From an uncultured Chloroflexia bacterium (GTDB lineage: Bacteria > Chloroflexota > Anaerolineae > JAAYZQ01): a DNA stretch of 64,000 nt. The notes under the pieces are model-generated. The model was not told the DNA's origin, did not search any database, and saw nothing but the letters and a program-made list of their open reading frames with translations. Below, piece by piece: positions 1 through 64,000 of the stretch. The stretch lies in assembly GCA_963783445.1 (NCBI GenBank), contig CAWANP010000012.1:466249-530248 (forward strand). The letters run 5' to 3'. The position numbers were made by a program, and so were the translations under genes. Position 1 is the stretch's first letter. Each line of letters opens with the position of its first letter.

Positions 1-112
1 CGGTGCCCTGGCCGACGCGGCCGAAGCATAGGCAAAACACAGATCTTTATCACATAGGCAGTATAACCAGGAATCTGTTTGTACCTGGTATCAAATCCAA
101 GGGAGAAATGCA

Positions 113-643
113 ATGAGTACTCTGATCGCAATTGTGTACGACAAGGAGCAGACGGGCTTTGATGCCCTGAACGCGCTTGGTGATATGCAGAAGCAGCAGC
201 TCATCACGCTCGCCGACGCGGCCGTGGCCACCAAAGACGCCAAGGGCAAAGTCAAGGTCAAGCAGACGCTGGAGAACCAGGTCAGCGGCACCGCCGCCAT
301 CTGGGGCGGCTTCTGGGGCCTGCTCATCGGCTTGTTGTTTCTGGCGCCCATCTTTTGGGGGCTGATCGGCGCTCTGCTTGGCTACATCATGGGCAAGGCC
401 GGCGACGTCGGCATCGACGACAAGTTCATCAAGGAAGTAGGCGACTCGTTGGACATCGGCCAGTCGGCGCTGTTCATGCTGGTCGTTGAGGCCACGACGG
501 ACAAGGTTCTGGATGCCATGAGCAAGTTCGGTGGCAAGGTGTACCAGACCTCGCTCTCCAAGGATGACGAGGCAAAGCTCCAAAAGGCGCTGGAGCACAA
601 GAACGTGAGTGATGCTGCTGACGAGATGGTAGACCTGGACTAG
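113..643 (+). CDS. DUF1269-like small membrane protein (glycine-zipper TM segment)
   Basis: ATG at 113 preceded by GGGAGA RBS; hydrophobic GxxxG-rich core AAIWGGFWGLLIGLLFLAPIFWGLIGALLGYIMG; family recalled from memory. Confidence 0.55.
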   Translation: MSTLIAIVYDKEQTGFDALNALGDMQKQQLITLADAAVATKDAKGKVKVKQTLENQVSGTAAIWGGFWGLLIGLLFLAPIFWGLIGALLGYIMGKAGDVGIDDKFIKEVGDSLDIGQSALFMLVVEATTDKVLDAMSKFGGKVYQTSLSKDDEAKLQKALEHKNVSDAADEMVDLD

Positions 644-954
644 ACGATAATCGGGCCTGTCAGTGCGAACGCTTCGCGTTCGTGCTGGCAGGTCTTCTCT
701 TTGCAATCAAGGACGGAATGCGGTGGACCGGTGACAAATGGGAAGGCATCCCCTTGGGTCAAGGTCTCATCTGCTTTTCGTCCTTTCTGATTCTGGTATC
801 CGATATCTGCCATCGTTGGGTGACCCCAAGCCAGAACGCGTCACGAAACTCGTTCAAGCCCCTTCCCTGGGGGCGGATCCGGCTTCAAGGGTGGGTCTGG
901 GAGCCATCTGGACTAAATGCCAGGCCAAGAAAGCGCGCAGACCAAGGAGGGAAA

Positions 955-2665
955 ATGCTTCAAGGACTGAAGACAAGCCGCGGCACGATGGGCGCCGATC
1001 TGGTGGCCGGCGTGGTCAATGCCGTGACCAGCATCCCCGATGCCCTGGGCTCGGCGGTGCTGGCCGGGGTCAATCCTATCCACGGACTCTATGCCATCAT
1101 GGTCGGCACGCCGGTGGGCGCGCTGACCACCGGCTCGGTCTTTATGAATGTGTCCATCACCAGCGCCATGGCGCTGGCCGTGGGCGAGGCCCTGGCTGGT
1201 TATTCAGGAGAAGAGCAAACTGAAGCGCTGATCACCCTTACTGTCCTGGTCGGCCTTGTCGCCCTGGCGCTGGGCATCCTCAAACTGGGCACGCTTACAC
1301 GTTTTGTCTCCAATGCCGTGATGACCGGGTTCTTGACTGGCATCGCCGTCCTGATCATCCTGGGCCAGCTCGGTGACCTGACGGGCTATGACAGTGACTT
1401 GAGCAACAAGGTCTTGGCGGCCTTAGACTTGATCTTGCATCCCGGCGAGTTAGACCTCGCTTCCCTGGCCATCGGCCTGCTCACCATCGTTCTGATCTTG
1501 ATCTTGGACCGGACGCGCGTCCAGAGTTTTTCGATGGTCATTGCCATTTTGGTCGGTTCGGCCCTGGTCTATCTGCTCGACCTGTCCTCAGTGGCCGTGG
1601 TCGGCGACATCTCAGAGATCCCACGTTCCATACCGACCCCCCGGCTGCCTGACCTGGGGCTGGTCCCCAAGCTCTTCGGCCCGGCCTGTGCCGTGGCCAT
1701 CATCGGCCTGGTGCAGGGGGCCGGCGTGGGCCGCAGCTATGCCAATCCCGACGGCAGCTACCCGGATCCGTCGCGGGACTTTTCCGGGCAGGGGATCGCC
1801 AACATCGTGACTGGTTTCTTTCAGGGCATGCCCGTGGGCGGCTCGCCTGTCCTCCACCGCCATCAACGTCAGCGCTGGGGCCAAGACCCGATGGGCCAAT
1901 GTCCTGGCAGGCATCCTTGCTCTGGCGCTTGTCCTGCTCTTTGCTGGTTTGATCGAGCAGGTGGCCATGCCCTGCGTCGCCGCCCTGCTGATCGTGGCCG
2001 GCTGGCAGGCCATCAACTTTGAAGAGATGGCCGACGTGCGGGACGCTGGCAGGTTTCCACGGCTGGTCATGATCCTGACTTTTGCGGTAACCCTGTTCCT
2101 GCCCATCCAGCAGGCTGTGTTCTTTGGCGTCATCCTGTCGGTCCTGATCTTTGTTTACAGGGCTGCGATGCACATACGTGTCTGGGAGCTGATCTCTCTG
2201 GACGACGGCAGGCTCCGTGAGCAGGCCCCTCCCGAGGAGTTATCCAGCCGCAGTGTGACCGTGCTGCAATTCTATGGCACGACCTTCTTTGGCGCTGCCT
2301 ATACGATGGAAAAGATGCTGCCTTCCCCCTTGAAGGCGGAGCAGGCGGTCGTCGTGCTGCGCATACGCGGGCACGAGGGCGTGGCCAGTACCTTCATTGG
2401 CGTCCTGGAACGCTATGCGGAAAGGTTGCAGGCCACTGGCGGCAAGCTCGTGTTGTCCGGCGTGAGTGAGGCGGTCTGGCAGCGCCTCCTGGCCACAGAA
2501 ACGACCGAGAGCATCCCAGAAGAAGACATCTTCCTGGCTGACGACATACTGGGCTCGTCGACGCACAGGGCCCTCGTCGCGGCGAACCAATGGCTGATAG
2601 ATAACCCGCCTCCGCCGCCGGACGGTGGCGAGGAAAACAGAGGCAAGTCAGACGCCACAGGATGA
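955..2665 (+). CDS. SulP-family anion permease with C-terminal STAS domain; frame broken once near 1850 (single indel)
   Basis: GGAGGG RBS then ATG at 955; SulP TM core (…GLYAIMVGTPVGALTTGSVFMNVSITSAM…), frame switches at GGSP→ARLSSTAINVSAGAKTRWANVLAGILALALVLLFAGLIEQVAM, STAS-like C-terminus. Confidence 0.8.
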
Positions 2666-2744
2666 GAAATAAGTATGGGCTTCGTTGGGATGGGTAAGGG
2701 CAATCGCAAAGGACCGCGTTCCGCTACCCACAATACTGGAGAGA

Positions 2745-2774
2745 TGTCATTCCCGCGAAGGCGGGAATCCACTC
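2745..2774. repeat. 30-nt hairpin repeat tgtcattcccgcgaRggcgggaatccactc (copy A), 8-bp stem with GARG loop
   Basis: Near-identical copy (29/30) at 12373-12402; partial copy ttgtcattcccccgaa at 45269. Confidence 0.6.
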
Positions 2775-2878
2775 TCCTGCGAGCTACAATGCCCCTGAGA
2801 TAGGGGCTCGGAACGGTGCAGTACTGTTTCCGGTCATACGGGATTGTCCCACTAGTATGGAAAGTCAGACTTACCACC

Positions 2879-2899
2879 TTTGGCAAAGTATGGTATAAT
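2879..2899 (+). promoter_or_regulatory. putative promoter (extended -10 TGGTATAAT) for PRC-barrel gene
   Basis: tggtataat at 2891-2899, ~145 nt upstream of ATG 3046. Confidence 0.35.
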
Positions 2900-3045
2900 C
2901 GGCGTACCATAATCCATGGCGCCAAGCCGGTCCGTGACCGGCGGTGGGTAGCCAAGACTCACCCGATTGCCGAGTTCACAGTGCCAGGCACCGGACAAAC
3001 AAGTGATACTATCAAAGGATCTAGGAAAAGAACGAGGGGGATAGC

Positions 3046-3663
3046 ATGAAGGATATTCCGGTAGATGCGCGGGTCGAGTGTGCAGACGGACCTTGTGGCA
3101 AGTCCCTGGGTGTGATCGGCGAGCGTGGGACGCGAATACTGACTCACTTTGTGGTGGAGGATGAAACTCTCCCTTATCCACCTTATCAGCGTCTGGTACC
3201 GGTTGAGCATGTGGTCGAGACCACTGGTGATCTCATCCGTCTGGGCTGTACCAAAGCGGAAGTGGGGGACATGGCTCCCTTTGTCAGAACGCGGTACATC
3301 CAGAAGAAGCAACAAGACTACTCGCTTTTCGAGGGTGGCGAAGGGCCGTCCGATGATGCCTCCACAGTAGGGGTCTCCTACACCAAGAAGGAGGAAATAC
3401 TCATCCCCGAGGGCGAGTTGGGCGTATCGGTTGGTACCCGCGTCGAGGCCACCGATGGTCACGTGGGCCACGTGGGTGAGTTGCTCATGGATGAGGCCAC
3501 TGGGCAGCTAACGCACATGGTGCTGGAAGAGGGCCATCTGTGGGGCGAGAAGGAGGTCACCCTTCCTGCCTCGGTTGTGGATCGCGTCGAAGGGGATACG
3601 ATGTTCCTGAACCTGGACAAGGCGGCCGTTCACAGCCTGCCGGCTGTTCCAGTGAAGCGTTGA
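3046..3663 (+). CDS. PRC-barrel domain protein (two PRC-like repeats)
   Basis: RBS GAGGGGG; repeated motif (…GKSLGVIGERGTRILTHFVVED… / …GHVGHVGELLMDEATGQLTHMVLEEG…) typical of PRC barrels. Confidence 0.6.
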   Translation: MKDIPVDARVECADGPCGKSLGVIGERGTRILTHFVVEDETLPYPPYQRLVPVEHVVETTGDLIRLGCTKAEVGDMAPFVRTRYIQKKQQDYSLFEGGEGPSDDASTVGVSYTKKEEILIPEGELGVSVGTRVEATDGHVGHVGELLMDEATGQLTHMVLEEGHLWGEKEVTLPASVVDRVEGDTMFLNLDKAAVHSLPAVPVKR

Positions 3664-3736
3664 GGGAAAGGATAGCTGAGCTTCGGTTTGGTAGATTGCC
3701 GGATAGGCGAAGGTCGAAAACATTGTGTACCTTCAC

Positions 3737-3765
3737 TTGCTATTTTTCCGTCTTTCGGTTATAAT
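3737..3765 (+). promoter_or_regulatory. sigma70-like promoter (TTGCTA-17-TATAAT) driving the T-box leader
   Basis: ttgcta 3737-3742, 17-nt spacer, tataat 3760-3765. Confidence 0.5.
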
Positions 3766-3770
3766 CAGGT

Positions 3771-4160
3771 AACACTGGGAGGGCGCCAATTGCGCTGCTG
3801 CCCGTGCGTACAACTAGAATCGTGCACCGGCTGTGAAGGGAACGAGTAGGCGTGACGAAATGTCCAGAGAGTCCGGCCAGCGTGGTGGAAGCCGGATACA
3901 GGAAACCCGCCGAATATCCTCCCAGAGCCGCCAACCCAAAGCTATTTGACGATGCTGGCCAGGGGTACCAACCGGCTGGTGTCTGGTAGCCAGTAGGCTT
4001 GGCCGGTTTCGCCCCCCGTTAGCGGGACGTGGGTATCGTCTGGAATTGTGTGAAGGACCGTACCTGGATGAGTGAGCGGTAACGCTAGGAAGGGTGGTAC
4101 CGCGGGAGTGTCAAGTCATACGCTCTCGTCCCTTGGGGATGGAGCGTTTTATTGTTCAAG
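3771..4160 (+). promoter_or_regulatory. T-box riboswitch leader, probably Ile-specific
   Basis: Conserved T-box AGGAAGGGUGGUACCGCGGG at 4088-4107 (UGGU bulge fits discriminator A); overlapping terminator CGCUCUCGUCCC-UUGG-GGAUGGAGCG + UUUUAUUGUU at 4121-4156; Stem I base pairing ctgggagg(3775)/cctcccag(3928), AGAGAG box, AUC in gaaUAUCc on 3' side of stem; downstream operon contains ileS. Confidence 0.8.
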
Positions 4161-4212
4161 GTGATGTGTGCGGGCAGGAGCCAGTGATGCTCGACACGGA
4201 AGGAGCAAGACC

Positions 4213-5187
4213 GTGAAGTACAAGGCCTATTCCAAGCTCAGTGGTGTGCCCAATATCATCGTGGACGGGGCGGCCCAGGAGGATACGGTACTGACCTTGA
4301 GCCACTGGCCCGGCAGCGGTTCGCCGGCAGAGTTTCGGGCTGACACCAGCACCGAGATCGTGCTGAACTATCTTGCCACACCGGGCGCCAGAGATCAGTA
4401 TGCGCCCAAGATCCGTGTCGTGTCCAACAACCACTTTGACGAGGATGGTCTGTGCGCGGTCTGGGCCATGCTGAATCCAAAGCAGGCCCTGAAGATGCGA
4501 GATCTGCTGGTGGACGTGGCCAGGGCCGGTGATTTCAGTACCTACCGGCGGCCACAGGCAGCCAAGGTGGTGTTTACCATCCGCAGCTACGCCGACCCTG
4601 ACATCTCGCCCATTTCCGACAAGCTTGTGGATGATGACGGCAGCGGCAGCCGCCGGTATCAGGCCCTCTTGCCGTTGTTGCAGGACTTTATGGAAGACAC
4701 GGACCGGTATGGGCCATTTTGGGACGAGGAATGGTCGGTCATGCTCAAGAGCAAGACGGCCATGGTCATGGGTGAGGTCGAACTGCACGAGGTCCCTCAC
4801 GTGGATCTGGCCGTGGCCGAGTCGCCAGAACCCTTGCACCCCATGGTGCTCTACAACAACACCGAACGTTTGCGGGTGCTGACGGCGCTGCCTGGAGGCT
4901 ATTCCAGTTGCGCTACCGCTACGAGACCTGGGTCCAGTATGCCAGCCGGCCGGTGATGCCTCGCGTGGACCTCGACCCTCTTGCTGCCTCGCCTGCAAGA
5001 GCTGGAACAGGAGCCGGTCCAGTGGACCTTTGATGGCAATTCAGCCATTACCCCAGCTGCTTCGGCCCGTGGGGCCGGATGGTCAGCCAGCCCCCAGCAG
5101 CCTGAACCTGGGGACCCTGCTCGACGAATTGGTGGCCTTCTATGAACGAGAGCAGGACAATCCTGCATTGCAGTGGAATCCATATTA
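4213..5187 (+). CDS. hypothetical protein, first gene of T-box operon; 3' third broken by 2-3 frameshifts
   Basis: GGAAGGAG RBS + GTG 4213; 262-aa intact N-part, C-terminal pieces (…FQLRYRYETWVQYASRPVMPRVDLDPLAA… / …GTLLDELVAFYEREQDNPALQWNPY*) in other frames; no recognisable family. Confidence 0.5.
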
Positions 5188-5217
5188 GACACGAGTGAGA
5201 AGGGACGGGAGAAGGGC

Positions 5218-5940
5218 ATGACCGAGCAGTTGTATCAGACAGATAGCTATCTGCAAGACTTTGATGCCGTGGTGGTGGCGGTGGATGGCCAGGCGGTGGC
5301 TTTGGACCGCACAGCCTTCTACCCCGGTGGAGGCGGCCAGCCCGCTGATGTGGGATCATTGGCTTGGGATGGCGGCTCATCTCAAGTTGTCAAGGTGAAA
5401 AGGCAGGGCCCGGAAGTATGGCATACCCTATCCGGCGAGCTGCCAGGGGAAGGGACGCCAGTGCATGGGCAGTTGGACTGGCAGAGGCGCTACCGGTTGA
5501 TGCGTACCCACACGGCCCTCCACGTGCTGTGTGGCGTCGTCTGGCGCGACTATGGTGCCTCGGTCACTGGTGGGAACATGGAACCCTTCAAGGGCCGCAT
5601 GGATTTTGAGTTCGAGACGATGCGCGAGGAACTGGTGGCCGAGATCGAGGCCAGCGTCAATGCCGAGATAGCCAAGGACCACCCGGTGCGGACTGCTATC
5701 TTGCCCCGCGAGGAGGCATTCGAGATCCCGGATCTGATTCGCACCAAGATCAACCTGTTGCCGCCCCAGATCCAGGAGGTGCGCACCGTAGAGATCGTGG
5801 ACCTCGATCTGCAGGCGGATGGCGGCACCCACGTGGCCAACACCAGCGAGGTGGGGCTGGTGCGCGTGGTGGACTATAAGAGCAAGGGCGCAATCAACAA
5901 GCGGATCTATATTGAGCTGGACGCAGGGGAGAACGAATAG
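5218..5940 (+). CDS. AlaX-M-like aminoacyl-tRNA trans-editing protein (AlaRS editing-domain homolog)
   Basis: Zn-binding motifs of AlaRS editing fold: THTALHVLCGVV (HxxxH) and DGGTHVANTSEVG (CxxxH-like second half); GGGQPAD; RBS GGGAGAAGGGC. Confidence 0.75.
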   Translation: MTEQLYQTDSYLQDFDAVVVAVDGQAVALDRTAFYPGGGGQPADVGSLAWDGGSSQVVKVKRQGPEVWHTLSGELPGEGTPVHGQLDWQRRYRLMRTHTALHVLCGVVWRDYGASVTGGNMEPFKGRMDFEFETMREELVAEIEASVNAEIAKDHPVRTAILPREEAFEIPDLIRTKINLLPPQIQEVRTVEIVDLDLQADGGTHVANTSEVGLVRVVDYKSKGAINKRIYIELDAGENE

Positions 5941-6138
5941 CGATGCCAGAGTACCGTGTAGGCCGGATGGCCCAGGCCGAACATCGGATTGTGCATGAAT
6001 GCAGGAGGAAAGTTGTGGAGATGCCACGCCACTGGTTATCATCTCCCTATTCGATTGGTGACTCCGAAATCGGTGCCATACCCTAGCTGGCAATGCCAGC
6101 GTACCAGACCCCAATTATGCGATTTCGGAGGAGGAATA

Positions 6139-9100
6139 ATGTTTGAGCCAGTACCCAATCAAGTGGATTTTGTCAAGCAAGAGCACGAGGTGCTTGACTT
6201 TTGGCAGCGCACGATGCTTTCCGCAAGCTGAGAGAAAAGAACAAGGGAAACGCGACCTTCTCTTTCATAGATCGGCCCGATCACGGCCAACAACCCCATG
6301 GGGGTCCATCACGCCTGGGGCCGAACCTACAAGGATGTGTTCCAGCGCTACAGGGCCATGCTCGGCCTTGACCAGCGCTGGCAGAACGGCTTTGACTGCC
6401 AGGGACTGTGGGTCGAGGTCGAAGTAGAGAAAGCAGATGGGCTTTGAGACCAAGAAGGACATCGAAGCCTATGGCCTGGCCAGCTTTGTCAACCTCTGCA
6501 AGCAGCGCGTACTGGAGTACTCGGCTGTCCAAACCCAGCAGTCGATGCGCCTGGGCTATTGGATGGACTGGAACGACATCGACCAGCTGCGCTACCTCAA
6601 GGCCAAGATGGCGGAGGATCCGACCCAGGTCATCACCGTGGAGGGCCCCCACGGCCCGGTGACGGACACGGTCGAGCAGATTGTTGGGCGGCTGGGTTTG
6701 CCAGAACTGGGCGGCAGCTACTATACGTTCAGCAACGAGAACAACTATAATATCTGGACCGCCTTGAGAAAGTGCCACGACAATGGCTGGATCTACAAAG
6801 GCACGGACGTGATGCCCTGGTGCGCCCGCTGCGGCACCGGCATCAGCCAGCACGAGATCGTGACCGAGGGCTACCAGGAACTGACCCACCCCAGCGTCTT
6901 TCTCGCTTTCCCCTGCGGAAGCGACCAGGCGAGGACCTGCTGGTGTGGACCACCACCCCATGGACCCTGACCAGCAACGTTGGCGCGGCAGTGCATCCTG
7001 AACTGCCCTACGTCCTGGTCGAACAAGGGCCTGCCCTGGAGCAAGGGCCGCGAGGACAGACGCTTCTGGTTGAGCAAAGGCGCCCTGGACAATGCCCTGC
7101 GCGGGGCATTTACCGTTCTGGATGAAAAGCCGGGCGCCGAGCTGGAGGGCTGGACCTACGACGGTCCCTTTGACGAACTGCCTGCCCAGCAGGAGAGCGG
7201 ATCGGTGGCCGCTCACCGGGTTGTTCTCTGGGACGAGGTTGGCGAGGCCGAGGGCACGGGCATCGTCCACATGGCCCCCGGCTGCGGCGCGGAGGACTTT
7301 GAACTGGGTAGGGAGCTTGGTCTGCCCAGCCATCGCGCCGCTGAACGATGGGGGCATCTTTCTGGATGGCTTTGACTGGCTGACCGGACATGAGCGTCCA
7401 CGAGTCAGCCCAGCCCATCTTTGACAACTTGAAGGCCAAAGGGCTTCTCTACCGCCTTCAGGACTATACCCACCGCTATCCGGTCTGCTGGCGTTGCCAC
7501 GAGGAACTGGTCTTCCGCCTGGTGGATGAGTGGTTCATCGGCATGGGCGACCAACTGGAAAAGCCCTACGAGCAGGTGACAGAGGAGGAAAAGGCCACCC
7601 GGCTGCGCTACCAGATCATGGAAGTGGTGCAGGACACACGCTGGATCCCTGCCTTTGGCTTTGAGCGGGAGATGGACTGGCTGCGCAACATGCACGATTG
7701 GATGATCTCCAAGAAGCGCTACTGGGGCCTGGCCCTGCCCATCTGGGAGTGCCACGAGTGCGGTTGGTTCGACGTCATCGGCAGCCAGGAAGAGCTAAAA
7801 GAGCGAGCCGTGGCCGGTTGGGAGGAGTTTGAAGGGCACCCACCCCACCGGCCCTACGTGGATGCCGTCAAGATCCGCTGCGAGGAATGTGGGGCCACGG
7901 TGAGCCGCATCCCCGACGTGGGCAATCCCTGGCTGGATGCCGGCATCGTCGCCTATTCCACCCTGCAGTACCGCACCGATCCGGACTACTGGCGCAAGTG
8001 GTTCCCGGCAGACCTGATCACCGAGAGCTTTCCGGGCCAGTTCCGCAACTGGTTCTACAGTATGCTGGCCATGAGCACCATCATGGAGCGGGAGGCGCCC
8101 TTCCGCGCGGTGCAGACCTATGCCACCCTCTTTGCCGAGGATGGGCGGGCCATGCACAAGAGCTGGGGCAACGCCATCGAGTTCAACGACGCGGCCGACA
8201 CGATGGGCGTGGACGTGATGCGCTGGATGTACTGCGCTCACAAGCCCGAAACCAATCTGCTCTTTGGCTACCACCGCGCTGACGAGACCCGCCGCCGCTT
8301 CCTGATCCCGTTGTGGAACGTCTACTCTTTCTTTGTGACCTATGCCAACCTGGATGGCTGGACACCGGAGGGCGTCCAGGCCACGCTGCAACAGGGACGC
8401 TGTCCGAGCTGGATCGCTGGATGCTGGCCCGGCTGAACCAGGTCGTCGCCCGCGCGACAGAGTACATGGACAACTATGATCCTTACGGGCCACGCTGGTC
8501 GTGGAGCCGCTGCTGGACGATCTGACCAACTGGTACGTGCGCCGCAGCCGCCGTCGCTTCTGGAAGAGCGAGCAGGACGCCGACAAAGACGGGGCCTATG
8601 CCACGCTGTACCACGTCCTGCTGACGCTGACCAAACTACTGGCGCCCATCGTCCCCTTTGTGACCGAGGTGATGTACCAGAACCTGGTCCGTTCCGTGGA
8701 CAAGGGCGCGTGCGAAAGCGTGCACCACTGCGACTGGCCGGAGGCGGATGAGAGGCTGGATGGACCAGGAGCTGCTGGATCGCATGGCCCTGGCCATGCA
8801 GATCGCCGCCCTGGGCCGATCGGCCCGGAGCACATCGGGCGTCAAGCTGCGGCAGCCGCTGGCCCGGGCCCGGGTCTATGCCGGCAAGCGCGCGCCGGAC
8901 CTCGGGGCCCTGGCGGACCTGGTGACCGATGAACTCAATGTCAAGGCCATCGAGTTCGTGGACACAGGAAGCCGACCTGGTCGAGTACGAGATCGGCCTG
9001 CTGCCCAACGTCCTGGGTCCCAAGCACGGCAAGCGCTTTCCCCTCCTGCGCAAAGCCGTGGCGGCGCGGACGCTGGAGCGCTGGCCGCGCGCTTCCAGGC

Positions 9101-9518
9101 AGGCCTCAGCGTGACCCTGGACCTGGGTGACGGTGGGCCGGCCGTGGAGCTGTTGCCGGAAGAGGTGGAGGTCCGGACCCACGGTCGCGAGGGCTATGCT
9201 GTTGCTGAGGAAAAGGGCATCATCGTGGCCGTAGACGTCACCCTGACGCCCGAACTGGCCCGCGAGGGTCTGGCCCGCGACCTGGTGCGCCGCGTCCAGA
9301 CGCTGCGCAAAGAGGCAGACTTGCAGCTCGACGACCGCATCAGTACCTACTATGCCGGCAGACGAACTGAACGCCGTCGTGGCCGAGTGGGCCGGCTATA
9401 TCCAGGCCGAGACCCTCAGCCTGGAACTTGTACCCGGCCCGGTGCCTGATGATCTGGCCCAGCAGGGCGCCTTCGAACTCGGCGGGCATGCGGTAGAGTT
9501 GGGCATCCGGAAAATCTA
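6139..9518 (+). CDS. ileS: isoleucyl-tRNA synthetase, reading frame shattered by >=10 single-base frameshifts (pseudogene or assembly artefact)
   Basis: Collinear IleRS pieces across ORFs 5989-6231, 6437-6970, 6772-7125, 6980-7375, 7390-8436, 8313-8525, 8501-8932, 8748-9449, 8929-9114: HIGH region [17 protein letters not shown], editing [18 protein letters not shown] and [16 protein letters not shown], Zn knuckles CWRCHEE/CHECGW/CEECGAT, KMSKS-type AMHKSWGNA; two indels reconstructed as 1-nt insertions (gatCggccc, aaaGcagatg). Confidence 0.85.
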
Positions 9519-9626
9519 GACGAGTTCCAGCCTTGCTCGGCCTTTGCAGGGCTGGAACCTTCTGGTACTGGCTGGCAGGGGTTTGGACGTAGAGTCCAGG
9601 TCTGTGCCCGCGGTCAGAGTGGTATT

Positions 9627-20444: not shown

Positions 20445-21332
20445 CTACTCCTCTCCCGCCTGCGCCTCTGCTTCGGCCGCTAGCTCTGCTTCCAGGTCGT
20501 CACCGTCGTCGTCATCTTCCTCCGAGAACACCTCATCCAGGTATTCATGTTCCCCTGGCAGCTCGGGCGCCCGCTCCGTCTTGCGATCGGGGCGTGGTCG
20601 CTCTTCTGGTAGCTCAAAGCCCCGCTCCTTCAGTGCTTCCTCCAGGCGCTGGATGATGGTCTGAAAAATCTTGACCCGCGCCCAGCGTCGATCTGTGGCC
20701 TCGACGATGGTCCATGGTCCCCACTCGGTATCGGTTCGTTCCAGCATCTCCTCGATGGCCAGCACATATTCGTTGTATTTGTGGTGGTGATCCCAATCCT
20801 CTGGCTGCACGTGCCAACTCTTGAGCGGGTCCTTTTCCAGTTTCTTGAAGCGGCGTTTTTGCTCCTTCTTGCTGATGTGCAGGAAGAACTTGATCACGAC
20901 GTAACCATCATCGGCGATGGTCCGCTCAAAGTCGTGGATGTCCCGGTAGCCCCTCCGCCATTGCGACACTGGCGTCAGGCCCTCTACCCGCTCTACCAGA
21001 ACGCGGCCATACCAACTCCGGTCAAAGATAGCCATCTCGCCATAGTTGGGCAGCTTCAGCCAGAATCGCCACAGCCAGGGAAGGTGGGTCTCAAAGGTGC
21101 GTGCCCCCTGGATGGCATAGAGTTTGAACCCGCGCGGATCAAGGCGCGAAGTCAGCAGGTTGATGGAGGTCCCTTTGCCGGCAGCATCCCAGCCCTCAAA
21201 GACGATGACGCTGGGCAATTTCGCATCCCAGCAAGCCTTTTCCAGGTCGTAGAGACGCCGCTGCAGGCGGGGAATCAGGACTTTGTACTCTTCTTTCGGC
21301 AGCTTGCGGCTGAGGTCGATTTTTTCCAGCAT
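20445..21332 (-). CDS. ppk2: polyphosphate kinase 2 paralog with acidic C-terminal tail
   Basis: VFEGWDAAGKGT, FDRSWYGR; tail EEDDDDGDDLEAELAAEAEAQAGEE; 9 nt from previous PPK2. Confidence 0.85.
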   Translation of the reverse strand: MLEKIDLSRKLPKEEYKVLIPRLQRRLYDLEKACWDAKLPSVIVFEGWDAAGKGTSINLLTSRLDPRGFKLYAIQGARTFETHLPWLWRFWLKLPNYGEMAIFDRSWYGRVLVERVEGLTPVSQWRRGYRDIHDFERTIADDGYVVIKFFLHISKKEQKRRFKKLEKDPLKSWHVQPEDWDHHHKYNEYVLAIEEMLERTDTEWGPWTIVEATDRRWARVKIFQTIIQRLEEALKERGFELPEERPRPDRKTERAPELPGEHEYLDEVFSEEDDDDGDDLEAELAAEAEAQAGEE

Positions 21333-21356
21333 AGATGACGACTCCTTCCAGTCCCC

Positions 21357-23141
21357 CTACAGAACCATGACCGCTTCTGCAATCAACTGACTGAAACTTG
21401 CTCCTGTAAGCTTTTGCCATGCCCCGGGAAAGGTGTTCAATCGATGCTGCATCTCCGCTTGCTGGGCCGCCAGGTAGGCGGTTACGCCTGGGGAGACGAT
21501 CGCCCGCTCAGGGTCGGACAGGTGTTCTGGGCTGGCTTGTTCCCCCCACGTTCCCAGGCAAAGATAGTCGCCCAGGATGCTGCTGGCCACGACGGTATCT
21601 TGCAGGGCGCCCAGGTGATCTTGCATCACGACCACCTCCTCGATGATGGTCCCGGTATCCGGCCCCAGCACCTCTTGGAAGAATTCCAGTGTGTAGCGTA
21701 GCCGCTTGCACGCGATGCGCAAGGCATGCAGCCGGGCCGGCGGCGGGTCGGGGATGCAGACCCACTCGTCGTAGGCGCGCACATTTGCCAGCCGCTGGTA
21801 TATGGTCACGGGAGCTACGTGGCGCACCCGGTAGGGTCCTGGGTCGTCGTCGCCGGGCTCGACGGAGAGACTGCCCATCCCAAAAGTCTCCAAAAATGCA
21901 CCAAATTGATCCACAAAACGCCGGTACTGTTTCCCGTCCAGGTGGGTGAGCATCTGGGCACGGGCTGCATCGCGTTGTCTCTCCAGGACGACCAGTAGGT
22001 CATCCAGGCTGTCCTGTTGCGATTCGGGCAGTGTATCCAGATATGCCTGGACTGTGGCCCGAAATACATCCAGGTCGCGTACCGAACCGAGGGCTCGACC
22101 GGTCCGCTTTAATCCCTTTAGATAGGGTGCTATCGCCTTGGTCTCGTAATAGGGGCCAAAGATTCGGAAGGCAGCCCGCATGCGCCGCGTGGCAACCCGC
22201 ATGTCGTGCAGAGCCTTGATGTCTTCCCCCAGGCGCGTACCCGACTCATTGTCAACCATTCGCCGGAAGTGGAAACGCAGGGTCTTGCGGCCAGCTTCGC
22301 CCATGGGATCGTCGGGTTCGACGCCTGGGCGCTCGAGCAATCGGACTTGCTCCCGGTGTATCTGTTCGCCTTCAACGCTGCTCGCCTCGACGGACGTGGT
22401 CCATGCTCCCTTGGTTGGGCTTTCCCCAACGGTTGTCGGCACTCGGTCTACCATCGAGTTCTCCATGGCCGGTATGGACGGCGACTGACCGGCAAGTGAG
22501 ACTTGGCGGGAGGCTTCCGGCCCTGCAACCCCTTCATTGTCGAGGGCCAACCCCCGCTCGTACTTGGACCGGCTCTCCGGCACCAGCTCCCATGCTGCCT
22601 GCAACCCTGTGCTGAGCTGTTCCAGATCCTCTTCACGGCCATCAGCAACCAGTTCCGCTTCTAGTTCCAGGAAGGTCGTAGCCACGTCTCCCCGGGAAAT
22701 GGACACACGGTCCAAGCTCACTTCGGCAACCAGGCGGTCGCCGTCGCAGAGGGAACGGCTATGCCGGGTCTGTTTGACCTCAAACAGGGTGGTCAGCTCC
22801 TCATTGCCGCATAAGCGTAGCACAGTGTCACGCGCGGCCCCGGGCGGCCATTCCTGAGGCGGCTGGGGCTCAGGTAGCTCAACCTGGTGTTCCTCCCGTC
22901 GATGGATGGCGCCTGAAACCCCTCCAAGGCCCTTGAGCGTCGCTAGCGTGATTCTGTTTGTCTGGCGTATTCGACAGGCATATCCCCCAGCGTAGACTGT
23001 CCCATTCTGGGTTTCCAGATAGCGGTCGTGCAGATCAGCGATGGACACCTTGCCAAGGGTGAATCTGGCCAAGGTGTCTGTCTCCAGCAATCGCTGAAAC
23101 GCCTCCTCATCGGGGATCTGGAATTTGGCCTCAATCTCCAA
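21357..23141 (-). CDS. CYTH (triphosphate tunnel metalloenzyme) + CHAD domain protein
   Basis: N-terminal EIEAKFQIP (ExExK) CYTH signature; long helical C-terminal CHAD-like region; adjacent to PPK2 pair. Confidence 0.7.
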   Translation of the reverse strand: MEIEAKFQIPDEEAFQRLLETDTLARFTLGKVSIADLHDRYLETQNGTVYAGGYACRIRQTNRITLATLKGLGGVSGAIHRREEHQVELPEPQPPQEWPPGAARDTVLRLCGNEELTTLFEVKQTRHSRSLCDGDRLVAEVSLDRVSISRGDVATTFLELEAELVADGREEDLEQLSTGLQAAWELVPESRSKYERGLALDNEGVAGPEASRQVSLAGQSPSIPAMENSMVDRVPTTVGESPTKGAWTTSVEASSVEGEQIHREQVRLLERPGVEPDDPMGEAGRKTLRFHFRRMVDNESGTRLGEDIKALHDMRVATRRMRAAFRIFGPYYETKAIAPYLKGLKRTGRALGSVRDLDVFRATVQAYLDTLPESQQDSLDDLLVVLERQRDAARAQMLTHLDGKQYRRFVDQFGAFLETFGMGSLSVEPGDDDPGPYRVRHVAPVTIYQRLANVRAYDEWVCIPDPPPARLHALRIACKRLRYTLEFFQEVLGPDTGTIIEEVVVMQDHLGALQDTVVASSILGDYLCLGTWGEQASPEHLSDPERAIVSPGVTAYLAAQQAEMQHRLNTFPGAWQKLTGASFSQLIAEAVMVL

Positions 23142-23292
23142 AATATCCTTGCTTCTTTTTGCTCTATTCGTCCACTCTCTCCATGGGGGATCAGTTTATA
23201 GACGATGGAAAACATGACTGCTTTCTGTCAGGAGTACATTATACCATAGACTCCCGTTCTTCGCAACCCGCAGACACCCGGTCTTGTCTGAT

Positions 23293-25140
23293 CTAGGCCA
23301 GTACCTCCAATTCCTCGATCATCTCTGCAATCACGTCAAAACCACCCTGCCAGAAAGCGGCCGGTGTGATGTCGACACCTGCCTCTGTCAGGATATCAGC
23401 GGGTCCCTTTGACCCGCCATAGGCCAGAATCCTGAGATACTTTGGGATAAAAGACGCACCTTCCTCTTTGTACTGCTGGTACAGCGCCAATACCAGGAGT
23501 TGGCCAAAGCTGTAGGCATAGCAGTAGAAGGGTGTGTGGTAAATATGTGGGATCGATATCCATTCCCAGCGAAACTCGTCACTGATCTCCACGGCATCGC
23601 CAAACTGCTCCTGCAAGTTGGCCAAATAACGTTCGGCCAGAAAGCCCGTTGTCTTGCCCTCTTGGACCAATGCATGGGCTTCACGTTCAAAGAGGACAAA
23701 GAATGCCTGTCGCATCACTGTGGCGTAGGCATTGTCCACAAAGTGGGCCAGAATGTCCCGCTGTACGGTCGCATCAGCTTCCTCTCCCAGCAGGCGCTCG
23801 AGGAGCAGCATCTCGGAAAAAACAGAAGCTGTCTCGGCCAGGGGCAGGGACGAGTGGAAGGTCAAGGGCGTGTGCTCTGTGGCCATGAGCCCGTGGACTG
23901 CGTGACCCAGCTCGTGGGCCAGGGTTGAGACGTCGTTGGCCTTGCCGTTGTAGTTGACCAATACCCAGGGGGCAACGCCTGGCAGTACGCTGGCGCAGAA
24001 CGCGCCCGAGTCCTTTCGGGCCCGAATCTCGGAATCCAGGTGGTTTTCAGCAAAGACGCGCTGAGCATGCTCCGCAAGAAGGGGCGAGAATCCGCCCAGG
24101 CTGTCTAGCACCATGTTGGCCGCTGTGTCGAAAGGATAGGTCTTGTCCGAGCTGCTGAGGGGGGCATAAATGTCACAGCGTCGCAACCTATCGAGACCCA
24201 GCCAGCCGGCCTTCAATTGGAAGTAGCGCTGGAAGAGCTTGGCGTTGTCCTGGCAGACCGCCAGGAGGGTATCTACAATGCCGTCGGGGATGTCATTGCC
24301 CAGGTTGCGTACGGCGATGGGCGTGGAATACTTGCGCAGCGATAGTTGCTCGCTGGCCCAATCCCGTACAACGTGCTGGTAGATCTGGCCCAGCACGGTG
24401 CTCTGTTCGCCATAGACGCGGTAGAGTTCCTGGTAGACGGCGGCGCGCACGTCGGGACGCGGGTCTCGGGCATAGACCATGAGTTCGGAACGGCCGAGTT
24501 CTTTGACCTCACCATCGATCTCCACCTTGAAGACAAAGGCGTTGGTCAGCATCTCGTATACGGTCACCAATGCCTCGATCCCATTTACGTCCTTCAGGTT
24601 GATGGCCTGTTCTTCCAGTTCCGACAAGGTATGGGGCTTGAAGCGGCGCAGCGACTCCAGGTAGTAGGCATTGCCGCCGCTGGCGGCCAGAAGTCTTTCG
24701 GCCGGCTCGTCGTCCAGAGCCTTCCACCACAAAGTGAAGAATAGTACCCGATTCTGAACGCCGGTCAGTAGTTGCTCCATCCTACCGCGAAAGGCCAGGG
24801 CATCCTGGTGCTGAGTATCCTCAGCGTACCACAGGTAGGCATAGGCCCCCAGGCGATTGGTAAGGGTCGCCAGCCTTTCCACCTGGCTCATAAGCTGAGC
24901 AAAGTTCGCTTCCGGGATATCCGGTGAGAGTTCTTCCCGGCTTGCTTCCAGTTGAGCAACCACATCTTCCAGTTCGGCCACTATCCCGTCAAACTCGGGG
25001 CTAGCTGTGTTTGGCAGGAGATCAGTCAGGGACCACCTTGTCTGTTCAAATACTTCGAGATTCACTTGTTCCCTTCCTTTCACAAGCTGACTTGCCATCG
25101 CCCATCGGTTGTTGAATGAACCCAGCGCCACGGCAGGCAC
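23293..25140 (-). CDS. pepF: oligoendopeptidase F (M3B family metallopeptidase)
   Basis: HELGHAVH zinc motif + downstream E (…SEMLLLE…), M3 architecture. Confidence 0.8.
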   Translation of the reverse strand: MPAVALGSFNNRWAMASQLVKGREQVNLEVFEQTRWSLTDLLPNTASPEFDGIVAELEDVVAQLEASREELSPDIPEANFAQLMSQVERLATLTNRLGAYAYLWYAEDTQHQDALAFRGRMEQLLTGVQNRVLFFTLWWKALDDEPAERLLAASGGNAYYLESLRRFKPHTLSELEEQAINLKDVNGIEALVTVYEMLTNAFVFKVEIDGEVKELGRSELMVYARDPRPDVRAAVYQELYRVYGEQSTVLGQIYQHVVRDWASEQLSLRKYSTPIAVRNLGNDIPDGIVDTLLAVCQDNAKLFQRYFQLKAGWLGLDRLRRCDIYAPLSSSDKTYPFDTAANMVLDSLGGFSPLLAEHAQRVFAENHLDSEIRARKDSGAFCASVLPGVAPWVLVNYNGKANDVSTLAHELGHAVHGLMATEHTPLTFHSSLPLAETASVFSEMLLLERLLGEEADATVQRDILAHFVDNAYATVMRQAFFVLFEREAHALVQEGKTTGFLAERYLANLQEQFGDAVEISDEFRWEWISIPHIYHTPFYCYAYSFGQLLVLALYQQYKEEGASFIPKYLRILAYGGSKGPADILTEAGVDITPAAFWQGGFDVIAEMIEELEVLA

Positions 25141-25181
25141 CAGCGTACTGTGGTTGTTCTTCCTTGCGGCGAGCTCTCAAC

Positions 25182-26579
25182 TCAGGCCAGTCCCCACACG
25201 TTGGATGGCTCTTTTGGAAACAGGGCTTCCAGCAGGGCCCGCGCCTCGTCGTTCAAGGTCCAGCAGTCCGCAAAGGCGTACTTGAGCTCCTCCAGGGACC
25301 GGTAGCCAAATAGTAGCTGCAGGAAGGTGAGTTCGGGAAAGCCCGCACCGCCATCCTCTGCGCCTGTCGGTTGCCAGGGGTCCACGCCAACCAGCTTTCC
25401 CTGTTCGAGCCACAAAAGCAGTCCGTCGCGGTAGCGGCTGATCTCCAGTACTCCACTATGCCCCGCCAGTACCGAACTGGCTAGCCGGCGTTCCAGAACG
25501 GGCGCTACCTGCTGGATGAACCCTGCTAGGTCGGGTACGCGCAGGTACCAGGCATAGGGCTTGGCGGTGTTCGGTAGCTGGGTGTCCATCGCTTCGTAGA
25601 CCGGGTGTTCCGTACCCAAATGAAAGGAAAATGTGGTCAGCCTTTGCCCCTCGTCTCGCTCCGCGTACTCCTGACCCCTGGCCCAGAGATAGCGTATCAC
25701 CGTTGGGCTCACTGCCAGCCAGGAGTTCCCTGCTTCAAGCTCATACGCGGTGGCCGTGGTTCTGCCACGCCATAGTGCAGTCGTGTGCGCCAAAAAGCCC
25801 ACCGGCTTGCCCGCCAGCGTCTCCACAATGCAGAGCAGGCGCCGGTCGATACTTTTCTCACTCCTACCTGTCAGTTCATATTGCCACAATACCTCGTCGC
25901 GGACGCACGACATGAGGGAGCGCTGGCACCCTCGCTCATACGCCTCAGCGATGAAAGGCAGGTCGGATCTCGTTGCCAGGCGTACATTATACGGCTCTGT
26001 CTCGCCATCCTTCAATTTTGGTACGTGGAAGCCGTAGCCCATGCGCCCGCCACCCAAGGTCAGCGCCATCTCGTAGCCGAACTGGCGATAGTACCAGGGG
26101 ATGCCAGTGATGGCTTGCAGGCTCTCCCCTCGCTCGGTACTCCATTGGTGGATCGTCTTGAATTGGGCGCGCACCAGGCCACGCCTTCGGTAGTCGGGAT
26201 GTGTACCCACCAATTCTGGCCGCCCAACGCCGAACTCGACGTCTCCATAGGTCCAGGTCTGAGCGATCAAACACATCGAGGACACAATCGCACCCGTACG
26301 CAAGTCTTCTACCAGGGTAAAATCACCTGCTCTGAATGTCGGGTGCCTTCCCGACATCATGTCCCGAGTCGAGGCCGCAATCCCTTCGTCTGGGCCTTCT
26401 ACCTTTGGGTCGCGGTGCATCTCGCCGTGAAAGGCCACCAACGCTTCGGCGTCCGCTGCCGTTGCCTGGCGTAACAGCAGTCCATTTCCCAGATCCTGGC
26501 TGAGGCTTCTGTCCTGTCCGCTGTCGACTCTTGCCCCTCTGGAGTCAGGACGAGAGCCTGGACTCGGCCGTCCTGACAC
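25182..26579 (-). CDS. GNAT-family N-acetyltransferase, Eis-like multi-domain
   Basis: N-terminal GNAT core (…QATAADAEALVAFH…RRRGLVRAQF…), ~450 aa three-part architecture like Eis. Confidence 0.55.
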   Translation of the reverse strand: MSGRPSPGSRPDSRGARVDSGQDRSLSQDLGNGLLLRQATAADAEALVAFHGEMHRDPKVEGPDEGIAASTRDMMSGRHPTFRAGDFTLVEDLRTGAIVSSMCLIAQTWTYGDVEFGVGRPELVGTHPDYRRRGLVRAQFKTIHQWSTERGESLQAITGIPWYYRQFGYEMALTLGGGRMGYGFHVPKLKDGETEPYNVRLATRSDLPFIAEAYERGCQRSLMSCVRDEVLWQYELTGRSEKSIDRRLLCIVETLAGKPVGFLAHTTALWRGRTTATAYELEAGNSWLAVSPTVIRYLWARGQEYAERDEGQRLTTFSFHLGTEHPVYEAMDTQLPNTAKPYAWYLRVPDLAGFIQQVAPVLERRLASSVLAGHSGVLEISRYRDGLLLWLEQGKLVGVDPWQPTGAEDGGAGFPELTFLQLLFGYRSLEELKYAFADCWTLNDEARALLEALFPKEPSNVWGLA

Positions 26580-27859
26580 TATACAATCACCATTTGGGGA
26601 CGTTCCGGACCCACAGATACAAAGCGGATCGGTGCATCGGCCAGTTCTTCGATGCGTCGCAGATAGGCGCGGGCAGCTTCCGGCAGGTCAACCCAGGTAC
26701 GACAGGCGCTGGTGTCACTCTGCCAACCTGGCCAGGATTCGTATACCGGCTCGACCAAAGCTTGCGTAGCGGTGTCAGGCACATAGTCCAGTACCTGATC
26801 GCCCAGCCGGTAGCCCACGCAAATCTGGATGGTGTCGAAACGGTCCAATACGTCCAGCTTGGTCACGGCGATGCCCGTGAAGCCATTGATCCAGGCTGCA
26901 TAGCCGATAGCTACACCGTCGAACCAGCCACAGCGCCGCGGGCGGCCGGTTGTCGCGCCATACTCCCGTCCAATCTCCTGGAGTTTGACACCCGGCTCAT
27001 CGTGCAACTCGGTGGGAAATGGCCCGCCTCCAACCGAAGTTGAATAGGCCTTGACCACACCCAATACCTTGTCGATGGCCCTGGGCGGGATGCCGGCGCC
27101 CATGCATGCCCCGCCGGCCGTCGGCGAGGAGGCGGTGGTATAGGGATAGATCCCCCAGTTTATATCCCGTCCAATACCAAGTTGCCCTTCCAACAAGACT
27201 TGCTTGCCGCCCTGTACCGCATCACGTACCCAGGGAAACGTATCAACGATGCTGTCGCCATGCCGTTCTCGCCAAACAGCGGCTAGATCTATCAGTTCAT
27301 CCACGGTGAACTGCCTCAGACCGTAAAAGGCCAGCTCCCGATTCTTGAGGGGCAGAACCAGTTCAATACGTTGCTTCAGCAGATCGGGGTGGTGGAGATC
27401 GCCGGCGCGGATTCCGTTGTAAGAATGCTTGTCCGCATAGACCGGGCCAATCCCCCGCCGGGTCGTGCCCATTTCCTCGGCGCCCTCAACGTCCCGTTTG
27501 CGGCGCTCTTCTTCTGCCCCGTCCAGCAAGCGGTGGTAGGGCCAGATGAGATGAGCCCGGATGTCGATCCACGAGTTGCTGGCTTCCACGCCTGCGGCTC
27601 GGAGCAGCGACTGTTCTTCGGCGACTGTATCCAGGTTGACGACCGTCCCTGGGCCCAGCAGGCAGCGCACGTGAGGGTAGAAAATGCCGCAAGGGATCAA
27701 GTGCAGGGCAAAGCGACCATAGTCGTTGACCACCGTATGCCCGGCATTGTCCCCACCCTGGAAGCGGATCACCATGTCGGCCTGTGCTGCCATATAGTCC
27801 ACTACACGTCCTTTGCCTTCGTCGCCCCACTGGGCTCCCACCACGATCGTCACAGTCAT
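26579..27859 (-). CDS. purA: adenylosuccinate synthetase
   Basis: [12 protein letters not shown]-loop, [30 protein letters not shown] motifs. Confidence 0.9.
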
Positions 27860-27942
27860 TGCCTACCTCCTCGGTCGATTCAACAGTCTGGAATTCAATG
27901 GGTCAATCGGAATGAATCGCTGGTACAGCCCCAGTTCCGGCC

Positions 27943-28704
27943 TCATACCAGGGGCCAGGGGACGACGCGTCCCGGTCCGGGTTTGGGGAGTCGGCCTGCT
28001 TGGATCAGCGCTTGCACGCGATGGCGCAGCGCGGATACTTCGTCGTCGCTCAGCAAACGACAGAGCACTTGGGGCAGGGCAGAAGATTCGCCAAGCGCAT
28101 CCCGCAGATCCTGGAGGCTGGCCACCACCTCCACGGGCAGGGGCTGTTCTGCGAAATCCCAGATCACGGTTCGCAGCTTGTGTTCGGCATGGAAAGTCAA
28201 TGCGTTGTCAATGGCCCACAGGTGCCCGTCGTGACCGACCAAACAGTGACCAGACTTGCGGTCCGCGTTGTTGGCGATCACATCGTAAACAGCCAATCGC
28301 ATCAGGTCATGCGCATAGGCGGCGTCGTCTTGGATAGTGAAAAAGTGGGCATCTTTTTGAGTGTGGACAAAGAACTGTACCGAGCCCAGCCCGTAGGGAC
28401 CCTTTCGCAGTACCGTTGGCGGAACCAAGTCCCAACCCAATGCCTCGCACACCAGGTAAGCGGCGACTTCCCGCTTGCCCAGGCTTCCAGTAGGAAAATC
28501 CCATAGAGGGCGTTCACCACGCTGCGGCTTGTAAATGCCCATCGTTGAGAACTCTTCGTCCCGAACGCTCACCAGCAGTGTGGCATTCGAACTCCACGGG
28601 ATAAGACCTTCGATCTCGATCTCCCCCTCTGAGAGTAGCTGAAGGATGCGATCCGAGGTGAGCGCGATGACGGCATCCGTCCCCGCCTGCTCGCTGGTGT
28701 TCAC
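27943..28704 (-). CDS. SCO1664-family conserved hypothetical protein (PI3/4-kinase-like fold)
   Basis: Resembles actinobacterial SCO1664 family as recalled; first of 3 overlapping genes (4-nt overlap with next). Confidence 0.5.
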   Translation of the reverse strand: MNTSEQAGTDAVIALTSDRILQLLSEGEIEIEGLIPWSSNATLLVSVRDEEFSTMGIYKPQRGERPLWDFPTGSLGKREVAAYLVCEALGWDLVPPTVLRKGPYGLGSVQFFVHTQKDAHFFTIQDDAAYAHDLMRLAVYDVIANNADRKSGHCLVGHDGHLWAIDNALTFHAEHKLRTVIWDFAEQPLPVEVVASLQDLRDALGESSALPQVLCRLLSDDEVSALRHRVQALIQAGRLPKPGPGRVVPWPLV

Positions 28705-29225
28705 GTCCGGTTGCCGTTCCTACGAGGGCAAAAATGGCCATCGGGATCCATAGCTTCGCCACACATGCTGCAGGTGGGGCGTCCCGAGGCAACTACTTCC
28801 TGTCCGTGGATACTAAAAGCGCGCATTTGAGCCTGTGTGGCCCACAGACGTGCCACCGATGGTTCAGCTCCGTCATCCTCATCCAAAAGCTCGTAGGCAA
28901 TCACCACCAGCCGCCCGCTGACCTCGTCGTACCCGAGGTTCACCTGCCCTGTCCGAAAGGCCGGATCCAGAGGATACTCCAGGTCCATGCCGCCTTTGAG
29001 CGCAGGATCCGGCTCAACCACGGCGTCGACGTCGTCATCGGCCAGCGAGAGCAGTACCTGGTCAGTAGCCATGGCCAGGGCAGCTACGTGCTCCTTTTCA
29101 CAGATCACCGTTACGAGTTGATTCCCCTTGCGAGCCTGAAGGTAGAATACCCTCTTGCCTGGCTCGCCAATAGCATCAGCTGTAATGCGATCAACCGGAT
29201 TCAAATCAAAGACCTCATCGGGCAT
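28701..29225 (-). CDS. DUF3090-family protein
   Basis: C-terminal CSMCGEAMDPDGHFCPRRNG motif; conserved partner of SCO1664-family gene. Confidence 0.55.
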   Translation of the reverse strand: MPDEVFDLNPVDRITADAIGEPGKRVFYLQARKGNQLVTVICEKEHVAALAMATDQVLLSLADDDVDAVVEPDPALKGGMDLEYPLDPAFRTGQVNLGYDEVSGRLVVIAYELLDEDDGAEPSVARLWATQAQMRAFSIHGQEVVASGRPTCSMCGEAMDPDGHFCPRRNGNRT

Positions 29226-29227
29226 GG

Positions 29228-29881
29228 TCAGTGCTCCTCATTTTCTGGTTGCATTGGATGTTCCGCGATTTCGAATGAAGGCAAGGAGCCGGTATGATTC
29301 AGACATATCAGACGCGGGCCAAAGCGTGTGAAGGCAAAGGCCGTTACCGAAGCTGGACTGACAGTCAGTCTCTGGAAAAGATCCAGAGGTACCCCGGCAT
29401 AAAAGGCCGCAGCCATCTTGATCGGGTCCGAGTGCGAGAAAATAGCAACCGTCTGTTCAGGGTGCGCATCCCGGATAGCATCCAGTTCAGCCACAATTCG
29501 CGCCTGGACCTCACGCATCGACTCGCCATCTGGAAACCGAGCTCCGGAGGGATAGACCTGGACCACTGGCCATAGCTCATCCTCCTTCAATTCCTTGATC
29601 GCCCGGCCCGTCCAGCTGCCATACCCGGCCTCGCCAAGCCCATCCCGCACCTGTACGGTCAGACCCTGAGCTTGGGCCAGCGGTTGGGCTGTCTCAAGGG
29701 TTCTCTCCAAGGGGCTGCTGTAGATAGCTCGCAGGGGCGTGTCTGACAGCAGCTGAGCCAGGGAGGCTGCCTGCGCGCGGCCTTTGTCATTGAGGTGAAC
29801 GTCCGGTGTCCAGCCTGCCAATCGCTCGCCGACCCAATCGTTCTCTGCGTGGCGGATCAACAACAAATGCATCATCTTCAT
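29228..29881 (-). CDS. histidine phosphatase (phosphoglycerate-mutase-like) family protein
   Basis: LIRHAEND catalytic RHG-type motif, second His HSDPIKM; RBS GGAG. Confidence 0.7.
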   Translation of the reverse strand: MKMMHLLLIRHAENDWVGERLAGWTPDVHLNDKGRAQAASLAQLLSDTPLRAIYSSPLERTLETAQPLAQAQGLTVQVRDGLGEAGYGSWTGRAIKELKEDELWPVVQVYPSGARFPDGESMREVQARIVAELDAIRDAHPEQTVAIFSHSDPIKMAAAFYAGVPLDLFQRLTVSPASVTAFAFTRFGPRLICLNHTGSLPSFEIAEHPMQPENEEH

Positions 29882-29899
29882 GATATTATCTCCAGCCTC

Positions 29900-29935
29900 T
29901 CATTATACCACAAAGCCGCTCTGACACGAAACGGA
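29900..29935 (-). promoter_or_regulatory. promoter (extended -10 TGGTATAAT on minus strand) for the 3-gene cassette
   Basis: + strand attatacca at 29903-29911 = minus-strand tggtataat ~20 nt upstream of ATG. Confidence 0.4.
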
Positions 29936-30113
29936 AAGGCTGCCCGCTTCCATGCAGGATGACCCTCCAGCGAACATGGGGCACCGGCAACCGTCACTGT
30001 TTGGCAACCTGCCACAACCTTCAGCAGGACAGGGCCGCGGTCTCACGGCAGCCACTTGCCTGAGGGCAGTGGCTCCGATACCACTGATTCGCTGCGCTGC
30101 ATGTGATGGGGGG

Positions 30114-30869
30114 CTACAGCGGGTACCTGTCGCCATCGCGGGCCAGGCTCACCGGGCCGGGGAATTCAGATGCCGCCCGGCGCCAAGCCTCCAGGTTCAC
30201 ATCCCGCACGGGATAGTGGGTGAGAGCTAGCTTTTCCACGCTCGCTGTACGGGCAGTCTCTGCGGCTTGGGCAGGTGACGAGTGGCCAGGGTATTCCCCA
30301 GATGCTTCGTGGATCAGTAGATCCGCGCCAAAAGCCAGCCTGACCAGGGCTGGACAAGGCTCCGTATCCCCCGAGTAGACAATGGCCCGTCCGGTCTCAG
30401 TGTTCTCGAAGCGAAATGCCAGCGCCTGCATATCTCGGTGACAAACAGGCGTGGCGGTAATCCGTATACCCTCCGCCTCCAGAACCCTCTGGTCCTCGCG
30501 CAAGAGTACTGGTCGCCATTCCAGGGAAAACATGTCGGCGCGTTCGGCCAAGCTGAACGTCTCCAGCAGGCTGCGAGCGATGCCCAAGGTCTCTGTAGGG
30601 CCGTAGATAGGCAGTGGATCCTCGCGCCCGCCCAGCCACAGGCCCTGGATGAGCATGGGCAAGCCATAAATGTGGTCAGCATGGTGGTGGGTCAGGACAA
30701 CGGCTTGGATCGATGCCATCTCGACCCCGACGCGAGCGAGCTTGTAGAGGGGACTTCCTCCGCAGTCGATCAGAACCGCCCAGTTGGGACCGCAGAGCAC
30801 CTGGCTGATGGTATCATGTCCCGCGTCGGGGACAGAGGCTGCGGTACCCAGAACGATGAATTCAGGCAT
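30114..30869 (-). CDS. MBL-fold metallo-hydrolase (RNase Z/BN-like)
   Basis: LTHHHADHIYG (HxHxDH) motif. Confidence 0.7.
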   Translation of the reverse strand: MPEFIVLGTAASVPDAGHDTISQVLCGPNWAVLIDCGGSPLYKLARVGVEMASIQAVVLTHHHADHIYGLPMLIQGLWLGGREDPLPIYGPTETLGIARSLLETFSLAERADMFSLEWRPVLLREDQRVLEAEGIRITATPVCHRDMQALAFRFENTETGRAIVYSGDTEPCPALVRLAFGADLLIHEASGEYPGHSSPAQAAETARTASVEKLALTHYPVRDVNLEAWRRAASEFPGPVSLARDGDRYPL

Positions 30870-30892
30870 GGGTAGGCCTCCAGAGGCAAGGG

Positions 30893-31894
30893 CTAATCTG
30901 CGAGACCCCGGTTGTCCCAGTCGGCGAAAAGATCAGTTCGGATGTCCTGCGGAATGAGGACCGACAGGGCACGGGGTACTACTTCACATTCAAAGGGGGT
31001 CGTGCCAAAGGGTTCGCCGTCCACGTGAATGGCCATGGGCTTGTCAGTCTCAACCCGGATCCTGCGGCCCAGGTGCAGGCTATGGCGGGGGTCGCGGACG
31101 TGTAATCCCGTGATCACACCCAACGCGGTCCGTATCACAGAAACAAAGCCTGAGCCCGCGAAAATATTCACATCCAGAAGACCGTCATCGAGCCTCGCAT
31201 CTGTGGCGATGCGGACCAGCCCGCCATATAGCTGGGAGTTACTGATGACTATCAATATGGACCTCCGGTTGATGCGTTCGTCGTCGATGGTGATGCGACT
31301 CCGTACGCCAGCCATATTGGCCGCGATGGTTACACCGGCGACGATGTAGCCCAGCGCACCCAATCTCCTCTGGCGGCGCGTGCGGGGTTCCATGGCATAG
31401 GTCACCTCGGCGTCCAGCCCCAGTCCGGCCCATTGCAGGAAAAAGTGTCCGCCATCGCCAACGATGATCTTGCCCAGATCGATGCGCCGGATGGTGCCTG
31501 GCAGCAATGCCTTGACCGAGTCTACGAGGGGCAGCAAGTGGCGCGGCGAACGGGTGGGCAAACCCAGTTCCCTGGCCCAAACATTGCCCGTACCCCCTGG
31601 CAGAACGCCCAGGGCAACTCCCCCTTCAGCCAGTCCGTTGATAACCTCGTTGATGGTGCCATCGCCGCCAACCACGAACACGGCATCGAGGCCCTCGTCC
31701 CGGGCCTGCCAAGCAAGTTCGGTTGCTTCTCCAGCCCGACTGGTCAGATGCAAGCTGGTCTGCCAGTCATGGGCTTCCAGGTGGCTCAGGACAGCCGGCA
31801 ACTCGCGCTGTATGTTCCAGGCTCCAGATGTAGGGTTTACGATCAGTTTGGATCGCATACCAGTCCCCATCCGCTTCGCTGTGGGAGAAACCAC
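30893..31894 (-). CDS. diacylglycerol-kinase-catalytic-domain lipid kinase (YegS/BmrU family); true start possibly 31858
   Basis: …FVVGGDGTINEV… GGDG motif, NPTSG N-terminus. Confidence 0.7.
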   Translation of the reverse strand: MVSPTAKRMGTGMRSKLIVNPTSGAWNIQRELPAVLSHLEAHDWQTSLHLTSRAGEATELAWQARDEGLDAVFVVGGDGTINEVINGLAEGGVALGVLPGGTGNVWARELGLPTRSPRHLLPLVDSVKALLPGTIRRIDLGKIIVGDGGHFFLQWAGLGLDAEVTYAMEPRTRRQRRLGALGYIVAGVTIAANMAGVRSRITIDDERINRRSILIVISNSQLYGGLVRIATDARLDDGLLDVNIFAGSGFVSVIRTALGVITGLHVRDPRHSLHLGRRIRVETDKPMAIHVDGEPFGTTPFECEVVPRALSVLIPQDIRTDLFADWDNRGLAD

Positions 31895-32135
31895 TGAGAC
31901 GCCCTCGTTCCCCGAGACATGGCGCCATTATACCAAAGCTTTGTACCCTGCACCAATCGACAGCAGTCTGCTACCGCCTTGTCCAAAGAAGCGACTTGGT
32001 GTACAATAGATTGTTGTGATTGACCAAAGAAGCATGAATGCGCAGTCATGCGAGGTTCCGGGTTTCGGAGTCTAGCTTACGGCTTTCAAGGCAGGCTGTG
32101 CTACACTGCGAGGGCGGTTATTTGGGAGGCTTGAA

Positions 32136-33941
32136 GTGAATATAAACTGGAGAGGGGCGCTCGTCTATGTGCTTATTCTGGTCGCTGCCGGTGCCCTGAT
32201 ACTTGGGGTTTTCCCCACGAACGAGCGACTCGAGGAAATCTCACTTTCCCTATTGGTGGCTGACATCAACGAGGGGAAGGTAGAGACGGTCACTGTCAAG
32301 AATGATGGCCTGGAGGTGATCTACAAAGATGAGAGCGCCGTCACATCTCGTAAAGAAGACGATGTAGACCTGACTACTACGCTTGTGTCGATGGGGGTGG
32401 ATTCTGCTGCGCTCGATCAGGTGGATATTGAGGTCGAGACGCCCAATCCCTTGGGGGAATGGGTAGCCATCCTGGGCAGTTTTCTCCCCTTTATTTTCCT
32501 GGCCGTGATTTTCTTCTTTCTCATGCGTCAGGCGCAGGGCAGCAACAATCAGGCGATGTCCTTTGGCAAGAGCAAGGCGCGGATGTTCACCGGTCAGAAA
32601 CCGACTGTCACTTTTGATGATGTAGCAGGGGTCGACGAAGCCAAGCAAGAGCTGGTCGAGATTGTAGAATTCCTCAAAGAACCACAAAAGTTCATTGCCC
32701 TGGGGGCCCGTATCCCCAAGGGTGTTGTGCTGGTGGGTCCGCCCGGTACGGGAAAAACGCTCCTGGCCAAAGCAGTGTCTGGCGAGGCAGGTGTCCCGTT
32801 CTTTTCAATCTCTGGCTCCGAATTTGTCGAGATGTTTGTGGGTGTGGGCGCCGCTCGGGTCCGCGATCTTTTTGACCAGGCCAAGCGCAACTCGCCATGC
32901 ATCATTTTTGTAGACGAGATTGATGCGGTGGGCCGCCATCGAGGTGCAGGACTGGGGGGTTCGCACGACGAACGAGAGCAAACTCTCAACCAGATCCTGG
33001 TCGAAATGGATGGCTTTGGCACGGATACCAACATTATTGTGGTTGCCGCTACCAACCGTCCCGACATCCTGGATCCGGCGCTGCTGCGCCCCGGGCGTTT
33101 TGACCGCCGTGTGGTCCTCGATCGACCCGACATTGAGGGCCGCAAGGGCATTCTCGAGGTTCATGTACGGGGCAAGCCTCTGGCCCGGGACGTGGATCTG
33201 GATGTTCTGGCCCGCCAGACGCCTGGTTTCGTGGGAGCTGACATTGAGAACATGGTCAACGAGGCTGCCATCTTGGCTGCCCGTGCAGACAAGAAAGCCA
33301 TCGGCATGGAGGAACTGGAAGAGGCCGTGGTGCGCGTTGTGGCCGGACCGGAGCGACGGAGCCGGATCATATCTGACGACGAGAAAGAGATCTTGGCCTA
33401 CCACGAGGCTGGGCACGCCCTGGTCCAGAACAAGCTGCCCAACTGTGATCCAATCCACAAAGTTTCCATTGTAGCCCGAGGGATGAACCTGGGTTACACG
33501 ATGGCCTTGCCTGAGCAGGACCGCTATCTCTATACACAAGACAAGTTTGAGGATGAAATTGCTGGCATGCTGGCTGGACGCGTGGCGGAAGACCTTGTTT
33601 ACAGCGATAAATGGACAGGGGCTCAGGATGACCTGGAAAAAGCGACGAAAATGGCGCGCAGGATGGTCACGGCCTATGGCATGAGCGAAAAGCTGGGGCC
33701 CTTGACCTTTGGTGACCGCGACGAGTTGGTCTTTCTGGGACGAGAGATCTCAGAGCAGCGCAACTATAGCGAAGAGGTAGCCGAAGAGATTGATTCAGAG
33801 ATCCGCCGGATCCTCGAAAACGCATATAGCATAGCGCGGGATGTACTGGTGGCCTATCGCCAGAAACTGGATGACATCGCTCAGCGACTGATAGAGGTCG
33901 AGACGATAGACCGCGAAGAGTTCGAGATGCTGGTGGCCTAG
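32136..33941 (+). CDS. ftsH: ATP-dependent zinc metalloprotease FtsH
   Basis: Walker [12 protein letters not shown] region, HEAGHA zinc motif; N-terminal TM. Confidence 0.95.
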
Positions 33942-34119
33942 CTCCGGCGCCAGCTTGGCCTACGAACGGCCACTGGCCGGACAGTCGTCAAGACGACTAC
34001 CCGACGTTCTTCTTTCAACATCCATGCAAGCCCCTTCTCTCTAAGGGAAGGGGCTTTTGGATACCCCGATCCTGTTCGAGAGTAGACACGGGACAACGTT
34101 GGGGATAAAGATGATAAGA

Positions 34120-34148
34120 ATTGACAATTTTTGGCTCTTGTGCTATAA
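34120..34148 (+). promoter_or_regulatory. consensus sigma70 promoter TTGACA-17-TATAAT
   Basis: ttgacaatttttggctcttgtgctataat upstream of regulator gene. Confidence 0.6.
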
Positions 34149-34231
34149 TCGATTAGCAAAAGACTGGGGGACGATTGTCCCGCCAACACAAGTTATTCGG
34201 GTAATCTGTCGCAGTAGAAAGGAAAGATTAG

Positions 34232-34855
34232 ATGCAAAGTACTCGCCAGGAGATCCTAGAGATCTTGAAGGAAGAGAGGGAAGCGACTGTTGAGGACTTG
34301 GCCTCGCGCCTGGAACTTACGCCGATGACCATTCGCCACCATCTGAATGTTCTTCAGGCCCAGAATCTCGTTATGGCCACCACAGTGCGCCGTTCACAGA
34401 AGGTGGGCCGGCCCCGCTTGGTCTATACCCTGACTGATGCTGCGGATGAACTCTTTCCGCATGGCTATGGTGAACTGGCACGACATCTGGTCACTGAAAT
34501 CAAAGAGACGATGGGGACAGAGGAGACAGAGGCTATCTTCCGTCGTATTGGTGAGCGCATCGCGGCCGAGGCGCCAGCGCCCTACGAAGGCCAAGACTTT
34601 GAGGATCGGCTGGATCAAGCTGCCAGCTTTTTGGAAGAGCTAGGCTTTCTCTTCCGTTGGGAAAAGACCGATGAGGGCTATCTTCTCACCAATATCAACT
34701 GCCCCTATCGCCACGTAACTCGGGAGCATCCCGAAGTCTGCGTCATGGATACTGTGCTACTTGGTAGGTTGCTGCAAGTTGAGCCTCAGCGCCTGGACAG
34801 CCTGCGGACAGGTGCTCCTTCGTGTACTTGCCTCCTGGTACCGGATGACCTCTAG
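34232..34855 (+). CDS. winged-helix (ArsR/DeoR-like) transcriptional regulator with C-terminal Cys cluster (SufR-like)
   Basis: N-terminal HTH (…ILEILKEEREATVEDLASRLELTPMTIRHHLNVL…); C-x12-C-x27-C-x-C in C-terminus. Confidence 0.55.
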   Translation: MQSTRQEILEILKEEREATVEDLASRLELTPMTIRHHLNVLQAQNLVMATTVRRSQKVGRPRLVYTLTDAADELFPHGYGELARHLVTEIKETMGTEETEAIFRRIGERIAAEAPAPYEGQDFEDRLDQAASFLEELGFLFRWEKTDEGYLLTNINCPYRHVTREHPEVCVMDTVLLGRLLQVEPQRLDSLRTGAPSCTCLLVPDDL

Positions 34856-35001
34856 AGAGGCGCTGAACGGCTCTCGGCGCCAAGGGCTGCAGCTAGCCAA
34901 GGTTATCTGGCTAGATTGTGACGAACAACAAGGGCCTGGCCTCGATGAAGGCCAGGCTCTTGTTCGCTGGAACCCAACGGTGCTTGGAGACAGCGCTCGC
35001 G

Positions 35002-35790
35002 CTACGGTCCCACAAACTCTATCTCGGTTACCTGGTTGGCCCCGTCCCCCTCACAGTGTTCTGTGACGATTAGGTTGCCGACGAGATTGGAGATAACCTG
35101 GCAATCGCTAACCGTGGTCCGTCCATCCTGCTGGCTGCAGGTCTCCAGCCTCACAACAGCCGCCCTGAACGTACCTGCGGGCAAGCCGCTCAAGGGCACT
35201 TCGTACTTGCCGCTGGGTTCTGACACCGACACGCTGCCCTGCCAGGCATCCGACCACACGCCAACGGCAACCCCCTCAAATGGCGCCCCATTGGCATGTT
35301 TCACGAGACCGGTCACGCCTGCATAGCCTCCACAGTGCGTATAGCCCCTGACAATCTGGCCGTTGAAGGGTGGGGCTGGCGTGTTGGTTGGCCTTGGCCG
35401 TGGGGTATCCGTTGGCGGTGATGTGGGACGGGCCGTGGACTCCCGGCTGGGAGCTGGCGTGCTGCTAGCTGTGGCCGTGTTGGTAGGCAGCGGTGTCGCG
35501 GTATCGGTTGCTGTGGGTGCTGTGGTCGGCGTGGCGCTTGGCATCTGTGTATTGGTAGGGGTAGGTGTAGCGGTGGGCGTGTTCGTCAGAGTCGGGGTCG
35601 GAGAGGGCGTCAGCGTCTCGGTCGGTGTGGCCGTGGCGGTGAAAGTGGCTTTGGGAGTACGCGTTGGGGTCGGGGAGATGCGGGCCACTCGCAGCGGCGA
35701 ATAGTCGGATAGCAGCAGAGCGACGATTGCCCAGCCCGCGACGATAATAGCCAAGATGACTACACGTGCCCTCATATCACCCCCGCGCAT
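35002..35790 (-). CDS. membrane-anchored protein with Pro/Thr-rich linker and Cys-containing C-terminal domain
   Basis: N-terminal TM ([18 protein letters not shown]), ~110-aa PT-repeat linker, ~120-aa C-terminal domain with 5 Cys. Confidence 0.6.
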
Positions 35791-35818
35791 CTCCCAGCGC
35801 CTGGCTCCCTGCTAGTGA

Positions 35819-37042
35819 CTATTTGTCCAAGAGTACTGCCACACCGGGCAGCGGTTTGCCTTCCAGGAATTCCAGACTGGCCCCGCCGCCGGTGGAGATG
35901 TGGCTCATCTCGCCAGCCAGACCTGTCCGCTTGACCGCGGCGGCCGAGTCGCCCCCACCGATGATGGTCGTCGCCTCGGGTAGGGCGGCCAGCATTCGGG
36001 CCACCGCCTCAGTCCCCGTAGCAAACTTGGGAAACTCAAAGACACCCATAGGGCCATTCCATACAACGGTCCGCGCATCCATCAAGCGCTCATGGAACAT
36101 CTCCAGGGTACGGGGGCCGATGTCCAGGATGCGCCAGCCTGGGGGTACGTCGTTCACCGTCACCACTTGTGAGAAAGCATTGGCCTCAAAACGATCTGCC
36201 ACCGTCACGTCAACCGGCAGGACGAGCTTGTTGCCAGCTCGTTCGATGAGGTCGCGGGCCGTCTCTAGGCTGCTATCCTCAACCAGCGACTCGGCGACCT
36301 CGTATCCGTCGGCTTTGAGGAAGGTATTCGCCATGCCGCCCCCGATGAGCAGGGCATCAACCTGCCCCAACAGGTTCTCGATGACGCCAATCTTGTCCGA
36401 AATCTTGGCCCCGCCCAGGATGGCGACAAAGGGCTGCTGGGGTGAGGCCAGGGCGCTGCCCAGGAAAGCCAGTTCCTTCTCCATCAAGAGCCCGGCGACG
36501 GCCGGCAGGTACTGGGCAACCCCCTCGGTCGAAGCGTGGGCGCGATGTGCCGAGCCAAATGCGTCGTTGACATACAGGTCGGCCAGGCCCGCCAGTTGTC
36601 GGGCAAAGGCGGGATCATTCTCTTTCTCTTCTGGGTGGAACCGCGTATTCTCCAGCAGGAGAACATCGCCAGGCCCCGCTGCCGCTACGGCCGCTTCCAC
36701 CTCTGGACCCACACAGTCGTCCAGTTTGAGCACGGGGCGGTCCAGCAGCTCTGATAGGCGCCGGGCCACCGGATCCATTCTCAGGTCATCTACCACCTGG
36801 CCCTTGGGCCGGCCCAGGTGTGAGGCAAGGATCAGCGTCGCCTTCCTGTCCAGCAGATACTGGATGGTTGGCAAGGCAGCCTGGATGCGAGTGTCATCGG
36901 CTACCGCTTGGCTTGAGGTTTCAGCCGAGTCCGCCGGATCCAGGCTAGGGCGCGTCTCTCTGGTCAGGGGCACATTGAAATCGACGCGTACCAGGACTCG
37001 CCTATCCTGAACATCGATATCACGAACTGTCTGCTTGTTCAC
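35819..37042 (-). CDS. pgk: phosphoglycerate kinase
   Basis: full-length PGK (…RVDFNVP…, …GGGASLE…). Confidence 0.9.
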
Positions 37043-37151
37043 GGATCGTCCTCCGTTTGGGGATACAGGGCCTGAGGGGCCTGACTGTGTCTTCAGACCC
37101 CTCAGGTTTAACGGTACAGGTAGTTCAACCCCAGTTTGGGGTCACCCATGC

Positions 37152-38593
<1,442 letters not shown>

Positions 38594-38606
38594 GGTCCTC
38601 GCCTCC

Positions 38607-39632
38607 TCACCTCCCAGCGCTTGCCCGCCAACTGGCATAAAAATCCATCATTCGGTCGGCAAGTTTCCTTGCGTCATGCCGCCAAGGGGCAGAGCTATCA
38701 ATCAGATCGGCTTCAATCACCCGGTAGTCGCCATTGGCTGGATGGTGCAGCTCCACCGGTTGCAGGTGCGGATACTCCGGGCTTGGCATCAAGTTGTTAT
38801 TTGCCATGACGTAGGGAAACAACCCACGCCTGGTGTGGTCCTGCAGGGCGCTTACATGCTGCCCCACGTCAAGCCCATCGGTCTCTCCCGGTTGGGTGGC
38901 GACGTTACACACATAGACCTTTAGCGCCTTTGACGCCGCGACCGCTCGCCGAATATCCTCGACGAGCAGATTGGGCAGGACGCTTGTAAACAAACTCCCC
39001 GGCCCGGCGATGATGAGGTCGGCGTCAAGGATCGCCTTCACCGCTCCGGGATAGGCCCTTACCCGTTCAGGCCGCAGAAAGACGCGCTCGATTGGCTGTC
39101 CGGCCTTGGGGATTGCCGACTCCCCCCGGACCCGGGTCAGCCCCGATCGCGGAACATCAACCTCTCCGCCAGCGGAAGTGGCAGCAGGGCACCGCAGATC
39201 GGCCACCAGCGTCACGTCCTCCAAGGTAGCGGGCAGGATACGCCCTTGCACGGCCAGAACACGCCCCGTTTCCAAAATCGCTTGCTCAAAACTACCCGTT
39301 ACTGCAGAAAGGGCAGTAATGAACAAGTTTCCAAAGCTGTGGCCGTGCAGGCCGTGGCCCTGTCCGAAGCGATATTGGAAGAGTTGGGTGATTAGTGCCT
39401 CGTCGTCAGCCAGAGCGGCGATGCAATTCCGGAAATCGCCTGGGGGCAGTACCCCCAACTCACGGCGCAAACGGCCTGACGATCCTCCGTCATCGGCCAC
39501 GGTGACGATAGCGGTGATGTGAGGGCTGTGCGCTTTTAGGCCTCGCAGGGACGTTGAAAGACCTGTTCCTCCACCAATGGCCACCACCTTTGGGGCCTGA
39601 CCTGTTGGCTTATTCTTCCCAAGTGTGACCAT
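38607..39632 (-). CDS. YvcK/CofD-family gluconeogenesis-factor-like protein (UPF0052)
   Basis: N-terminal [11 protein letters not shown], CofD-like fold motifs. Confidence 0.75.
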
Positions 39633-39852
39633 TCTTCATCCGATCGCTATTATATCCCAATTCCCGGGCTACGTCAATGTTGCGACCAGCTTGGGGGATT
39701 TGTCACAAACGGAGCTGCCTTGTGTGAGACTGGAAAAGTACTCCCCCGCTCCGTACCGCTGTTGGCCCCTTTGCACGAACAGTGATACAATGGGGCCCGC
39801 GGCCGGGAAGCAGGATGATTTTCCTGGTACGCGAACCCTGAGGGAGCTGGCT

Positions 39853-42103
39853 ATGACCGATACGATAGAGATCTTGGCGGGATTGAATCCTGCCCAGCGC
39901 GACGCAGTCCAGGCAGTGGAGGGACCAGTTCTGGTTCTGGCCGGTCCTGGCAGCGGTAAGACCCGGGTACTGACCCACCGCGTGGCTTACCTGGTAACAG
40001 AGTACGGTGTACCCCCTTGGCAGATCATGGCGGTTACTTTTACAAACAAGGCTGCTCGCGAGATGAGAGACCGCCTCTTCCGGTTGCTGGGTGAGGATTC
40101 ACGAAAGTCGACGATTGGAACCTTCCACGCCATCTGCGCTCGCATCCTGCGCCAGGAAGCCGAGGCCATCGGTATCTCATCCCGCTACGTCATCTATGAT
40201 GCTGGCGACCAGGTCAGCCTGGTGCGGAGGGCCATCCGGGATCTGGGTCTCGACGACAAGCTATTCCGCCCCAAGTCTATGCTCCGCATCATCTCCAGTG
40301 CCAAGAACGAACTCATCGCTCCCGCCGAGATGCAGGCCGCCACCTACCGCGAGGAAGTTGCCAAGCGCGTGTACGAGCGCTACCAGGTCCTGCTGGCGGA
40401 GAATGGGGCACTGGACTTTGATGACCTGCTGACAAAGACGGTACAACTGTTCCAGCAAAATGCCGATATTCGAAGCAAATACCAGCACCGGTATCCATTC
40501 ATTCTGGTGGACGAGTGGCAGGATACCAATATGGCCCAGTACGAACTGGTCAAGCTTCTGGCCGGCGAGCGGGCCAACCTCTTTGTCGTGGGCGATGAAG
40601 ATCAGTCGATCTACCGTTTCCGCGGAGCTGACTATCGCAACGTGGCCCGCTTCCGGGAGGACTATCCCCAGTGCCCAAGTAATCCTTCTGGAGCGAAACT
40701 ACCGGTCTACCCAGACCATCCTCGATGTCGCCAATGCCCTCATCGTACGCAATCTGCATCGCCACCCAAAGAGGCTCTACACAGAGCAAGCCGGCGGCCC
40801 GCAACTCTCCATCATCGAGGCCTATGATGAGCAGGAAGAGGGCGACATGGTTGTCAGTGAGATTCTTCGACTGGTGGCGCGGGACCAGGCGCAGTTGGGC
40901 GACTGCGCGGCCATGTACCGCACCAATGCCCAGTCACGGCCCATTGAGGATGCCTTTGTACGCCGAGGGATTCCCTACAAGCTGGTCGGCGCGACACGCT
41001 TCTACCAGCGCCGGGAGATCAAGGACATCATGGCCTATCTGCGCCTTATCCACAATCCCTACGACGGAGTAGGCTTGGCGCGCATCATCAATGTGCCGCC
41101 CCGCGGAATTGGCCAACGCACGATCCAGATGCTCGTCCAGTGGGCAAACGACATGGCCGTGCCGGTCTATGCTGCCTTACAAGTCCTGGCCGAAGCGGAG
41201 GCGGAGGAGAATTCCGCTACAGCGATTCCCTTTGGCGCGCGGGCCAGGAAGGCTCTGTTGAATTTTGTCGAGTTCCTCGAGGAATTGATCCGGTTGCGCA
41301 CCCAGGTAAATCTGCTGGAGCTACTCGATCTGTTGCTGGAGCGGAGTGGCTATGCACGATCCGTCCAGGATGGCAGCGACGAGGGGCAGGCTCGCTGGGA
41401 AAATATCATGGAGTTGCGTACGGTCGCTCGCGACTATGCGGACCTGCCGGTAGAGACCGCGCTCACGACTTTCCTCGAGGAGGTCGCCCTGGTCTCGGAT
41501 GTGGACAACCTGGATGCCGGGGTTGACGCGCCCACGTTGCTGACGATGCATGCCGCCAAGGGACTGGAGTTTCCGGTGGTCTTTATTGTCGGTCTGGAGG
41601 AAGGACTTTTTCCTCACAGCCGGTCGATGGACGATCCGGAACAGATGGAGGAAGAACGACGGCTTGCCTACGTGGGTGTGACTCGGGCCAAGGAACGGCT
41701 CTACCTCCTCCGTACCTTTCGGCGGACGCTGTACGGTGAAAGTGAAATCCGCGAGCCCTCGCGCTTTCTCCGTGACATCCCGGCCAAGCTCATCAAGGGG
41801 CGGGAGAAAGCGCAGACGGCGAAACAGCCAAGCCTCGATATGGGGGCGGGCCGGTTTCTGGGGCGGAAGTCTTTTACGCCCTTTTCATCACGCCGGGAGC
41901 CGAGCCCCACAACCCCGCGTCCGCAGCCAGTGGCCGCCAGCTTTCACACCGGCGACCAGGTCCGGCACGAGGTTTTTGGCCAGGGGGTGGTGATCGAAAG
42001 CAAGGCTGTCGGGGGTGATGAGCAGGTGACGGTTGCCTTTGCTGGGGCCGGGCTCAAACGGCTGATGGCCAGCCTGGCGCCGATGGAAAAGCTGGAGAGC
42101 TAG
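39853..42103 (+). CDS. pcrA: ATP-dependent DNA helicase PcrA/UvrD, one frameshift (~40672, extra T)
   Basis: Walker A GPGSGKT, motifs III/IV; removing one T at cag[t]gcc restores …[18 protein letters not shown]…; C-terminal Tudor-like tail. Confidence 0.85.
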
Positions 42104-42115
42104 AGCCATCGCTTT

Positions 42116-42589
42116 CTACGGCAGCGGGGCAAAGCTCCTTGCCCGGTCGACCAGCCGCCGCCAGACAGGCCCCCCCACCATCGCATCGGCTACGGTCAAG
42201 ATCTGGCGGATGAGGTCCAGAATATCCCCACTCCCCTCCCAGTGCTCGCGTACAATGGAAGGATCCGTTGTCTCCAGCAGGTCATAGAGTACATAGGCTG
42301 CCAGCGCCACGTCATCCACCAGGCCGGCTGGACCGAGAACAAGCTCGGGGACAAGGTCCAGGGGATTGATGAAATAGACTACCGCCCCACCTATCTTTGC
42401 TCTGTTTGTCCGGCTCACACGGTCATCGCGGGAGAGCCGGACCATAAGCATAAAGAGATCAGGACTGGCCAGAATATACTCAGCGTAGCGGTTGGCTCTG
42501 CTCTGATCACCCCCGGCCCATATTCTCACCGTTCGTCGCAGCCTGCGGTAGTATTCGCTTTGCCCTACACCTGCTGTGTCTTTTGCCAT
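42116..42589 (-). CDS. DUF1232 (YkvA-like) membrane protein
   Basis: …VVYFINPLDLVPELVLGPAGLVDDVALAAYVLYDL… signature; GGAGGGA RBS before ATG 42589. Confidence 0.6.
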   Translation of the reverse strand: MAKDTAGVGQSEYYRRLRRTVRIWAGGDQSRANRYAEYILASPDLFMLMVRLSRDDRVSRTNRAKIGGAVVYFINPLDLVPELVLGPAGLVDDVALAAYVLYDLLETTDPSIVREHWEGSGDILDLIRQILTVADAMVGGPVWRRLVDRARSFAPLP

Positions 42590-42912
42590 GATTCCCTCCG
42601 CGCGCTGGCAGCACGACAGGCCCGCCTCCAAGACACGCTTACCACCAATCCCGCTGCAAAGGATTGTACCAGCTAGGTACACAATTGTCAAGCAGCCTCT
42701 AGCCTTGGAGCACGGATGTTTACCCACTGCCTGGCGTACCCTACAGTCGTCTATATCGTTCCTTACGAAAAGGCTTTCACCACCATACGGTTCGTCGGGC
42801 AGGTACAGCTGCTGTTGGCAAAGACCAGCGCTTGCTGAAATGACCCAGATCGGTTACAATCAATCCCAACGCATTGCTGCCTGCCTGTCCCACGGGGAAA
42901 GGAGTTCCGTTG

Positions 42913-44895
42913 ATGCCAAGCACATCAGATGTCGGCCGGACTTATCGCCGCATCGTCAATGCCTGGTGCATGTACGATTGGGCCAACTCTGCCTTTGCTA
43001 CGACGATCATGGCCGCTGTGTTGCCCATCTTCTACAGCCAGGTAGCTGGCGCCACGCTTCCCAGCGAGGCCGTGGCCACGGCCTACTGGAGCGTGGGGCT
43101 GAGCCTATCACTCCTCGTCGTCGCCGTTCTGTCCCCCTTGTTGGGTACCATCTCTGACGTGATGCGCGGCAAGAAACGCTTTCTGGCCATCTTTGCCGGA
43201 TTGGGCATTGTGGGCACTGGTCTGTTGGTCCTGGTCAGTACCGGCGACTGGCTGCTGGCTTCGATCCTCTTTGTCCTGGGCCGCATCGGCTTCACCGGCG
43301 CCAATGTATTCTACGATTCGCTGCTGCCTCACGTGGCCAAGGAGGACGATCGGGACCGGGTCTCTACCCGCGGCTTTGCCCTGGGGTATCTGGGCGGCGG
43401 TCTGCTCCTGGCCATCAACGTGGTGATGATCCAGTTGCTGCCTGGTACGTGGGGGCCTCGCCTCTCATTCCTGAGTGTCGCCATCTGGTGGGCCGTCTTT
43501 TCCATCCCCATCCTGACCCGCGTGCCAGAACCACCCTCCGCCACAGCCAAGCTCGGCCCAGGCGAAAGCGTGGTCGCGGTCAGTCTCAAGCGCCTGTGGG
43601 GTACCCTCAAAGACATCCGGCACTACCGGCAGTTGTTCAAATACCTGATAGCTTTCCTGATCTATAACGATGGCATCGGTACCATCATCGGCGTAGCGGC
43701 CATCTATGGGGCGGAACTTGGCTTTGGCAGTGTGGAACTGATTCTGGCCCTGTTGCTGGTGCAGTTTGTAGGCATCCCCTTCAGCCTGATCTTTGGGCGG
43801 CTTCCCAGCGACGCAGACAAGCGACGGCCGTTATACCTGGCCTTTATCGTTTTCAATTTTGTCGCCCTGCCACTGGTTGGCCTGGTTGGCGCCCGGACTC
43901 TGCCGGGAGAGATTTCAGGCGCGCCGCTGCCACCATACGCGGATACGGCCACGGCTGTTGGTGAAGGTACCTATCTGGCCGGTGATAACGCGTCTGAGCT
44001 TCGAAGGTTCTTGGCGGATGGCGACCATCCCGGCCGATGAGCTGGGTTCCGAAGAGGATGCGACCCATGCCGTGAGTGACGAGGCGGGCGCCCGCTATGA
44101 ACTGGCTTTCAACGGACAGGAAGTCGAGATTACCTACAGCACTGGGCCTGAAGGCGCCATCTGGGCTGTGCAAGTGGACGGCCAGCCGGTCCTGGACGTG
44201 GACACGGGCGACCCGCTGACCCTGGATGGCTACAATCCGACCGTGCGCCACGGGGTACGCCACACTGTCAAGGCCGTGGATCCGGGGAGCACGTTCTGGG
44301 TGTGGTCAACACCGGCGAACACAATCCCGACAGCCAGGGAACCGCCATGGCCGTAGCTCAACTGGAGGTCCAGGCCCCGATTCGCCAGAGCAGCCTTCCG
44401 ATGATCATCGGCCTGATTGCGATTGTGGAGGTGGTCGGTATTCTCTTTGCTCTGCTGCTGGGCCGCCCCCTCTTTTCGCGGCTGGCCAAGACCTTGGACA
44501 CACGCCGCAGCATCATTCTGGCCCTGGTGTTCTATGCCGTGATCGCCATGTGGGGCTTTGTCCTCGACTCGGTGGTCGAGTTCTGGTTCCTGGCCTGGAT
44601 GGTAGCCGTTGTGCAAGGCGGCAGCCAGGCGCTCAGTCGCAGCCTGTATGCCAGCATGTCTCCGGCGGCAAAGAGTGGAGAATTCTTTGGCCTCTATGGT
44701 GTGATGGAGAAATTCTCGGCCATCATTGGCCCCCTCCTCTTTGCTGCCGCTGCTACGGTCTTTCACAGCAGCCGGCCTGCCGTCCTGAGCTTGATCGTAC
44801 TGTTCCTCGTTGGCATCTTTTTGCTAACACGGGTGAACGTTGAGGAGGGACGCCGCGTAGCCAAGGAGGAGGATGCAAGATCTGGCTTGGCTTAG
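42913..44895 (+). CDS. MFS transporter (UMF1/Atg22-like) with ~180-aa soluble insert between TM9 and TM10; two frameshifts (~44035, ~44300)
   Basis: GGAAAGGAG RBS + ATG 42913; 9 TMs then insert (…YELAFNGQEVEITYSTGPEGAIWAVQVDGQPVLDVDTGDPLTLDGYNPTV…) then 5 more TMs across ORFs 42874-44040, 43793-44356, 44302-44895. Confidence 0.7.
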
Positions 44896-45019
44896 GCTCA
44901 CCCGGCTCCCAGAAGTGTAATTTGTGGTGTAATGTCAGTATGGTATCGTGTTGATGGACATGGCTCACGACTCTGCTCAACGCCGGGATAGTCGAGCAGA
45001 ACCTGACTTCCGCCTACAG

Positions 45020-45100
45020 GCACATCACACTTCATCATAGCACATTGTGACAGCATCGTAGCTCACCGTAGCATATCGCTGCACATCGCTCTACATCATT
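45020..45100. repeat. array of ~8 degenerate 10-bp direct repeats (core CATCG)
   Basis: agcatcgtag|ctcaccgtag|catatcgctg|cacatcgctc|tacatcattc with 10-bp phasing. Confidence 0.45.
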
Positions 45101-45151
45101 CCCCGTCGTGAGCCATGCCCATAATGGGCCATAGAGCCCGGCTCCCTTTGC

Positions 45152-45188
45152 AGGCCACCCAACCACTGGGCCAGTGGCCGGGTGGCCT
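45152..45188. promoter_or_regulatory. 37-nt near-perfect palindrome (possible operator or structured RNA)
   Basis: aggccacccaaccactgggccagtggccgggtggcct; only a 2-nt central asymmetry. Confidence 0.4.
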
Positions 45189-45268
45189 GAATCTGTGACC
45201 CTCGCTTGATCCAGTTTTTCCCTGCCCGGCCAAGCCTGAACAGGCGCCGGACGTCACAACGAGACGAT

Positions 45269-45296
45269 TTGTCATTCCCCCGAACTATGGTATAAT
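45269..45296 (+). promoter_or_regulatory. promoter TTGTCA-16-TGGTATAAT
   Basis: ttgtca 45269-74, extended -10 tggtataat 45288-96; leader contains terminator-like hairpin CCUCUCC-CAUG-GGAGGGG+UUUUU and a 12-bp GC hairpin. Confidence 0.55.
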
Positions 45297-45426
45297 GCCT
45301 CTCCCATGGAGGGGTTTTTGCTCGCCGCATCCGGTGAAGCGTATGGCCTAGTTGCTGCGCTGAGGGCGCAAGGCGCCTCAGCGCATAACTGTGTCAGCCC
45401 GCTGGATGAACAGACTGGGAGGATCG

Positions 45427-45930
45427 ATGAACGGAATGAACAATCGAGTATTTATCCTGATCGTGGTGGCGCTCCTGGCCGCGGCGCTGTTGCTCTGTGG
45501 CGTAGTGGGCATCGTGGCCATTGGCAGGAGCACGCTCGTTGCCCGCCAGCCTGAACTCACCGCCACGCCGACCAAAACACCCAAACCGACTTTCACGGTG
45601 ACGCTCACGCCGACCCAGACGCCGATTCCCACCCAAACTCCGCTGCCGACCAATACGCCGCTGCCGACCAATACGCCTACCGCCACACCCGTGCCGCCAA
45701 CACTCACCTTTACACCAGTGCCACCCACCATCACCCCGGTGCCGCCTACCATGACCCCGATGCCGCCTACCAGTACGCCGAAGCCCACAGCCAAACCGAG
45801 ACCGAGGCCGACCAACCAGCCCCACAGCCAAGCCGCCAGCCTCCGACGCAGCCGCCAGCGCCCCAGTATTCCTGGCGTGGGGACGTTAATGCTACATCTC
45901 GTCAAATTGTGGCGGACACCCAAGTACTAG
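45427..45930 (+). CDS. membrane-anchored Pro/Thr-rich protein; C-terminal part likely continues to ~46135 in other frames
   Basis: GGGAGGA RBS + ATG 45427; TM FILIVVALLAAALLLCGVVGIVAIG; PT-repeat linker like gene 35002-35790. Confidence 0.55.
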   Translation: MNGMNNRVFILIVVALLAAALLLCGVVGIVAIGRSTLVARQPELTATPTKTPKPTFTVTLTPTQTPIPTQTPLPTNTPLPTNTPTATPVPPTLTFTPVPPTITPVPPTMTPMPPTSTPKPTAKPRPRPTNQPHSQAASLRRSRQRPSIPGVGTLMLHLVKLWRTPKY

Positions 45931-46252
45931 GTCTATACTCTAGATAGCAACGGTGGCTTGGCAGGCGATATCTGGATTCATTATTGGGCGGATGGTTGGA
46001 ATGGGGACTGGGCCCTGTCGATCGTGGGTGGACGATAAAGGCGGTTCTGGTGATGGAGACGACAAGAACTGGGACGGGATTCTCGCGCAGCTAACTATGC
46101 CGAGCCGGAATCTGGTACGTGTGTGTGGCGCCTGAAGAAGGTAGCTGGGATTGTATTTCGAACAAGATGACGTCCAGACGGTGGCTGAACCTTGTGCCCC
46201 TGATACTGGGATCCAAGTTGTCCGCATCATGTTCCGGAAGAATTGAGACTCA

Positions 46253-46300
46253 TGCCGGGTATTGAAGGCCGGACAAAACTGCCCGGCCTTTTATGTTTCT
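46253..46300 (+). terminator. rho-independent terminator
   Basis: gccggg…cccggc / ggccgg…ccggcc stem followed by cttttatgtttct. Confidence 0.5.
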
Positions 46301-46355
46301 CTGAGAATCCTGAATTTCTACAACTCTGGTCTGAGGCACGGGCGAGCGTTTCCGA

Positions 46356-49300
46356 TTGTGGGACGGTGGGGCAGGAAGCCGGCAGTACCTCCCTGTTCCC
46401 GCAATGAGCTGTGGAGGGAACTCTGAAGCCGGAAGGCTGTCGTTCCTGTTGGTTTTCCTGGCGCTGATGGTTGTGCTGGAGTGCCGGCCACAGCCCAGGA
46501 AGTACCGGCCTGGACCATCTATCTCTTCACGATGGACAGGTCGTGCCCGTGGCAAGGGAAGGTGCGGTCAGCGGGGATGTTCAGGCCGATGCCGATCTGC
46601 TTCTTTTGGCTCTGTTGGCCGGTCCCCTTCCTGATGAGCAATCTGGCGGCCTTGATTCACCATGGCCACCGGGATCCCAATTAGCTGCGGTCAATCTAGC
46701 TGGTGATGAGGTGACCGTTGACCTGTATTTGCCCCCGGGTTTCCTGCGCGGTAAACTCGATCCCGATCCCTGAGCGATGCCATCGTCGAGCTCATTGCTA
46801 AGACGCTCCATCCTCTTGGCCTCGACCGAATCCACGTTCGCGCGCAAAATGAAGCCGGAGCCTTTGCCCCTCTATCTCGTTTTCTTCAGCTCCGCCAGTC
46901 ATTCGTCCCGGCATGCCAGCCAACGCAGATGCGGCTCCGGAGTCGCATGGGGCCCCTGCCTGAACGACCCGGTACGACCCCGGACTATCCGGGCCAGCCT
47001 CCGGTCTCAGGGCAGGGGCAGCCTCGGGGCGCGCTGACCGGCAAGGCGGTCTGGCTCAGCGCCGGTCACGGCTGGTACTGGAGCAGTACCCTGAATCGCT
47101 GGACTACACAGCGGGGCAACAATCACGGGCTCGTCGAGGATTTTTCTAACGCTGAAGCCGTGAACTATTACCTGGCTCGCTATCTCTGGAACGCTGGCGC
47201 TGACGTCTGGCTCGTGCGTGGGCGGGCCATGACCGAGCACGAGATCATTGTGGACAATGATGACGGCGCCCCCTCCTATGCGGAGACAGGTGACTGGCAG
47301 ACCAGTCCCACACCTGGCTACCAGGAAAGTACCTACCGCTGGGCCAGCACTGTTGATACGCCCTCAGCCACGGCAACCTGGACCCCGGATCTCCCCGCCG
47401 CAGGCTGGTACGCTGTCTGGGCTTGGTACCGCCATGGCGCCAACCGTCCGGTGGAGGCCCGCTATGAGATCCATCATGCCGGTGGTACGACGGCGGTCAG
47501 CATTCCCCAAGAAATCCACGGCTTGACCTGGCGTTACCTGGGTGAATACTACTTTCCATCCGGCCGGTCCGGGCATGTCACCCTTCTCAACAGCTCCAGC
47601 GATGCCGGACAGGCCGTGGTTGCTGATGCTATACGTTTTGGCGGAGGCGTGGGCAGTGTGGCGGAGCCGGGTGGAGCCAGTGGCAAACCGCGATTGGGAG
47701 GAAGCGGCCAAGTACTGGGCCCGGTACCAGGGCGCGCCGGCCGAGATCACGGAAGACGATCGTACCTCGCGCCCCCTCTATGCCGAATGGGAAATGGCCA
47801 AGGGTTATCCTGGCGATGCACAGAACAGCGTCTACATCTCCTGGCATACCAATGCCGGCGGTGGTACCGGTACTGAGAGCTATATTCACAACACCGAGCC
47901 AACCGCCGGCAGTGCGGCCCTTCAGGATGGGGTCCACGCTGAGCTGATCCATGACCTCAGGGCTGCCTGGAACCCGAAATGGGTGGATCGCGGCCAGAAG
48001 CGGGCAGACTTCAGTGAGGTACGAGAACTTTCTACCATTCCTGGCCTGTTGCTGGAAGTAGCCTTTCACGATACGACCGACCCCGGCGATGCCGACGATC
48101 TTGCGGAGCCGATCTTTCGCCAGATTGCGGCCCGCGCCGTGTACCAGGGCATTGTCAAGTACTACGCCAGCCGTGAAAGCGGGCCAGTTCGCCTGATGCC
48201 AGAGCCTCCTGCTGGCCTATCCGCCCGGAGTACGGAATCTGGACAGGTGGCCCTGGCCTGGTCTGCGCCGCCCTGCTGCGACGGCGTGGGCGGGGATGCT
48301 GCCACATCCTTCAAGGTCTATCAGAGCACCGATGGCCGGGCCTTTGACAACGGTACCCACGCGGCCAACCCCTCTCTCATCGTGAGCAACGTGCCGCCTG
48401 GTACCCTCCGCTTCTTCCGCGTCACCGCCATCAACGGGGGCGGCGAATCGTTTCCCACGCCGGTCGTCGCCGTGCGTACTCCTGAGACCGGAAAAGGCAC
48501 CTCTTTTCTCATCGTAGACGGCTTTCAACGACTTGATCAGGCCGCCCTGGTCCCGCAATATGAAGCCTCGAACCTGGGTACGGATCGCCGCATGTTCCTG
48601 GAGCGCATGAACCGCTATGACTATGTGGTCGAGCACGGGAAGGCTCTGGCTGCTTGCGGTCTGGCTTTCGATGGCGCGGCCAGCAAGGCGGTTGAGCGTG
48701 GCGATGTTGCCCTGAGCGATTACCCTGCCCTGGACTGGTTCGTCGGGGAGGATTCTGTTGCCGACGCTGTACTTGGTGACAGCGAGCAGAGCCTGTTGGC
48801 CACCTATCTCCACGACGGTGGCAAGCTTCTCATTTCTGGCAGCAATATAGGCTACGACCTGGTGGATCAGGGGCGAGCCCCGGCTTTCTACCGCGATTTC
48901 CTCCGGACGGCGTACCTGGGCGATGACGCTGATACCCATGACTTTGCAGGTGTACCAGGCGGTCCCTTTGAGGGACTGGCCGGCAGCTTTGACGATGGTT
49001 CAGGCGGTACCTACGAGGTAGAGTCCGCCGACCGGCTTGCTCCCACCTCTGGCTCGGCCCAGGTATTGACCTACACCGGTGGTGCCGGCGGTGGCGCCGC
49101 CGTAGCATACCAGGGAGAATACGGCGTCCTTCACTTTGGCTTTCCGCTGGAGACCATTGTCGATCCCCAGGTGCGTACCGCCCTCTTTTGTGCTGCAGCA
49201 GAGGAGCTGTTGGGCGCCGCAATGCCACCGGGGGGAATCTGCTCGCCACGACTCATCAACCCTGGCTTTGAGGGCGGCAGGAACCAGGTATCCTGGACGC

Positions 49301-51165
49301 TTGACTCTACCGGTGGAGGTCCAATTCTTGCCCATCGTGATGATTTGCCGCCAACCGTGGAGCCCCGCAATGGTGATTGGCTGGCCTGGCTGGGCGGGCG
49401 CACGCCCGGGACCCGGGTCACTACAACCCTCACTCAGGTCGTGGCGCTTCCGCCCAGCGAGCCGTCTGCCTCCTTGAGTTTGGCTTGGTTTATCCAACCC
49501 GGTGCGGCTGGACCTGCCATTGACGATACGCTGTCCATTGGTCTTACTGACCTCAACGGCAACCATCTGGCCGAGCTGTTGACCGTCACCGGCCAATCTC
49601 AGCCTGGTACCTGGCAGGTCTCCGAGTTCAATCTGGATGCCTTTGCCGGTCAGCCGGTGAAGCTGGTAATCCGCGCTAATAGCAGCCATACAGCCTTCTT
49701 TGTAGACGATACAAACCTCACCACCTGTGGGCCGCAGGGGCCGGACGAGTACCGTGCCCTGTGGGTGGATGCCTACCACGACGGGGCCAAGACTTTTCAA
49801 CAGATAGACGAGCTGATAGAGACTGCTCAAGCTGGTAATTTTAATGCCCTGTTTGTCCAGGTTCGGCGGCGTGGGGATACCTACTACCCTTCGGGTATCG
49901 ATCCCTGGGCCTCCGATGCACGACCTGCTTTTGACGCCCTGGAATATCTCATCCAGCGCGCCCACGCAGCAGGTATTGAGGTTCACGCCTGGGTGACCGC
50001 TCTGGCCATTTGGGGCGGGGATATTCCGCCTACTGCGCCCGAACATGTCTTCAACCGGCACGGGCCAGGCGCCGAGGGTCGCGACAATTGGCTGATGACC
50101 AGTCACGGTGGCGAGGACCGACCGAGCGATGGGGTCTTTTACCTGGACCCCGGACACCCTGATGCCGTGGACTATACAGTGGCAATCTGTGCCGAACTGG
50201 CAAGTCGCTACGACCTCGACGGTCTGCATCTGGATCGCATTCGCTATCCTTGGCAGAACTGGGGCTACAATCCTACCGCTCTGGCCCGCTTCCAGGCCCA
50301 GGCAGGGCGCGACGACCGGCCCCGGGCGGATGATGCCGATTGGCTGCAATGGCGACGGGATCAGGTCACGGCCCTGGTTCGCAAGGTCTACCTGACCACG
50401 ACGGCTGTCAATCCACGGCTGCGGGTTAGCGCGGCCCTCTCGGCCGCCGGTGGCTCGCCGGGTGAGACTACCCCCTGGTCCACCCGTACCCCGTATACCC
50501 ACCACCTGCAGGACTGGCCGGCCTGGTTGCAGGAGGGCATCATCGATCTGGGCATGCCCATGATCTATCGTGACCAAGAATCCGCTGCCAGCGACTTTGA
50601 TGGATGGATTGACTGGGCAAAGGACCATCAATATGGTCGAGCGCTGGTGCTGGGCTCGGGGCTCTATCTCAATGCCATTGAAGACAGCATGGCCCAATGG
50701 CGTGAGGTTCGCCAGCCCTCCAGGGCCGGAAACCAGGCTCTCGGGATGGCCGGCTACAGCTATGCCACTCCCAGTGACGCTCAAACGTCACGCCGGGCCT
50801 TTGTCAATCTGGCAGTGACTCGAGTATTCACCCAACCTGCCTCTGTACCAGATATCCCATGGAAAGACAACCCCTCGACGGGCCATCTCATGGGCATTCT
50901 TGGGCCCGCCCTGTCCTGCCGGCCTGCCCTGGACGGCCAGATTCTGACGCTCGCGGGACCGCAGGCCCGCACATTGCTGGCCGATGGAAGCGGCTGGTTC
51001 GGTGCTGTCGATCTCCCGCCTGGCCAATACCTGCTCACGACGGAGATTGTGACACCCAGCTGGGTGATAAATGTCCCGGTGACTGTGGCCCCGGGGCCGT
51101 CACGGAAAAACAGATCGTCCTGCCCGACTGCCAGCAGTCCCTGCAAAAGCTCTACCTGCCGTTGA
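46356..51165 (+). CDS. ~1,600-aa secreted multidomain cell-wall hydrolase: TM/signal – GerMN-like – MurNAc-L-Ala amidase (Amidase_3) split by golvesin-like insert – FN3 – GHL10-type TIM barrel; 3-4 frameshifts
   Basis: Pieces in ORFs 46356-46634, 46471-46773, 46777-47037(alt frame), 46929-47876, 47542-51165: SAGHGWYW…NHGLVEDFSNAEAVNYYLARYLWNAGADVWLVR, YRWASTVDTPSATATWTPDLPAAGWYAVWAWYRHGANRPVEARYEIHHAGGTTAV, ISWHTNAGGG…LLEVAFHDT, FN3-like segment, YRALWVDAYHD…FNALFVQVRRRGDTYYPS GHL10 region. Confidence 0.7.
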
Positions 51166-51264
51166 TCCAGAAGCAGTAGGCCGTCGCCTGGCCTGCGGGC
51201 AAAATAACTTGTGACAACGATATTGGTGACCGCATGGTTTTTGATGTTTCGAACCTTGACTTTT

Positions 51265-51293
51265 TGACCCTCCAGCCGGTTTTGGGTATAATG
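51265..51293 (+). promoter_or_regulatory. sigma70 promoter TTGACC-17-TATAAT
   Basis: ttgaccctccagccggttttgggtataat ~55 nt upstream of ATG 51348. Confidence 0.55.
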
Positions 51294-51347
51294 ACAGCAT
51301 AGGTGCAAGCATGTACTGTCGCTTTGCGCGAGCAAGGGAGACGCCAT

Positions 51348-53612
51348 ATGGAACATGATCTGCGCTTGACGGTCTTTTGGATCGTCCATCTGTTTCTGCT
51401 CGGCCTTTTTGCCATCGAACTGGCCTTTGTCCTGTCCGTGTGGCTCAAGGCCAGGGTGCCGGGGCTTCCAGCCGATGCTTCCCGGTGGCGGAAACTGGGC
51501 GCAGCATTGGGCTTTGGCTTCAGGTTGGTGTTCAGCCGCAAGATCTGGGCACTGCTAAAGGCCTTGGTTGTGGATGGCATGGTGCACCGCCGGCTCTATC
51601 AGCTAGACCTGCGGCGATGGGCTGTCCACATTGCGGTTTTTGGCTCCTTTCTGGTGTTGGGTATTCTCTCGACCATCACCGGCGTTGTCGTCGAAATCCT
51701 ACCCTTGCTGGGCATGACCCCCACGGAGGCCGCTTCCGTGCCCATCATCGGTCCTCTGTACCACGCCGACGTGTGGTGGGTTGCTCTGCTGAATGAAGTC
51801 CTGGGACTCGTCGTGCTGGGCGGAATGATCCTGGTGATCTATCGCCGCTATGTCCAGAAGGATCCTCAGCTACGTACCATCCCCGCCGATAGCATCATCA
51901 TCACGCTCCTGGCCCTTGTCGCCTTTAGCGGTTTTCCGTCGGAGACCTTTCGACTGTTGGCCGACTATACGACACCCGCAGGAATCTTTTCTCCCAGTCC
52001 AACCATGCTGCCCCCGGCCAAATATCCGCCTGTTCTCTACGATCTCTGGGGGCCCCAGTGGGGGTTTGCCGGCTATGTCTCAGCCCTTGGCCTCGGAGCA
52101 CTGCGGTTTAGCCCTGAGGTTCTGGGACTTGTTCCGCAACCTTTCGTTCTGGCTGCATTTCGTCATCGTTGCCGCCCTGCTGTTCCTCCTGCCATTCAGC
52201 CGCTTCTTCCACGTGATCATGAGCCCCGTCATCGTCGCCTACAATACGATGGCTGGAGCAGGAGGCGCACGACGAGCACCTGCGTCACCGCCGGAAGATG
52301 CCGCACATCGCCTCTGGGCCCCAGGCGCCAGCAGGCGTAGGGAGGAGCATCAATGTCCAAGAGAGCAATCGGAAAGTAGATCTGGCCAATTTCACACTCC
52401 ATCAGATGATGGAGATGGAAGCCTGTACCCGCTGTGGCGAGTGTATCGAGAGCTGCCCCACCTATGCCGAGGCGCTGAGCGAAGAGATCCACCCCCTGCA
52501 AAAAATCACCCGGACCAAGAGCTTCTGGAAGGCCGACCATCTGGGCTTCCTGGCGCGGCTGTTCGGCATCCGTCCGTCCACGGAGGAGGAAAGGGCAGCC
52601 TACGGCCGCGGGGTCTACCAGTGTACGCTCTGCGCCCGTTGCCACGTCGTCTGTCCGGTGCAGATCGATACCCGCCCGCTCTGGATCTCGATGAGGGAGC
52701 AGTTGGTAGAATGGGGCCTCTACCCGGAGGTCTTTGATACACTGAGGGATCGCGTTACCAGCCAGTACAACATCTCTGGGGAGGACAATGCCAATCGCCT
52801 GGTCTGGACCGAGAACATGGACCAGGTCCCCGAGGGCTTGGAAGGCAAAACAGGCGTGGACACAGTCTATTTCGTAGGCTGCGTCGGCTCCCTGTATCCC
52901 CGCGTGTATAGCGTGCCCCAGAGCTTTGTCCAGATTCTGGAACGCGCCGGCGAGAGCTTTACCACGCTAGGCGGTGAGGAATGGTGTTGCGGCTTCCCAC
53001 TGCAGATCGCCGGGATGGGCAAGTCTGCCCTCGAGTCTGGCCCGCCATAACGTCGAGGCGGTACGAGCCATCGGCGCCCGGCGGCTGGTTACCACCTGTC
53101 CTTCCTGTTACCATACCTGGGCGCACGAGTATCCCCGCATTCTGGGAGAGCCACTGGGAGTCCAAGTGCTCCACGCCACTGAACTGCTCGTCGAGCTGAT
53201 TGCCGAAAAGAGGATCGAACTGCGCAGTTTCCCGCAACCGGTCACCTACCACGACCCCTGTGACCTGGGCCGGACCAGCGGCATCTATGATGAACCGCGC
53301 AAGATCATCCAGGCCATCCCCGGCATCCAGTTCACCGAAATGGCTGACAATCGGGAGATGGCCCTGTGCTGCGGCGGCGGGGGCGACGCCGAAATGGCCG
53401 ATGCCCAGTTGACGGCCGCCGTCGCCAAGCGCCGCATCGAGCAGGCCCAGGAGACAGGCGCCAAGGTGGTGATCTCTGCCTGCCAGCAGTGCAACCGCAC
53501 CCTGGCAGAGGCCGCCCGCAAGAACCGAATCCGCATCCGAGCCATGGATATTACCGAGGTGGTTTGGCAGCGCGATGGAAGCATGAATACCCAACGGGAT
53601 AGATGGAGGTAA
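51348..53612 (+). CDS. fused membrane cytochrome-b (NarI/HdrE-like) – HdrD/GlpC-like Fe-S protein with two CCG domains; two frameshifts (~52150, ~53040)
   Basis: N-terminal 5-TM NarI-like domain with conserved His in TM2/TM5 region; then CTRCGECIESCP and CTLCARCHVVCP 4Fe-4S motifs; CCG motifs EEWCCGFPL and MALCCGGGGD; pieces in ORFs 51303-52340, 51850-52737, 52298-53050, 52974-53612. Confidence 0.75.
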
Positions 53613-53618
53613 GGAACC

Positions 53619-54035
53619 ATGAAGATCGATCAATACGAGTTCCCCGACGATCTGCTTTTCGACCTGGAGCACAATTGGGTTCGTATCGAGGGAGGTACAG
53701 CGACGCTTGGCTTGAGCGATTTTGGCCAGGATCTGGCCGGTGAGATCGTCTATGCCGAGATGCCCCGCGTGGGCCGGGAGATCACGCAAGGCCAGGCATT
53801 CATGTCCCTGGAATCGGGCAAGTGGGTTGGTCGTGTCAAGGCCATCGTCAGTGGCAAGATCCCCGAGGCCAACGAAGAGATCGAGTGGGAAAGTACCGTC
53901 ATCAACGAGGATCCCTACGGGGAAGGCTGGTTTGCCAAGGTAGAGCTGTCTAGCCAGCCGGAGGGTCTCATGAAGCCATCTGACCCTGAATTCGCCGAGT
54001 TGATCGCTGCCGAACGGGAAAAGTACGGCAAGTAG
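53619..54035 (+). CDS. glycine-cleavage H-protein-like lipoyl carrier protein
   Basis: GcvH fold signature: …FDLEHNWVRIEGGTATLGLSDFGQDLAGEIVY… and lipoyl-Lys region SLESGKWVGRVKAIVSGKI; 7 nt after Hdr-like gene. Confidence 0.7.
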   Translation: MKIDQYEFPDDLLFDLEHNWVRIEGGTATLGLSDFGQDLAGEIVYAEMPRVGREITQGQAFMSLESGKWVGRVKAIVSGKIPEANEEIEWESTVINEDPYGEGWFAKVELSSQPEGLMKPSDPEFAELIAAEREKYGK

Positions 54036-54133
54036 TTTTCACCAGCTAGACCGGGACTGCTTCTACTGTACCCAATGGGACTCCCCGCGCCAAGGCGTCA
54101 CTTCGTTGGGGCCAGGCGCGTGCTGCGTTGGTT

Positions 54134-54163
54134 TTGGGGCAGACTGGCGTGTTGTGGTATAAT
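54134..54163 (+). promoter_or_regulatory. promoter with extended -10 TGGTATAAT; ~300-nt structured leader follows
   Basis: tggtataat 54155-63; leader has GGGCGGCC…GGCCGCCC hairpin. Confidence 0.4.
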
Positions 54164-54459
54164 GGCCTGCGTACGCAGTTTGTGAGGTGCTGTCAGGAAA
54201 GTTCTGATTCTCACCTCTCCTGGCAAGCGGCATATCACGCCTATAATTGGCGGCAGGCAGGGCGGCCTGTCCAGAAGGGTATGGGGCCGCCCACCGCGCA
54301 GAACTCTGAGGAAAGGGCCTCGGTCACAAAGTCGATTGGGTCTTGCGAGAGTCAGATTGTCTGTCACCATTCAGCGGCCAACCTCGCAGACCCCTTTTTT
54401 GTTGGCGGAAATGCTAGATGGCCATTCTTTTGCCAATAAGCTGATAGGAGAAGCTCAGA

Positions 54460-54991
54460 TGTGTACGACGGACGACAAGGCAATCGATCTTATCTTGATG
54501 AGTCCGATCTTTGAAAAGTACCGGGCGCAAAAGGGGACTCTGATCCCCATCCTGCAAAGTCGCAGGATATCTATGGCTACTTGCCGCCTGAGGTCTTGCA
54601 GCTCATTGCCGACCAGCTCGGTGTGGCGTTGGGCAAGGTCTATGGCGTGGCGACTTTCTACTCCCAGTTCTACCTGGAACCCAGAGGCAGGCACGTGCTC
54701 AAGCTGTGTGATGGGACTGCCTGTCACGTCAAGGGCACGCCCATGCTGGCTACCGCCATCGAACACGCGTATGGTATCAGCCCGGGGGAGACATCCGAGG
54801 ATGGCGAGCTCACGATGGAGCTCGTTTACTGTGTCGGGTCGTGTGCGCTGGCTCCTGTAACGGTGCTGGATGACCAGGTGATCGGGCGGGTACAGCCGGA
54901 AGCGCTGGTCCGCCGTTTGAGGAAAGAGATCGCCAAGGGACAAGAAAGCATCGGGCGACTGAGAAGGATAGAAAGGAAGCTTGACGAATGA
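54460..54991 (+). CDS. NuoE/HoxE-like 2Fe-2S thioredoxin-fold subunit (FdsG-like); one frameshift ~54570
   Basis: AGGAGAAG RBS + ATG 54460; …LCDGTACHVKG…CVGSCALAPV… NuoE Cys motifs. Confidence 0.75.
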
Positions 54992-56830
54992 AGGTTCCGG
55001 AGACAGCGACCGTGTCAGATGTCGCGGACAGCGCAGCAGATACAACGCCCTGGACGATCTCCGTCTGTATGGGTACAGGTTGTACCTCCTCTGCCAGCAC
55101 AGAACTGCGCGAGGCTTTGCGGGAGGAAGCTGGAAAACATGACCTCGAAGGGCAGGTCGAAGTCCGGCGTACCGGCTGCTTTGGGTTCTGCGAGCAGGGC
55201 CCCATCGTGATTGTCCAGCCCGGGGAGATCTTTTATTGCAGGGTCAAGCCGCGCGATGCCAAGGCAATCATTGAGCAGCATATTCTGGGCCGCCAGTTGG
55301 TGGACCGGCTCCTGTTCCGTGACCCGTCAAGCGGCGAGTCGATAGAGCGCTGGCACGACATTGGCTTCTATGGCAAGCAGCAGCGCATCCTTCTCGGGAA
55401 CTGTGGCGTCATCGATCCCGAAAACGTGAACCACTACCTGGAGCGCGAGGGATACCAGGCGCTCCGCAAGGCATTGACCGAGATGACACCGGAAGAGGTG
55501 ATCCAGGAGGTTCTCGACTCAGGTCTGCGCGGGCGCGGCGGGGCTGGATTTCCCGCTGGACTCAAGTGGCGCTTTGCCCGACAGACTCAGAGTTGGCCCA
55601 AGTATGTCATCTGCAATGCCGATGAAGGCGACCCCGGTGCATTCATGGACCGCTCGGTGCTGGAGGGCGACCCACACCTGGTCATCGAAGGCATGATCAT
55701 TGCCGGATATGCCATCGGCGCTCAGTACGGCTATGTCTACTGCCGCGCCGAGTACCCGCTGGCCATCCGCCGCTTCGAGCGCGCGCTGGTCCAGGCCCGC
55801 GAACTGGGAATGCTGGGCAAGAATATACTGGGATCCGGCTTTGACTTTGACATCATCGTCAAAGAGGGGGCGGGGGCGTTCGTGTGCGGAGAAGAAACGG
55901 CGCTTATGGCTTCGATTCAGGGAGACCGCGGGCAGCCCTGGCCGCGGCCGCCCTATCCTGCCGTCGCTGGCCTGTGGAAACAACCCAGCAATGTCAACAA
56001 TGTCAAGAGTTACGGCTACACACCACACATCATCCGCAAGGGTGCCGAGTGGTTCAAGAGCCTTGGCACCGAGGACAGTCCTGGTACTGCCGTCTTTGCC
56101 CTGACGGGCATGGTGAACTGCACCGGCCTGATCGAGGTCCCCATGGGGATCACGCTGCGCGAGATCATCTACGACGTGGGCGGTGGCATCCCAGAGGGAA
56201 AACGCTTCAAAGGCGTGCAGACCGGCGGCCCTCTGGGTGGTTGTCTGCCCGAAGAGCACCTGGATACGCCAGTGGACTTTGATTCCCTGGTCGCTGCCGG
56301 CTCCGTCATGGGCTCCGGCGGCATGATCGTCGCCGACGAGAGTACCTGTATGGTCGAGTTTGCCAAGTACTTTATGCAATTTGTTTGCGACGAGAGTTGC
56401 GGCAAATGCCCACCCTGCCGTACCGGCAGCATCCGCATGCTGGAGGTTCTGGAGCGCATCACGGCCGGTGAAGGGAAACCCGGGGACCTGGACGAGATCC
56501 GGCGGCTGGCGGAGGGCATCGAGAAGGGCTCTCTGTGCGCGCTGGGCCAATTGGCCCCTGCTCCCGTGATGTCCACCTTGCAGCATTTTGAGGAGGAATA
56601 CCGGCAGCATATCGAAGAAGGACGTTGCCCGGCTGGCAAGTGCAGCGCCTTGATCAGGTTTGAGATTATTGCCGACCTCTGTACCGGCTGTACCTTGTGC
56701 GCACGGAACTGTCCCAGCAACGCTATCAGCGGCGAAAGGAAAGAAGCGCACATTCATCGATCAAGCGCTGTGCGTGCAGTGCGGTATGTGCAAAGAGGTC
56801 TGCAAGTTCGACGCCGTCGTGGTTTACTAA
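54988..56830 (+). CDS. NuoF-like NAD(H)/FMN-binding Fe-S subunit (FdsB-like) with N-terminal 2Fe-2S domain and C-terminal 2x[4Fe-4S] ferredoxin; C-terminal frameshift ~56745
   Basis: GRGGAGFPAGLKW FMN/NADH motif, ESCGKCPPCR, CTGCTLCARNCP; true C-terminus …CVQCGMCKEVCKFDAVVVY* in other frame. Confidence 0.8.
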
Positions 56831-56848
56831 TCGGAGCGGGGTAAGCAA

Positions 56849-59662
56849 ATGAATGTAGAACTGACCATCAACGGAAAAAAGGTTACAGCCCCCGAGGGCA
56901 GCACCATCCTGGAAGCTGCGCGCCTGGCAGGTATCCAGATCCCTACGCTCTGCCACCATCCTGACCTGACCAACGTGGGCGCCTGCCGCCTGTGCGTCGT
57001 CGCGGTGGAGAGGGCGCGGACGCTGCAAACTGCCTGTACGACGCCTATCTCGGCAGGGATGGTCGTGAACACCGAGAGCGAAGAGGTGCGCGCGACCCGC
57101 AAATTCGTACTGGAGATGCTGCTGACCGACCATCCCAATGACTGCATGACCTGCGAGGTGAACGGCGACTGTGAACTGCAGGACCTGGTCTACGACTATG
57201 GCGTCGAGTGGCCCGAACACAGCGGTCAGCGCCACAGCCTACGAAATCGATTCGGACCCGAATCCTTTTGTGTTCGTCGATCGCAACAAGTGCATCGTTT
57301 GCGGCCGCTGTATCCGGGCCTGCAGCGAGATTCAAAACCGCGATGTCTGGAACTTTGCCCAGCGCGGCTTTGAGACCAAGCTCGTCGCCGGCGCCGACCA
57401 GCTCATGCTCGACGCCCGTTGCGAAAGCTGTGGCCAGTGTGTGGCCTATTGCCCCGTCGGCGCCCTGCACGACAAGATGAGCCTGGGCCTGGGGCGGCCC
57501 AACCAGGTCAGCAAAGTGCGGACGACCTGCTCCTATTGCGGCGTGGGCTGCACCTTTGACCTGAACGTGCGCGACGGCAAGGTCGTGCGCGTTACCAGCT
57601 GCTGAGGATGCGCCGGTCAACGGTTTGTCGCTCTGTGTCAAAGGCCGCTACGGCTACGACTACATACACCACCCCGACCGCCTGACCCGGCCTCTGGTGC
57701 GGGCCAAGTGGCTGGCCGGTGTGCAAGAGAGATTGGCCAGCGGTGAGTGGCGAGTGGCGGATTCCCAATCCCCAACTCCCAATCCTGATGATCTTGTCGA
57801 AACCGACTGGGATACCGCGCTGGACCTGGTAGCCAACCGCTTCGCCGAGGTCAAACAGGAACATGGCAGCGATGCTTTTGCCGTGCTGGCTTCGGCCAAG
57901 TGCACCAACGAGGAGAACTATCTCTTTAACAAGTTCACGCGGCAGATCCTGGCCACCAATACCATCGACCACTGTGCTCGCCTCTGACACAGCGCCACCG
58001 TCGCCGGTCTGGTGACAAGCTTTGGCAGCGGCGCGATGACCAACTCCATCCGCGATATCGCCCAGGAGAGCGAGTGCTTCTTTATCATCGGCAGCAATAC
58101 CACCGAGCAACACCCGGTCATCGGAACCAAGATCCGGCAGGCGGTGCGGTACCGTGGGGCCAAGCTCATCGTGGCCGATCCCCGTCGCATTGATATCGCC
58201 GACTATGCCGACCTGTTCTTGCAGCACAAACCGGGCACCGACATTGCCCTGCTCAACGGCCTGATGCACGTCATCCTCCGTGAAGGTTGGCAGGATGAGG
58301 CATTTATCGCCGAGCGAACCGAGAACTTTGAAGCATTCAGAGCCACCGTTGAGGAATACACTCCCGAGGTGGCCAGCCAGATCTGTGGCGTGCCGGCCAA
58401 AGAGATCGAAAAGGCGGCCAGGATGCTGGCCGAAAACCGGCCCGGTTCCCTATTCTACGCGATGGGTATCACCCAGCACATGGATCGGCGTGGCCAACGT
58501 AATGAGCTGCGCCAACCTGCAGATGCTGCTGGGCAACATGGGGGTGCCAGGGGGAGGCGTGAATCCTCTGCGCGGCCAAAACAACGTCCAGGGCGCCTGC
58601 GACATGGGTGGTCTGCCCAACGTTTACCCCGGCTACCAACCGGTGACCTCCCCGCCTGTCCAGAGAAAATTTGAGAAAGCCTGGGGTGTGCCCTTGTCGA
58701 ACCGGGTCGGGCTGACCGTCACCGAGATGCTTCACGCTGCCGAGGAAGGAGCCGTACGCTGCCTGTACGTCATCGGCGAGAACCCGATGACCAGCGATCC
58801 AGACCTGAATCACGTGCGCCATGCCCTCCAAGAGACCGAGTTTCTGGTGTTGCAGGACATCTTTTTGACCGAAACGGCCCCCTTTGCCGACGTGATTTTC
58901 CCAGCAGCCAGTTTTGCCGAAAAGAACGGTACCTTTACCAACACCGAGCGGCGGGTGCAGTTGGTACGCCGGGCCATCGATCCGCCCGGCGAGGCCCGCT
59001 CGGATTCCTGGATCATCACCGAGCTGGCCCGGCGCCTGCTTGAACTCGGGGCGGCATTGCCTGATCCGGACGCGCCCCACGCTGGTTGGGACTATGCCTC
59101 CACCTCTGACGTGCTGGCCGAGATCAACGCCCTGTCGCCCATCTATGCCGGTATCACCCCCGAGCGGCTGGCCATGGGCGAACAGCTCCAATGGCCTGTG
59201 CCCACTGCCGAGCACCCCGGCACGCCCATTCTGCATGTGGGCAGATTCAGCCGCGGGGTGGGCCGTTTTGCCGCGGTGGATTACGCCGAGGCAGACGAGC
59301 TGCCCGACGACGACTACCCGTTGATGTTGACCACCGGACGCGTGCTCTATCACTGGCACGGCGGCGAGATGACACGCCGCGCCCGTGGTCTGGCGGAGGT
59401 TTATCCCGAGGCGCTGATCGAAATCCATCCCCATGATGCCCACAAAGTGGGGATCGTGGATGGCAATATGATGAAGGTCGCTTCGCGCCGGGGTGAGATC
59501 GTGGCCAAAGCCGAGGTGACCGACCGGGTGGAGCCGGGATTGATCTTCTCCACCTTTCACTTTCCCGAGTCGGCGGCCAACTTCCTGACCAACCCGGCCC
59601 TGGACCCGGTGGCCAAGATCCCCGAATTCAAGGTCTGTGCGGTCAAGGTGGAAGCCGTATAG
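56849..59662 (+). CDS. formate dehydrogenase catalytic (alpha) subunit, NuoG-like N-terminus + Mo-bisPGD domain, selenocysteine (TGA ~57985); 3 frameshifts
   Basis: 2Fe-2S/4Fe-4S N-terminal Cys clusters; [12 protein letters not shown] Mo-domain 4Fe-4S; active-site [18 protein letters not shown] (Sec-His pair of FdhF-type enzymes); pieces in ORFs 56849-57373, 57171-57605, 57625-57987, 58012-58674, 58280-59662. Confidence 0.8.
57988..58045 (+). promoter_or_regulatory. SECIS-like stem-loop downstream of the Sec UGA
   Basis: GCGCC…GUCGCC-GGUCU-GGUGAC…GGCGC; apical GGUCUG matches E. coli fdhF SECIS loop. Confidence 0.5.
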
Positions 59663-59674
59663 AGGAGGCGTCGA

Positions 59675-60166
59675 ATGGACATTCGCAAGATCTACGAGTA
59701 TGCGTTGCAGCGCGAGCATGAGGGCAAGCGTTTCTTTGCCGAAAACGCCGAGCGATTGAGCCACGCCGCGGCAGCGGGTGCCTTCAGGCAGCTAGCGGCC
59801 GAGGAGCAAACGCATATCAACTTTATCCAGGCCCAACTCGATGCCATGGACATGGGCGAACAACCCAGTATCTCCATGGGCATCGAGCTGGAGCAGGATG
59901 GCTTCTTTTCTCAACGGGCCGAGTCCGAGATGCTCGACCAGACCGTAGTGGAGGCCATGGTACCCGACTTGCCTGTGCTGCGCATGGCCTACTTGATCGA
60001 GCGCGATTTCGCCGAGTTCTACGAAATGGCCGCTGAAAAGTCCGAAGGTGAGGCGAAAGAGGTCCTGGCAATGTTGGCCACGTGGGAGCGCGGCCACGAA
60101 AGGCTGTTCAAGGGCCTTCATGACCAGGCATTTGAGGAATACGCCCAAATGCCTTGGGGGGGCTGA
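59675..60166 (+). CDS. ferritin-like/rubrerythrin-family diiron protein (no rubredoxin domain)
   Basis: paired E…ExxH-like helices (…LAAEEQTHINFI…, …LATWERGHERLF…); GGAGG RBS. Confidence 0.55.
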   Translation: MDIRKIYEYALQREHEGKRFFAENAERLSHAAAAGAFRQLAAEEQTHINFIQAQLDAMDMGEQPSISMGIELEQDGFFSQRAESEMLDQTVVEAMVPDLPVLRMAYLIERDFAEFYEMAAEKSEGEAKEVLAMLATWERGHERLFKGLHDQAFEEYAQMPWGG

Positions 60167-60266
60167 GCTTCCCGCTCTGCGCCCTGCTCGGTCCTGGACT
60201 CCAGGCTGCCTGGGTATGGCTGGCACAAGTATCACCGATGCCAGAACGGAACTCCGCCTGGCGTCA

Positions 60267-60305
60267 AGAGTGAGGGACATCCCTTTCTGGGATGTCCCTC
60301 ACTCT
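60267..60305. terminator. perfect 17-bp stem / 5-nt loop hairpin (no U-tract), at 3' end of ClC gene
   Basis: agagtgagggacatccc-tttct-gggatgtccctcactct. Confidence 0.4.
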
Positions 60306-62409
60306 GCATCTGGCGAAGGAGCGTCTGCGTTGTCGCGGTCCTTATCCGCGACCAGAAGCTGCTGTACCCTTGGGGCGCACTCGGAATCGACAAAGACAGT
60401 TACCCGGTCTCCGCTTTTCAGCGCCGTGTAGCCATGGGCCATGTGTAGCTTGCGGCCTCGCCGCACCGAGATGATCAGGCACTCTTCAGGCAAGTCGAGT
60501 TCGCTGATCCGCTGCCCAACAGCGGGCGAGGTAGCAGGAATCCTCAGTGAAGAAAGCTGGTACCATCAACCTGGCCCAGGCGCAGCACCTCAGCCTGGTG
60601 CTGGTGGTGGGCGCGTGCGGCGATGGCTTGGTCGTAGGCGCGGATGATGTCGACACGACGCACCGTCCCTACCAGTCGCCTGGATCCTTCCTCCTCGACT
60701 ACGGGTAACCGGCCCACATCGCGACGACCCAACTGGCGCAATGCCTTCCACATTGGCTCGTAGGGATAAGCAACCAAGAGGTCACTCCGTGTCGCAATAT
60801 CGGCCACTGTCTTGCCGGTAGTGGCACCCGCCGCCCTGGCTCGTTCCAGGTCCTGGATGCTAACCACGCCCGCCAATTCACCGGCCTCATCCACGACGGG
60901 AAAGCCATGATGGTGGGTACGCGCGAACACGGTGGCCAGTTCGTCCAGCGACATGTCCAGCGAGACCGTATCCACCTCGGTGGTCATCGCCTCGCGCACC
61001 GTGATCCCCTGCATGACGTCAATGTCCTGGCCCTGGCTCAGATGGACCCCTCGCCGGGTGAGTTTGAGTGTGTAGATCGAATCGCTGCTGATGAGGCGGG
61101 AGACGAGTGTGCTCATGACCGTTGTCAGCATGAGCGGCAGAATGATGTGATAGTCCCCCGTCATTTCAAACAGGATGAGGATGGATGTGATGGGTGCGTG
61201 GGCCGCACCCGTAAAGAAGGCGGACATACCTACCAGGGCGTAGGCGCCCGGGGGAGCCGTGATGGCCGGAAAGAGGGTATGGACCACCACGCCAAAAGCC
61301 TCTCCCAGCATGGCCCCCATAAAGAGAGACGGAGCAAAGATTCCACCAGAACCGCCAGAGCCGAGGGTAATGATCGTGGCCAGAATTTTCGCCAAGAGCA
61401 GCACCACGGCCATCTGCAATGCCAGTTCGCCAAACAGAGCCTGGGTTATGGTAGGATAGCCAACGCCAAAGACCCGGGGAAAACCATCGATCTTGGGGGT
61501 GAGGATACCCACGACTCCCAGAAGTACGCCGCCAAGTACAGGCTTAAAGTACTCGGGGAAGCGCAACTTGTCCCATAGATCCTCGGAGAGGTACAGCAGG
61601 CGGGTGAATCCCACGGCAGCCAGGGCAGCCAGCAGCGCCAGCATCGTGTAGAAAAGCAGCTCCCAGGGGCTGACCAGAATGTAATCCGGGACCACAAAGG
61701 TGCTCAGGTCACCTTCAAAGGCGTGGGCGACGACGTCTGCCACCACGGCCGAGATGACGACCGCCCCAAAATAGGTGGCGTGGAACTGGCCCAGGATCAC
61801 CTCCAGGGCAAAGACAGATCCGGCGATGGGGGCGTTGAATGTGGCCGCGATGCCGCCCGCCGCGCCGCAGGCCACCAGGTTGCGAACCCGGTCATCCGAA
61901 AGACGAAATAGCTGGCCGACGGCGGAGCCCAGCGCTGACCCGATCTGGGCGATGGGGCCCTCCCGCCCGACTGAACCACCGGTACCGATGCAGATGGCTG
62001 AAGCCAGCGACTTGACGATGGCTACCCGGGGCCGGATGCGGCCCCCACGCAGGGCAACAGCCTCCATGACCTCCGGCACACCGTGGCCCTTGGCCTCGCG
62101 GGCAAAGCGATAGATGAGCGGCCCAAAGATCGCGCCGCCCAGGGCCGGGATGATGAGAAGATAGAAGGGATAAATCCCCTCCATGGCCCCAGCCAGGCCA
62201 CCGTAGGCCAGCCGGTGCACGCCCTCAATGAGCCGTCGAAAGACGACAGCGCCCAAGCCGGCGCCGATGCCCACAATGACGGCTGTAAACAGGATGACGC
62301 CTGACTCGGAGAGCCTGCGCTGGTCCAGCCAGCGCGGCAGGCGTTGCCGCCACTGGTGCTTGCTGGACTGGCCAGCATGCTCACGAAAAGATGAAGAAAA
62401 GCCCGCCAT
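60299..62409 (-). CDS. ClC-family chloride channel/transporter with two CBS domains and a C-terminal RCK_C (TrkA-C)-like domain joined via a frameshift (~60530)
   Basis: GSGIP/GREGP ClC selectivity motifs (…GTGGSVGREGP…, …GGIFAPSL…); CBS pair; small ORF 60299-60493 frame is open upstream and reads …PAVGQRISELDLPEECLIISVRRGRKLHMAHGYTALKSGDRVTVFV… (RCK_C-like). Confidence 0.7.
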
Positions 62410-62557
62410 TGCGATCCCTCCCGCGAGAGGCTACTTGCTGCAAGGGTAGACCGGCACCCCTGTCAGCCCGGATATCACCATCGGCGCCAGCCCTGGCAGG
62501 CGTTGTCAGGGCTCATAGCGCTCTGGCAGCGGAAGCACAATACCTGGCCCGAAGACG

Positions 62558-62583
62558 AAAGCCATCCCAATTGGGATGGCTTT
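62558..62583. terminator. palindromic terminator after rplL
   Basis: aaagccatcccaattgggatggcttt. Confidence 0.5.
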
Positions 62584-62608
62584 CATTCTGTGCTTTACAG
62601 TAGCCTGG

Positions 62609-62998
62609 CTAGACGATCTCGACGACTGCGTCCTGCTCTTTGAGCGCATTGGCCGCTGTTTCAGCCTGTTCCTTCGGCGCGCCTTCCAGGACTTTGGCCG
62701 GAGCACTATCGACCAATTCCTTGGCCTCTTTCAAGCCCAGGTCGCTGCGGAAGGTGCGTACAGCCTTGATGACCTGGATCTTTTTGGGACCGATCTCCTT
62801 CAAGAGTACGTCGAATTCGGTCTTTTCTTCCTCTTCCTCTGCGGCTTCAGCTCCACCCACTGCCGGCATGCCGGCCATGGCCATCGGCGCTGCTGCCGAG
62901 ACGCCCCACTTGTCCTGCAACATCTTTGACAATTCGGCTGCTTCCAACAGCGTTAGCTCGTCCAGAGCCTCCGCTAGTTTTTCCAGTTTCTCAGACAT
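62609..62998 (-). CDS. rplL: 50S ribosomal protein L7/L12
   Basis: …[24 protein letters not shown]…LKEAKELVD… canonical L7/L12. Confidence 0.95.
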
Positions 62999-63050
62999 TG
63001 TGTCTTTTCCTCCTTAGCTTTCTAGTATTCGAGTCTGTTTGCTCTTTGGG

Positions 63051-63596
63051 TCAAGCCGCGGCTTCCGTCGCGGAGTCTGTGCCTTGATCAGCTCGTGCCT
63101 GCAAGACCTGTACCAGTTCGCGCACGGGCGCGACAATGGTGCTTGCCACGCCGCTCATTGGCCCCTGTATGGCTCCCAGCACCTGAGCCAGGAGGATCTC
63201 GCGGGGTGGCAGAGCCGCCAGGCTCTGAACCCTGCTGACGTCGAGGAAATCAGTACCGAGAACCGCCCCCCTGATTCGCAGCACACTGGACTTCTTGGCA
63301 AGGTCTGTCAGCGTTTTGGCAATGGGCGGAACCTCTTCCTGGCAATAGCCAACGGCAATCGTACCGTCAAGCTGCTCAGACGGGACCGAGACTTTGGCTC
63401 GCTCCAGGGCCAGCTTGAACAGCGTGTTCTTGACTATCTGGAAGGTGCCGCTGTCTTCCCGCAACTTGTTGCGCAGTTCTGTTAGGTCTGCAACAGTCAG
63501 CCCCCGGTAATCCGTGAGGATCAGTGCCTGGCTGTTGGACATCCTATCGACATAGTCCGCCACCATCTGTTTCTTCTTTTCCTTGGTAATGGCCAA
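63051..63596 (-). CDS. rplJ: 50S ribosomal protein L10
   Basis: canonical L10 sequence; upstream of rplL. Confidence 0.95.
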   Translation of the reverse strand: MAITKEKKKQMVADYVDRMSNSQALILTDYRGLTVADLTELRNKLREDSGTFQIVKNTLFKLALERAKVSVPSEQLDGTIAVGYCQEEVPPIAKTLTDLAKKSSVLRIRGAVLGTDFLDVSRVQSLAALPPREILLAQVLGAIQGPMSGVASTIVAPVRELVQVLQARADQGTDSATEAAA

Positions 63597-63860
63597 TCTA
63601 TCTCACCTCCTTCGTTCTGAACGTTCTCTCAAGAAACGCTTTCTTGTTCCTTGTCCTTTTGCGAAAGCCCCAGTGGAATCAAAAAAGCCCTTGCGCTACC
63701 GCTGCAAAGGCTCTTGCCCAAGCGTTTGGGATCGAAATGCCAAACCCCGCCTTCAAGGGCTCTCACTCACTTTGCCTCGGCAGGCCACACCGTTTGAGCG
63801 CCAGTTGGCGCACCTGCTGTCTTGGGCGTGATGCAGTTGTCAGAGTACGGTTCGCAGAGT
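63597..63860 (-). promoter_or_regulatory. L10 (rplJ) leader region, candidate autoregulatory leader
   Basis: ~260-nt untranslated spacer between rplA and rplJ as in other bacteria; structure not verified. Confidence 0.35.
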
Positions 63861-64000
63861 CTAGGCCGTCTTCATGGCCATCGCCAACATCGGATCTATG
63901 CGGATGCCAGGCCCCATCGTGTTGGTTACCGTCACCTTGCCGATATAGGTGCCCTTTGAAGCAGCAGGACGGGACTTGACGATGGCTTCCATGATAGTTG
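63861..64000 (-). CDS. rplA: 50S ribosomal protein L1, C-terminal part (gene continues beyond window)
   Basis: …[36 protein letters not shown]… L1 C-terminus. Confidence 0.85.

Follow-up and report, generated by a model that had tools for sequence, protein, structure and literature searches.

At positions 6139–9519 (plus strand) of the 64-kb window, the whole stretch of DNA analysed here, lies an isoleucyl-tRNA synthetase gene (ileS) whose reading frame is broken many times over, and next to it is an intact IleRS-like paralog. Taken at face value, the annotation describes the loss of an essential aminoacyl-tRNA synthetase beside an intact paralog, an arrangement that invites a story of functional replacement, and the question is whether the gene is broken in the organism or only in its assembled sequence. 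The preliminary description left artefact and genuine inactivation open. The comparisons presented here favour an artefact: the 13 frameshifts are very probably consensus errors of a noisy long-read metagenome assembly, the gene being intact in the organism, and the evidence points to the broken ileS being ordinary, with no real biological feature behind it. The artefact is something we infer from assembled sequences, not something seen in reads.

Identity of the ileS gene

The gene starts with ATG at 6139 and ends with a stop codon at 9517–9519. Over this region, the plus strand specifies a TIGR00392/MupA-like catalytic core, an Anticodon_1 domain and DUF5915 (E 2e-26), the last being the C-terminal domain of type-2 isoleucyl-tRNA synthetases (IleRS2). 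With the frameshifts repaired, the predicted protein scores 649.9 bits against the NCBIfam ileS model (TIGR00392), above the curated equivalog cut-off of 621.4 bits (full-length score), while single ORF fragments score below it. The intact 1134-aa ortholog of L001, a syntenic sister genome with ~88% DNA identity, scores 650.9 bits.

In the repaired gene, the class I HXGH signature is GVHH (6301–6312), a non-canonical A/GXHH form that has been described for IleRS2 and is catalytically competent there (PMC10485003). All 146 relatives that cover this motif have GxHH or AxHH. The KMSKS loop reads AMHKS (8149–8163), in which the second Lys and the Ser are retained and the first Lys and middle Ser replaced, and xMHKS is found in every relative covering the loop (162/162). 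The CP1 editing domain is represented by TTTPWT (6949–6966) and by a second motif stretch of 19 residues (7253–7309). The earlier view that HIGH, KMSKS and editing motifs were all present is upheld for the editing domain, but the two signatures are non-canonical. Score, A/GXHH signature, CP1 motifs and C-terminal domain all agree with IleRS2, and an uninterrupted frame is what the gene lacks; once repaired, it can serve as an ordinary GXHH-type IleRS2 sequence.

The closest known protein is the IleRS2 studied by Brkic et al. 2023 (Nat Commun, PMC10485003; PDB 8c8w, 8c9d, 8c8v, 8c8u and 1ile), and the best PDB matches are the chains of Priestia megaterium IleRS2 (E 2.8e-176) and Thermus thermophilus IleRS. 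The aligned 8c8w chain likewise has a GXHH-type sequence at the HXGH position, and DUF5915 and the TIGR00392 score after repair add to the likeness. In contrast, P. megaterium IleRS2 retains KMSKS, and the protein encoded here is ~100 aa longer (1134 aa in L001), quite apart from the 13 breaks. The mupirocin-resistance paralogs MupA and MupB belong to the same IleRS2 lineage, but the L001 ortholog reaches only 560 and 496 bits against cut-offs of 1900 bits, so it is neither MupA nor MupB. Scans of the window for Rfam families and tRNAs returned nothing, and neither a T-box nor another leader was detected upstream of ileS.

Frameshifts within ileS

Aligned globally at the DNA level with the intact L001 ortholog, the gene showed 24 gap events, and merging compensating near pairs left 13 net frameshifts, or ~1 per 260 bp of the sequence as given, with the pieces of the gene spread over all three plus-strand frames. 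A codon-usage Viterbi segmentation, independent of the alignment, found 12 of the 13 frame switches, in agreement with the previous estimate of at least ten. The first lesion, seen in the alignment and in the ORF frames, is a 1-nt deletion relative to L001 at 6213 (between CAC and GAT), and the second, seen in the alignment, is a 1-nt insertion at 6273 (GAT[C]GGCCC). The others were placed by both alignment and Viterbi segmentation. They comprise further 1-nt insertions at 6434 (AAAG[C]AGATG), 7325, 7389 and 8965; 1-nt deletions at 6904, 8401, 8490 and 9063; a 2-nt deletion at 9360; and two compound events. One of these is a complex indel at 7037–7057, in a variable insertion of the editing domain, with a net change of -23 nt (8 codons fewer than L001, plus a +1 shift), and the other, at 8761–8773, combines two insertions and one deletion within 13 nt (net +1). 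The junctions at 6273 and 6434 had already been correctly recognized as single-base insertions, except that the extra base at 6434, formerly taken as G, is more likely the C, since its removal gives VEKEMGF as in L001.

All lesions in ileS are indels, and the coding information is otherwise fully kept. A translatable product arising through compensating pairs of frameshifts was ruled out, as there are stop codons in every out-of-frame stretch. The sequence around 20 indel sites of the window showed no enrichment of runs of three or more bases, or of the motifs CCWGG, GATC, GGCC, CCGG and GCWGC, which rules out an origin in homopolymers or methylation motifs. Random noise at low depth accounts for this lack of bias better than systematic Nanopore error does.

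Distribution of frameshifts in the window

The other 60.6 kb of the window carry 14–17 frameshifts (~1 per 3.6–4.3 kb). At this rate, about one would be expected in ileS (P = 3e-12 to 3e-11 for the 13 observed), and the excess persists if 25 are assumed outside the gene (P = 3e-9, Poisson). The density in ileS is more than 10-fold that of the remaining window, and the local excess first noticed by comparing ileS with its surroundings is, therefore, real (Poisson P < 1e-9).

Damage is found in both directions from ileS. Upstream, the DUF6687 gene (4168–5184, plus strand) is frameshifted at 4899, 4981 and 5056, 1.1 kb from ileS, and forms the 5' part of a dense patch of 16 errors that extends over ~4.5 kb (~4.9–9.4 kb). 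The intervening AlaX-like gene (5173–5940, plus strand; tRNA-synt_2c and tRNA_SAD domains) is intact. A cluster bounded by ileS was ruled out on the 5' side, because the clean gap of 1.15 kb at AlaX does not outsize the gap of 1.0 kb within ileS itself (7389–8401), and another three frameshifts occur immediately past it. At the 3' end of ileS, the indel density falls sharply. The paralog (9627–12341, plus strand), which lies outside the patch, is an intact ORF of 904 aa, the same length as in L001, and has no frameshift in 2.7 kb, although the ileS rate predicts ~10. This matches the earlier report of an undamaged paralog. Further downstream, 1-nt insertions split lspA (signal peptidase II; 13827–14385, plus strand) at 14125 and affect a rluD-like pseudouridine synthase gene (14482–15408, plus strand) near its 5' end, at 14571. 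The flanking genes had been described as intact, which is accurate for the AlaX-like gene and the paralog but not for DUF6687, lspA and the rluD-like gene. Other frameshifted genes in the window include those for SulP/STAS (~1842), UvrD/PcrA (~40663), Golvesin_C/GHL10 (~47670) and Fer4/CCG (~53035) proteins, fdhA, with three frameshifts, and MFS-like genes.

Conservation and selection

Gene order is shared with L001, where the intact ileS is followed by the 904-aa paralog as in the window. Once the indels are taken out, the window and L001 proteins share 92.7% identity, and the dN/dS between them is 0.060, the lowest value among the real genes compared in the neighbourhood. The 1113 codons of the repaired gene contain no nonsense substitutions. 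Against four outgroups, the amino acid changes specific to the window and to L001 numbered 30 vs 35, 11 vs 46, 15 vs 40 and 9 vs 41, so that ileS in the window lineage shows neither acceleration nor an excess of amino acid changes. The window protein has more states in common with distant outgroups than does its L001 counterpart, and the same asymmetry is present for DUF6687. The dS against L001 is higher for ileS (0.61) than for neighbouring genes (0.12–0.43).

The gene is in a single frame at all 79 of the other genome loci compared, a few being shortened, mostly by contig ends. It is intact in the relatives L163, L164 and L165, the last of which has a contig name (k141) suggestive of short-read assembly, and comparison with these three places it in a conserved housekeeping ileS-lspA gene cluster. 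A 348-aa query fragment of the protein is 70–76% identical even to archaeal copies. Its closest match on genome contigs is L001 (94% aa identity), the best match to ileS on metagenome contigs is 85–88%, and no near-identical independent sequence of the same population was found among these contigs.

Origin of the frameshifts

In the organism, ileS would be an intact housekeeping gene of the ileS-lspA cluster, and its 13 frameshifts, of a single base except for one of 2 bases, would be errors in the consensus of an error-prone long-read metagenome assembly, from which the window presumably derives. Such errors would concentrate in the ~4.5-kb patch, the DUF6687 gene included, where read support may have been locally poor, either because few reads spanned it or because reads of co-occurring relatives confused polishing. 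Consensus error is favoured by the purifying selection on the repaired gene, by the absence of nonsense codons and of acceleration in the window lineage, and by frameshifts in other genes of the window, housekeeping ones among them. It is also favoured by an equivalent cluster in a different gene of L001, where at least 13 one-base indels fall within ~0.9 kb (corresponding to 18089–18954 of the window) of a gene for a solute-binding protein. In the window, the same gene is a single ORF with one continuous SBP_bac_1 match.

L001 comes from the MFD-LR catalogue of Nanopore-only MAGs, assembled with Flye and polished with one round of Medaka, and the authors of that catalogue note that Nanopore-associated errors lower the coding density of lower-coverage MAGs (PMC12313526). 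The contig that carries the window measures 548,502 nt and, as with the L001 contig, is deposited in NCBI and ENA. The window's indels resemble the errors of such MAGs in being almost all single-base, in splitting genes and in being scattered along the contig, as well as in their recurrence in L001 and in related contigs with names of long-read style. Many unrelated genes of the contig are affected, and the orthologs are intact in independent assemblies of relatives. The indels differ from typical Nanopore errors in the lack of homopolymer or methylation-motif bias, and from the errors of Nanopore-only MAGs in being strongly clumped (16 in ~4.5 kb). Three features run counter to an artefact: the sharp drop at the 3' end of ileS, the unbiased indel sites and the raised dS of ileS.

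A chimeric consensus would be a special form of artefact, in which reads of related strains or species were recruited to the conserved ileS and produced a mixed consensus with spurious indels. The gene is indeed the most conserved of its neighbourhood, judging from its dN/dS and its identity to archaeal copies, dS against L001 peaks there, and the states shared with outgroups are more numerous in the window than in L001, as if the consensus had been pulled towards other lineages. However, the error cluster of L001 sits in a less conserved transporter gene, DUF6687 is not highly conserved yet was hit too and has the same outgroup asymmetry, and a 300-nt identity profile has no visible mosaic blocks. 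We regard this origin as possible but unlikely.

Bacterial pseudogenes arise by frameshift decay, for example in reductive genomes, and the destruction of a long ORF by multiple frameshifts is what ileS has in common with them. Were ileS a real pseudogene, its inactivation would have to be very recent, and a different IleRS, with its gene beyond the window, would provide isoleucyl-tRNA. In keeping with this are the 13 breaks, their local density, the undamaged paralog directly downstream, and the coexistence of IleRS1 and IleRS2 in some bacteria (PMC10485003). Against it, neutral decay that collected 13 indels should also leave dozens of substitutions: assuming 5 or more substitutions for each indel, one would expect a minimum of 47 additional nonsynonymous changes and ~2.5 stop codons (~2.5–5 nonsense substitutions at 5–10 per indel). 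Neither the relaxed selection nor the nonsense substitutions of a genuine pseudogene were seen, and there is no surplus of changes specific to the window. Moreover, the dense patch is not specific to ileS, as it covers the 3' part of DUF6687, and the housekeeping genes lspA and uvrD/pcrA are frameshifted as well. As a rule, the gene itself is essential, and its operon context is conserved. Recent inactivation is, on this evidence, highly improbable.

The neighbouring paralog offers little help to a loss of ileS. Both class I signatures, HIGH/GXHH and KMSKS, are absent from it and throughout its conserved family, so it is no substitute for ileS, and no second IleRS was found within the 64 kb. 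The earlier suggestion that a dead ileS would make the paralog more intriguing is weakened accordingly. Genuine loss would combine a housekeeping IleRS2 lost before any substitutions had accrued, an unseen second IleRS and a catalytically dead paralog kept under purifying selection, a conjunction that seems, if anything, harder still to credit. The tandem arrangement of two IleRS-family genes had also raised the idea of reads from similar ileS copies being mis-collapsed, but as applied to the paralog this is next to impossible, since a BLASTn search of the entire window with the ileS region matched only that region itself, the absence of DNA similarity excludes the paralog as a source of such reads, the two proteins share only ~25% aa identity, and the paralog is error-free.

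Consensus error remains the preferred reading, and, as a normal IleRS2 gene would then have been damaged by clumped errors, calls of gene loss or pseudogenes from this contig need read-level checks before they are trusted. Equal caution is due with other long-read MAGs of this kind, among them the GTDB representative L001 with an error cluster of its own.

A search of the protein database returned only ileS matches of less than ~610 aa, a good number of them from very long contigs, but the idea of widespread fragmentation was dropped: the short lengths probably reflect the search itself, since the intact 1134-aa protein of L001 was missed as well. Two of these matches were inspected directly and are truly split genes; on these related contigs, with names in the style of long-read assemblers and one of them labelled '3x', IleRS2 is split into 3–4 pieces beside other split genes.

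Fragmentation of ileS

Between 5900 and 9700, a single class I tRNA synthetase is scattered over all three forward frames. The matches of its fragments to TIGR00392 (ileS), MupA/MupB, Pfam tRNA-synt_1, Anticodon_1 and DUF5915 are collinear, and the gene runs on the + strand from an ATG at 6139 to a stop codon at 9517–9519. Indels were counted against L001, a sister MAG (MFD09964.bin.2.208, Chloroflexia, 1.85-Mb contig) found in a scan of species-representative genomes, which shares 88–92% nucleotide identity with the window across about 16 kb, and 94% amino-acid identity over the longest ileS fragment. There, ileS is a single uninterrupted ORF (1134 aa) and precedes a paralog of 904 aa. Aligned globally as DNA, the window and L001 copies of ileS differ by 24 gap events, which reduce to 13 net frameshifts once compensating pairs a few bases apart are merged (6213, 6273, 6434, 6904, 7037–7057, 7325, 7389, 8401, 8490, 8761–8773, 8965, 9063 and 9360; six net insertions, seven net deletions). 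The changes are of 1 nt, save for a 2-nt deletion and a complex site with an additional 8-codon length difference. A Viterbi segmentation by codon usage, trained on the window's long ORFs and blind to L001, recovered 12 of the 13 frame switches. The agreement of the two methods therefore bears out the preliminary description, which reported at least ten frameshifts, a gene split over at least nine ORFs, and two reconstructed junctions. The remaining 79 genome loci have IleRS2 in a single frame (1117–1126 aa in the related loci L163, L164 and L165), while in two related contigs with names in the style of long-read assemblers, one of them labeled '3x', it lies in 3–4 pieces beside other split genes.

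Consensus errors or gene inactivation

When the window codons were rebuilt in the L001 reading frame, the repaired ileS showed 92.7% amino-acid identity to L001 (dN 0.036, dS 0.61), and its dN/dS of 0.060 is the lowest among the real genes compared. No nonsense substitution relative to L001 occurs in its 1113 codons, and it scores 649.9 bits with TIGR00392 (above the cut-off; intact L001 protein, 650.9). Relative-rate counts with four outgroups gave no acceleration of ileS in the window lineage (window-specific versus L001-specific: 30 and 35 with L165, 11 and 46 with L163, 15 and 40 with L164, 9 and 41 with L002). A ratio of 5–10 substitutions per indel, as is generally known for bacterial pseudogenes, was assumed. 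Since a computed 3.8% of random ileS substitutions produce stop codons and 73% produce replacements, 13 neutral indels would be expected to add 47–95 replacements and 2.5–5 stop codons, and none of this excess is seen in ileS. The preliminary description had offered an assembly problem or real inactivation as the cause; the low dN/dS, the lack of nonsense codons and the unaccelerated lineage make a genuine recent inactivation highly improbable, and the same kind of damage is found in other genes of the window, housekeeping genes included (lspA, uvrD/pcrA, fdhA, transporters). The window's contig (548,502 nt, deposited like that of L001 in NCBI and ENA) would also be in keeping with a long-read MAG. 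The frameshifts are thus very probably a patch of consensus indel errors from long-read assembly, and in themselves they reveal no new biology.

Error clusters are also present in L001, a public MAG and GTDB representative, as shown by its at least 13 one-base insertions within ~0.9 kb (window 18089–18954; region L001 19514–21005, equivalent to window 17541–19020), all within a gene for a solute-binding protein whose window copy is intact (17730–19388, - strand; one continuous SBP_bac_1 match, profile positions 8–306 of 307). The catalogue containing L001 is Nanopore-only (Flye plus a single Medaka round), and its authors note Nanopore-associated errors in MAGs of lower coverage (PMC12313526). 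The two genomes also differ by an indel, a SulP/STAS block (817–2861) that is missing from the syntenic position in L001, where the only match is 88 nt at 1624–1711.

Distribution and possible origin of the frameshifts

Outside ileS, the window has 14–17 frameshifts. Comparison to L001 placed some of them in the genes for DUF6687 (4899, 4981, 5056), lspA (14125) and an rluD-like protein (14571), and at 16512. Split domain architectures revealed others in a SulP transporter (Sulfate_transp/STAS, ~1842), the UvrD/PcrA helicase (between the UvrD N-terminal and UvrD_C halves, ~40663), a Golvesin_C/GHL10 glycosidase-like protein (~47670) and an HdrD-like Fer4/CCG protein (CCG/CCG, ~53035). Overlapping same-strand ORFs indicated two in an MFS-like transporter gene (~43992, ~44282), about three in the formate-dehydrogenase-alpha-like gene (56849–59659; ~57216, ~57596, ~58484), and one or two more. 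The formate-dehydrogenase-alpha-like gene also has an in-frame TGA (57985–57987), in a 16-residue context that corresponds to the usual Sec/Cys position; it probably encodes selenocysteine and is not a lesion.

The density is 3.85 per kb in ileS versus about 0.23–0.28 per kb outside (Poisson P ~3e-11 or less; 3e-9 if 25 outside are assumed), so the much higher indel density first reported for ileS is real, and errors are clumped elsewhere in the window too. A more apt description of the ileS cluster is a patch spanning ~4.9 to 9.4 kb: the DUF6687 frameshifts lie just 1.15 kb 5' of the first one in ileS, which itself includes an error-free gap of 1.0 kb (7389 to 8401). The flanking genes, described earlier as intact, are so for the immediate neighbors (AlaX-like gene, 5173–5940; paralog, 9627–12341) but not for the DUF6687 gene.

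Three features call for an explanation: the abrupt loss of all frameshifts where ileS gives way to the paralog, the absence of homopolymer or methylation-motif bias at the indel sites, and a dS that is highest in ileS among the genes compared. Random noise would be compatible with them if few reads span this stretch and depth is low, as would interference with the consensus of so conserved a gene by reads from co-occurring relatives. Mis-collapse of similar ileS copies, as suggested previously, is excluded for the adjacent paralog, since ileS has no similarity to it at the nucleotide level.

Identity of ileS

By sequence, the ileS product is a type-2 IleRS, and the nearest solved structures are P. 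megaterium IleRS2 (8c8w and related entries; E about 1e-176) and T. thermophilus IleRS. In place of HXGH it has GVHH, which is of the swapped A/GXHH type known from IleRS2; in the study describing that type, the swap left the enzyme active and conferred hyper-resistance to mupirocin (PMC10485003). Its KMSKS loop is AMHKS, so HIGH and KMSKS, initially listed as present, are so solely as variants and not in their canonical forms. All relatives covering these motifs agree (GxHH/AxHH, 146/146; xMHKS, 162/162). The gene order DUF6687, AlaX-like, ileS, paralog, dksA/traR, lspA, rluD recurs in L001 and L163–L165, and the ileS-lspA linkage, classically known from E. coli, marks the window gene as the housekeeping copy. 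Over a 348-aa query fragment, GxHH/xMHKS IleRS2 proteins of Chloroflexota are 70–76% identical to those of MAGs labeled Thorarchaeota, Promethearchaeota, Bathyarchaeota and Poribacteria (L014, L016, L019–L025, L028, L036 and others), which suggests wide horizontal spread of this subtype, or binning contamination.

The IleRS-like paralog

The intact 904-aa ORF following ileS (9627–12341, +) has counterparts in L001 (12238–14952), L163 (6550–9159), L164 (7001–9655) and L165 (5649–8372), and in every context examined it has an intact ileS on one side and dksA/traR-lspA on the other. It shares 25% identity with IleRS, scores 241 bits with the ileS model (cut-off 621) and falls below all NCBIfam cut-offs. 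The family has more than 110 full-length members (about 870–910 aa, 43–87% identity), mostly from Anaerolineae/Chloroflexota, and no publication on it was found. HIGH/GXHH and KMSKS are replaced by unrelated, variable residues in the window, L001 and 113 full-length members, and the editing-site His/Asp is absent from every member, while the zinc-knuckle cysteines are retained. Conservation is high in 199 of 904 columns (≥90%), and dN/dS against L001 is 0.19. In Anaerolineae-type Chloroflexota this is a conserved IleRS-like protein, probably without aminoacylating activity, and not a back-up IleRS. Compared with L001, the window has an insertion of ~1 kb (12346–13430) separating the paralog from dksA/traR; it consists of what is left of an ISKra4-family transposase, truncated and with several frameshifts (NF033572; first fragment, E 1.3e-5).

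Follow-up and report, generated by a model that had tools for sequence, protein, structure and literature searches.

A two-gene HdrDE-like membrane oxidoreductase next to a GcvH-like lipoyl carrier, its candidate substrate, in an Anaerolineae genome

To our knowledge, bacteria encode very many HdrB- and HdrD-like CCG proteins whose substrates are mostly unassigned outside the methanogens (CoM-S-S-CoB) and the sulfate reducers (DsrC). A locus where genes of this kind are followed directly by one for a GcvH-like protein raises the question of what its enzyme acts upon. We analysed such a locus in 64,000 nucleotides of DNA from an uncultured Anaerolineae bacterium, hereafter the window (Table 1). 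In our reading, to which we give a probability of about one half, it encodes a two-subunit membrane-bound thiol/disulfide:quinone oxidoreductase of the HdrDE type (DsrMK-like) and, beside it, a dedicated GcvH-like lipoyl carrier that is probably its protein substrate. With a divergent lipoyl carrier and a lipoate ligase conserved alongside the membrane Hdr-like enzyme, there is a concrete, testable substrate candidate. No description of a NarI-HdrD-GcvH-like(-LplA) module was found in the literature searched.

The original prediction was of one fused protein of about 750 aa encoded at 51348-53612, ending 7 nt before the gcvH-like gene. No such open reading frame is present. The domains are spread over three reading frames, in raw ORFs at 51303..52340 (frame 0), 51850..52737 (frame 1), 52298..53050 (frame 2) and 52974..53612 (frame 0), and had been stitched together across frameshifts from assembly indels. 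Intact homologues match the window by tblastn as four HSPs in three frames, a codon-usage HMM gives the same frame switches, and the points where the HSPs change frame coincide exactly with the window indels. There are six spurious insertions of 1-2 bases at the trio locus, placed (Table 1) by comparison with close relatives (a 98.5%-identical contig, L084; a 91%-identical contig; and two cleaner relatives), and many more elsewhere in the window, which break essential genes in the same way, among them those for a class I aminoacyl-tRNA synthetase and for UvrD/PcrA. All five window indels within the coverage of L084 are absent from it, while the insertions of another relative, L083, are its own and fall at other places. 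Once indel columns are dropped, the window and L083 both yield ORFs of 329, 409 and 138 codons, with amino acid identities of 94.5%, 91.2% and 94.2%. Their nucleotide differences by codon position are 17/7/39, 16/24/71 and 7/5/36, mostly at the third position, which indicates purifying selection.

The same model is found in a JGI contig, known to us by its gene coordinates (NarI, 12 nt, HdrD of 409 aa, 32 nt, GcvH of 138 aa), and the three genes of L085 encode 328/421/138 aa. An intact, separate hdrE-like gene of 322-329 aa occurs in L083, L085, L001 and L003. The stop-SD-ATG junction geometry is common to L006, L012, L083 and L085, and L084 also shows the 32-nt spacing from stop codon to gcvH. 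Every close relative examined has the two-gene layout. Indel errors in the assembly account for both the apparent fusion and the frameshifts, and hdrE-like and hdrD-like are two separate genes. The 7-nt gap is likewise a product of the last insertion, the corrected distance from the hdrD-like stop codon being 32 nt.

Were the raw sequence correct, the locus would hold either fresh pseudogenes or a genuine recent fusion created by the junction indels (+1 at 52334 and +2 at 52365-66, net +3), and we consider this very improbable. It is true that the frameshifts are clustered (about seven in 51.3-59.7 kb, none in 17.7-34 kb), that the two junction indels by chance keep the frame open across the stop codon, and that fused homologues are known in other lineages. 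Accepting those indels would still leave four further frameshifts, however, and the near-consensus promoter and both ribosome-binding sites are intact; the clean L084, the different insertions of L083, the signal of purifying selection and the broken essential genes also speak against it. We reject pseudogene decay in view of the third-position bias, the near-identical intact relative and the similarly broken essential genes. Homopolymer errors as the sole cause of the indels are unsupported, several inserted bases lying outside homopolymer runs. Single-base insertions in an error-prone assembly can thus mimic a gene fusion, and architectures taken from such windows need checking against relatives.

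Table 1. Features of the locus, in window coordinates
Feature	Position	Strand	Details
sigma-70-like promoter	51264..51292	+	TTGACC-17-TATAAT, 11/12 matches, 55 nt before hdrE-like start codon; consensus match only
hdrE-like, NarI-type dihaem cytochrome b	51348..52340	+	329 aa; stop TAG 52338-40
hdrE-like, insertions	~52122, 52254, 52334		shift 52123-52254 to frame 1, 52255-52334 to frame 2
hdrE-like, haem-ligand His codons	51579-51599, 51618-51641, 52147-52164, 52201-52221		MVHRRLY, WAVHIAVF, FWLHFV, RFFHVIM, respectively
intergenic spacer	52341..52352	+	12 nt, with ribosome-binding site GGAGGAG; 'linker' of the original prediction
hdrD-like iron-sulfur catalytic subunit	52353..53586	+	409 aa; ATG 52353 to TGA 53584-86
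hdrD-like, insertions	~52365-66, ~53035-37, ~53568-69		2 bases at the first, single bases at the others
hdrD-like, cubane-cluster motifs	52424-52459, 52622-52657		CX2CX2CX3CP
hdrD-like, first five-Cys CCG motif	52868-53114		YFVGC 52868-88, EEWCCGFPL 52976-53002, TTCPSCYH 53091-53114
hdrD-like, second five-Cys CCG motif	53247-53495		YHDPCD 53247-73, ALCCGGGGD 53361-87, SACQQC 53475-95
GGAGG ribosome-binding site	53605..53609	+	9 nt before gcvH-like ATG; sits within the frameshifted C-terminal tail of hdrD in the raw sequence
gcvH-like lipoyl carrier	53619..54035	+	138 aa, intact, no Cys
gcvH-like, lipoyl-lysine K68 codon	53820-53822		in family signature LESGKWVGR 53808-53834
gcvH-like, HNW	within 53667-53681		in place of canonical HEW
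NAD-linked selenocysteine formate dehydrogenase (FDH) operon	54220..60166	+	separately promoted; promoter-like site 54220-54247
FDH operon, genes			NuoE-like to 54991; NuoF-like 54988-56844; FdhA 56849-59662; rubrerythrin 59675-60166

The domains that had been predicted are all in place: a NarI/HdrE-type membrane part, two [4Fe-4S] motifs, two CCG motifs and a GCV_H gene. The membrane part gives a weak match to Pfam Nitrate_red_gam, and its haem histidines are conserved in an alignment of 38 sequences (H80 in 32/38, H94 in 38/38, H270 in 33/38 and H288 in 37/38). All 18 cysteines of the hdrD-like protein, in both CCG and both ferredoxin motifs, show no variation among 14 homologues. HdrD and HdrB typically have two CCG motifs; DsrK, TmcB and HmcF carry one (PMC10861901). 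The NCBIfam and 9OJN comparisons that follow used a first working model, a fusion with three frame corrections, which was abandoned in view of the stop-SD-ATG junction in L083, L084, L085 and the JGI contig and of two further indels at the junction. At NCBIfam cut-offs the protein is not GlpC, DsrK (99 bits, cut-off 400), TmcB, HmcF or LdhH, and no Hdr model reaches its cut-off (24 against 345 for the CoB-CoM HdrB model). An ordinary GlpC anchor, the alternative named at the outset, scores 106.9 against 278 and 71.7 against 279.9, and no GlpA/B-type genes are among the window ORFs scanned. Among solved structures the nearest is Mycobacterium smegmatis EtfD (9OJN, E=1.6e-40); in the alignment the window has CC (WCCG) at the C-T (TCTG) of EtfD and CPSC at its CPHC, the two changes that make the CCG clusters of EtfD non-catalytic (PMC13083937).

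The carrier matches GCV_H (PF01597, E=2e-31). When it is aligned with solved H-proteins (phmmer, 13 proteins, E=1e-24), its Lys68 falls on their lipoyl-lysine. The lipoylatable lysine on which the original prediction hinged is thus present, and it is invariant in 38/38 family members, as is ESGKW-G; R72 is found in 34/38. By this signature, ESGKWxGR, the carrier is assigned to a clade of its own. It does not reach the GcvH equivalog TIGR00527 (96.9 bits, cut-off 115.85) and marginally passes the GcvH subfamily NF002270 (117.4, cut-off 117). In the Escherichia coli H-protein the aminomethyl-lipoyl arm is held or guided by Glu12/Glu14, Ser67, Asp68 and Tyr70 (PMC7733448). When the family was aligned to an E. 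coli sequence entered by hand, Glu14 corresponded to Asn in the window carrier and to a non-acidic position across the family, Ser67 to Gly in 38/38 and Asp68 to Arg in 34/38, while the Tyr70 position was variable; most of the aminomethyl-arm residues are lost, which weakens the proposed glycine link. Cysteine is absent from the window carrier and from 21/37 family members. An exact-sequence look-up of the window protein gave no match.

We scanned genomes for relatives of the locus; those found are mostly metagenome-assembled genomes of related Chloroflexota and Thermodesulfobacteriota lineages, and the counts given here refer to the matches listed and are phylogenetically non-independent. The best match listed is 76-77% identical. 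Among the matches listed, a GcvH-like gene is present in 52 of 78 loci, and in 29 of the 34 that are flanked by 4 kb or more on both sides. Where such well-flanked listed loci also have an adjacent NarI-like gene, the GcvH-like gene is found in 27/29 and a lipoate ligase in 16/29. From the GcvH side, the five contigs obtained with four GcvH-like matches all have hdrD adjoining. Gene order differs between Chloroflexota and Thermodesulfobacteriota. The co-occurrence expected of a true pair is therefore strong, extending over two phyla and several gene orders. As for the dedicated ligase that was also expected, a lipoate-protein ligase gene occurs in 27/78 of the listed loci and adjoins the trio in 21 of the 46 listed trio loci, but none is in the window. 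Neither a ligase nor a second CCG enzyme lies near the trio in the window or in L083, and tblastn queries with LplA, GlcD, HdrA/B/C, MvhD, UbiA and NrfD matched only hdrD itself and FdhA in the window. In roughly half of the 46 listed trio loci, the trio has a second CCG protein or HdrBC as a neighbour. Fused cytochrome b-HdrD homologues are confined to more distant lineages, and the fused-type relatives L027, L029 and L035 have no GcvH-like gene within the flanks examined. ORF-based gene calling in GC-rich loci gave antisense artefacts (clusters C8, C12 and C24), which were disregarded. The trio, often with the lipoate ligase, travels together across phyla and recurs in many anaerobic bacteria, and the pairing is real.

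We infer that the trio probably links a protein-bound lipoyl group to the quinone pool of the membrane by electron transfer. The ligase would lipoylate K68 of the carrier, whose lipoyl arm would alternate between its disulfide and dithiol states at the two noncubane [4Fe-4S] clusters of HdrD. The cubane clusters and the two haems would connect these with menaquinone, for electron flow in either direction. The redox potentials are about -290 mV for lipoamide and about -70 mV for menaquinone, so the downhill direction would be oxidation of the dihydrolipoyl group with reduction of the quinone. The carrier may be reduced by the soluble CCG or flavin enzymes that adjoin the trio in relatives (HdrCBA-MvhD, GlcD/GlcF-like dehydrogenases, FDH modules), and would then be, in bacteria, the equivalent of CoM-S-S-CoB or DsrC, linking cytoplasmic redox enzymes to the quinone pool as a dithiol/disulfide shuttle.

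A broader proposal is more tentative, and we hold it with some doubt: that the ESGKWxGR lipoyl-protein might be the physiological 'heterodisulfide' of a widespread bacterial Hdr system, reduced by soluble HdrABC-MvhD, FDH or GlcDF-type enzymes, possibly by electron bifurcation, and re-oxidised by the membrane HdrED-like enzyme with menaquinone, in an energy-conserving loop of anaerobic Chloroflexota and Thermodesulfobacteriota. Such a loop would resemble the cycling of CoM-S-S-CoB in methanogens and of DsrC in sulfate reducers. If the lipoyl carrier is indeed the substrate, lipoate would serve as a protein-bound electron shuttle to the quinone pool, besides its roles in acyl/aminomethyl transfer and sHdr sulfur oxidation, and this would help to explain energy conservation in the Anaerolineae and the syntrophic Thermodesulfobacteriota, groups that abound in digesters, sediments and soils.

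Of the known systems, DsrMK(JOP)-DsrC is by analogy the best functional model, with a membrane cytochrome b and a CCG subunit acting on a small dedicated redox-sulfur carrier (PMC10861901). DsrK, however, has one CCG motif, its second being degenerate, and the hdrD-like protein has two; dsrC and dsrAB are missing from the window ORFs scanned, and the sulfurs would here be on the lipoyl cofactor instead of on cysteines. With HdrDE of methanogens the locus shares two subunits from adjacent genes, a dihaem NarI-type cytochrome b with four histidines, and an HdrD with two cubane-cluster motifs and two complete five-Cys CCG motifs (PMC10861901). It differs in its bacterial (Anaerolineae-like) host, which provides no CoM/CoB context, in the lipoyl-protein that adjoins it as candidate substrate, and in the quinone, which would be menaquinone, not methanophenazine.

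Several observations count against the lipoyl-disulfide reading. In EtfD and in EMO of Syntrophus, ETF:(methyl)menaquinone oxidoreductases of the same architecture (five-helix cytochrome b, two [4Fe-4S] motifs, two CCG domains), the CCG clusters are the point of electron entry from a flavoprotein, ETF, and not a site of disulfide chemistry; the surroundings of the trio in the window and in L083, bare of ligase and second CCG enzyme, and the fused relatives without GcvH weigh on the same side. HdrED might be a quinone-linked exit or entry like EtfD, EMO or GlcF, taking electrons directly from a flavoprotein or Fe-S partner, with the GcvH-like protein no substrate of it but placed there for some other reason. 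EtfD is its closest solved structure, and GlcD-like FAD dehydrogenases and GntR/FCD regulators stand beside the trio in Thermodesulfobacteriota. Yet the enzyme keeps CC and CPSC in place of the non-catalytic substitutions of EtfD; EtfD and EMO are single fused polypeptides with an ETF partner, whereas two genes are found here and etfAB is absent both from the window ORFs scanned and from the genes listed for close relatives; the window yielded no flavoprotein partner, be it ETF, GlcD or another; and the carrier and ligase of the listed well-flanked NarI-adjacent loci (27/29 and 16/29) would go unexplained. We judge a direct partner unlikely, though the chance is not negligible. A further alternative makes the carrier a working H-protein and has HdrED replace the L-protein, so that glycine cleavage or the reductive glycine pathway is coupled to quinone and not to NAD. 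The strong GCV_H match, the same fold and lipoyl-lysine hairpin as GcvH, the NF002270 score and the FDH genes that recur nearby suit it, but the equivalog cut-off is missed and the arm-guiding residues are replaced family-wide. Moreover no gcvT or gcvP is among the window ORFs scanned, as had been noted originally, the neighbour clusters of the 82 listed loci show no recurrent gene family as large as gcvT or gcvP (judged from the clusters), and Rfam searches, run on the whole window at gathering thresholds and on 51000-54450 with permissive settings, detected neither a glycine nor any other riboswitch, and no other RNA. Glycine-linked electron flow, which had been suggested from the FDH genes, is weakened by these results and seems to us distinctly unlikely.

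A closer relation to the sulfur-oxidising sHdr-LbpA systems is highly improbable, for all that they share: LbpA, a GcvH-family lipoate-binding protein with a strictly conserved lipoyl-lysine, and dedicated Lpl(AB)-type ligases are genetically tied to Hdr-like CCG enzymes, and type II shdr clusters, frequent in Chloroflexota, carry etfAB-emo and so a membrane NarI+HdrD-type protein (PMC6067878, PMC11094781). LbpA is told from GcvH by two conserved cysteines, N- and C-terminal (PMC6067878), which the window carrier lacks. The syntenic shdrC1B1AH(C2B2 or B3, with etfAB) set (PMC11094781) is absent, the HdrA/B/C and MvhD queries matching only hdrD in the window, and neither shdrA/B/C nor sulfur-transferase genes are among the window ORFs scanned. 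The membrane enzyme here keeps catalytic-type CCG motifs and directly adjoins the carrier, and the Hdr genes of relatives are accompanied by MvhD, NuoEF and FDH, not by TusA or DsrE. Equally slight is the chance of an antioxidant role in which HdrED keeps the lipoyl protein reduced to feed peroxidases. The mycobacterial lipoyl-protein/AhpD/AhpC system provides a precedent for this. Rubrerythrin follows the FDH operon in the window and in L085, AhpC-like genes follow the fused homologue in L002, and S. aureus GcvH-L is reported to promote oxidative-stress resistance (PMC12440151). Reduction of the lipoyl group by menaquinol would nevertheless be about 220 mV uphill, and the rubrerythrin and AhpC linkage, seen only in near relatives or at one locus, was rejected as a general feature.

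The selenocysteine FDH predicted downstream is borne out by an in-frame TGA at 57985-57987 in HCARL-U-HSATV. Its operon is likewise full of indels and is preceded by a promoter-like site of its own. FDH genes also adjoin the trio in some relatives; we regard the operon as recurring genomic context, and as a candidate member of the module only.

We find in the hdr region of the window three separate genes, for an HdrE-like (NarI-like) cytochrome b, an HdrD-like Fe-S subunit with CCG motifs and a GcvH-like lipoyl carrier, and regard this indel-corrected gene model as secure with little residual doubt. The original prediction had been a single HdrE-HdrD fusion of about 750 aa followed by the carrier gene. 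The carrier gene stands, with a clear GCV_H match. The forward-strand ORF listing has no ORF of about 750 aa within 51348-53612; the longest are 51303..52340 and 52974..53612 (frame 0), 51850..52737 (frame 1) and 52298..53050 (frame 2). The domains are found on these pieces (a weak Nitrate_red_gam, a Fer4_8 dicluster, a partial and a full CCG match); intact homologues used as tblastn queries give four collinear HSPs across three frames, and a codon-usage HMM, trained on window sequence, changes frame near 52110, 52252 and 53036. The fusion was therefore assembled from true domains joined across frameshifts. Its supposed linker is an intergenic ribosome-binding site in shifted frame, and the stop codon was bypassed by a +1 insertion at 52334 plus +2 at 52365-66.

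Window coordinates of the indel-corrected locus and of other genes discussed
Feature	Position	Strand	Remark
Promoter-like site	51264-51292	+	sequence match
hdrE-like	51348 to TAG 52338-40	+	329 aa, indel-corrected
Ribosome-binding site GGAGGAG	before ATG 52353	+	between hdrE-like and hdrD-like
hdrD-like	ATG 52353 to TGA 53584-86	+	409 aa, indel-corrected
GGAGG	53605-09	+	ahead of gcvH-like
gcvH-like	53619-54035	+	GCV_H E=2e-31
In-frame TGA of fdhA	57985-57987		within HCARL-U-HSATV
Class I aminoacyl-tRNA synthetase pieces	6437-6970, 7390-8436, 8748-9449		split by frameshifts
Golvesin/fn3/GHL10 protein	46929-51165	+	frameshift-split
Other frameshift-split genes	682-2665; 6271-9516; 39625-42103; 42874-44895; 54336-54991; 56849-59662
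Tandem PPK2 genes	19584-23141	-	beside CYTH-CHAD protein

Contigs of very close relatives, obtained by search with the GcvH-like protein, were compared with the window. L084, from a Logan assembly (run ERR11523668) and 98.5% identical to the window across 2025 nt, does not have the extra bases that the window shows at 53037, 53569, 54942 and 54985, and contains one base missing from the window at 54557, disagreeing at all five indels of its covered region. The syntenic contig L083 (91% identity) lacks the extra bases at 52122, 52254, 52334, 52365-66, 53035 and 53568, and carries three private insertions at sites that are clean in the window. With indel columns removed, both yield ORFs of 329, 409 and 138 codons with common stop codons and amino-acid identities of 94.5, 91.2 and 94.2%; their nucleotide differences by codon position (17/7/39, 16/24/71 and 7/5/36) are dominated by the third, a signature of purifying selection. 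One JGI contig carries the end of a NarI-like gene, 12 nt, an HdrD-like gene (409 aa), 32 nt, a GcvH-like gene (138 aa) and a NuoE-like gene (167 aa), exactly matching the corrected model, and the related loci L085 and L086 have products of 328, 421 and 138 aa.

Similar frame breaks affect genes elsewhere in the window, for the class I aminoacyl-tRNA synthetase, UvrD/PcrA, a SulP-STAS transporter, an ATG22/MFS transporter, NuoE, FdhA (three times) and the giant Golvesin/fn3/GHL10 protein, whereas 17.7-34 kb holds intact ORFs only; the errors are thus clustered and insertion-biased. Most are +1, consistent with single-base insertions, and where locatable (hdr and NuoE region) the inserted bases often lie outside homopolymers. 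We conclude from these comparisons that the window derives from an assembly prone to indels, the hdr genes being in all likelihood functional. That the raw sequence is right, reflecting either a genuine fusion of very recent origin in this strain or pseudogene decay, is most improbable even for the two together: a real recent fusion would leave four further frameshifts. The hdr genes are split in all relatives at 76-82% identity or nearer, true fusions of 650-739 aa being confined to more distant lineages (L027, L029, L030, L032, L035, L039, L042, L048 and L002). Several fused loci have no GcvH-like gene in the locus DNA examined; L030 and L032 retain the lipoate-protein ligase. The giant gene, directly upstream of the hdr genes and syntenic in L083, encodes a very large secreted-type protein with a Golvesin C-terminal domain, fn3 and a GHL10 glycosyl-hydrolase-like domain, and is probably one gene interrupted by an indel at about 47.6 kb.

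The HdrE-like product has four conserved histidines (H80, H94, H270 and H288) whose spacing fits two predicted bis-His haems on helices 2 and 5. The HdrD-like product carries CTRCGECIESCP and CTLCARCHVVCP and two complete C-Xn-CC-Xn-C-X2-C motifs, and the cysteines of all four are invariant among 14 homologues. Two CCG motifs are the HdrD/HdrB state, whereas DsrK, TmcB and HmcF have one each (PMC10861901). Among solved structures M. smegmatis EtfD matches best (9OJN, E=1.6e-40). Aligned to it, the window protein shows CC and CPSC at the positions that EtfD fills with C-T and CPHC, the two substitutions reported to render the EtfD clusters non-catalytic (PMC13083937). None of the NCBIfam models TfrB, LdhH, TmcB, GlpC, DsrK, HmcF, QmoC, GlcF and HdrB reached its cut-off with the HdrD-like product, the top match being thiol:fumarate reductase TfrB.

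The lipoylatable lysine originally predicted for the carrier is borne out: K68 falls on the lipoyl-lysine when the carrier is aligned to solved H-proteins (SLESGKW, with SIESVKA and EVESTKS as counterparts). Among 38 HdrD-associated carriers from two phyla, E65, S66, G67, K68, W69 and G71 show no variation, and 34 members have R72. The protein scores narrowly above the NCBIfam GcvH subfamily cut-off and below the equivalog cut-off. The T. maritima and M. tuberculosis rows of our alignment came from the solved H-protein matches, and the E. coli H-protein row was entered by hand. Relative to this hand-entered row, the positions of Glu14, Ser67, Asp68 and Tyr70, which lock and guide the aminomethyl-lipoyl arm in E. 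coli (PMC7733448), are replaced in the carrier family, which points to a lipoyl carrier that would no longer handle the aminomethyl intermediate. Being cysteine-free, the carrier lacks both cysteines that define LbpA, the lipoate-binding protein of sHdr systems (PMC6067878).

A scan of one genome per species yielded at least 78 loci, those listed being mostly from Anaerolineae and other Chloroflexota, with some from Syntrophaceae, other Thermodesulfobacteriota and Actinomycetota. A NarI-like gene lies within 500 nt of the HdrD-like gene in 63 of the 78 listed (29 of the 34 flanked by 4 kb or more on each side), a GcvH-like gene is in the locus in 52 (29/34) and within 1.5 kb in 43 (23/34), and an LplA-LplB-type ligase is present in 27 (18/34). 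Among the matches listed, 29 well-flanked loci have a NarI-like gene adjacent, and 27 of these contain the carrier; the low-identity Actinomycetota loci are without it. The predicted pairing with a carrier is conserved. Since few GcvH-family genes are expected per genome, the linkage is far above chance, though the loci are phylogenetically non-independent. Every other gene family is limited to at most 11 of 82 loci (neighbour clusters, among the matches listed). Close relatives have the order NarI-HdrD-GcvH-LplA, other Chloroflexota GcvH-NarI-HdrD-LplA, and Thermodesulfobacteriota GcvH-HdrD-NarI-LplA. The nearby ligase sought for the carrier is found in relatives; the window and L083 have none close by. 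A UbiA-family prenyltransferase gene, with a possible link to the biosynthesis of haem O/A or menaquinone, lies between the HdrD-like and ligase genes in L037, L040, L041, L062 and L068, and upstream of the NarI-HdrD pair in L011. Seven actinomycetal or unclassified loci (L069, L071-L073 and L076-L078) have NarI-HdrD pairs of 42-44% identity and no GcvH-like gene. These pairs belong to a different subfamily, whose position near the replication origin, beside recF, a small DUF-like gene and gyrB, is conserved.

We propose, with a probability of roughly 0.5 on this sequence evidence, that HdrED exchanges electrons enzymatically between the lipoyl carrier and menaquinone. K68 would be lipoylated by the ligase, the lipoyl disulfide/dithiol would react at the two noncubane clusters of HdrD, and electrons would reach menaquinone by way of two cubane clusters and two haems. 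The thiol-oxidising direction is possible for CCG enzymes, and TfrB runs so. With lipoamide at about -290 mV (PMC6067878) and menadiol at about -70 mV (PMC10861901), dihydrolipoyl oxidation coupled to quinone reduction is downhill.

An electron-wire role like that of the ETF:(methyl)menaquinone oxidoreductases EtfD and EMO has real precedent, but leaves unaccounted for both the linkage to carrier and ligase and the retained catalytic-type CCG residues. A part in glycine cleavage, suggested by the GCV_H match, is weakened by the loss of the cavity residues for the aminomethyl arm and by the absence of T and P genes from the neighbour clusters of the 82 loci and the window ORFs scanned. Rfam searches (whole window at gathering thresholds, 51000-54450 permissively), which detect no glycine riboswitch, weaken it further. 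Assignment to the sHdr-LbpA system fails on the missing LbpA cysteines and on gene content, and rubrerythrin or AhpC neighbours, the basis for an antioxidant role, are adjacent only locally. As to novelty, the architecture is known from HdrDE, DsrMK, EtfD and EMO, and GcvH-like lipoate-binding proteins serving Hdr-like complexes from sHdr-LbpA. Split HdrED with catalytic-type CCG motifs together with a cysteine-free ESGKWxGR carrier and a ligase in anaerobic Chloroflexota and Thermodesulfobacteriota was undescribed in the full-text literature searched, whose silence is weak evidence because it mostly excludes subscription journals.

Partner genes in relatives vary. Some loci have a GntR/FCD regulator, a FAD dehydrogenase of GlcD type and a soluble CCG protein resembling GlcF/HdrD; in some the dehydrogenase and the CCG protein are fused into one product of 858 aa. 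Others have HdrC-HdrB, an HdrA/HdrL-like protein of 1483 aa and MvhD, or HdrB-HdrC-HdrC-HdrB-HdrA-MvhD. Others again have a molybdopterin oxidoreductase (56-59% identity to the window FdhA), which may or may not be accompanied by NrfD, or NuoEF-like genes. The presence of a second CCG enzyme next to the lipoyl carrier and the membrane CCG enzyme fits what a dithiol/disulfide shuttle would lead one to expect. In the Thermodesulfobacteriota loci L049, L050, L053, L055 (about 100-13600), L054, L056 and L045 the three genes are preceded by the GntR/FCD, GlcD-like and GlcF/HdrD-like genes, or by the 858-aa fusion on the opposite strand, which suggests that a 2-hydroxyacid of the lactate or glycolate type may feed the carrier there. 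In L085 (JGI 3300069047, 10871-18307), which is closely related to the window, a carrier 90% identical to that of the window is followed by HdrC-HdrB-HdrA-MvhD-FeS-FdhA(Sec)-rubrerythrin, with HdrA called as two pieces, possibly split at selenocysteine, and FdhA Sec-split; the window equivalent is NuoE-NuoF-FdhA(Sec)-rubrerythrin, so the electron-transfer module ahead of the same formate dehydrogenase appears to have been swapped. The in-frame TGA of the NuoG-type FdhA agrees with the earlier view of the neighbouring NAD-linked formate dehydrogenase as a selenoprotein. Elsewhere in the window, the two PPK2 polyphosphate kinase genes and the CYTH-CHAD gene form a compact polyphosphate-metabolism cluster.
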